DNA from: Tubiluchus corallicola
Taxonomy: Eukaryota; Animalia; Priapulida
Length of the DNA: 64,000 bases
Assembly: GCA_030141605.1 (NCBI GenBank)
Contig: JAQGDQ010000138.1
Span: 186,001 to 250,000 of the forward strand
Reading direction: 5' to 3'
Shown here piece after piece: positions 1 to 64,000 of the stretch. Both the position numbers and the translations under genes were made by a program. Positions within the stretch are counted from its first letter, which is position 1. Every line of letters starts with the position of its first letter. The notes beneath the pieces are model-generated. The model ran no database searches. It was not told where the DNA came from and was given only the letters and a program-made list of their open reading frames with translations.

Positions 1-2122
1 AGTGGTACAACCAGCTGCATCGCCCGGTGGTACATCTGAAACGGTTAAAAATACAGAGCCTAAACCCTGAGAATAAAAGTGTATAATTTATAAACTTTAA
101 AGACGAGAGTGTCTAACACTAGGACAGAACCTTGTTCTGTTTTGAGACATAAATAGTGGATTAATTCACGTTTATGGGACGTGGAAATCCCAATACGAAG
201 AAAAAGAAGCCGGGTCTCCTATTAAGAATTAAGAATTATTTCAATTAGCTATTAAGATTAAAGAACTCGAATGAAGCACAAAGTACAGTTTAGACAGCAT
301 GATTATGAATGATCGATAAAATCTTGATTAATATCACTGGAAATTTTCTTTGAAAACTTTCGCTAGATCAACGACCCGATCAGTGATTGTCATTATTCAA
401 CTCGCCTTTAGAGAAAACGGAGTTTCCGTAATTTATTGCTTATGATACTGCTATAAAATATATAACTTGGCAATTACCACACGGGATATAAGCGTTTTTG
501 ATGACCAGCGTTAATTAATATTAAATGATTAAATGCGGGCATCGTATCGCTTTCCTTTCAAGTCAAGGCTTCCATTCTGTACTAATAGCAGATATATAGC
601 GGGTTATTTATAACTGCAGAAAGCTTCTATATTGTCCTGGTGATACGGGTCAGTGAAGAAAAAAGAACACGTATGGGGCGAACTTGTTGTAATACTTAAG
701 CTAATCCACCAGCTTTCACAGAACTCTGCTTCTAAATGAACTGAAAACACCAACTACGTAAATAAACACCATCTGTGACCTTGAAATAATCAACTAGGCC
801 ACATGCTGGCACACACGCACCGCACGCATTCAGTTCATGTGTAACGTTCTTTGCAATTTAATTTTAATCAATGATCTTTCTTGACTTATAAATTATTTGT
901 TTTTCTCATTAACTGTCAATCGGTCGTGCGAGTACCATTTTCTGATGAGAGGCGTTTTAAAATCAAGTCCGAGATGACGCGATTTCTTGTCAAAATGCTG
1001 CCAAATATTTTTAACTTTTACCCCATAATAGGTGGATTTCGTTGTTTAAGTCTTCCCTAAATTTTCGTAAGGTCGTTACTAGAGCGACTGCTACTTCATC
1101 TTTTATGAAAGAACTTCAAATAAAAATAGCGTTTCTGTTTAGAAATAAACTGATTTGTTGTAAATAAGATCTGAAGATCAAGAATATTGCCCTCACTGGT
1201 TGACCCCTGACCCACAGGTAGTGGGTCAAACGTGACAAATTTGTATTTTATTGGCTTACAGTCAAGCGAAAATTCTTGATGAGACAAATTCATTGGAGGT
1301 AATTTTCTGAGATTCAGAACGCTGTCACGGCCACGAGAGAAAAAGTGACAAGTTCAGATTACTTGAAACTGCTACTGTCAAGTACAATAGTGCTTATTTG
1401 CATACTTATTGTTAATTATTTTTACCACACATTTTTATCTTTTGATACGAAATAATATCACCTGTCACAGAAACAGAATTTTACCACAGTTCATTAGTTT
1501 AATATTGTGTTAATGGTGGATAGCATGCTAAACTGACGAAAAGGGGTTGACGAAATGAGTTGTGGCGTCCGAGGTGCGACGTTTTGACTCTTTTGAAGGT
1601 GACGACATTGTATAATCTCGGTCATTATTGGAAATTGTCCCATACTGATTGAAAAATTAAATAACGAATTAGCAGTATATGTATTGTTATTTGCATGTAG
1701 TGATTTTTTCGCGCAAGAGGGATGAATATGACTGTAATAGTGGAATTTACGCATTTAGATATGAAATGATACACTCAATTATATATCTAATGATAATAAT
1801 TTACGTTCACAAACATAAAAGCATAAGAACACGAATAAACAAAAAATTATCATAAACATTGTTATTGAGTTATGTTATAAACTCATATTTTGAAACCAAC
1901 ATTGTCCGCTGGAAAAGAAATGTGAAAAATACGAAGCACAGGTCACTTATACGAAGACTGTGTAATTGAACCAGGAACCATAGCTTAGAAGGCGGAAACC
2001 AAAGTTGAAGTACAAAACTGAAGCATTATAGACAAAAACCTGCTCACTGGTATTTACTAAACACCGATTTTCTGGGTTGTTGTAGTGGTTGTGTGAGCGG
2101 TAAATTTAGACAAAACAGTTTA

Positions 2123-2705
2123 GGCCCATTTCACATCGAGAACGAAGAAAAAGTGACGTTATGCTTGCCTTATTTCTCAATCCAAAGTACAATTAATAAT
2201 GTTAGTCAATGTAATGTCAGACCTGTTTGTTTTTTAGTAAAGTTTTACTAATCACTTGAAAATTTGAAAATATAGTTATATAAAATAAATATACACGTGT
2301 GTTATTTTCCTTTTTCACGAATATAGTCATCGATATTTGCATTAATAAAACATAAAATCGTCAGTCTGTTAAAAGAGAAATTAAATCTTATTATTTTTTG
2401 CTGAAATGTGTTAATTGCTGCTCACTAAATAAGAAAGTGAGTAGTTAAATTTAAGACTAAATTTCGCGAGGATTCCTCAAGAAAATGGAGCATGCAGTAT
2501 TTCTACCACGCGGGAAAATTCCTCACGAAGAGGACGTATAGCTTCTAGCTGGCAGCAGAATTTCTCACGAAGAATTGAACGAGGAATTTTGCGGCGCGTT
2601 GTCACTGTGAAATGCGCCATAAAAATGTGTTCATTTTCGTGAGGAATGCCGCAAGGAATTTCTCCTAGAGGCATTTAGCTGTGCGTCCTTACTGTGGAAT
2701 GGACC
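2123..2705. mobile_element. PIF/Harbinger-like MITE
   Basis: Imperfect terminal inverted repeats: GGCCCATTTCACA at 2123 versus the reverse complement of the right end, GGTCCATTCCACA. TTA flanks both ends (2120-2122, 2706-2708), as expected for a Harbinger 3-bp TSD. Internal CGAGGAATT/TTCCTCACG repeats; no transposase ORF. Confidence 0.6.
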
Positions 2706-2888
2706 TTAGACTGTTAAGTTCAAGCACGCTGGAATCCCGAATGACAGAATGCATTTGCTTTTTGAAATATCTACTAATGTGGCCAAATTTAGATCTTTGA
2801 CCGTTTTACAGGTATTTCTTGATTTTCTTTGGATAACTGCAAATTAAATTTTTCAAAGGCACGTTAAAATAACTTTCCGTCAATTTAG

Positions 2889-5800
2889 GTAGCAGAAGAT
2901 ATACTCACGTTAGCCTACGAAAGTGGAATCAATATTTTCGATACTGCTGAAGTCTACGCTCAGGGAAAGTAAGTAATGAACTTAGTGTAGGATGACGCAA
3001 CAATTTATTTAATCTGATAAATTTTATGATTGCTCATACGACTGTTGTGACCGCAATTTGCCATAAGAGAATTCATGAAATTTTATTAATGGCACCAACC
3101 AATGTAATGGGTTAACACATGGTGAATTTGTACATCTAATGAAGCGGGACCCAGGCCTTGTGAAACACAGGCAACCAAGCAACCTGTCATACAAGTAGAA
3201 ATATGACTCTCTAGTGTAGCTAGCCTATTAGTTTTCAATTATATGAAGTTGTCATGAAACGTCACTATTAAATTGACTTTGCGCTTGTCTTTTATAGTGC
3301 GGAAGCCACGCTAGGAAAAATACTGAAGAAAAAGGGATGGCGTCGTTCCAGCTACGTCATATCCACGAAAATTTATTGGGGTGGAAAGTGAGTTCATTGT
3401 TATAAAAACAGAAAAATAATGCTAGACGACAGTATAAACTTTAAACTAAGACCATATACAGTTTGATGGATTTGTAGTTCGTATTTTGTACTACTTGTAT
3501 CATACACGTGATTTAATGAATGGACTGATAGATGGATGATTGAATGAATAATTAAGTGAATGAGTGAATGAAGCGAAGGAACGAAAATGACTATACAAAC
3601 AAATAATTTGCTTAATTTGAGAAACACAGCCAAACTGCCTCACAAACACTGGGTTATTTTTAGAATTCATCAATGCTTAGACCTGCAATGAATATATTAA
3701 CAAGTTTGCAATCAATAATAGTAGCTGTTCCGTGGCAATTATCGCTGCATAAGAGCGGTGTTTTCTGACGCCAAAGCGAACTTTTCAATGTTGTTAGTAT
3801 GCAATGGGCACCTGTAGTACAACTCGCAGAGGCTGAACTGAGTACACAGGTGTTTTAAAAACATCTGTTCTTGAAAGCTGAAATGCTTATATATATTTTC
3901 TAACTAAACTTTTGCAACGTTGATTAGTCGACATGTTTAACAAAAACCTTCTGAAATCTTTTCCTAAACATTGAGATACCGAGAATGTTTGGCTTCCGTG
4001 AGTTTTAATTTGGCCTAAGTTAGGTCTAGTTCAGCGAGTTATAATAGCCGAATGGTCATGTGATGTGTATGGCGATTGAAAGCAGGAATGGTTAGTGAAT
4101 GGATGAGTGATTGCCGGGTTCGATATTCGCGTTGGGTGATTTCATTCACCTTAGTAATTTGGCTATTTACCTTGTGGAAGGACCATAAAACACCTCTGCT
4201 GGTTCAATATCTTATGAGATGCATCGGCTTGATGAACCTAATTTCGCCACACCATTCACGTTGAGTATGCCTGGCTTTTGCAACAATATAAAAAAATTTG
4301 TTAGTGTTCAATACTGTTTATTCTATTTCAGAGCCGAGACTGAGAAGGGTCTTTCAAGAAAACACATAATTGAAGGTTTGCTGTATGATTTATTTTTGTG
4401 TTTTTCTTAGTTTGCCAAAACAAGTTATTTTATACTTGTTCACACTGAAGTCAATGAGCCGATAGTTACTGAAACTGTTTTCTGACTTTTCTTGGACTTT
4501 TTATGTACCCTTCTTTAGATTGACTTATTTCAGAGTGATTATTATTTGTTGCTGGAGGAAAAGCAGACCTATCACATTCTTTCATTTTCACTTTCACGGT
4601 GTGCTTTGCAGTGTGTTTTTCATAAGCTGTATTACTTTTCTTTATAGGTTTAAAAGCCTCTTTGGTTCGTTTAGACATGGAATATGTAGACATTGTGTTT
4701 GCCAACAGGCCTGATCCATATACACCTATGGAAGGTAATTTCGACTATAACTTTGCTATGGCTAAGCATCCAATGCTATTTTCGTTATTAATCAGAAGCG
4801 AATCGTTATATTTTCTAAACAAGGCTTATATAGCACTTAGGTCTTTTTCACTGGAACACGGAATAGCAAAGGATGTTCTTTACCAGCCTTGCAATATCCA
4901 ACATCAGAAATTTTCCATAACGTATGTGTGCATGACTCGTATGTCCAACAAGAAAAACCTACCTTGTGCCCACAACTCTTATTTATTTATTGTTATGAAC
5001 AGCATTTTTGGCAATAAAGTTTCATTAAACTTTGTAACACAGCGCCAAGTGCAATTTCTTGTTAAACAAAAATCGTTTAAAACAACGATATTAAGTCACC
5101 ATGAAATAATGTGAATGAGTCGTGGGTGATAGTGCTTGAATTTCAGCAGACACTTTCACTTGCGAGGATTTAAAATAAAAAGTGAAATGAGAATAATTGT
5201 TATCAATTAGACCTGATTGCTTTTGGAGAATATATTTTATTAATCTTCATCATCAATAATTATTAAGAGTAGTGCTCTTAAACTTCAGAAAAACTCACAC
5301 AGGAAACATATCAAAGAAACGTAATTTCACTGCCAGATGAAAGAATGACTATTATTTGACCAAAAGGATTGGTCAAAATAGTATCCAGCACAGGCAAAGC
5401 TCTCTATACAATCCAGGAAGCAGACACTTTTGAAATCTACAGCTGCCATCATGTACAGAAAAAGGGAAAGTGACCTACCTTGCTGAATCTCAGCCTGATG
5501 GTATGCACCGTGATTAACATCGCCACCACTGTCATGATGGTGGTCGTGATCACCACTACGGCCATAACCATCGTTATATATCTTTTCTATACTGCGTTGT
5601 ACCATACACCACCTAAAACTTGAATTTTTAGCTATCAAGAATTTAGATGGTCTCTACTGCCTTTTTGATAAAATTATATCAGTAGCACCAGCAACAAAAG
5701 CAGATGTAATAGTGAAAGGGTGCTGCTGCACTGTTGCAATTCTCCTTGTTTTCACTATGACGGCTTGGCCGTTTCTATGTTTATATCAATTTATTTCACT

Positions 5801-7179
5801 CCAGCAATACTTATACAATACATCAACATACAACATGATTAGAAAAAAATTAATATAGGTAAAAAACATGATGAAGTTAAATTAGCCAACCTTGAAAAAT
5901 TTGCTTGTTAAGGTGGCACGAATACTAAATACTAAATACAATAAATACTAAATGGTAACGAACAATGCAACACCATCACCTTTATCTATTGTCCTCTAAA
6001 TGACGAGTTATAAGCAGGTAAGTTAAACGAGGAATCAATGATATCCCTGAGCCAAGTTTCAGACAAGGCAAGTATGGACAAAATTGTGCTTAACATCTGT
6101 ACATAAGCGAAAAATAATCAAAATTTGCATTTATACTTTTAAGATTTAAATGTATAATTGATAAAGGGTTGCTGTCTGATATACTGTAATTATTACGAAA
6201 CATTGAATTGAATTCGTCGATATCATAATATTTACTACCGTTTGGAATGTTCATGTTGTTAAAGAAATTTGTATCTGCATTGACTTTGTCTAGGTATTCA
6301 GTATTATGATTGATTAGGTTGCTGTTATCTTCAAATAAATTTAATTTAAAGGCATTGCAGTCAATTATATTAGCAGTATTTATATACCTGGCGGCCAGAA
6401 AAAATCTTCATTATCGAGAATCGTAGTAAAAAGAAATATATCTGCTAGGCAGTTATGGCAGAACCAGGCATCACTATCATTAGATAATTTAGTAAAATCA
6501 GAGATTGTTAGACGGGAATATTTAAGATGAATCCATGACTCACAACAGACACAATATACTCCATACTGATTAGATTTGACAGGTTTAAAGCAAGTAGAAC
6601 AAGGAGAACGAACCACGGTCATAACTGTGTAGAAAGTACAGGAAGAAAAACAATAACAACAATAACAGACAAACAACCAACAACAACATATCACAGGATA
6701 ATGTACAAAGGGAAAGAATCAACACAGTCAAGGTCACGAAGCTGTTGAAGCTGCTATTACTGTTTCTGATGTTCATAAGAAGGTAGTCACTTTTGTTATC
6801 ATTAATTCACTACATTACTGTTCTTACAGAAATAGTGCGAGCTTTTACACATGCCATAAACCAAGGTTGGGCGATGTACTGGGGAACATCAAGATGGGCG
6901 CCTATGGAAATCATGGTAAATTTTGTTCAGTATTTTTGCATAGGCTAACACTGTGTCATATTTAGAATGCATCCATATACATCTTGTAAGTGAACTCTGC
7001 AGCTTTTAGGAAATACATATGAAGTAGAAAAATGATGAGAATTATACTTTCATATTCATGATAGCATTTAAGTTACATATGTGGATACACAAAGATGACG
7101 ACATTAATGGCGATTATAATGATTGTAACAATTATGATTATTATTATTATGACGACAATGATAACGATGGTGGATTTGA

Positions 7180-7213
<34 letters not shown>

Positions 7214-8496
7214 GGTGGTGGTGGTGGCGACGGCGGCGGCGGCGGTGGCGGTGGTGGTGATGATGAATGTTGGTGTATGCATCATGTTCTCCACCAAATT
7301 GTTAATGCATTTTGATCACTCTAGTTTGTATAGAAGTACCAAATATTTTAATCTTTTAGGAAGCATATTCTGTTGCACGTCAGTTTAACCTCATACCGCC
7401 AATAGCTGAGCAAACGGAATACAACCTCTTCCAAAGGGACAAAGTGGAGCTTAATATGTCCGAGCTTTTCTATAAAATCGGTAATAGCTTTGATTACTTA
7501 TAGATGGACAAACTAATTTTCACTAATTTGTGCAACTGCTTGCTAACTGTGTACGTTATACGTATGGTTATTCCATCACCATAGCTTGAAAATTTTTTAC
7601 CATAGCTCAGCTGTGTTATAAAGCAATTCTGACAAGTTTTATAAGCAACATAACATAACATAACATAGCCAGAACAAAAGCAACAATGTGAAAATCCGCT
7701 TTTGCAAAGTACAATGAGGATAAAGTCAAGTAAAAAACGAGGCTTATCTACTTACCAACATCAGGTCAATTAAGGTCAAGGTCATGGTAAGCTTTGGTAA
7801 AGACTATGGTTTAGGGCTAAAGCTCAGGTTTTATGGCTTCTGTCCCAAAGAAGTCATTTGAAATCTATCAATGGTGTCTGCTAGTCGACTCGCTATGGAA
7901 GCACAGATGCCAAGTCACTGACATATTGCACCAATTTGATCCTCCGCATCAAGCTTTTAACTAATCCCTAAATCTGGTGAATCAGTTTTGGAATCTGGAG
8001 ACTATGACTGACCTTTCTGTTTTGCAGGAGTTGGGACAATGACGTGGTCACCACTAGCTTGCGGCGTCCTAACAGGAAAATACGATGATGGTGTACCACT
8101 GTATTCACGAGCTTCTCTCAAGGTAAAATAATTATATAATTACACCGTCAGCAAAACGAAATTATATCATTTTTCTGTACTGCATTTAAAAGTCAACTAA
8201 TAAACAAAAATTATAGTAATATATGCACAATAAATTCATTTTTGCTACACAATATTTCCACCAAGACCTGTGATGATATTCTGGTATATTTTAAAGCAAA
8301 TGTAACAAGGGAGACCTTTTTTCGGAAAGATTTATTTTGTCTCCTCCTAAAAGAGGTTTTATGTGCTTTACTTTTGCTTTAAACTTTCATGATTATGATG
8401 ATAACGGTGGTGATGGTGATGTTGATGATAACGACGATGACAATGACAATATCTACACGACAATGGTAATAGTGGTGATGGTGATAGCGATGATGG

Positions 8497-8528
<32 letters not shown>

Positions 8529-8568
8529 CTGATGCTGATGCTGATGCTGATGCTGATGCTGATGCTGC

Positions 8569-8621
<53 letters not shown>

Positions 8622-11600
8622 CTGATGATGCTGATGATGATGATGACACCTGAAGAGATTACCACAAGTCGTGGCTGAAATATTGTGTAATTATATGAGA
8701 GCAAAATCCTTCTGTAATAAGTAAATACGTCACCAAGTACTGAAAATTGTTATGGCAAAAGTAAAGAATAAAACTTGTTATAATATTCAGGGGTACGAGT
8801 GGCTAAAAGAAAGAATACTCAGCGAGGAAGGGCGCAGACAGCAGCAGAAGTTGAGAGAAATGTCTGTGATAGCTGATAAGCTGGAATGTTCTCCTGCCCA
8901 ACTGTGCATAGGTGAGTAGAATCTAGTGTTGAGAAGTGAATTTAATGCTAATAATTTACCGAGTCCTCGGGCAGTCAAAATATTAAATCCCCATGAATTT
9001 TATGAACTTATTTCTGCTTTGCACTCATAACCAAAAAACTGAATATCATTTTATCTTATCCAGTCTCAACTCACACACTTCACCTTAATTTTTCTGACGT
9101 AATCGAGCCACTACTTCATCTAATCAAACCTCCATGAACGCACATTATCTCATCTCTCTTCATGTAATCTTAGCAAACCTTTGCTCACTGTAACTTATAA
9201 TACCAATTTAATCGTAGAAAATACCTACTTAAATCTCATCTCATCTCGCCTCATCTCATCCCACTCATAGACCACCTCTCATGTCATTTCACCTAAGCAC
9301 TTTTCTCAAGTTGTTTCTGTCTCAGGTAATACAACCCGATTTACAGTACAGTAAGTTAGTCAGTACTTAGCCTAGTTTCAAAATAAGAACAGAGTCCATT
9401 CCACTTATAAATCATAGACTCAAGTTTTGTCTGTATAGGGGCTAGATAACTAGATAACTCAATGTAAATCGATTACAAATTACGTCAGTGATGGTTATAT
9501 AAAACTTTACAACTCTACAGGACTTGATTTTTTTTCTTAGTGTAGATATTATCTGGTTGTCTGTGTTTTCAACACAACTTGGCGCTTAGAAGCATCACCA
9601 ATTGAACAGTTGCATAGTTTTACAAGCTAAAATCAACAAGTCAAAAAAGTAGGCCTCTAATTATAATGTTAACCTACATAATCATCATTTTAGACTCTTA
9701 TTCTCAGAAATTCTTCTAAATCTGAAAATTTTCAGCAAAATTTAATAGTACACGTATTACAACCAGTCGATACTGAAGCTCTTACCAACTTTCAGGGATA
9801 AACATAACAGCTTTTAGGTATTCTCTTACGATTTATTTGTTTGTATTCCAAATTATTGTTTCTTATCCTAATACTTAAAGGTTATAAATGTAAACCGACC
9901 AGTTAGTCTTCAAACTTCTTTATTAAAAAACAGTTTTCTGATAATTTTATTGCTTTTCAACAGCTTGGTGCCTGAAAAATGATCAAGTCCAGTGTGTGCT
10001 TCTGGGAGCAACAACTCCTGAACAGTTGTATGAAAACATTCAAGCACTTCAGGTAAATAACATCACCAAGATACAAATCTTTAATTGTAATGACAATAAT
10101 TGTTTTGGAAATTGCAAAAAGCTACAACCAGTAACTATCATTCAAGTAATTTGTGACGATGTGTAACAAGAGTCGATCTTTTCATCTTGTAGTCTGTAGT
10201 CATCTGTATTCATCACGGACAGTCAGTTAGCCCGGACAAATTATAAAAATGAATGGACGGATGTACAGATGAACCGATGGATGATGTAAAGCCTGCAAAC
10301 TAAAATTTCATTGTTTCTTAGTTCACACTTCGATCCTATAAAGTTAAAGTTACATAGCTACTACCGCCATTTTAAAAACGTAATTGTTAATTTGGTCCAT
10401 AATTGAAGATTTTTGCTCTGATAAACAAGTAATGGCGGTACCCTGGCGAGAAGCATTGTTATTGATCATTTGCTATCAAGTGGTGTGCAGAGCTGACATT
10501 TTAAAATGGCTAACGGATCTTAGTTTGAGTGCCAAATTGCATAAAATTTTGCCACATCCTACTAACATAATAAAGATAGCCCAAGGTCAGATTTCAGTTC
10601 AAATGACTGTGTGTTTTGTCTGCGTCTTATATTTTCCTATCTTTTACCTACAGGTTGTGCCAAAACTGACTGCATTCATAATGGCAGAAATCGACTCCAT
10701 TTTGAACAATAAGCCAATAATTCGTAAAGAGCCATCCAGCAGGTGAGTATTCAAATTGAACAAAATATTAATTTTTTAGAAAAAAAACAAACATTATCCT
10801 CCATTTTTACTATGTCTTCCACGTTAGTGAATGCTTATTAAATCGACCGCTGAGGCCAGCTTTCAAACAAGGTTATTACATGGGGCATGGGGCAATAGTA
10901 GTCGGGATGGCGGCGGCACCATTGTCTTGGAGCATTTGCCGTGACGTTAATGTTAATCCACAGAGGCCCAAACTATTCAAACTTGGTGCTTGGGTTTGCA
11001 CTGCTGGGAGATAGGCTTCACTATAAACTGAAAAGTGAACTTGACTTTGATCTTGTTTAAGCTAAAAAGGTTAGTACTACTACAAAGCTGTTCGATTTGC
11101 AGGTTTTCAATTCACTCTTTTTTATCTTCACATAAGTTTAACCTGTAAAATTGTTGTGTAGAAGAACATCAGTATTATAGCTTTCAAATGGTATAATTGA
11201 ATTAGAAATAGGAATATTTTCCTATAGTTTTTCTACAGAATGCTCGTTTGATGGATAACCTAATTTCAAAAGCATTTTTTTAATTTGAAGAGCTGCACAG
11301 ACCTTTAACAACAACTACTTCTAGTTTTTGTTTTAGCGTTTCGGATATTTATCCTAATCTTGATTCCTATATCCATTAATAAATAAGTAAACAATATTAA
11401 ACTGTACAGATCGATGTATTACATAAATTTCGCATTCTACTTTCACGTGCGCTAGGAATCGTAACGTGCTCGTTACGTTGCATCAAATTATTTCACTCCT
11501 GTCAAATTAACACTTCATTATAATAGTCAGCAACAGATGCTGTATAACCTAAAAATATTTCTTGACCGGTCAATAACTTCCAGCAGGCAGTCTTATTTTA

Positions 11601-12470
11601 AACTCAGAAGAAGTTGACCTTTGTAAGAGAGGTGGATTCTTTCTATTGATTCTGGCGAGTAATATCACTTGATCGGTTGTTTTCAATTATGAAAGCATGT
11701 AAAACCTTCTTCCCAGTATACCTTACCACTGTCGCAATTTTGCCGTTTTATTCAGTCTAGACACTGCCCATTTTGAGTCCTGCTCCAGAGCAAGGCTGTA
11801 GAGAAAGGACATTTATGGTCCAGCCTACCCTATTGCTGATAATGACTTTTGTATCCACTTGCACTTGTCTATATAGCAAAAATCCATCTGCCATATTATA
11901 ATCACCACAATATTAAAAATTATTACAACTCAGTTTGCTTATATAGTTCTCTTTTTGTATATATGTATATACAGTTATATATATATATAATATAACTGTA
12001 CATAGTTATATATATTTTGTGAATCGCTTTGTAACGTTATGTGCTTGTTATTACTAACTATGAGTGTAATGTATACTAACTTGTTTATCTGAGCTGTAGC
12101 GTTTACCCACCAAAATTAGTAATGAAAGACCGAAGCGTTGAAATATAAACGAATGCGTTATAACAAGCTGTGCATGTTCTTAATGAAATCAAATTCATGT
12201 ATTACTGCTGTGATGCATTCGTTTATATTTCAACGTTTCAGTCACTCGTTGTTAATTTTAGGAGTAACCACTCATTCATGACCTCAATGGGGTTCTGTGA
12301 AAGTGCAGTTAAACAAGATGCGAGAGATGTACCATCTAGTAACCTGTACACTATGCCATTGTATTCAGTTGTCATACATAATAAAAAGTATTTAACAGTT
12401 ACGTGTTATTTATATATCAATTATATTACATATCAGTTTATCATGAGTGCCTGTGATATTTCGCAGGTGA
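2889..12470 (+). CDS. KCNAB2: Voltage-gated potassium channel beta subunit (Kvbeta, aldo-keto reductase family; KCNAB2/Hyperkinetic-like), 5'-partial
   Basis: Exons with GT-AG borders and consistent phase: 2889-2968 ([26 protein letters not shown]), 3298-3387 ([21 protein letters not shown]), 4332-4375 ([14 protein letters not shown]), 4648-4734 ([22 protein letters not shown]), 6830-6915 (AMYWGTSRW), 7360-7480, 8028-8122 (TWSPLACG), 8791-8911, 9964-10052, 10654-10742, 12467-12470 (G+TGA). The AKR catalytic D/Y/K/N residues are retained. The N-terminal exons (GLGTWVTFG region) were not found and probably lie upstream of the window. Confidence 0.95.
4040..4280 (+). mobile_element. Putative Pol III SINE fragment (tRNA/5S-like head)
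   Basis: TAGCCGAATGG (A-box-like), then GGTTAGTGAATGGATGAGTGA (resembles the 5S internal promoter region), then GGGTTCGAT (B-box-like). A related fragment lies at ~28780-28860. Confidence 0.35.
6121..6700 (-). mobile_element. CR1/L2-type LINE 5' fragment (PHD finger plus start of APE endonuclease) in a Kvbeta intron
   Basis: ORF 6380-6694 has a PHD-like pattern (CSTC...[13 protein letters not shown]...WFCHNC). Further along the minus strand (~6121-6175) reads [17 protein letters not shown], the typical opening motif of an APE endonuclease. Frames are disrupted. Confidence 0.7.
7093..7266. repeat. Compound trinucleotide microsatellite (GAT/ATT/GGT/GGC)
   Basis: Visible (GAT)n(GGT)n(GGC)n tract within an intron; explains the low-complexity ORFs at 7058-7388. 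Confidence 0.95.
8388..8646. repeat. Compound (GAT)n/(GATGCT)n/(GCT)n microsatellite
   Basis: Directly visible, intronic; source of the poly-M/L/S/I ORFs. Confidence 0.95.
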
Positions 12471-12578
12471 CTAGAAATGACGCCGGCACCACAGGAATCG
12501 AAGAACTCGGGGGGTCGCCGGCGGGGACAAGGAAGGACGAATGGCCAAAATCAGCCGTCAATCTGCGTGACGCAGTAA
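12468..12578 (+). CDS. Predicted stop-codon-readthrough C-terminal extension of Kvbeta ending in CaaX (CVTQ)
   Basis: TGA (12468-12470) is followed by CTAG. The open frame 12471-12575 reads LEMTPAPQESKNSGGRRRGQGRTNGQNQPSICVTQ, then TAA (12576-12578). The segment is GC-rich relative to its flanks and has a stem 12481-12490/12513-12523. Confidence 0.55.
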
Positions 12579-12881
12579 CAGAAGCCGTCAGCAGATTCTA
12601 CCACAAACACTGTTAGGAAATGTTTCTGGTATTGCCATCACCAGCGCATTGAAACGGTGAGATTTCTTTGGAAATGGTGCTGACAAGTGAAGAACCGCAG
12701 TCTACTACGTCAGTGTTTTACTGGGATCTGCCATATAATTTAATTTCTCTTTCAAAAGAAATCAATGCACCTTCATATAGTGGGAGCTTTTTGAATCTCT
12801 GGGTCCTTTGCATGTTTGTATGAGTAGTTCAGGAATAAGAATATTCGCCCTCACTGTTCACTATTCACTTATTACTGTATA

Positions 12882-12914
<33 letters not shown>
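12882..12914. repeat. (ATG)n microsatellite in the probable Kvbeta 3' UTR
   Basis: About 11 ATG/GAT units visible. Confidence 0.9.
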
Positions 12915-12915
<1 letters not shown>

Positions 12916-13871
12916 CTTTATGTATATAAATGCAATAACCGATGACTAATCCACAAAATTTCTCTCTAGTGCCTTGAGATTTTAAGTGCCACATTTACAA
13001 ACTCGCGTATTTGACACGAATTCGACCTCCAGCGTTATTGTGAGATATACATGTTGCAGACGCTGAATTCACCTCTGTGGAAGCACCTGTAGAACTTAAT
13101 TCTGAGAACTGAATAATAACTATGCTCTTTATTTATGACTGTATATTACTCTTCCATGGTGCATAGATATGAACCCAACTCTATTTGTATTATTTAAACC
13201 ACAAAAGTTGTTTTTATAATATTATAGTCATTAAGCTCTAGCTACATCATCTTAATTTCCCGACTTAGCATGTATGGCAATGAAAAGCATTAACTTGATG
13301 TTTATGTCATTACTCTAAAAATAATTTTATTTAATAACAAAAATCGCTTTGATAGTTTCTAGTGACTTAACTATGTAGCTAAGTAACAAGTATGCTGAAT
13401 TTTTCTGAAACAATAGAAAGAAAATGTGCTGGCATTTTGCCAACATTTTGAGTAGGTCATCGTATTTTTCAAACTAGAGTTGTAGGTGTGTCAATTTGTT
13501 GTGACCTTGCATTTGTATCATATCTTAACTAACGTTTCTACACGCAAAGCCTATGTCCTCTTTTTTAAATAATTCAAGTAATTTTGTCCATGTTATCTTC
13601 ATTTGTGTTGCTTCAAGTTGCGTATAAAGTAAAATTGTTACTACCTAATTATAATTATTTAAACATCAAAAAGTTATTATAATTATTGCTCTTTTAGCTT
13701 GTGTCTATTACAGTCTCTATTACAGTTTATAATAGTCTATATTTTGTGAAACAACAATTAATCTAACAAAGGATCAGAGTTGAGCTTTATGTCATATACA
13801 TATAACTTGTTTAATTCTTTGATTTGCGTGTAATATGTCACCGTTCAAGATTCCTCACTTTCTACTTTTTG

Positions 13872-13885
13872 CCAGTAGATGGCAC
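13872..13885 (+). promoter_or_regulatory. CTCF-like binding motif
   Basis: CCAGTAGATGGCAC closely matches the CTCF core consensus; motif match only. Confidence 0.4.
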
Positions 13886-16800
13886 TCATGACAGTCATGC
13901 AGAATGTACAGAACGCAACACGAATTGAGGCAGGCTTGCCTACGTTTTGTTAAAATTTATAGTGCTTTTATACTCATTTTCAATCTTAACTACAACACAA
14001 TTTGTTAAGCCATACAGACAACAGCAAGTACTAAATTTAATATATTTATTCACTACTACGTGTCACAAATGTTGAATTTTTCAGTTCGTTTTAAAAGCAT
14101 AGAAAAAAGCAACCGCCAAACCTGAAAACTGTAAAATCATCCTCGTCATATGTATAGCAGGATAACAATACCTACCATAAAGTGCAACGGCTAAATCGCA
14201 TGAAGGAAAATGTGGAAAAGCATTCAAATTTAATTTCCTCTGTATAGTGTTCTTTTGTGGTTATTCCGAAATGCTTTTAACTGGCTGCTACAAATTTCAT
14301 TTTTTAAATTTGGTGAATACTCTGCATAATGTTATTATACACTTTTGCACATAATATTAATTCACTATTGTCTTAAGACTGTTTCGTGATCATTTCTCGC
14401 ATTCTTTCAATCATTTTAGTTTTGCATTATTTAAAATCTGTATCCTTACAGTTGAAATTTGCAACAATAAAATTATCAGGTTTTATTACGGTATATAATA
14501 GTACTCTGGTTGACTTGGAATCGCATGGATTTTGTAAATTCATATATTAGTTTTGTTGAAATCTCCTCGCGTTATAGAAGTAGGCTATTAACAGGCAACT
14601 TCTGTCTTCGCCCAAGATGCGTGCTGCTTTGTTGTCGGTGCTGTTGGCGTCATTGGGAAAAGTTGATCAAGGCTGAACAACGATGACGGGTAATTAACGA
14701 GTAATTATTTCTAATTCATTAATTCGCAACACATTATTGCCTTATTGTCAAAAATGCGTCTTGCAAAAATCCTTTCTGCATAAAATAAGGTACACATTAA
14801 AAGCGTAAAGGAAATACACTGAGAACGAAATAAAGTATAGTAACAAAGAAATAAAAAAGGCAACAGGTGGAAACCGTGGAATTAACAACTTAACAGCGAT
14901 AACGAAAATAATAATAAATAGCGGTAGTACGAGTAAAACCTTATTTTTCATAAAAAGTTCTGTGCCATTTTAACAAACAATCACTCTCCAAGACAATTTC
15001 ACCCAGCGTCTATAGACTAATAATATAACGGTTTTAACCTAAACTATAATAACTATACATACGACGCCACAGTAATGACGCGAAGTACAGTATTTAATTA
15101 TACAGCAATAAAATTCACTACAATCAATAAACATGTGACCAGTACAAAAATTTAATGACAATAACAGAATAATTACAACAAAGGCAGATGTTGTTAACCT
15201 GCCATTTTCTTACGCAAATGACCATAATAAAATTATTTTATTTACTAAAATAAAATGGTAAACGGAATTTTTAGAAAATATTACTGTGAGCAGACATCAT
15301 TGGGGTTCAAAATTTTACATAAATTTGTTACTTCTTGGAGATGAACGTTTAAGACACGTAGGTTATTGTAAAACATTTTATTGTGTACAGGTATTTATAA
15401 ATGAATCGAGACGTTTTAAATAACGATTATACTGTAACTGTTTAATTTATATGAGCAATGAAAATCATGTTTAGTGATAAACCAGTATAGTGCATAGGCT
15501 AATCATATAACTGTTTTTCATTTGCTTTTTGTTTCTACTTATACAAAGTGTTACTAGAATAGCTTTGTAAATTTTGTTCAAATTGACAGTTGTTAAATTT
15601 ACGAAAAAGGTAATGCTTGCGCATAAGTTGTAAAAACTTTCTGGCACAAACCGCGTAGCAAAATTATGTTGACAATAAAATAAAATAAGCTGTAAAAAGA
15701 AGTTTAAGAGCTCTCCATTTGCAGTAAAGTTATGCTAGTTAGTTACTAAAGGATTGAAAACAACCCTGTCCTATCCTCTTCTCCCCTCCCCTTCCCTTCC
15801 GTCTCCTCTCCTTCCTCTCCCACCTTCACTCCTCTCCTATGCTAATCTATTCTACTCCATTCTATTTCGTTCTGTGCTTCTTGTGTTTTTGTTCCTTCAA
15901 ATCTCACCTGATCTAATTCTTCATTCTCGGCCGACGTGGTCAATACGAAAACTGCGAGTCACATGTTGCTTTTCATTTTTCAATACAGTTTCCACTGTGG
16001 TAAAATTTTGGCACACAATACTTGCGCCTATGCGGCTTCTAGCTCCGTGCTAGCGCCAGCGCTGAATGCTCATAATAATTGAATACTACGCTTGCAATAT
16101 GTGCGCCTTGTGTCGGTGCCTACTGCCTGCCTGGGCGTCGCAGAATGGGATTCGATACCAAAAGATTAAAGAAAAATGGTGATGTGTAACCTGTTCACTG
16201 TGATTTACAAAGTCAAGCTTTCTAGCAGACACTGTGCACCTAATCAAGCGATAGCTCCTTGGTGCAATACTTAATGTTTGTTAAATGTTATTAATGTGTT
16301 AATAGCATAAGTCTAACTTCAAACACAATGTATTGTTAATTACTGCTGTCTTACGACACTGTTTTTATAATCGTCCGTACAGGTTAATAATAATTAAACT
16401 TAATTAATGAGAATGAGCACAATATAAACTCTACATAAACGCAACATGTATACATAACGGAAACGTTTTTATTGCAAGGTGACTGTAATGCCGCTACAAA
16501 GCAGGTTTACCTGCCTTAATTAGCTCTGTTATATAACTGTGTTTATTGCACACTATAGTAGCCTGCTGAGAATTTGTTATATCGTCGTAAGAGGTCTACT
16601 ATTGCGACAATGATGATAGACCACAACCCGTATCAAAATTATAATTTGATACCCGAATCACCCAGAACCAGGAAATTAAGAGAGCTGTTAATAATAATTG
16701 CATCAGCTAGCGTTATTAATTTATAAGCTTAATAGGTAAACGTTATAATACTCCTATGTATGGCCAGGTTGTATAGTTATTGATCAAAGCATATTGATTA

Positions 16801-17851
16801 GCCTATAGCTAGGCTAGGGTATCTGGAGCGAATGAGTTTTTGTGTAACAGAGTGCATGCGCGATTTATAAGCAAGGGACCAAACTAATAAGCTGTGTTTT
16901 CATGGTTTGATGAATTAGTATATAGTGACTATTTCTCCAAGTGCAGTAAAGTTGGTGACGGATATGATGTAAGACCTTTGCGGTAGTTTTTTACTTTGAA
17001 CGTATCTTTGTCCTCGTGTTTTAAACATGTCTAAAATGAAACAAAATCGATTTAAAACACCAATTCTAAACACCAAAAATTTAGAAACAGTAAAGGTGTT
17101 TACACGCGGGTTCAACAACATCTAAAAACCTGGTGGAGGTTTAAAGATGGAACCTATAAACTAAATGCATCGACTGGATGTGTAATTTCAGAGATGTGTT
17201 TAGCAAAAAAACACGATTAGAACACGTCAGTTTTATATCCTTAAAATTTGCTTCATTTAGTGACATAACCTCTTTGGTTTTCTAGCTAAAAAGATAGCAA
17301 ACGCGCTTTTAAATGCGTTTTGAATTTTTATAAACATAACACTACAAATGGAACAAATCTGTCAATTTTTACCAAGTTCTTAAACTTGTTTAAAAGGCGG
17401 AGTCAAAGTTACGGTTCGAAATGCATTCATAAGCTAAAGCTTTGCGGTATACAAAAATAAATTCTGTGACTCGAGGATGTAACTATCCTACGTTGCTCAG
17501 TAAGAAATCGTGCGTTTTCAAAATTTTGTCACTGATGTCACATTTTAGTTTCGAGATGTGCTATGATCGATATGCATTCGCGCCACACATAGCAGGTGAA
17601 ACAGACTTCTTGATACAAAGAAACAACTTAAACTTTGACAAATTAGTGTTTGCATTCGAACCTTGTGAGTTTAGCTACCTAAACAAAGTGCATAGCAGCT
17701 AACGTGTTCCTCATCATGTAAAAAGGAGATAATTATCGAACCCACGACGTCCTAATAATTGATTTCAAATATTAATTTATTGTTTCTAATCATAATATCC
17801 ATCAGCTAATCAATGCCGTCGTGTAGTGATTTGATCACATCAAACTGATTA

Positions 17852-20800
17852 ATGGAATCTGCTTTGAAAGGCCCAGTTCTGACACTCCCAAGCTTTAATT
17901 CGCTGCAAGCGGAGTTTGACTCGCTAGTGGAAAATTCCTTCATCATCAACAAAATTGCCTTGGTGTACGAAGATCGATTCATAACATTCAAAGAGCTGGA
18001 CTACAAGTCCAGTCTGGTCGCACGTTTTCTACAAGAATCTTACGAAGACGATTGTATTCTAAAAGGACCGCAGCACATGTGGCGGTGTAAGAAAATTGTT
18101 GCTATCTATATGCGGAGAAGTCATCATCTAGTCACATCCCTGGTTGGCATACTCCGATCTGGTGCCGCGTATCTACCTATAGGCATAACATGGCCAAAAG
18201 ACCATATAAAGATTATACTAGACGAAGCACGGCCATTTTGTATCATATCAGATCACAAAGATGGTGTAATAGCTGATGTTGCTGGTAACAGTCTAAATCC
18301 AATTGAAGTGTTCACGCTTGACGATGTTGACAAGCATGTTCAACAGTCAGTACAACTTGGGCAAACACATAAGAGGTACACGAGTCACTCTAGTGGCGAA
18401 TCAGATGTGGCATGCGTCCTTTATACTTCTGGTAGCACCGGTAAACCAAGGGGTGTAAAACTAACTAATAGCAATATCCTTAATAGGTTACAGTGGTACT
18501 GGACAACCTTTCCTTTTGCCAAGGATGAGGTCATGTGCTTCAAGACTGCAATTACGTTTGTGGATTCCATGACGGAAATATTCTCTGCACTACTTCAAGC
18601 TTGCCCGCTAGTGATTGCACCAGAAGGAATTATCCAAAATCCAAAAAGTTTCATCACATTCTTAGGCAAACACAGGGTAACACGATTAACTATGGTTCCT
18701 TCATTACTACACATTATTCTTATGTATCTGAGCATGGATAAATCTGTGAGACATCATTTGGTCCAGCTCTGGCTCTGGGTCTGTAGTGGTGAAACACTGA
18801 TGCCTTCACTTGTTCGCCAATTCTATAAGATATTTAGACCTAACAAAACTTTGTGTAACTTTTACGGAAGCACGGAGCTTACAGGTGACGTCAGCTACGA
18901 GCTGTTCAACAGTAAGTCTGACCTCCTCAATAAGATCATCAGCGACAAAGTTTCCATCGGAGTTCCAATCAATAATACTACTATATACGTACTGACTGAG
19001 AGCTTGCATAAAGTTAAACAACATCACATTGGAGAAATATTTGTTAGTGGAAGAAATGTTGTTCCAGGCTACCTTGCAACAGAAAACAACCCGAACTTTA
19101 TGGAGAATCCTTACTCTAGGAACGAATCTGATAAAGTTTTATATAAAACAGGTGATTTTGGTTGCGTCATACATGGCCGATTGTTCTTCGAAGGTAGATA
19201 TGACTCACAAGTGAAAGTTAGAGGAAAACGGATAGACTTGCACGAAATAGAGTGTGCAATTCACGAGATTCATGGAATAGATAATGTTATAGCATTGTGC
19301 CACGGGTCAGATGCACAATCTACAGCAATTGTTGCTTTTTATACATTGCGAAAGTCAGCGAATCTACAACCGGAACAGATTAGAAAGTCTCTGATGACGA
19401 AACTACCATCGTTCATGATTCCAAATGTGCACAAGATCTTACAGATTCCACTTCTACAAAACGGAAAGGTAGACAGAAAGAAATTGCTTACCAAATATGT
19501 TCAAGAGAGATTTAGCTCTCCAAGCCCAGTTGAAGCCACTAGCGATACACTGGATGAAGTTGAAAAAGTTGTTGCACATGTTGTTAGAGACGTATTAGAC
19601 ATTCCAAATGGTGTCTATATACAACAAATGAATTTCTTTAATCTTGGTGGCAACTCTTTGAATGCCTTGACCACAGTGCTGAACTTAACCAAAACAGGCA
19701 TACATATTGATATTGACAGTTTCTTGCAGGCCAGTACAATAGCTGACATTGCAAAGCATGTAGAAACAGTCAACAAGGACAAGTCTATATGCTGTGGTTA
19801 TAAACAAACTGAATCGGAAGATTATGTTAAATTAAAGAAAACAAACTCTTCCAGAAAAACTACAGAAGAATTCTTTTTTCGGATCATTGCTTTACATGAA
19901 TCAAAGCAGCCAGCAGAATTGATTAATGTGTTAGCTAACAGCTTTAGCCATAAGAATCCACTAGATATTGCAGTGGAAAACTACCCCGAAACGCATGCAA
20001 CTATGCTCAGAACACACTGGAAAGATATTATTAATAGCAAGCTTTCTCTCGTAGCTGTGGACAAAAACAGTCAGATCATAGGAGGTGTGGTATCTTTTGA
20101 TCTTTTTGATGAACCAGTTCTGCAACTACCAGAAAAACTGGTTCCGATTTTTGAGTTGCATGAAGAGCTGGAAGACGCGTTTCGAAAACAGATGAAGGAT
20201 ACTAATACCAGATGGCTCCATAATTCACTTATGGGTACTAGCTTGCAACTGACGTTTCAACAAAATGTTAAACTAGTTAAAGCCATGGAAGAAGCAGTAT
20301 TAAACCTCGCTGAATCTGAAGGATATCATGGCATCTTCACTTGCAATAGCAATAAACTAAATCAGGTAAGTCCTCATTTTTACTGCTCACCACTACTGCT
20401 GATATTGTAGCTAGTGTTAGTGCTGTTGCCTCTGTTTGCCAATGCTGGTGTCGTTGATAGACGCTGCTACAGTACAATGTCCTTTACTATTCGTACACAA
20501 CACTTAAAAGTGAGTGTGTACCATGCACACGCAAATGTTTGAATGAAATTAATTATCAAGGGTAGCTGACTTGATGACTTTTTAGTCAACTCGCTACCTT
20601 ATTTGGTTGAGGTTTGAGTTTACTACTACTTTAATTAACCAATTTACATTGTATATATGTTCACATATTTTTTGTTCATTGTAATCGTTCCTGAAATGCT
20701 AAGAGAAAATCATTTTGATATGATATAAAAGTGGATTGGATACCGAACGTCGTAAATCATATTTTTTATTGCAGGATATCTGTGAGCACTTTTTGGATTT

Positions 20801-20909
20801 TGAAACAGTGAGCCAGTATCGCATCAAAGACTACGTTTACAATGGACAGCGTGTATTTGCAAAAGCAAAAGATGACGATTTCATTAAAGCAATGATTAAA
20901 TACCTCTAA
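17852..20909 (+). CDS. ebony: Ebony-like beta-alanyl-biogenic amine synthetase (single-module NRPS: A-T-aaNAT-like domains), 882 aa
   Basis: Exon 1 17852-20365 (CAG|GTAAG), exon 2 20775-20909 (TTGCAG|GAT...KYL*). A-domain motifs YTSGSTGKPRG, NRLQW, FKTAITFVDS, WVCSGE, NFYGSTE, YKTGDFG, GRYDSQVKVRGKR, NGKVDR; carrier motif FFNLGGNSL; C-terminal GNAT-like region. Length and architecture match Ebony. Confidence 0.92.
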
Positions 20910-21113
20910 TGTTTTTATTAATTTTTTTTCATGATAGCATTTTAATGTTAATGTCACTTAATTCACATTAAAGTATATTCTTTTGTAACGCATTTTTACT
21001 ATTATACCTTATAACATTAGTGATCATTTATATGTATTTCGTATTTCGGTTTCCAAACAAAACTGCGCCATATCTTAATCATTCTTCGAGTATTTTAGTT
21101 TTGCTTCACTCAT

Positions 21114-21256
21114 TTGTTGTTGCCGTTGTCGCCGTTGTCGTCGTTGTTGTGGTTATTGTTGCTGCTGCTGCTGCTGATAATGATAATGATGGTAGTGCTG
21201 TTGCTGATAGTTGCGCTACTGTTGTTTTGCTGTTGCTGTTGTTGTCGTTATTGTCG
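21114..21256. repeat. Degenerate (GTT/GTC/GCT/GAT)n trinucleotide tract
   Basis: Visible low-complexity tract downstream of ebony. Confidence 0.85.
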
Positions 21257-21825
21257 TTTTCACATGAAAATAATAATCTTTTTTCAACAACCTGTAGTAT
21301 TCGTTCTGTAAAAAATGAGAAATAATCCTGGAACGTATCCATAACAATGATAACATAAAAAAGTATTCCAAAAAGTATTTTGCTGTCACAAGACAGACAT
21401 TATAGCAGTCATCAGGCGAAGTCATTTTATATATAGACGTCATAGGCAATTTTGTTAGTAAAATAGGCATTTTGGTGATAGCCTATGTGTTGTCAACAGA
21501 TCTGTCACCAACAGATTTATGATCTAACCAAAAATATGTCCTCACGGTCAGAGAGCCAGGTGGTGGCTAAACTATAATAATTGGCACTTATCCTGATAAA
21601 ACGTCAAGTGGGATTAATAGATTTTTATCATTTGAACTTTACAAACGTCGTCATAGTGCAAATTCTTTACTGCACTTGAAACATAGCTGGAATCACATTA
21701 GTACCACTAAAAAGATCACTAACTGTGAGCATAAATGTCCTTTGGTGATGATGTAACAAACAAAATTGCAATAGGTGTTTTGTTATCACAGTTAATTACA
21801 TTTTGAAATCAGAATTGAAAAACGG

Positions 21826-22284
21826 GAAATGTGAACAAGTTGGGATATAGCCTTGACTTGCACCAGGACCTTCGGTTTACAAAGCAGACGCCCTAGACCA
21901 CTAGTTCAAAGTTCATCCTTTGGTAATTGGCCAACCGAATATATATTTCAATAAATCACGCTAGAATGATTCTAACTTATTAAACGATTATGATTCTAAC
22001 TAATTATTACCAAAGGACTAAAAGTGCTTTGGTAATATTCACAGTTTCTCCTCATGTGGAAATGTTCACAGTTTCTTGTCAAGCTTAGACATGTTGTATG
22101 ACAAATTTCGCCTTACTTTTTCATTTCCTTATAAAACCTCACGAAAAAAGTGGAAAAGCCGGGACTGGGCTTGAATTTAAATGATTGTCACAAGAGGCTC
22201 TGTGGTCTAGTGGTCATGGCACTGGTCACAGTCCACTGGTATCTGGTTCAAATCCTTTAACAGACATAACTTTTTTCACATTTC
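21826..22284. mobile_element. Divergent pair of tRNA-derived sequences with a central hairpin (SINE-like/composite repeat)
   Basis: Plus arm: A box TGGTCTAGTGG (22203-22213), B box GGTTCAAATCC (22245-22255), ending TTCACATTTC. Minus arm 21826-21912 has TAGTGGTCTAGGG...GGTGCAAGTC and also ends TTCACATTTC. Hairpin 22005-22037. No intact cloverleaf is evident. Confidence 0.5.
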
Positions 22285-22974
22285 TTGAATTAGGTGAAAT
22301 TTAGTGTCAGTAACTCAGTAACTGTAAGTTCACCACATCAATAAAAACAAAAGTACGTAATTACAGCAAAAACATAAGAAAAGGTTCACGCGTGTGCCTG
22401 AAAACCTTTTATAAACTACTGATCAATAATTTGACTACTATTTCCAGCTGAAGTAATTTATCAATCAAAACAGAAGTCGCTCTACCTTTAATTACGACTA
22501 AGCCTACTCAATCGGTTTCTCATTAAGCTCTGATTAGCCTCATATGCATTGATTGATTCGGCGTCTGTAAGATTGATATTTAGACCGTCAGCCAGGACCC
22601 TCCGGATCGATCAACCAAGATACCAAAGTATTTGGTCAAATGAGAAGCGTGAACATAATATGTGATGTTCAGATATGGACGTATGCCGGCATTGCCACTG
22701 GTATGCGTAGTCGCTATAGTAGCCAATTAGCTCTTCCTTTGTCTTTCTTCCTCCTTCATCTGAGTTGCGCAAAAAAGCGGTTCCTAAGAGATTGCCAAAT
22801 GCTATTATTGTATTAATGTTTATCAAGACTGAACATCCAGTATTTGACAGACCACTTAACTGTTATTCACAGTTTATCTGGTGTAATATTAACTTATGTT
22901 GTTAAAACCCTAATTGCTTATATAAATCTTTAAGACTGATCGTTTATAGTGTCTAATATCATCTTAAACGTTTT

Positions 22975-23270
22975 CTCTGTACCAGTTAAACTGTTCCAGT
23001 ACTAAACGTTCCTAGCATCAAACCTGTTCCTTTTCATTTTTACGTTGTACCAGATTTACTTGTGCCATAGGTGCTGGCCAACCTTCGCCAATACTGTATT
23101 TAATCTTACCAGCACCACATTTTCCCTGTACCCAATTTTCGTAGCGCTAAGATTTCGCTGTACTAAAAATTTCTAATAGTAAATTTTCCCGGTATCAAAA
23201 TTTCCTCGTACAAAAATGACTAGGACCAAATTTACCTGTACTATACTTAGTAATACCAGATTTTTCCATG
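22975..23270. repeat. Degenerate ~20-bp internal repeat array (GTACCA/GTACTA-based), probably MITE interior
   Basis: Recurring GTACC/TACTA...AATTT units spaced roughly 20 bp apart. Confidence 0.4.
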
Positions 23271-26200
23271 TTTTCAGTTCATTTACATGCTGTAAACACT
23301 TGCAGCGAGGGAGTTTGTGAGAATGTGTTACGTTATCAAGTTGGGCGGTGCTAAACACGGCTTCCGGTCTGTCTATTGGCCTAATGGAAGATATGATTAC
23401 TAGGCGGTTTTAAATTTATATTGATCACATGATCCGAGAAACTCTGAATGCATTACTACAGACATACTAACAGATAGACGCGCTAAGGTGTAAAATCGCT
23501 ACATGGTTATATACAGAAAAGTGTGTGGCATATGGGTGTAAATTCAAATCACGGCAATAGACTTATGAACAATTCTGGATTAAAATAAGCACGTGCTTAG
23601 GGCCTCAGGGAAAGAGAAGCCCCCACTCAAAATTAAAATGTACCAGAATATGTGTGGCTGCAGATATGCTGAATGGCCGTCCCTTTAAGATTTAGAATCG
23701 TTTCTGTATTTTTAGTATCACTCTACGCAATATAAAGCTGGTGCCCTAGCTTTTACTTGCACATAAATCTTACTGCCTTTTGTTCATTTCAAAAGGCAAA
23801 ATTTCATTTCACAGTTTAGCATTATTTTTATTCTGAATTACACGTACATGGGGATATCATAATCTTTTCAGTGCTTAGGGCATCTTGCGGTCTTAATCCG
23901 ACACTGTTTATGAAGCCAAGTTTGGTGCCTCTAAAATAATTTTCATGAATGGGAGACTCAACCACCAAATTGTCATTTGGCTCCCCGTTGTAATTGCTAT
24001 TAGTTGTTTTACAAATTTTTAAAGCTGTGCAAAAAATTGATGCCCTAGATCTTACAGTTTTCTTCTCGTGTTTATAGGAAAGGTAAGTAATTGGTGACTT
24101 TCGACATACCCCGTACAATTAGACTTCGACTCCGCTATATACACGCATGCTTTAGCCGACGTAATATTTTATATGCGCGCATTTGAAATTGGCATATTCC
24201 TAATACAGCAGTAATTACATTTTTCCCCAGCGCAGAACACGAAAATACCATTATTGACAAAATGGAGAAAATATGGTCGACTAATGAGACTATTAAATTA
24301 CAAAGCTTGAAGGGGTCTAACGTCAAATTGAAAATAACATTGATTATTACTGGCTAATTATTTTACGTCTATAATGCGGCTCTGAGAAACTTCAAATACG
24401 GCTTATAATAGGTGTGTTCGCACACAAGCACACAGAGAATGGGCAATCCGGCGACAGAAATCAGGACGGTAACGGTAATTCAAAATGGTGATAGTAATCT
24501 GATGACGACAAAAGAAATCATGACAGCATTCAAACAACGGCATTATTTTACAATGTGACAGTTTGTGGGTATAAAACTAATGTATTATAATTAGTCTAGG
24601 GTAATTTAACGTCACTGTCTCAAATCTAAAGCTCGGGTCACATGTTCTCCGTGAATGTGAACAACTAAACAAGAAACACTAAACAGATAGAGCTCGTAAT
24701 TTATTAACATGTCAGGATAATCACTTCTGCTAATTTCATCACCAAGCGTTTGGGTTCACGTTGGGGCAATTCTCCTATAGGACTCGATTATTTTACTAAA
24801 CATAATCATCGAGTTGTTAATCGTAAAACGTTTTCACAAAGTTTGAAATAGAATTATTAAACACATGGATGCTGTGCAAATCATACAGTATATTATTAAA
24901 CATGAACAAAACAAAGAACAAATACATACAGGAGAAAACAATACCGTAATTTTACTACTAAGCCCAGATTTAACAAGTAACAAGGAGTATACTCATGTTT
25001 ATCAATAGTTCCTCATGGGTGGCTCGTCCAGGATGCATCAAGGATGGTTCACAGTCCCAAATCCACGATACACTACTGGAATAAGGAGGATGCTCCATCA
25101 TGTAGCTGATCTATAAGTCCTTACACGCCACAAGTAGTTTAGTCTGGAATCGTAGTCGTTTCTCTGCGTCTCCACTGCAGCCGAATAGCGTAGCTAGGAT
25201 GCTGTGGACTCCATCACTATGTGAACACTCCACCAATGCTCTGAAAGTTTCAGAATCCCTCACAGGGTGGGTTGTCCAAGAGCTCCTCTAAGTGAAGAAG
25301 TATGACAAAATAATTACTTCATTCCTGAGTCGTGCTGGTGTTAAGGGTGTCGATACAACATTGTGCATTTTAACTATTGTCTCTCACAGGACATCTGGCG
25401 ATACATTGTACATTTAACTATTGTCTCTCACAGGACATCAATTGAATTTTGCCATTAAGGCCAAAATAAAAGTTATAGACAAAACGTGTCTCAAACATAT
25501 GACGAACAAAAGAAAGGTACCAACTATGTCAACCAGGTAAAAACGTCCTGGATAGGCACCCGTTCAACAGAAAATTCGGTACCTGAATGAAGTTGTAAAA
25601 AATGGCTTCTGTACTGCTGAAAATCTGATAGTGATGAATGGCCCTGTATATCGGCTAGTTAACTAGCGGTCATGCATCGCTTGGCAGTGACATACAATGA
25701 TGGTGATCTGAATGTGCAAACGTATTTGCTCAAAGAAAAGATTCAACCTGGTACGCTTCGTTTTAGCACATAGTTCCAATGTGCTTATTATATAGATCTA
25801 CTGCTCTCTCTCTCTCTAGGACATCAATCACTAATTATTGGACCCAAATTTTCTCAAAAGTTTGCTATCAGTCTACTAAATCCCTCAGCCTAATTGTCCT
25901 CATCACATTGATTACTGACCTGTCAACACCTTGTTGTTATTATTCCTTAAAACGAAAGATTAATGAGCTAGGCTTAAAAAAATAGGGAAAGGTAACAAAG
26001 GTCTCATCAGTTCAGATTATTCATCTACGTCCTTTGCCGCTTTTGCTAATTATATACCTAACAAGCCTGTACAGTTTCCTGTCTAAATGTGCCTTAGTGG
26101 TTTCTCCCAGCTTGAATGTTAAATCAAGCGCAGTATCACCACACATTCTATCACAACCTATAAAGCCCAACAAATTACATGTGAAGTAACTTGTTATCAT

Positions 26201-27561
26201 ATCTCATGAAAAATAAATACACTGATTAAATGCAATCTCGAAATAAAGTCGTTCGATTTTCCTGTGTTTTGGAAAAGATTTTAGTTATTGGTTGTGCAGT
26301 TATGGTAGTAAAAGTGACAGTGCCACAATCGATATGACCCTTAATATACTCAAATCAACAAGCAGACACTGCAAAATGAAGTTGCATTATTATGCCATTT
26401 ATTTTACTAAACATTTAATGATAATAGCTGTCAACCAGTTCATTGATACCACAAAGATATTGTTTGTAACCACCAAACACCACACCTAAAGACATTGTGA
26501 AAAACAACCAACAAACTAAATTAAGAATTTCTGAAGCTACTTTTAAGAAATAAGATGCATAATTAAGAGTAATTAACAGCATAACTAGTCAATAACGAGC
26601 AACCTTCATAGATGTTTGTTTTAAAAATTAGCAGTTCTAACTCCTTAACATTGTGACTTCGTAATGAAAACATACGGGGTTAAAACAGGACAAATAGGTC
26701 TTTTTGAGGAACAATACGACCATACAATGATCATTATACAAAACGTTTTTTAAACTATCTAAACAATTCACAAATTCAGTGGGTAAATTAATTTTAAAAC
26801 TCTATATCAACATTGTCTACTTAAAGGCTATTCCTACTAAGACTTTGTAGGTGCCCTGTTAAAGAATACTACATGCACTATTAAATCTAGCAATTTAGCA
26901 ACTCTAGTCCTTAAAAAGTACTGCAAAATGTCTAAGAGATTATAAAAAATTTTCATATTTCAACAATGCTTAGGTAAGCAAAATTATTACTCAACATTAC
27001 TAACATGCAGCAATACTAAAAAAAATTCATTAACTTTTTGTGCGTATTTAAACTTAATTTATGTATGGAAAATGCTTCTACAGTTTACCAAAAATAATCT
27101 AGCTAAGCATAATTAACTATAAGTCGTAAAATAAATCTTACTAGCTAATTTTCATTTTTTGCAGCTTTCACAAAAGATAAATTAACAAAGAAAAGGCTTT
27201 CTACATAGCAGAATTCAATTTCAAAAAACTGAAAGCATAATCTAGTAATAAATTACATTTAATGAGATGTATAAATAAGTAAAGTGGCATAACTTCATGC
27301 TGGTCAATCGCAAGGGCCTTGGAAAGAAAAGAGAAAATAGAGTACACGCATGTGCATGTCGGCTGACCATCGCAACGCCAGTAATTATTTGAAACATTAC
27401 ATGTGAATATTTTTACATAACCCAACTTCTTTAAATATTCGTTTAACAGACATGACATTGTTATATCAAATTTTGGATATCACAAACTATTTTTGTTGTT
27501 CATTCCATTCTGGTTACAGCAGTAATTTTGCTACAATAGCAGCATATGACTGGACAGACAC

Positions 27562-28413
27562 CAGGCACAGTGGCTCTACCACTAGGCAAACTAGGCAGTT
27601 GCCCTGGGTGCCAAATTCTAATTCTTTAATTAAGTCTTTAATTTTATGTTTAGCATAAATAATAACATAGTATATGTGTAATTGCTAAAGTGCTCTACAC
27701 TTTAATTAAATGAAACGAACTACTAACATTGTTTTTCTGCCAAAATGTTTATTCGTTGATGCTAGCAAGTGTCTTCCCACAGTAAAAAAACTTTCTACTT
27801 TTGCTTAATCTGGTTTCCTAATATTACGTACTATGCTGTACTAAGTGACGCGTTATTCTGCTTTTGGCAGCAATTCCTGTTGTACGCATTGAGCAGCAGA
27901 GCTATGAAAGAGATTGTAGTAATGATCCTCCCATTAATAAAAGTTTCTTACAATAGCATTTATCTCGTAATGGCAGATAAACCTATAAGAATCGAAGTCT
28001 CCATGAGCTGAACACTGGAAGTGAAAGGTAAAAAGCTGTCGAGTGGCAACATTAAACAGCAAAGAAGTATTTGCAACCAGATCAGAGTTATGGCTATGAA
28101 GGTGATGAAGCTAGTGAAATGGGTACATATGTGAAAAAAAGGAGTTAGGGTTTGAAAAGTTTCAAAAATTTCTGATGAAAAAGCTGGATAGCAGAAATTT
28201 GATTGCTTGTCAAGACCCATACGTACAATGGGGTCATAAATTCAACATGTCTAAACCTAACGTGCAGGTGCCATTACACTGTATTTTAATATTAAACAAG
28301 AAAAATCAATTTTGTGCGCCTGACGGGGTCTGGTGGGGGAAACGGCTGTCCGTCGAGAGAGGGTGCCAAAAATTATTTTGCCTAGAGCATCAAACTGCCT
28401 AGAGTCGGCCCTG
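27562..28413. mobile_element. Possible non-autonomous DNA transposon with imperfect TIRs
   Basis: Left end CAGTGGCTCTACCACTAGGCAAACTAGGCAGTTGCC versus the reverse complement of the right end CAGGGCCGACTCTAGGCAGTTTGATGCTCTAGGCAAA; no clear TSD. Confidence 0.35.
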
Positions 28414-29286
28414 ACACCTCAGGTCATCTGAAATGCGAGGCATAGTATATATGAAACAGTTTCCAGAAACAGAAATGTGTGTATTGCACTTATTGCAACT
28501 TGCATGGGTTTATTAGTTGTCTTTTCCAATAAGATGTGATGCACAGGTATCACACAGTTATTGCACACTACCATTATCTCGTTAGTCAATTACCACGGGA
28601 TTAAGTGGAATCGAAAGTAGCAAAAATATGTTTAGTTAAAGGTACAGCAGATTCTCTTAATTCAATAGTAATTTTAGTAGATTAGTAATTATTAACTAAA
28701 ATGTGTCATAAACAATTCTGATAATAGTCTATTAAACAAATATGGTGACATCTATTGCCAGAGAAAGTGTTATAAGCTGAGATATAGCTGAATAGCTATG
28801 ACTGCCAAGTTAGGTTAAGAACTCCAAGCCTGGTTGGTGAATGGATGAGTAGCCATTGAGTTACTACTTCAATAAATTTTAACTGCCATACTTCTCTGCT
28901 TCTCCTGTCTATTTCTCCTGTGTGTGTGTGTGTGCACGCAATTTCAGAAGTGTAACATGAGAAAGCCCATTTGCCAGAAGCTTCTACACATGCTTTACCT
29001 CACAAATTGCCGTTAACACTGAACATGTAAATCTATAACTCTCGTTCATATTAGTATTTTGTAATAAATGCCATTTATGATTGATTATTATCAATCACTT
29101 TACGATGTTATATCAGCATTACTGAAGAAATGGGTAAGAATTACAATCTAGGAGAGTTTCTACAACAAAAGATCAGCCTAGCATGCTTAAGGTTCGGTCC
29201 TGATAGTACTTAATTAATCAATAACATAACTAATGATTAAGTTTCATGTTTTAATAGTTGGAGTTTTTCTCTAGATATAATATTTA

Positions 29287-31975
29287 TCATACAGACTGCG
29301 ACTGTGAAGTAAATTGATACTGATATGTGTTCGGTGTGCTGAGTCCTTCAATAAGGGGCTTGTGATGCCTTTGTACACCTCTCACACTATAGTAGTCAAC
29401 AGCAGCTTGGTGCATTTTCTCAACAAAATCAGGAACTCCTACAATAAAGTGGTTAAGTTTTAATAAAACAGATTAGGTAAAAATAAGATAATGCAACACA
29501 ATTTTAAAGAGTAAAATAACCCAGCTGGGAACAATTAAGATTTTTCATCTTTAATCTTTAAACTGAAAAGTCAACAGAATGGATTAGCTACACACTCACA
29601 ATGTCAGAAATGAACAATTAAGATGGCCCTCCAGTAAAATTTGAAATAAGGCCTAACTATATGCAACCCATGACGGCCATAGCAGAACCCCAGAGCACTT
29701 TCCTGCATTTCAAGATATTTTGGAAGCACTTTACAGTCGTTATAACATATATTTTAAAAATATGCTTCAAATAAAACATATAAAGTACATTTTTGACATA
29801 CTATTTGACATTCACTTTTATTAAAAAAAATATTTCAATTGTATACTCTGTTTCTTTGTTGCTACAAACCATGGAGTTGTGCAAAAGCTGACACTCTGCA
29901 AAAATGTGACCTAAATTACATGTAGTTTAGCAGTTGCTCAAAAGCTAAATTAAATACAGCTTTGATAAATCTAAGAAAATTTATTAAAATCCATAAGAAC
30001 TAATGGGAAAACCAGGTAGTTTGACTGAATTGAAAAAGCCATGTCTTAATTTACGCAAAACAAAAATGAATGAAAAATGGCCCAACCATCAGATTATGAC
30101 TTTAAAAACCTCACAGCCCCTTCTATGATAACCACCAACAATTAAACATGACCAAAAATGGTGTGCATGTTTAGTCAAAACTGCAGCCTTCAAAAACAAA
30201 TCGTAAAATGCATACCTGTTCTAGCCATCCAATTGTAAGCAAGTTTTGGGAAGGGGGCCTGTGGATCATCGCAATAAGTCAAGATGTAATCAAAACCATT
30301 CTGTCAAAAATATTAGAAAATTATTACTATTACAGCTAATATCTTCAACCAGTCTGACTCTTCTAGTCAGCACAAAAAATCTATAACTTTATAATGAGTA
30401 TTATTTTGCACAGACAGTTTACGTAATCGACACAAAAATTGTTTGCCTAGCAATTTGCTTCTGTTCAACAGGAAAACTGCATACATGGATTCACAATCTT
30501 AAATATAAATTTTTGCCATGTTACACGTTTGAACACTTGCAGCCACCAAGACAACTTAACTTAATCAAATGCCGTGAAACCAAGTTACTGAATAAATAAA
30601 ATAAAAATTGCCAGTGGTTGGATCAATGAACACATTGTTTTGACAATACCGCTGCTAAACAAAATGTGTAAAGTTTTTAGTACTACTATAGGATAAAAAT
30701 TCAAGTTTGATTCCTTTTGAGATTTTATAATCATATAAGAAGTGTAAGTGTTAGCTCTTGCATTTGGATTGCTGATTGGTCTTATGTCACTGTTAATGCA
30801 CTTGGTAGCTACATTGCAATAATCACTGACATTATCAGCAGGCTCTGTGCCAAGGACTGGGTTAACAGCTTATAATATGACAAATTATAAAATAGATTAT
30901 TAAATGGATCCAAATGAATGATATACATCGGGACCATATTTTGTGGTACGTCCCAAATAGCATCAAACTTTCTGATTTAGCTTGTACAGAACCTATTTAC
31001 AGCACAGAACATTCAAAATAACTAGAGTAAATGTATACTAATTGAGGCTACAGACAAGGCAAATGATAATGGATCATGGAAAAGCTTACTTATCTGCTAC
31101 TCATTTTGAAGGCTTGAAGCACTAAGATATCCTTGCAGAAGCAGCAGTTGTAAAATATAGAAATGAGAAAAAATAGTACTACCTCATTAAATCCCTTGTG
31201 AGGCCTTATAACCATTTGAGATTTGTAAGTGTCCACTCTCACGTGCTGCTTGTTGACTGGCCGTAACGGATGCTCTATGGCTCGTGCAGTCAGCACGGCA
31301 ACATTTTGTTCATAATCTACCTTGCAGCGTCTAATGTAGACATAATCTCTACTGTACATAGGATACTAAAAAATGTTACAGAAAAATTAGCAGAAAGCTG
31401 TTAGGTATAGGAGCAAACATTTATTTAATTATTTAACACTATAAATGGTAATAATTGTAAATATGTATGCATAATTAATATATTGGAAGTAATAGATGCA
31501 GTCTATGTATAATCTGCTGTAACTGTAATCAGTTTCCCTGCTCAGTCATAATCTAAGCCGAGAAAGCTAATGAAGCAAAAAGCTAGCCTTTGCTAGAGTA
31601 GACAAGAACATTCTTTGCTAGACAAGAATAGAACTAAAGTTGCTTAACCAGCAGTTGAGAACAAAGGAAGACTCTATCTCGTATTTCTTCATATTAAGAT
31701 GAATACATGCCCATGCACATGCAGTACAATTATCATTCTCCTTCATTCAAGCATTTTGTTATGTTCTTTAACAGTTTAAATTCAATCTAATGGAGACTTC
31801 ACAACTCAGAGAAAGTCTGTTGTTATGATGAGAAACACGACTAACTTCGATACAATGGAGACCAAGTTGCTGTCTGTGTCATTATGGCGATCACTTTGTT
31901 GCATAGCCAATTAAAGTACTTTTTCTCAACGTTAATGTATCACACTCTACCACAATTGCTGCCGTCGTAGAAAAG

Positions 31976-32006
<31 letters not shown>

Positions 32007-34741
32007 CATACGTATGTATATATATATACATACAAATACACATATATGACGTAAACTCGTTTTAAGCTACTTACGGGATATTTAGTCACCCAGTGGACAA
32101 CTTCTGTTCCAGTTTCTGGCTCACTATCAATTACATTAAGGTCAATGACTAAGCGATCCCAATGTTTTCGATACTCTATATCATACTGAAAAATAAAAGA
32201 ATTTTTCCAGAGATGAAGGACACCAAATGGTACTCTGCTATGGAAAGATTGGCAAACACTAGATAAGTAGACTATGCATGGACATCCACAGTTTAACTAC
32301 ATGTACAGATCCTGTTCTAAATCATTTTATCCAAAAAATAGACAATTTCCTTTATGCCACATGTGACAACACGACAAAAAATGCGTGTTAAAAAACAATT
32401 ATACCACACTTACAAATAATGCTGCATGCTGAAAAGTAGCACAACTAAGTTTAGCAGAACTCTAGACTTTAATGTTTGACCTTGTTATTAGATACAGAAA
32501 GTCTAGAGGGTATGAAGAGTGACAGTACACTAGTAGTAACACATATAATATTGCAAACTTGTATATGCCATAACCAGAGGAAATGTGCAGTTTCATGGTA
32601 AAGAATGAACAAATAGGAGTTACCCTAGCCAAATTACAATGTTTCAATATCAAGCCAAAACACAACTTTAAGGGCTTGAAGGATTTTTAGTCCAAAAATA
32701 AGGAAATTTATTCTGATACATTTTAAATGGATAAAAGAAATAAACATTTTTACCATACAAATTTAACACATCTAATCAGCTCAAAAACACTTTCCTACTA
32801 AGAAATTTTGCTGTAATATTTTCTCACCTGCACCAAGAAGAAAGCTGCTGCTGAAGCATCGTAAAATGTCCCATAAACTGAAATGAAATCAACCACTATT
32901 AGTTATGCACAAGTTCTTGAATCTTCATCATAAACCAACTAGCTCCAACGACAAATTTACAACACAAAATGTTGGTAAAAGAAAGCAAATTTATGCAAAT
33001 TGCAATAAGCTTTTTTTATTCACATTCATTACAATAAATGTGCTGATATTGTTGTTTTCACTGAAATGAGTGATAACTAAAGAAAACTTTGCTAAATAAT
33101 GTTGTACAAGGTTAATATGTACACTGCACAATGGATTAACTGTAATGCATGTACAAACAGGATTACTCATTAATTAATTAGTTTGCTCTTACAGTTCTAG
33201 GACAAATTTGGGTGATTTGAATTACCTTTGTATTCATATAGGTAACTATTAGGAATAGGCTTTCTCCAGACCTTTAAGTGACTGTGGTCTATAATAGTCT
33301 CCCAAGAGTCCATGTAATGCAGAAACTTCTTGTCTGGATCTTTTACATGCTCAACATGATGTAAGTCTTCAACCACTCTAAAAGCATTCATTTTATGAAA
33401 TTAATTATAGGAAATTCTGCAGGTGAATGCCATGTATATAACTTCAAATCACTAAATAAACAATTTCATTGATCTTTTCATTTGAACGGTCAAACACTTT
33501 TAAAAGAAAGGTTTAACCGAATACAAGAACAGACGAAAGCACTGGAACTCAATGCAAACCATTGGGAAACCAAAATAAATGAAACTAAAATTTGGTGCCC
33601 ACCCCCCTAGTGGACATCCCTAGTGGAAGTCAATATTAAGAATAAATTTTAAGACAAATGAGCCAAGAAACCAAAAAGCAGGTATTAAAACATACGGAAA
33701 ATTGTATTTGTTACTCGAGGCCAACAGACCACAAACACTTAGGTCTACTCAAGAGAGAGAAGAAACAAAGAATAGTAAATTTATCATACAAGGCACAATG
33801 TAGAACGCTTGTGCAGGTAAAGACTTACTTCAAATATTAAGTATATCAATCAGTTAAAATATGCATTTCTGAAGTTTTAATTATACAAGATGGTTACTGC
33901 ATTTATTTTACATAGAAAAGTTCTCATTAAGGCTGTCAATCGAATAAAAAGTTCTGAATTAGAATCGATTAGAAGTGTTTCAAATCGAATCAAAAATTTT
34001 CAAATAGAATCAGATTTTGCAAATTTACTTTGAATCGAACAAGAATTTAGAGAATGTATTCTCGAACGTGGATGGGGATATTGCACTTTTGCACCGCCTA
34101 GTTTTTAAGCAAGTATTTTTGCATCACAATTTTAATTATTTTTAGGTTAGGGTTTCAAAATAGTGAGATTAGGTTAGAATTTTTCCCAATTTTCCACATG
34201 TCTTGCTGATAACATGAGAAATTAATTATCAATTAAGTAAAATTTCTTAATTAAATCATTACTTTTGCAATTCTTCATCTGGCACACATTCATGCCTCCA
34301 AGAAAATGCAGCAGCACCAAAAAGAACTCCTACTCGAGACCTCTGCCTACTGCTGACATTCATTAGCCTCCAGTTTCCTTTTCCAAATATATGCCTAAAC
34401 CCGCCAGCTATCCACAAACGATTGCATGTTACAAAAAACTTGACTGATAAACGATGACATCTACGTATCCAAAGCAGTACTATCATTGCAAAACACAAGG
34501 TCTTGTTCATGAAAGACGTGTTTATATGCAACTTCCATGACATCTTAACAGTTCGCAATTGATGCACGGGTCCACAGTTATTCCTAATACTAAGCGAATT
34601 GTAAAACGTTTTTGTCAATACTGGGCGGTAGGTATAATAAAATCCACCTGCAATCACAAAAAACTTTCTTTCACGTCGGGTCTTAGATACACAAACATTT
34701 TTTATAAGTCTGAAATATTTAGTAAACTGATTACGTGCCAT
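29287..34741 (-). CDS. STARD7: StAR-related lipid transfer protein 7 (mitochondrial phosphatidylcholine transfer START protein)
   Basis: Minus-strand exons 34263-34741 (basic N-terminus ...AAAFSWRHECVPDEELQ), 33226-33377 (LKVWRKPIPNSYLYEYK), 32828-32877 (YGTFYDASAAAFFLVQ), 32075-32185 (DIEYRKHWDRLVI...EVVHWVTKYP), 31183-31365 (YPMYSRDYVYIRR...SQMVIRPHKGFNE), 30216-30300 (NGFDYILTYCDDPQ), 29287-29438 (VPDFVEKMHQAA...SV*). All junctions are GT-AG and in phase. The true start Met is uncertain. Confidence 0.93.
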
Positions 34742-34821
34742 GATTCACAAAACTTTTCACACACGTTTCACACTTTCACGCAATGCAGGAAGCTGACATC
34801 TTTGATTTGTTTGACAATTCA

Positions 34822-34834
34822 CCACTAGGTGGCA
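34822..34834 (+). promoter_or_regulatory. CTCF-like motif just upstream of STARD7
   Basis: CCACTAGGTGGCA, a near-consensus CTCF core about 80 bp upstream of the STARD7 ATG. Confidence 0.45.
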
Positions 34835-34840
34835 ATATCT

Positions 34841-36845
34841 TTTTGCGATTGCGATTGCGATACTCGACTCTCTCCACCTATCCGAGGCGGGCACCTTTAT
34901 AGGGTGCAAAGTCTCTTCTTCTTTAACGCTGATCTTTTATTTGTCTTTTCCAAGTTTAATGTCTTTATTTGTCTTTATCCTGTATTCCATACATTCGTTC
35001 ACTAGATTTCTAATTTCTAGCAATCCTTCCTTTTCACTGTTCATTAATACTTCTGAGTTCAAAATTTTTTTCCATTCTCCATATCTGTAACATCTAAGCA
35101 TATGTTCAGTAGTGTCATCATCTTCCTCACACACTGGGCATAATAACTGATCCTTAAACTCATTCTTGTAGTTCCCCTTAACTTTAATCATATTCAGTCT
35201 TATTTTCAATATATCTTTAACCTCTTCTGGCTTGCATGTGTCTATGTAATTTTGTCGTTTCCACTCGGTATGCCTTAAAAATCTTAATTTAGTGCTGCTC
35301 CTGCATTTTTCTGCACATTCGCTCTTTATACAACGTTCAATCTTATTCTTTATTTCTTTCTTCCATTCAGACTTTTTCATGACCTTCACCCTTTCTTTAT
35401 TAGCATCTATGGTATATATTTTTGCAGTCTCAAATACTTCATTATACCATGACCTTTTGTGTACACTGTTTATTTGCATTTCGAGTATCTCTGTTGCTAA
35501 TCTCTTTGGTTTACTAATCAATAAATTCCGATAGAACATCAATCTCCTATAGTTTACTTTATGTTTTAGAGGCCATATGCCTATTTCAGTTACTAATCCC
35601 CAGTATGGCATTGATTCACTAAGGTTAAATAATGTTTTTAAAGCATTTGCTTGAATCATTTCTAATTTCTCCCAATCAGTTGTTGTCAAATTTGACCATG
35701 TCTCAGAACTATTTAGCACTGCACTCACTGAAAGAAGCTCGTACAGCATTAGTTTTACCCCTATTGAGCAATCTCCCACTTTCAGCTCACCTCCTATTGT
35801 ATTGATGTAACTAATTATCGTTTTGTTTTTCCCGGTTCGTTTTCCAAACATTATTTCATAACTACATTTTGTATTTATCCAATCTCCCAAATATTGGTAT
35901 TCCTCTACTTCCTTAACCTCTCCGTTCCTTAGTGACTCACATAATTCTGGGACCTTTTCTTTCGTGTCATGTTAGTTCTCATATATTGTGTTTTCTGTAT
36001 ATTGAATGATAATCTTTTGGTTCTTTCAATTTCTTGACAGTTCTTAATCATCTGCTTGATTATAGTTTCTTGTCCTATTCCGACAATATCGTCAATGAAT
36101 AATAACATACCCACATGTATATTCCTGCCCATTACAGTCCCTGTTGTCACCATCTCATTAATCCGGTTTATTGCAGCACAACATAGTAATGGTCAAAACA
36201 CTGTTCCCTGTCGGACTATTTCATTTATTTCTATCTGGTCTGTTTTTCCCAATGGTGTTTCTATAACTATTTCTGCAATTTCATTCAGTTCATATATCAT
36301 AAATATTTCTCCTGGTGATATGCCCATCCTCCATAATTCTGTCAATGCATCTTTCAACCACAACTTATCAAAACACTTTTCTATGTCACAAAAAATTATG
36401 TACACCTCATTTTTATAAAACCTGTTATACTCTAACATTGCCCTCAAGGTGTACAGATGGTCATAGACCCCTCTGTTTTTTCTTCCGCCACATTGATGTA
36501 CTCCTATGTTTTCTTCAAATTTAACTATTATTCTATTTTTGATCACTTTTTCCATTAGTTTACTGAAAATATTTGTTATGAACAGCCCTCGTCTATTTTT
36601 CATCTCTTTCTTGTCGCCTTTTCCCTTATAAATTGACTTTATTTTCATTTGGGCCCATTGTTTCGGTATTTTCTTTTGCTTCATTATTTCATTCAGCATT
36701 GCTGCTATACTATCAATAAATCCCTTCCCTGCTTGTTTGATCATTTCATTCTTCCATCCTTGCATGTCTGGAGCCTTTTTTATTTTTTAGTGATCGAACT
36801 GCTTCATTCACTTCACTGTTAGTAATTTCTTTTACTTCCTCCTCA
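34841..36845 (-). mobile_element. 5'-truncated non-LTR retrotransposon (LINE) RT ORF, frameshifted
   Basis: ORFs 36193-36765 (W...IYKGKGD...NRRGLFITN...QCGGRKNRG...DIEKCFDKLW...VRQGTV), 35929-36153 (LLFIDDI) and 34937-35890 (GDWIN...CPVCEEDDDTTEHMLRC knuckle) form one broken RT. The 3' end has a GCACC-CTATAAA-GGTGC hairpin and a (TCGCAA)n tail. Clade not assigned. Confidence 0.9.
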
Positions 36846-36880
36846 ATCTTTGAAAAGATTGTCTAATCTTTGAAAAGTTG

Positions 36881-36895
36881 TCAGTAGGTGGCACT
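36881..36895 (+). promoter_or_regulatory. CTCF-like motif on the other side of the LINE
   Basis: TCAGTAGGTGGCACT; motif match only. Confidence 0.35.
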
Positions 36896-37126
36896 GTAGC
36901 AAAGTTTTTGTTTTTCAATATGGTAGCTTACACGTGGAATTTTTTCATGTTGCTCGAAAGCGTCTAGTTCATACAAATTCAAAATTGTTTTTGTCTAATA
37001 GGCTTACCACTTTCTGTTTTATTTTGAGGGCAAACGCTGCTTAGAACTAACAACGAAAGAAGAGCAACTATAATAATCTGTAAACGTGAGACTTAAATTG
37101 GCATTCTGTCACAATGTAAGGCCTAA

Positions 37127-37257
37127 GGGCCGGATTCACTAACATGTCCGTAAGAATTTTCGTAAGAAACTTCATAGCATTTTTTGGTTTTCTTAAAGTT
37201 ACGATCGCGTTTAATAACCGACCTTCCTAAGTTACGAAACCTTTGTGAATTCCACCG
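37127..37257. mobile_element. Small Harbinger-like MITE
   Basis: GGGCCGGATTCACTAA versus the reverse complement of the right end CGGTGGAATTCACAAA; TAA on both flanks (37124-37126, 37258-37260); CGTAAG/TTACGA internal repeats. Confidence 0.45.
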
Positions 37258-37559
37258 TAAGCCTAAGAATGTTTTTACGAACGATCTTGTGAATGAAACA
37301 GTTCAGCGGAATGAGTAACTTTACTATTTCAGCGTTTAATACAATTATTCAATTTGGACCCTACAAAAATATGGGCACCTTATCATACATAGATGCCATA
37401 CTAGGAATTGGATCATTAGACATAGTTTGTAGTTTATAATTCTGAACAATTAGAAATGAACAAAAACTCACCTTTAACATCAAGAAGACTAAATATAAGT
37501 ATCTGATATGATTATAATAATAATAATAATATGATTAAAATGCCTAAAAGAAGATGAAG

Positions 37560-38400
37560 AAATAAATATAAGGCTAAGAAATGCACTAGTACAGCAAACT
37601 AAAGAGTATAAATATTTAGGTGACTGGATAAATGAAAAGAATAATTATAGTACCATGTTACATGATTGAAAAATAAGATGAAATTTATGGTAAGGGAAAT
37701 TAACAATTTTGATAATCAAGCTGAAATGGGTACTATGGCCATTAAATGTAAATTAAAAATGTGTGAAACAATAGTAATACCAGTTTTACTTGGAAATAAT
37801 TAAACATGGATCAATATCAATGTTAGTGAGTAGAAACTATTAGAGCAAATTCAGTATAAAGCACTAAGCAAACTATTACAATTAAAAAAGAATACACCAT
37901 ATTGGGGAATACTAGCTGAAATGAATGTATGACCAATGAAACAGAGATTTTTATATAAATAATTAATGTTTTTAGAGAACTGCTAAATCAGATGATGACA
38001 GATTAGCAAAGCAAATAATATTAGTACAAAAAGAAAGAGAATACTCTAAGTGCTGGTATGCTAAAATCAATGAAATCATTAAAAATTATCAGATAAAACA
38101 GCTAGTAGAAGATTTGTTACAAATAACTAATTCACAATGGGAAAAAGATGGTTAAACTTATACTAATCATTATATAGAGCAGGAATTTGAACAGAAAAAG
38201 TCAATGTCAAAACTGAGGTTGTTGAAAGAAAGTTTTTTCAGAAAAAAATATATTTATTAACAGGTAATGAAGCTCAAGTGAGAGCATATTAGACTAAACA
38301 TGATAGACGTTAAAGGAAATAACCAGAGCAGTAACAAAAATAACCTCAATAGCCCTAGATTTTTTAAGGAAAAAGATGTACAGATCCTCATAATGGAATG
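37560..38400 (+). mobile_element. Highly degenerate LINE relic related to the 34841-36845 element, opposite orientation
   Basis: Translated fragments EYKYLGDWINEK, NTPYWGILAEM and IRLNMIDVKGN parallel YLGDWINTK, MPYWGLVTEI and IRLNMIKVKGN of the minus-strand element; many stops. Confidence 0.75.
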
Positions 38401-39892
38401 TGAGGAGCTAAAGCACTTAAAGATGTGCCAATGGCAAGTGGACGCTAATCAACATATCAAGACCGACTGTGCAAACCTTGCAACAGGTGCATCAAACTAT
38501 TGAAGGGCTACTCACCTACAAAAAGGAAATTCAATAAATTTAGATTTCAACAAGTGTCAAATATTGTGCCAACAATTATAAACTGATAGTTATTTCCAAA
38601 GTTATAAAAAGAAGAAGGCCTGAAAGGTAATGAAAATATGATGATGTGATGGAAAAATTAGGTTGATGCAATAATGAAGAACAAAAAGATCAGATTTAAA
38701 TTAGAGTTTTAACAATATCAATGAGACACAGCAACCAGCTGGGCAATATGCAAAAGGGGTGGCAAGCAGGTACTCCCAGAAGGTGCAAATTGAAAGCTAA
38801 ATTGAAAATGAAGCTTATATTTACGTAATCATTCAGTTTAATCATCAGTTTATCAATATCATTATTACTTGGTCTCTTTAGCTGCAGTAAGCTGCTTTGA
38901 AGTTTTTGAGTACTTGGAATGAGGAAGTCCAATGAATATGAAGGATGTTGAACATTACAATTGAAGATGCACGAAAAAAGGCTACAAACTAGGTATGATA
39001 GTGGCTGCATCAAATTTTGAACAGCTAAGTTTTTCGTCAACTTTTCTCTTCACTGACTAATAGTAGTACTGAATATGGGTCTAACTAACAAGAACAGTAT
39101 GCCTAAACAAAACTTCAGACTTTGAAAACGAGTGTTTGATAAAGTTAAAGGTAACATGTATTTATAATCTTAAATTTTAGTTTTTTCAGCACTGTCATTA
39201 ACACTAATGTGTAACAATATTACTTATCTATATAGACAGCTTCTGAAGGTAATTTAAAATTGTCAATTTAGATTTTGTGATAAGAAAATATTGTGAAAAA
39301 TGTAAAATTTCCTGTGTGTCAGAAAATCAAGCCTGGGAAAAGTTGTGATTTTTTTGTTTCCTAATATTACTGATAATGTGAGACTTTATTTTGTTACATT
39401 TCGCAAACATAAGTTTTAGATTACTTTGCCTAGTCTTTTACTTGCACTCTAAGATATTACATTTATAGGCCTGATGTTGAAAGACACTAATAGGCTCACT
39501 AGCTGTTTTCAATGCCTCACCATGTTGTGACCTGTATTCTGGTCTGATCAAACTTGCAGAAAGACACCATACCTTACCACCTTTTTATTAACCTATAGAT
39601 GTGATGTCAACCTCTCGATTTTAGTGCTTTTCTGTTAATTAATGTATTAATGTAAGTGACCATATGTGTAACATCCAGACTCAAGTCAGGCACACGTATA
39701 ATATATAAATTATATTATATTAGGAAATAATTTTAAGTGCTTGCATGCGAAAAAATAATAAAAACAAACATTAACCCCCCATTTTAGTTTTTACTTGAAC
39801 TTTATTTCTATATTTTTTCAAGCACTATAGAATGTGTCTATAGTTCATGGCTTTATGACGATCGTCAGTAATATCCTTAAGCTGGAATTATC

Positions 39893-46877
<6,985 letters not shown>

Positions 46878-49800
46878 CATCTACGGGCGCACATGGACAT
46901 ATTGATGGTGAGGCAATGCATGAAAAATCGTTTCTTTGCACATGCATTTCCGAAGCCTATGCTAGAAGATTCCACTTGTGGCTGACACTTATCACAAGAT
47001 TTGTTTATTCCAAGCTAAAGTCACTGCCATTTAGATAAACACATCTCCCATTTGATTGATTTTTATATAACTGACCCCCTTAACAACTGTAAATAAATTC
47101 TACCTTGTCAGTTAAAATTGTTTTTGAAAAAATCCTCTGCTAGTACAGCAATTACAAACGTTTTCATGACATGTTCTAACAAACAACAGTTTGTTCTTAG
47201 CAGAGTATTTTATTTTTGAAGTGCTTCAGGTGAAGGTACTATAATTTGGCGTATGTCTTTTTGCTATACTCGTCTGTGTCAAGTTTGTTTGTGTACATCA
47301 ATGGTATGATCACTTGTCACTACTGCTATAAGCAGCTGCTGTGCTACTGGCTTAACGATTGCAAATGGTAGCTTATAAAATTAGCAAGACAGCACTCTCT
47401 TAAGTCAAAGTCGCACAGTAGTACTTTGTGAGTATAGCTGAAATATCGCAAAGTCTGCCTGATTGCTGTTTGCAAATAAGTTCACTGTTTATGGAATAAG
47501 TAATTAATTAGTCATGTTTTCATGCAAAATCTAAACTGTAATTTATTTTTAGTCATTGTCGTCACTCCTTATCATAACAAGAGACAATGCACGTAAATGG
47601 GATTAAAATAAGGGCGAAGTCCACTTTCTAAAGTGCTCATTTTAGCCATATTGAAGGTTTGAACAAAATAGCTTCTACTTTTAGCTACATGTGCTGATAT
47701 ATAGCCAGTGTTTGGTTAAATTAAAAATTGAAAACGACCATATAATTATTATTTTATTATTTATTTATTATTATCATCTATTATTTATTTAATATTAACA
47801 TATATAATATGGCAAGATGACTAGTATTGACTACAGCCAAATGTAAATACAAATTAAAGTTTTAAATAAAATTCCTAATTGCTAATGATAAGACTGTAGC
47901 TGCCATAATGTTACTAAAAATTATTTTTATCTATAATGTATAATTGAGCCTAAGAAAAACAGGCTACCTATTAACTTTGTGATGTATATGTGAAATATGT
48001 GTATTAGTAGAAACATCTTTAATGAACCTCAAAGCATTTCAAGTCAATCTTGGTGATGTTTTTAGCCTGAGCGAATTACTGTGTGTGGGTGTGAAGCAGT
48101 TACTGTGCATGGGTGTACATTGATGTTGCTTGAGTGTATTTAGTCAGAAGCTCCTCACTCAACCTGAGATAAGTACGAGACAGTCACTGCCTTGGCCACT
48201 GCTTCCATGCTCCAGCTAATGTGGTCTGAATGAGATTTGTTTATAATGTTCGTGAAAATTTACAAACATTCGTTACATTTAGCTGAAATAATGCAGCAAA
48301 TTTATGAAGTGAAGTGCAGCATTTGGTCAAAAAATAGGAAGATATGATAAAACTCGCCGTGACATTAACACAACTAAGATTTCTTTTTGGTGACGAAAGC
48401 TATCAGTCATAATCTAGTTATAAGTGCCTAAATGAAATGCCGTAAAACTTGCTTTATGGTGACCTGAAAACGCTCTGTCATCACTTGCAATTTCACCGTA
48501 GTTAGGTACGTTGTATTAACACTTAAACATTAGTTATTATCGCTTATTTACCCATGTCTTACTTGTGATTTGCATCCATCGTGCTGCGAAAATAAATTGC
48601 AACTATAATGTCTTATAAAGTGTGTCCACAAGAAAAATATATTTATATTGCATAATTCTGGTTGAATTTTTATTTATTCTTCTATAATTACGTTATAAAT
48701 TTAGCCAAATGTTGCCATTATGAAAACATATTATATACCTTGTAGGTCTATGATATTCTCTAGCAGGAAAAAGTTACTCACCGTCAGATGGATCAGCAAT
48801 TTCAAATTTCATAAATGCCCCCCAAGCAAGTAGCTAATAAGTTGCCAGTTTTATAGTCAGTTAGTGAAGCCATGGATTTAGAAACGCTTTTCGCAATTTT
48901 TTAATATAATTTTTTAGACAAAGGTAACTTACATAGCGCAGTTATAAATGCTTATATTTTTGTTTTATTCTAAAATGAAGACACATACATACTTTATAAA
49001 TTACAAAACTTACGCAAATCGTATGGTATAAGAGAAGCCAACCACGTAAAATTTTTATTAAAATTTTTAAAGTCTAGTAGATTAAAATTAGTTAAAATCC
49101 ATTAACACTAATGAAACGATTAAGATTAATTAAGCTTTTGATGGCAACGAATTCTAAATATTTAAAACACAGTTAGCAAAAGAGGAAAAAATATTTTACA
49201 ACAGCTTTTACACTTTAAAAACGTATCTTCTCAGACTTCTTGTAGGAATACGCCACCCACGGAATCGTTAGAGTCTAAACCTATTACCGTCCTCGACATG
49301 CTTTATACACAGTTTTAATGGTTTCAGATTCACAGAAAGATTTGTAGATGGTCTCGATCCTGACTGTTTCAGCTTTCTTGAAAAACCCAGTTCAGTAACA
49401 TCTGTCCAGCTGGGAAACCTGATAGCTCTGATACCTGATAACTCATTTGTTAAAGATCCATTGACACCCTGGTAGACACTTGCTGTCAAAATTCACTATA
49501 GACTAGCCTGATACAAAAAAGCGGCTTTATTTTTTATAAACTTACGCGTTTCGCTTTGATTAGCATTGAAACATTTGAAATTTAGCGCCGCACAGAGATC
49601 TTAGTGTCATAGGACGTTTAAGGTCGATGATTGAATCAAGGAACAAATTTCCCAAATCTAATTATTATAATATATATTCTTGTCACACGATTGTCTAGTA
49701 GGCCTATTGTCAATTATATGTTGCAAATGCAAGTTTCATATGTGTCATAGCGCCTTTTTATGTGCTTGCTCTCCCTAACTTTAGGACCTGGCTACGCCTT

Positions 49801-50541
49801 TGATTGTTGTCAAAAGGATTGAACCTTGCATAAATATCCTAGGGCTGGTGTTGTTGTCTTTAGTTCTGATTGCCGATAACGACGCGAGAATCTGAATTAC
49901 CAGCGCGACACCTTGGGGGACACATTTTGGGGAATTTGAGATATTGCCGCCAGAATTTAGAAACAGTTTTCACGCATAGTCTTTCACTTCAGAACATATA
50001 AATACATTATTAGTTGATATAAACGTGTACTTAAACTAAAGTAGTTTTATGCAGTGGCGTTGCTAAAATAGAAACCGCTTCCCCGAGCACATTTTTCAAA
50101 ATTTGCGCCGTTTCAGTCATTTTTTTAACTCTGTAGTAATTCACTTGTGCGGTGAAAATCGAATCTTTTTTATCACATAGCATTGGAAGAAATGTTCCTT
50201 CATGGTTTTTCACTGTTCATTTTGTTTTTATTTTAAGTCTAGAATAAAAATAATTAAATAACATGTTTTTTTATGTTTTGAGATTTGCGAGCTTACTGTA
50301 AAACTTTTTGTTGTGTTTTAGTTAGTTTTAAATACAAAATAACAATTATGTACTTCTTTTAAAACTGTATCAACCTCGTGTTTGATTGTAAAAACAAAAT
50401 TGAATTATGTAATCAGTTATATTTTAGTTATAAAATACAATTAAAAATGGTTTGGTATGTGCCAAAATGATTAATGAAGTGTGCTCTTTTTTGAGCACTG
50501 CATTAATAACCATGCATTTTAGAGTACAAATGCATTATTAA

Positions 50542-50543
<2 letters not shown>

Positions 50544-50627
<84 letters not shown>

Positions 50628-50632
50628 TCCCT
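50544..50632. repeat. (CT)n/(GA)n microsatellite
   Basis: About 40 CT units; explains the poly-ER ORF at 50519-50812. Confidence 0.97.
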
Positions 50633-51191
50633 CTTCAACTTCAGCAAAAAGAGCAAAGTAAGCAGATGTAACGATGTAGCAAGGTGAAAAGAATTAGCGA
50701 TGCAGCAAAGACGCACTTGATGTACTGGAACTTTTATATTTTGCATGCCTTCACTTTGTAATCTCAAAGTAATTTTATTGATGCACAACGCCATTAGATC
50801 ATATTTCAACAATTTTATTTCAACAGGTGTAATTTCATAACAACGATTATTATATTATTTTATTCAAATAACAACCCAACATTTTTCTGTGCTAATAATA
50901 AATAAAACTAACTAGATAGAGAAAAACGTCCCTCGTTTATATGCTTTTATATGCAATTGTTCAACAATGCATAGTAATAATTCTGCTGTATGATTTTATC
51001 ACTGAGTTACAGTACATAACATAAAAGTGTGTATTGTGAGTTGAAGCCAGGTCACCGGGTTCTTGTGTCACTGGTCACCAACCAGGTCATCACGCTCGGG
51101 ACACGCAATTCAATACATTTCTTCATTATTTGTGGGATGTGAGAATATGTATGAGGTGTGATTATCAGCGTGACTGACTGGTGCTGAAAGA

Positions 51192-54100
51192 TTACGAAAA
51201 ATAGGGATACACGGTCCCGGTCTTCTTCCGCTTATTTTGGATTGGTCTAATTACTTTGCCACCTGAAATTTAAGCGGAAAAATAATAATCAATAAAGCCA
51301 TTTTCTGATGGCCTCATCATCAGCAGCATGATGACGAGAGTGGATGTGACTAGGTTCTAATCATTCTTAGAGACAGCTTTGATATGCTCAATAATTCTCT
51401 GCCATAAATCGGCGCGCCTATAATCCCTCTTGTAAACAAACCAAACAGGACACATTTGAGCTCCTATTTTACCGCTTCCTCCTCTATTATGTAGTAAATC
51501 AGGCGTTATAAGACACAATTACATTTATAGATCCAAGATCCAATACTATCCCACTCTCGCCTTGCACCCTATCTCACTCTTCCTATTCTCGCGCTCACGG
51601 CTGCAGTGTATTGGACGAAACCAGCAATGTACGGGACGACACCACCAATGTACGGGACGAAACCAGCAGCGTACGGGGCAAAACCAGCAGTGCCATAATT
51701 TATGACGTGTTATCTCTCCTTAGTCCAGCAGCGTCTTAATAACTTCACTTTCTGACAACGTGATCTTTATTCTGAGTTTTTCATTTTCCCAACTTCTGAC
51801 TGTCTCTCTAAAAAAGCTATACTGTTAGCTTTCAGAAGATGTGCTTGCCTTTGACTGCCTTCGCACACTTTTCACAGCTAAGGCTAATTATTAAGCTGCA
51901 CATCTATTTCAGGCTCGTCTCTAAAGTGGCTAACTGTGCGCATTTACGCATCAGGGTACCATTTGCCTCTCTGTCGTAATGTTATTATACATGTATTCAT
52001 AATTTTTCATTTCTCACATAAAGCACCATAGTACAGAAACGCCAAAACGCAAATATAGGTTCGAGATGCGAATTTTTATATTGAATATTGATGAATAACT
52101 CGATACTTTTTACTGTCGGATTTCTAATATACTTATCGCTACTTGACACGTATCGGCACGGTTGTGTAGAAACTAACGGAACAGTTGATGTAGAAACCAT
52201 AGTGTAGTACTAGTGCATAGCATAGTATAGTTGTAATTATAGCCTTATAGGTGTATTTAGTCCTTGAATTTAAACATGACGTCACAAATTTGCAAACCAG
52301 GTAAAGCCAGAGCTCAGCAAGGTTGACGTCAGCATAGTTCATGTACATGTATAGTGTAAATGTTGACGTGGCAAAGCAGTTGAAATGTGTAAATTATGAA
52401 GTTAATTTTGTATTTGCTCTTTATTTGTATTTACCCGACTTCGCGCTATTTAATGACTGAGGACTACTAATTCGGATACGATGTAAGTAAATTAGTAAAT
52501 TACACTACTCCTATAAATTTATTGCTCTGATTCATGTGCTTTAAGTGCAACTGTGATGTGCATTAAGTGATTTCGGTTAATTAGAGAAGTCTTACGTTCC
52601 GACGTAATTGTACTCAACTTCTAATGTGCTACTCTTTATTTGATATTTGAATTTTTTTGTAAATTCCAGATGAAATAAAAACGCTATATATAACATATAA
52701 TACTGAAAACTAGTACAGTTCGTGGTCATGTTGCTCTTTCAATACCAGTCCCCCCCCCCCCAACAACTACCAGCTCGTGGCTTTGCACATACAGAGGTTA
52801 ATTTTGCAGAACTGCTCTTTCACAATGAGAATGTTATGAATGTTTACAAAAAAGAGTTATGTAGAATTTAATAACGAGTAAAAATTATAATCTTACCAGG
52901 CCGACCTGGTTCTCCTGGTTGTCCTGGGACTCCTGGCAGTCCTATATTTCCCGGTATCCCTGGATTTCCAGGAGGCCCTATGTCCCCTTTCATACCCTTT
53001 AGTCCTTTTCCAGTTCCTGGTTCACCTGGGTCACCTTTAGATCCCATTTGTCCAGGCTGACCAGGTGGTCCTGGTTCACCATCTCTGCCATCCTCTCCTG
53101 GAATGCCATCACTTCCAGGCCAGCCATCCAATCCTGGTCCTCCTGGCGATCCCTTGGGACCAGGCCATCCTTTCTCTCCACGTTCTCCTCGCAAGCCATC
53201 TCTACCAGGTTGACCAGGTTGTCCTGGATTGCCATCTTTTCCTGGAATTCCAGGAGGACCTGGTTGGCCATTAAGCCCTGGAGCACCTACAGGACCTGGT
53301 GCGCCAGTATCACCAGGAGTTCCTTGGGTTCCGGGTGTACCAGGTGTGCCATCGGTTCCTGGTTGCCCTGGTTCTCCCTGAGCACCATCTCTACCATCCT
53401 TTCCATCAGTACCATCCTGTCCATCCGTACCTGGTTGTCCAGATTCACCAGGCTCACCAGGTGGTCCTGGTAGTCCGGGTGGACCAATTAAACCAGGTGG
53501 ACATACAGGGCATACACCAGGTTGTCCAGGATTTCCTGGAGCACCTGGATTTCCTGGAGCACCAGTATTTCCTGGAGCACCAGGAACTCCCGGTGGACCT
53601 GAAGGCCCTGGAGGTCCTGGCATTTCTGAAATGAAAACATAATAACGGCTATAAATTAAGGGTTTGAATAAAAACTCATTTAAAAATTAAAAAGGCAAAC
53701 GTCACAGCTCTGTAACTGCTATTAGAGCTGCAGCATAAATTTTGGAGCATTCTGGCGTTCTTAGGGTTATTGTTAAGAATGTGCTTTTGTGCTTTTTTTA
53801 TTAATCGCTAATTACTGATCCAGAAGAGATTATAGTTTTTGCCATTTTAATGTAGTTTAATCATAGATAAGAATACCGTATTTCCATTCCTAACATATAG
53901 AAACTGGCTCGTGAGTGATCAAATTCGGAGTTATCGTTGCAAAACAATTGCTTTTTAAAATGCCGTTGGGTCGGCACTTTCTGTAAACACTGGAAAAATG
54001 TGGGAATCAGTGTACTAGAAGAAAATATTTAAAGATGCGATGGATTTAATCAGCTCTGCTGTTATGATCCTAAACTTCGTGTAAGACTCATAAGTGTAGG

Positions 54101-57100
54101 ATACGAAATTTAGTAAATTTTTGAACAAACCATTCGGCAATATCGTGATCAAATTGACATGACAGTAAATTTTTAACTTTTTATTACACGAGAAACCAGC
54201 ATTTCTTCTAATAGTAGGCTTAATCCGGTTATTCAAATTACAGAAATGTTTAGAACGAATTTAGACACAAAAACCGGTTGTCAAGAAAACGATTGACATA
54301 ATTCATGACACCAGATAAGTAGGAAGTTTCTCTTAAAATACAAATGATGATGATGATTAATTTTTAATTTTAAAAATACATCTTTTCATGAATTAACCTC
54401 TAGTTGCAGGCAAAGTTTAATTTAATTATTATCATCATCTCTATATTCACACGTCCTCTCACATGACCCTCGCAATTACTTTAGACCACACTCAACCACA
54501 ACCTAACCTCAACCTTGTCAACCACTGATGTTATCTAACAATGTTGAGAGTATTAGACTGCATAAATAAAAACTTACAGTAGGACAAAAACTAACCTAAG
54601 AAAAATAAACAGGGCCTCAATAAACGTGTTTTATTGCCTACACGATTACGACACTGTGTAGCCTCTTCCTTACCATCTAAAAATTGTCTTAATATGGCTT
54701 TTTTGGGTCCCAGAAATGGACCTATACCAGTGCTAAGCTACCCTATGGCAAAGACCATCGTATAAAAACTTAATCTAGAAATGTATAAGAAATAAAAAAT
54801 TATCCCACGAGATGGTATCGATAAGTGAAATTTTAGGCTTTGGCTCAAGGACTATAAGTATTTAATTCATTTATTGCTTGTTTAATACCTTTCATTTTTT
54901 CAGAACGCAATATGTATCTATTGCAGTCTTTTAGGTTTTTTGCAATTTAGCAAAAACAAGTAGATACATTAAGTGCATCTAAATTTGAGTTTATTTTGAA
55001 CTTGCTTACTTATAGAACTTCAGCAAATTGTACGCTTCGCTTAGCACACTGCTCGTTGATTACAAAACGTCGCTTCAAAATTTTCAGGCAGTAAAGCTAA
55101 GGGGTAAAAAGCCCACTACACACCAGTTTATGTACAACTAATACGATGTTATAAGATTGTCAAAAATTATAACGAGAAAAATACATTTACGGCTATTAAA
55201 ATTATTACGCAACATGCCAAATTGCTAATTAACGTAGAACTAATTTATCATGATAATTATAGAATTATCTGCATCTGTGAAAGCACATCTAATCCTAGTC
55301 TGCATATGAGCTGCATCATTGAAAATTTCAGTAGAGCAATAAACTAAACGAAGCTCAATTAAACATTTAATTCTTACATGTTTCAATAATAAAATTTTCT
55401 TTTACAACATTTACAAACTTATTAATTAACGATTTCCTTCTTAGTATGCATTATAAGTTTAAGATGTTAATTAAAAATACTCACCTGGTTCTCCATCGTC
55501 ATCATCATCATCATCTGTAAAAAAGTGAAGTGCGCATTACAAAAGCAATTAACTGTGTACTGTGCGATGGTGTCCATGTGTACTGTTTCAAGTTTAAATT
55601 CGTATGCCTATGATAATAAAATATTCCTTGATCTGGGGGAATACGTTGGATCCATTATCTGTGTTGTGATCGAAAAAACTTTCCACTGTTCCTCAAAGAT
55701 TTACAACATCAGGTTTACTTGTTGAACACTAACCGTTATGCCCTGACTGTGAAATTTCAAGTAATATATACATTTAAAAAAATAAAAGGAAGGATGTGAA
55801 CAAGCAAGCGATGATGAGAAGTACAATACTCTAGCAGCGGCCTCACAATTGTGAATTCCAAGAGGTAGCTAAATTGTTCATGTTCTTAAAGTTGTAAAAA
55901 CCATGTTTACAACTTTAGCAACTTGTCTCTCGCAATATTTGTTGAATTTTAAGTCTAAGCATACAATCATTTCCAGATATTTACATGTTATATTTACATA
56001 TTAAATTTATAAAATGTACGCGGTTTAAAATTATTAAAGGTGCATGTAATAAACTTTTACGATAAAGTTCATGGTACGATAAAATATGGGACCAGAATGC
56101 GTTATCTAAATGAGATTGTGGTTAGTCTGATAGAGCTCACAAAGTGCAGCTAGTTGATGTTTACTTCTGTTGTTGACGCATTGCTTTATACAAAACTAAT
56201 AAGTACCTTCAAATTCCCCGCATCACCTAATGAAAGGCAGCTTGCAATGAAGAAGCAACAGAAAAGTGTATACCGTAGTAAACGTGATTATGTCAAGCTT
56301 AATTATTCCGCCGACTGTGGTGATAACTTTCTTATTTTGTAATTTATGCCATCAGTTTCCTGATCGAATACGTCTACAACACAGAAATCATGACCTTCTT
56401 TATTTTTAAATATTTTAAATGGAACAACATTATAATTTTACTTTTTTCACAAAATTGCTGCCAAATGTTATGGGAGCCGTTAACGACACCACCATAATCG
56501 TAAATATTACTATTACTGTCATTATCACTAGATGTTTCCGTCACTTTATTTGACAAATAGTGGCTGAAATAAGTTAACATAATTATGTGACCATTCAAGC
56601 TCCTGTTTGTCAAACAGAAGGTCGTACCATTCCTTGAATATTCAAGTGATATGTGACCATGAGAAAGAAGTAACTGACGCCGTATCCAAATGGCCAGGCA
56701 TCGCCCACAATAGCTTTATTGTAGCTGAATCAGCTAATGTGGGAAAATTCGACCAAGGAGAATTAAGAGATGCGTAGTTACAAGATGAATTACTTGACGT
56801 ACTACAAAAATTTATATGAATCCAAAGATACATTTGTTGACATCTTTAAATATTTTCTCTAAAACAAGTTAAAAGTTCTGACTATTTCGATTATTTCCTA
56901 CAACGGAAAAGTAAAAAATATGTTAATGAAATTTTATTGAGCATTTATTTATTGTAAAATTTACAACTTGCATATTCACTGCATACACCACGCAGTTTCT
57001 GAAAATACAGTGTAATAACAAAGCAAAAAAGCACGCTACACGCTTGCACGAAATTTGTGAATGCACTTTTGTAGCTACGCCTACATGCGCATCAAGTTGA

Positions 57101-60100
57101 CCGAAGTATAGAAGCTAAACTATAATTTCGATTGTATGATGTGACGAGAAATTTGAGAGATTTTTTTCTAGATGATCCTGTACAAAGTGCATGCTTTTAA
57201 ATTCTATTTATTAAAAAATCGTGATTAATTTTAAGAAGAACAGCGATTTTTTTAATACTTATGCATTTGTCGAAGCAACAAAAGCCGGTGCACGCCATCA
57301 GGCTTATGGTGATGCTCAACTAACATTGTCGATATCACTTTCCTGCATATCAGGGCCTGGGTTCTGCTCTTTCTTTCCACGGCTGTACAATGTTTTTTCG
57401 TAATTTTTTTCTTAATTGTATTTGTGAGAAAGCACGTAGAAACACCAAGTGAAGTCACCCGCTATTAAAGATAACAAATTAAAAAAACCCAAAAAACACG
57501 TTTTGTGAGGTCGAGTAATTGCGCGATTTCAAAAGGTGAAAATGTTGTTAAACAAATTAAATTAAACACTTTCTGTTTGCATACATTGAAGATAAGCCTC
57601 TAATCTATTCTACATGTAAGATCTAAAATTAAAATTTTGATAAGCACAGCTTTTTAACAGTTTTTTTTGTATTTATGGATAGCAAATGTTATATGACACG
57701 ATAATATATAAGTATTTGCTGAAATACAGGTAAAATTGCATAGTACGAGTGCCTTATCTGAAATACATTTTTGTGAAATTACGTTGTGACTGTACGAGTA
57801 ATGCAGCAGTAACAACAGTGCTATGGCGCAATAAACACTCCCTGGAGACTTTGTGCAATATTGACTGTTTGGCTTGTAGTGCGGTGCTGTATGCCACCTC
57901 ACCATGTACAGTACCACTTGTGTACCCCCCTGCGCGAAGCCATACTGTGTAACACATCGCCGTGCCCGCACAATCATGTACCGCATCGTCGAGCACCGCG
58001 TCGTTGTGTACCACAGGGCGATACACAAATGCGTGGTACACAACGAAGCGGTACATGACAAGTCAGTACACAGTGCTGCGGGACATAGCGAGGCGATATG
58101 CGACCCATCGTACAGTCGAATGTGCAGGAACTGTCACAGCGTTGCTATTACCAATGGCTTACCAACACGTTTTGATGTTGTAGCCTGCCTGTTTTGATGA
58201 TACAAGCTACACCACGTAGCATAAAAAACTTACCTACTATATATGCAAATATGATTTTATGTACGCATTTTATGGCAATAAATTAATAAATCGATAATAA
58301 ATCAGTATGTGCTGTGTTTTGTATATTTGGCTAAGTGCTTCAAAATTCCTAACAACTTCTTTTATGTTTCTACTTGCCTAACATGCCTGATTGCGTTATT
58401 TAATATTTGTGAATATAATATAGGTTTTCTTCTAAAAGAATCAATAGGTTTAACAAGAAAAAATTGAAATTACGTATTTGAAGTTCCGAATTTCAAATCG
58501 GACATTGCATAACCAAAGCAATGGCAGATAAACTATTAAGCAGATATAAAGCCCATCAAACAAGTGAAACAGCTTACATTGTGCGTGGACAGCAAATCTG
58601 AGGAAGTTTTGCCCATAACCATTAAATTAAAGATTTTTTTGAAAACTGTTTTGTCGTGGATATGGTAAGTAAATTGGCTTACATAAATAATAAAATTAAA
58701 TAGAATTATTATTGGATATATGAACGAATTATTTAAGAGAAAAGTTTTCAAAATTAAAATTTAATGGCATAAAGGTATAGGCATAAAATTATAATTTCTC
58801 TTAAAGAGTTAGCTATAAGAATCCAGGTAACAAAATCACAGATAACAAGTTGCAGAAAAAAGTGACGGATAATAGTGACAGGAAAAAAGTCACTGGGAGG
58901 AAAGAAATAACCCTAACCCTAACTCTAACCCTAAGTGCTATTGCTGAGGGAAGCAGGAACCGTGGCCACTAGTTATGTGAGAAACATTTTACATTGTTTG
59001 CCATATATGGTAATATTGGCTTGACGGGATTTGGCTCTCATGGAAAGGCCCACAATGACATGGTTGCTAGGGCTGACCACCATGGGACACCAATGGGCCA
59101 TAATTACCCAACAAAAATGATGCAATATACTATATTGATAGTCCCTATGGTTATCCTTGCGGCACTATTGTGAATACCTTGAATAATACTGGAAAGTAGT
59201 GAAATTAGACAACGTTTTATTTGAACATCAATACATTTAAGCTAAAATGGCCTTTCGGGTCTGGCTTCACAAAATGCCGCGTACCCAACTTCTGTCCCAC
59301 TTTGTCAACCACTAATGCAATGATGTTATGTAACAATATTGAGAGTATTACACTGCATAAGTAAAAACTTACAGTAGGACAAAAACTAACCTAAGAAAAA
59401 TAAACAGGGTCTCAATAAATGTGTTTTCGGGCTATTCTGAGATGGTGCCAGTTTCTAGACTGTACACCATAACGTGCCATTCAATTTTTTTATTACAATG
59501 TAGATGATTACAATGGTCCATAACATAATACTAAACAAAGTAAGCATTTAATGCCTACACGATTACGACACTGTATAGCCTCTTCCTTACCATCTAAAAG
59601 TTTGTCTTAATATGGCTTTTTTGGGTCCCAGAAATGGACCTGTACCAGTGCTAAGCTACCCTATGGCAAAGTCCATCGTATAAAAACTTAATCTAGAAAT
59701 GTATAAGAAATAAAAAATTATCCCACGAGATGGTATCGATAAGTGAAATTTTAGGCTTTGGCTCAAGGACTATAAGTATTTAATTCATTTATTGCTTGTT
59801 TAATACCTTTCATTTTTTCAGAACGCAATATGTATCTGTTGCAGTCTTTTAGGTTTTTTGCAATTTGGCAAAAATAAGTAGATACATTAAGTGTATCTAA
59901 ATTTGGGTTTATTTTTTGAACTTGCTTACTTATAGAACTTCAGCAAATTGTACGCTTCGCTTAGCACAGTGCTCGTTGATTACAAAACGTTGCTTCAAAA
60001 TTTTCAGGCAGTAAAGCTAAGGGGTAAAAAGCCCACTGCACACCAATTTATGTACAGCTAATACGATGTTACTAAGATTGTCAAAAATTATAACCAGAAA

Positions 60101-60419
60101 AATACATGTACCGCTATTAAAATTATTACGCAATATGCCAAATTGCTAATTAACGTAGAACTTATTTATCATAATAAGTATAGAATTATCTGCATCTGTG
60201 AGAGCACACCTAATCCTACTCTGCATATGAGCTGCATCATTGAAAATTTCAGTAGAGCAATAAACTAAACGAAGCTCAATTAAACATTTAATTCTTACAT
60301 GTTTCAATAATAAAATTTTCTTTTACAACATTTACAAACTTATTAATTAAGGATTTCCTTCTTAGTATGCATTATAAATTTAAGGTGTTAATTTAAAACA
60401 TTCACCTGGTTCTCCATCG

Positions 60420-60480
<61 letters not shown>
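51192..60480 (-). CDS. Short collagen with poly-Asp N-terminal mini-exons, 5'-partial
   Basis: Triple-helix exon 52897-53625 (TTTCAG|AA ATG CCA GGA...CCT G|GTAAG) has ~75-80 Gly-X-Y triplets with a CPVCPP interruption. Phase-1 mini-exons 55485-55514 (D7-GEP) and 60406-60480 (D22-GEP). Candidate last exon 51192-51262 ([22 protein letters not shown]), with a minus-strand AATAAA near 50860. The signal-peptide exon is not in the window. The helix exon is certain; the small exons are inferred. Confidence 0.75.
51613..51691. repeat. 21-bp tandem repeat, about 4 copies
   Basis: GGACGAAACCAGCAATGTACG / GGACGACACCACCAATGTACG / GGACGAAACCAGCAGCGTACG / GGGCAAAACCAGCAGTG. Confidence 0.85.
52897..53625 (-). 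CDS. Collagen triple-helix exon
   Basis: Continuous Gly-X-Y reading frame, Pro-rich at X/Y, bounded by canonical acceptor and donor sites. Confidence 0.95.
54515..58442. repeat. Segmental duplication copy A (direct repeat of 59302-64000)
   Basis: Near-identical to copy B over kilobases; the ORF track shows twin ORFs (56374/61923, 56642/62191, 57252/62800). Confidence 0.95.
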
Positions 60481-60481
<1 letters not shown>

Positions 60482-63400
60482 TGTAAAAAAGTGAGGTGCG
60501 CATTACAAAAGTAATTAACTGTGTACTGTGCGATGGTGTCCATGTGTTCTGTTTCAAGTTTAAATTCGCATGCCTATGATAATAAAATATTCCTTGATCT
60601 GGGGAATACGTTGGATCCATTATCTGTGTTGTGATCGATTTTGTAAAAAACTTTCCACTCTTCCTCAAAGATTTACATCAGGTTTACTTGTTGAACACTA
60701 ACCTTTATTAATACAAGTGTTCTTGTACTTCATTCTGCACATACACACAAATACATAAAACACAATACAAAAATACATATTCAATACAAAATCTGGCATA
60801 AAAAATGAAACTAAATGTTACTCAAATAAATATATTTGCAACTTGAAATTATTTAGTCTACGATGAAAATTTTATCATTATTACTGGTTTACTATTTCGT
60901 CTGTTTAGGAATTCCATATCCTAATAATTTCCAAAGGAAAATCTATATACATCCAATCTTCCAAAATTCCTAACTAATTGTGACTACATAAACACCTACG
61001 TGGGCCAAAGTGAAAGTTTGCTGTTGAGTTGCATATTTTATAGACAATGACAAGTGCCTTTGATGAGGATTCTAAACAAATTTAGATTCCAGATTCAAGA
61101 TTGTTTATTTTGCATCAACACAAATGACGACTCATAACATTAAAAACACAGAAATTTCAATAATTCAATAGTTAACAAGAAGTATAAATATACTAAATAA
61201 GAAACAAATTTTGAAATATACCTAAATTAAATGCTTAGTTAATTGAATTGTGTTGCAGGCCATTAAGGAAACTAAGCTTGTAAAAATGCCCTGACTGTGA
61301 AATTTCAAGTAATATATACATTTAAAAAAATAAAAGGAAGGATGTGAACAAGCAAGCGATGATGAGAAGTACAATACTCTAGCAGTGGCCTCACAATTGT
61401 GAATTCCAAGAGGTAGCTAAATTGTTCATGTTCTTAAAGTTGTAAAAACCATGTTTACAACTTTAGCAACTTGTCTCTCGCAATATTTGTTGAATTTTAA
61501 ATCTAAGCATACAATCATTTCCAGATATTTACATGTTATATTTACATATTAAATTTATAAAATGTACGCGGTTTAAAATTATTAAAGGTGCATGTAATAA
61601 ACTTTTACGATAAAGTTCATGGTACGATAAAATATGGGACCAGAATGCGTTATCTAAATGAGATTGTGGTTAGTCTGATAGAGCTCACAAAGTGCAGCTA
61701 GTTGATGTTTACTTCTGTTGTTGACGCATTGCATTATACAAAACTAATAAGTACCTTCAATTTCCCCGCCCCACCTTAATGAAAGGCAGCTTGCAATGAA
61801 GAAGCAACAGAAAAGTGTATACCGTAGTAAACGTGATTATGTCAAGCTTAATTATTCCGCCGACTGTGGTGATAACTTTCTTATTTTGTAATTTATGCCA
61901 TCAGTTTCCTGATCGAATACGTCTACAACACAGCAATCATGACCTTCTTTATTTTTAAATATTTTAAATGGAACAACATTATAATTTTACTTTTTTCACA
62001 AAATTGCTGCCAAATGATATGGGAGCCATTGACGACAGCACCATAACCGTAAATATTACTATTACTGTCATTATCACTAGATGTTTCCGTCACTTTATTT
62101 GACAAATAGTGGCTGAAATAAGTTAACATAATTATGTGACCATTCAAGCTCCTGTTTGTCAAACAGAAGGTCGTACCATTCCTTGAATATTCAAGTGATA
62201 TGTGACCATGAGAAAGAAGTAACTGACGCCGTATCCAAATGGCCAGGCATCGCCCACAATAGCTTTATTGTAGCTGAATCAGCTAATGTGGGAAAATTCG
62301 ACCAAGGAGAATTAAGAGATGCGTAGTTACAAGATGAATTACTTGACGTACTACAAAAATTTATATGAATCCAAAGATACATTTGTTGACATCTTTTAAT
62401 ATTTTCTCTAAAACAAGTTAAAAGTTCTGACTATTTCGATTATTTCCTACAACGGAAAAGTAAAAAATATGTTAATGAAATTTTATTGAGCATTTATTTA
62501 TTGTAAAATTTACAACTTGCATATTCACTGCATACACCACGCAGTTTCTGAAAATACAGTGTAATAACAAAGCAAAAAAGCACGCTACACGCTTGCACGA
62601 AATTTGTGAATGCACTTTTGTAGCTACGCCTACATGCGCATCAAGTTGACCGAAGTATAGAAGCTAAACTATAATTTCGATTGTATGATGTGACGAGAAA
62701 TTTGAGAGATTTTTTTCTAGATGATCCTGTACAAAGTGCGTGCTTTTAAATTCTATTTATTAAAAAATCGTGATTAATTTTAAGAAAAACAGCGATTTTT
62801 TAATACTTATGCATTTGTCGAAGCAACAAAAGCCGGTGCACGCCATCAGGCTTATGGTGATGCTCAACTAACATTGTCGATATCACTTTCCTGCATATCA
62901 GGGCCCGGGTTCTGCTCTTTCTTTCCACGGCTGTACAATGTTTTTTCGTAATTTTTTTCTTAATTGTATTTGTGAGAAAGCACGTAGAAACACCAAGTGA
63001 AGTCACCCGCTATTAAAGATAACAAATTAAAAAAACCCAAAAAACACGTTTTGTGAGGTCGAGTAATTGCGCGATTTCAAAAGGTGAAAATGTCGTTAAA
63101 CAAATTAAATTAAACACTTTCTGTTTGCATACATTGAAGATAAGCCTCTAATCTATTCTACATGTAAGATCTAAAATTAAAATTTAAATTAAATTAAATT
63201 TAAAATTAAATTACATGCTTTTTAACAGTTTTTTTTGTATTTATGGATAGCAAATGTTATATGACACGATAATATATAAGTATTTGCTGAAATACAGGTA
63301 AAATTGCATAATACGACTGTCTTATCTGAAATACATTTTTGTGAAATTACGTTGTGACTGTACAAGTAATGCAGCAGTAACAACAGTGCTATGGCGCAAT

Positions 63401-64000
63401 AAACACTCCCTGGAGACTTTGTGCAATATTGACTGTTTGGCTTGTAGTGCGGTGCTGTATGCCACCTCACCATGTACAGTACCACTTGTGTACCCCCCCT
63501 GTGCGAAGCCATACTGTGTAACACATCGCCGTGCCCGCACAATCATGCACCGCATCGTCGAGCACCGCGTCATTGTGTACCACAGGGCGATACACAAATG
63601 CGTGGTACACAACGAAGCGGTACATGACAAGTCGGTACACAGTGCTGCGGGACATAGCGAGGCGATATGCGACCCATCGTACAGTCGAATGTGCAGGAAG
63701 TGTCACAGCGTTGCTGTTACCAATGGCTTACCAACACGTTTTGATGTTGTAGCCTGCCTGTTTTGATGATACAAGCTACACCACGTAGCATAAAAGACTT
63801 ACCTACTATATATGCAAATATGATTTTATGTACGCATTTTATGGCACTAAATTAGTAAATCGGTATGCGCTGTGTTTTGTATATTTGGCTGAGTGCTTCA
63901 AAATTCTTAACAACTTCTTTTATGTTTCTACTTGCCGAACATGCCTCATTGCGTTATTTAATATTTGTGAATATAATATAGGTTTTCTTCTAAAAGAATC
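59302..64000. repeat. Segmental duplication copy B (runs off the window end)
   Basis: Matches 54515-58442 with scattered substitutions, extra blocks at ~59428-59550 and ~60703-61285, and a longer (CAT)n tract. Confidence 0.95.

Follow-up and report, generated by a model that had tools for sequence, protein, structure and literature searches.

A UGA-CUAG stop followed by an open frame with a terminal CaaX motif in a Kvβ gene, and the same layout in distant protostomes

The window, i.e. the whole 64-kb stretch of DNA that was analysed, carries a gene for a Kvβ protein (2889-12470, +), the beta subunit of Shaker channels with an aldo-keto reductase fold. A search with a single exon returned the Logan protein P0001 (336 residues), whose cluster mate P0002 aligns to ten window exons. 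Nine upstream coding exons were placed by tblastn of P0002 at 2889..10053 (+; approximate span), with PF00248 matches on three of them, while the initial ~35 codons were not found by this search within the 64-kb window. P0001 matches PF00248 with an E value of 1e-60, P0002 matches solved Kvβ2 chains with an E value of 1e-166, and Kvβ chains are the closest solved relatives. Asp, Tyr, Lys and Asn residues play a catalytic role in Kvβ, and the corresponding motifs are intact in the window exons, where the words DTAEVY, TKIYW and FAN align to Kvβ2. To judge from its sequence, the product would bind NADPH and the T1 domain of Shaker-type channels. The best named relative of the window protein is a chiton protein (72% over the last 137 residues), and in a quick version of the Kvβ tree the window protein pair falls among spiralians, on a long branch (0.39) beside the chiton. 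Since this last placement has a support of just 83, we term the protein spiralian and no more precisely than that.

Several other features share the window. An almost intronless frame of 853 codons (17849-20410, +) combines AMP-binding, phosphopantetheine-attachment and C-terminal domains, and is presumably an ebony-type animal NRPS. On the opposite strand lie a broken LINE-type retroelement, one piece of which matches RVT_1 (34937-36786, -), and an exon of collagen triple-helix repeat (52868-53686, -). Finally, two near-identical blocks with duplicated frames (56374-58133 and 61923-63766), located ~5.5 kb apart, correspond to a tandem duplication or a repeat.

The 3' end of the Kvβ gene is of particular interest. 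The last full coding exon (10654..10742, +) finishes with AG, the first two bases of the terminal Arg codon. It is followed by a final GT-AG intron (10743..12466, +) with the donor CAGCAG/GTGAGT at 10742 and the acceptor TTTCGCAG/G at 12466/12467, and the terminal exon opens with the G that completes Arg, directly followed by the TGA stop (12467..12470, +). The splice from 10742 to 12467 had been proposed in a sequence-only reading of this DNA and was borne out, both splice sites being in place and the junction being found in one RNA-like contig. This junction evidence comes from contigs of two runs, X1 and X2, neither of which is on record as RNA, the RNA label of X2 being a tool's guess; X1 holds 0.25 of the words searched and X2 next to none. 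A single contig of run X2 (441 letters, depth 73.9) falls within 12250-12875, at 12463-12539; its loose end matches the end of exon 10654-10742 but for two synonymous differences. The junction is thus seen as a contig loose end and not as a listed joint, the two exons not being found in one stretch. Coverage by X1 is limited to 12783-12875, outside the tail discussed below, and its contig departs from the window sequence before 12783, as another allele or a copy of a 3' UTR repeat would.

P0001 and P0002, which match the window exons, both terminate at the same Arg as the window gene. When the intron is left unspliced, the donor also gives AGG TGA, followed by GTA, and the terminal exon contributes no residue; splicing therefore alters only the stop context and the sequence behind it. 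The last intron contains polyadenylation-type words (AATAAA at 11378 and 12380; ATTAAA at 10837, 11396 and 11912), which are common in AT-rich DNA, and transcripts ending inside it would encode an identical protein and lack the leaky context. Another frame, of 49 codons (12467-12616, +), starts with the first base of the terminal exon and has HKHC at its end, with no evidence of use. Skipping of exon 10654-10742 into this frame was considered and rejected, as it ends without a CaaX motif and the contig joins from 10742.

After splicing, the main frame ends AGG TGA CTAG, with TGA at 12468-12470 and the readthrough-permissive CTAG at 12471..12474 (+). Behind it, 35 in-frame codons are open (12471..12575, +), 86% of the encoded residues being disorder-promoting; they end with the CaaX motif CVTQ (12564..12575, +) and a second stop, TAA (12576..12578, +), exactly as the sequence-only reading had it. 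Its remark that this segment is GC-rich in an AT-rich locus also stands, since a GC content of 0.60 is reached by 0.15% of the 105-nt segments in the 64 kb. A predicted hairpin (12481..12523, +; -20.4 kcal/mol) starts 10 nt past the stop and folds as had been described. Over the 60 nt after the stop its z value is -2.21 and 4/200 shuffles fold as well, while over the whole 112 nt folding is not special (z of -0.55). The extension also includes a run of six G (12509..12514, +), one letter shorter in the X2 contig, and an Arg-rich patch with four Arg (12516..12536, +). No Pfam match was obtained in this tail or in the two related tails (L001 and L040) presented next, and exact look-ups of three extension peptides in the protein collection gave no match.

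The same layout is present in distant protostomes. Relatives seen as nucleotide sequence come from a metagenome scan for Kvβ, limited to the best 80 of 157 matches, most of which resemble bacterial genes. An annelid-like locus (L001, tree support 88) reads AGG TGA CTAG followed by 53 open codons ending CSLQ, and a springtail-like one (L040, tree support 100) reads AGA TGA C followed by 70 open codons ending CKTH; outside arthropods, L001 is the one orthologue directly seen. Among the best 80 of 157 matches, a Cys at position -4 is found in 2/2 animal Kvβ mRNAs whose terminal Arg precedes a TGA-C stop and in 3/68 non-animal-like loci, the latter share being near the background of frames in the window (153/4017). 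In the same set, four distinct TAA-ending animal relatives (L002/L003, which are identical, L004, L010 and L074) have tails of 2-16 codons and no Cys at -4, a count that omits L076, L077 and L079, cut by contig ends. The overall score of 4/77 loci with Cys at -4 takes L001 at the first of its tandem last exons, so that CSLQ is not counted. L010 and L074 resemble rotifer proteins, and the TAA-ending animal relatives indicate that the CaaX tail is apparently dispensable in some lineages.

The layout of the tail thus appears to be conserved and its sequence not, as the tails of the window, L001 and L040 align poorly (21% and 29% identity). An alignment of orthologous last exons had been proposed as a check; in these relatives TGA-C and the terminal CaaX are kept, the tail sequence is not, and 0/4 TAA-ending animal loci carry the motif. 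The hairpin, weak in the window, is unmatched in L001 and L040, where z amounts to +0.32 and +1.20, although one is reported for fly and mosquito Hk. As for the Arg-rich patch, the earlier proposal of a second, basic membrane signal fails on conservation, since the 20 residues that precede the Cys carry a net charge of +4 in the window versus 0, +1, -3 and -3 in four relatives; a conserved polybasic signal of the K-Ras type was rejected on the net charges of these five sequences. Such a signal is not required for farnesylation itself. The lack of a conserved basic second signal makes stable membrane anchoring uncertain. A search with the springtail tail returned four proteins, none matching the tail itself, and AlphaFold run without alignment on the springtail readthrough protein gave a mean pLDDT of 36.6, too low to be informative.

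Two further features of L001 deserve mention. At 1485-1643, it contains two tandem versions of the last coding exon, the first leading to TAG without a tail and the second to TGA-CTAG with the CaaX tail; these are likely to be mutually exclusive and would offer a second way of switching the tail on or off. In addition, the stop behind CSLQ (1806-1809) is itself TGA-C, and a second readthrough would mask the CaaX motif.

In protein collections, 5/297 fetched proteins end C-x-x-x, and all five are insect Kvβ proteins carrying a CaaX tail. Isoform X2 of Vanessa (XP_047543911.1, RefSeq) ends CEIQ, 49 residues past the Arg, three RefSeq isoforms of Pieris napi (including XP_047524309.1) end CAVQ, CAFQ and CAFQ, and a Drosophila persimilis gene model ends FCLIQ. 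Butterfly Kvβ has Asn at the position of the fly stop. An Anopheles dirus model shows FCEIH 34 residues after the terminal Arg and then runs on; if collinear with the fly protein, this motif would lie no more than about one codon from where the published mosquito region of 45 codons finishes. Vertebrate Kvβ proteins, as protein sequences, end without a CaaX motif. Mollusc Kvβ models (P0006, P0014, P0016, P0022 and P0056) end in several different ways past a shared conserved position, which suggests alternative terminal exons.

Readthrough of the fly orthologue is already in print. Drosophila Hk-RD (49 codons, TGA-C) and Anopheles AGAP010067 (45 codons, TGA-C, RNA structure) are given as an ancient stop-orthologous readthrough pair in Data S1 of PMC5100048, Hk readthrough is ranked in tier 1 with an extension protein identity of 0.99 in Table T3 of PMC13278127, and the accessible part of PMC13170385 reports that the Hk hairpin yields readthrough 4-5 fold above the reference construct in S2 cells. 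The supplement of PMC4999894 describes a Drosophila Hk extension of 48 residues with a terminal MOD_CAAXbox (ELM), CLIQ, which accounts for one of the 7 CAAX rows obtained with 537 fly extensions and is a single row in 5497 motif hits. In the accessible main text of that paper, CAAX, prenyl and Hyperkinetic give no match, and Hyperkinetic is not named in the accessible main texts of PMC3840789, PMC13278127, PMC5100048 and PMC4999894. The earlier remark that no such description was known for Kvβ/Hyperkinetic must be narrowed, since fly Hk readthrough is published and the CaaX motif is listed in a supplementary table, but no stated link of Kvβ/Hyperkinetic readthrough to prenylation was found in the literature searched, which comprised few subscription papers. 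What is known is thus the readthrough of fly Hk; what is new, within this literature, is the conservation of the stop and the CaaX motif across phyla and their reading as a prenylation device.

The main result against a readthrough-to-CaaX reading is the X2 contig. It is identical to the window over 76 bases save for one base missing in the G6 run (12509-12514), and this G5 form shifts the frame after 14 tail codons towards a stop TGA at 12568-12570, with no Cys and the loss of CVTQ. A frameshift in the extension, which had been held in advance to speak against the tail, is therefore present, unexplained, in this one contig, while the window allele keeps the frame. The contig end at 12539 coincides exactly with the end of the last 31-letter word that distinguishes the two run lengths, which hints that run X2, of which a single contig was seen, holds both the G6 and the G5 forms. 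The missing G could reflect allelic variation, a sequencing error or a mistake in the assembly of the window. An old protostome readthrough and CaaX tail could then be decaying or polymorphic in the window lineage, with many alleles devoid of a prenylated form. The depth of the G5 contig (73.9) and its identity elsewhere, a window tail that is the shortest seen (35 versus 48-70 residues), the long branch of the window protein (0.39) and the losses evident in TAA-ending relatives all fit such a decay. Nevertheless, the window allele retains TGA-CTAG, the frame and CxxQ like its relatives, CxxQ being found at the end of 7/4017 window frames (0.17% of random frames). Moreover, homopolymers often give rise to one-base sequencing errors, and this difference may be one. 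We regard decay as unlikely, though deserving more credit than the alternatives considered below.

If the tail is translated, its Cys may serve another purpose than farnesylation, such as geranylgeranylation, acylation, redox chemistry or a C-terminal binding motif. CVTQ is prenylated according to 3/4 predictors and cleaved according to 2/2 (PMC9231725 supplement); in the same source, CSLQ and CEIQ are prenylated according to 4/4 predictors and CEIH and CKTH according to 3/4, CSLQ belongs to the positive training sets, and CKTH is predicted not to be cleaved. The accessible part of a yeast farnesyltransferase (FTase) screen (10.1101/2023.02.06.527295) reports Q at X as favourable, yet a majority of CXXX sequences as accepted, so agreement among predictors is weak evidence. 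By yeast FTase rules, CVTQ has Q at X and no restrictive residue. The conserved position of the Cys is a stronger argument than predictor scores. Variation at a1/a2 (V/T, S/L, K/T, E/I, L/I), the predicted lack of cleavage of CKTH and the absence of a polybasic signal leave some room for another role of the Cys, but a Cys that stays at -4 from lineage to lineage, combined with Q or H as X, is what FTase substrates look like, Q at X is positive for the yeast enzyme, and the fly motif agrees with the ELM definition of a CAAX box. Such an X would point to farnesylation rather than geranylgeranylation, and we consider a different role of the Cys improbable.

Could the extension be an ordinary 3' UTR, with a GC-rich stretch that is open and finishes with a CaaX-like word by coincidence? 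Of the window stops, 9.8% precede at least 35 open codons, and one of the 7 TGACTAG words in the window has Cys at -4; the G5 contig of run X2 would also suit such a coincidence. In contrast, Cys at -4 is found in 153/4017 window frames of at least 10 codons (3.8%), and three separate lineages at 3.8% each give a chance of ~5e-5. The same stop context and terminal Cys recur in annelid-like, springtail and several insect sequences, and the conservation of the fly extension is documented in the accessible parts of PMC5100048 and PMC13278127. Given the orthologues, coincidence is already unlikely, and we hold it to be very improbable.

Least probable of all is a route to the CaaX tail other than readthrough, whether through a different acceptor, A-to-I editing that converts UGA to Trp, or selenocysteine insertion: butterfly isoforms do have the tail as plain coding sequence, with Asn at the fly stop, and spiralian Kvβ proteins vary in their endings after the same Arg, but the sole in-frame acceptor past the stop among 10 AG sites in 12400-12580 is AAG 12535, with 6/22 upstream pyrimidines, the X2 contig joins at 12467 with no alternative letter at the stop (contigs drop rare variants), and conserved UGA-C contexts favour readthrough. 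The selenocysteine variant was rejected, as an Rfam search of 12300-15500 gave no SECIS and one sub-threshold snoRNA match on a repeat.

We consider it probable that readthrough of UGA-CUAG at this locus yields a minor, membrane-tethered and farnesylated form of Kvβ. Of the mechanism put forward initially, the leaky UGA-CUAG, the open tail and the CaaX motif gain strength from a layout shared with L001, L040, fly and butterflies, but the basic patch is unconserved and the hairpin is not matched in L001 or L040. Readthrough in the window species, farnesylation of the product and an effect on the channel are what we infer from this layout. UGA-CUAG contexts allow 1-2.3% readthrough in HeLa cells (accessible part of PMC4359377). 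By analogy with these human reporters, a level of a few percent is likely. Most ribosomes would halt at UGA and release the soluble subunit of 336 residues, equal to the predicted proteins P0001 and P0002. A minority would insert a near-cognate residue, aided by CUAG and perhaps by the hairpin, and continue to TAA, so that the readthrough product would consist of the main protein, one residue and a flexible tail of 35 residues. The Cys of CVTQ would next be modified by farnesyltransferase, with the disordered spacer giving the lipid access to a membrane. A spacer function could allow sequence and length (35 to 70 residues) to drift, with the leaky stop and the terminal Cys as the retained elements. 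Kvβ functions as a tetramer, so even minor readthrough would put a lipid-tethered subunit in some complexes. Such a subunit might hold an NADPH-bound reductase near membrane lipids, with or without the channel.

A protostome-wide switch from readthrough to farnesylation on Kvβ is likely. More tentatively, and with slightly less than even confidence, we propose that this switch descends from the arthropod-spiralian ancestor, with the stop and the CaaX motif kept while the spacer drifted, was turned into plain coding sequence in butterflies, is lacking in vertebrates and rotifers, and in the window species is under a second control by the last intron. Under such control, unspliced RNA would present UGA-G and produce the soluble subunit only, and spliced RNA would present UGA-CUAG and give access to a lipid-tethered redox sensor. 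According to the accessible text of PMC12043502, in which readthrough, farnesyl and prenyl give no match, sleep pressure is set by a lipid-peroxidation signal that fly Hyperkinetic stores, and Kvβ is non-membrane-integral. If the ancestral-switch proposal holds, the tethered sensor would adjoin the very lipids of which it registers the peroxidation. A function has been proposed for few readthrough tails, and most conserved examples have been described within a single clade. The Kvβ tail points to a specific function, lipid attachment, kept across arthropods and spiralians, and a hidden farnesylated Kvβ would offer a route to the membranes where lipid carbonyls arise.

Among known systems, the closest are Drosophila Hyperkinetic (FBgn0263220) and Anopheles AGAP010067, which share with the window an orthologous gene, a stop after the same terminal Arg, UGA-C, a 3' hairpin (predicted in the window) and a disordered tail ending with a CaaX motif (CLIQ in fly). 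They differ in that the window gene is spiralian, has the full UGA-CUAG and carries an unrelated tail of 35 residues, and Hyperkinetic appears in print as one among hundreds of dipteran readthrough candidates. Butterfly Kvβ isoforms (Vanessa XP_047543911.1, Pieris XP_047524309.1) resemble the window product in the position and kind of the tail (CEIQ/CAVQ), but their protein records annotate it as ordinary coding sequence with no stop to cross. The large antigen of hepatitis delta virus offers a parallel from outside the family: bypass of a stop appends a short tail with a farnesylated CxxQ end and alters the role of the protein. There, ADAR editing removes the viral stop, whereas leaky decoding of a cellular UGA would operate in the window gene. 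In mammals, readthrough of UGA-CUAG in MDH1 unmasks a PTS1. LDHB and MDH1 share with the window gene the UGA-CUAG context and a hidden C-terminal signal that generates a minor relocated form of a cytosolic oxidoreductase (for LDHB, accessible part of PMC4359377). They differ by the signal, which is peroxisomal there and a lipid-attachment motif in the window tail, the latter being also longer and poorly conserved in sequence. Drosophila Syx17 has a readthrough tail with a predicted farnesyltransferase signal, CSVQ (PMC4999894), and is the one extension with such a prediction in Table 2 of PMC3840789. It is another gene, known by prediction only, and no conservation across phyla is shown in the accessible part of PMC3840789. 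To conclude, the feature found in the window is real and would work like functional readthrough of the LDHB type, with a lipid-attachment motif as the signal that is unmasked.
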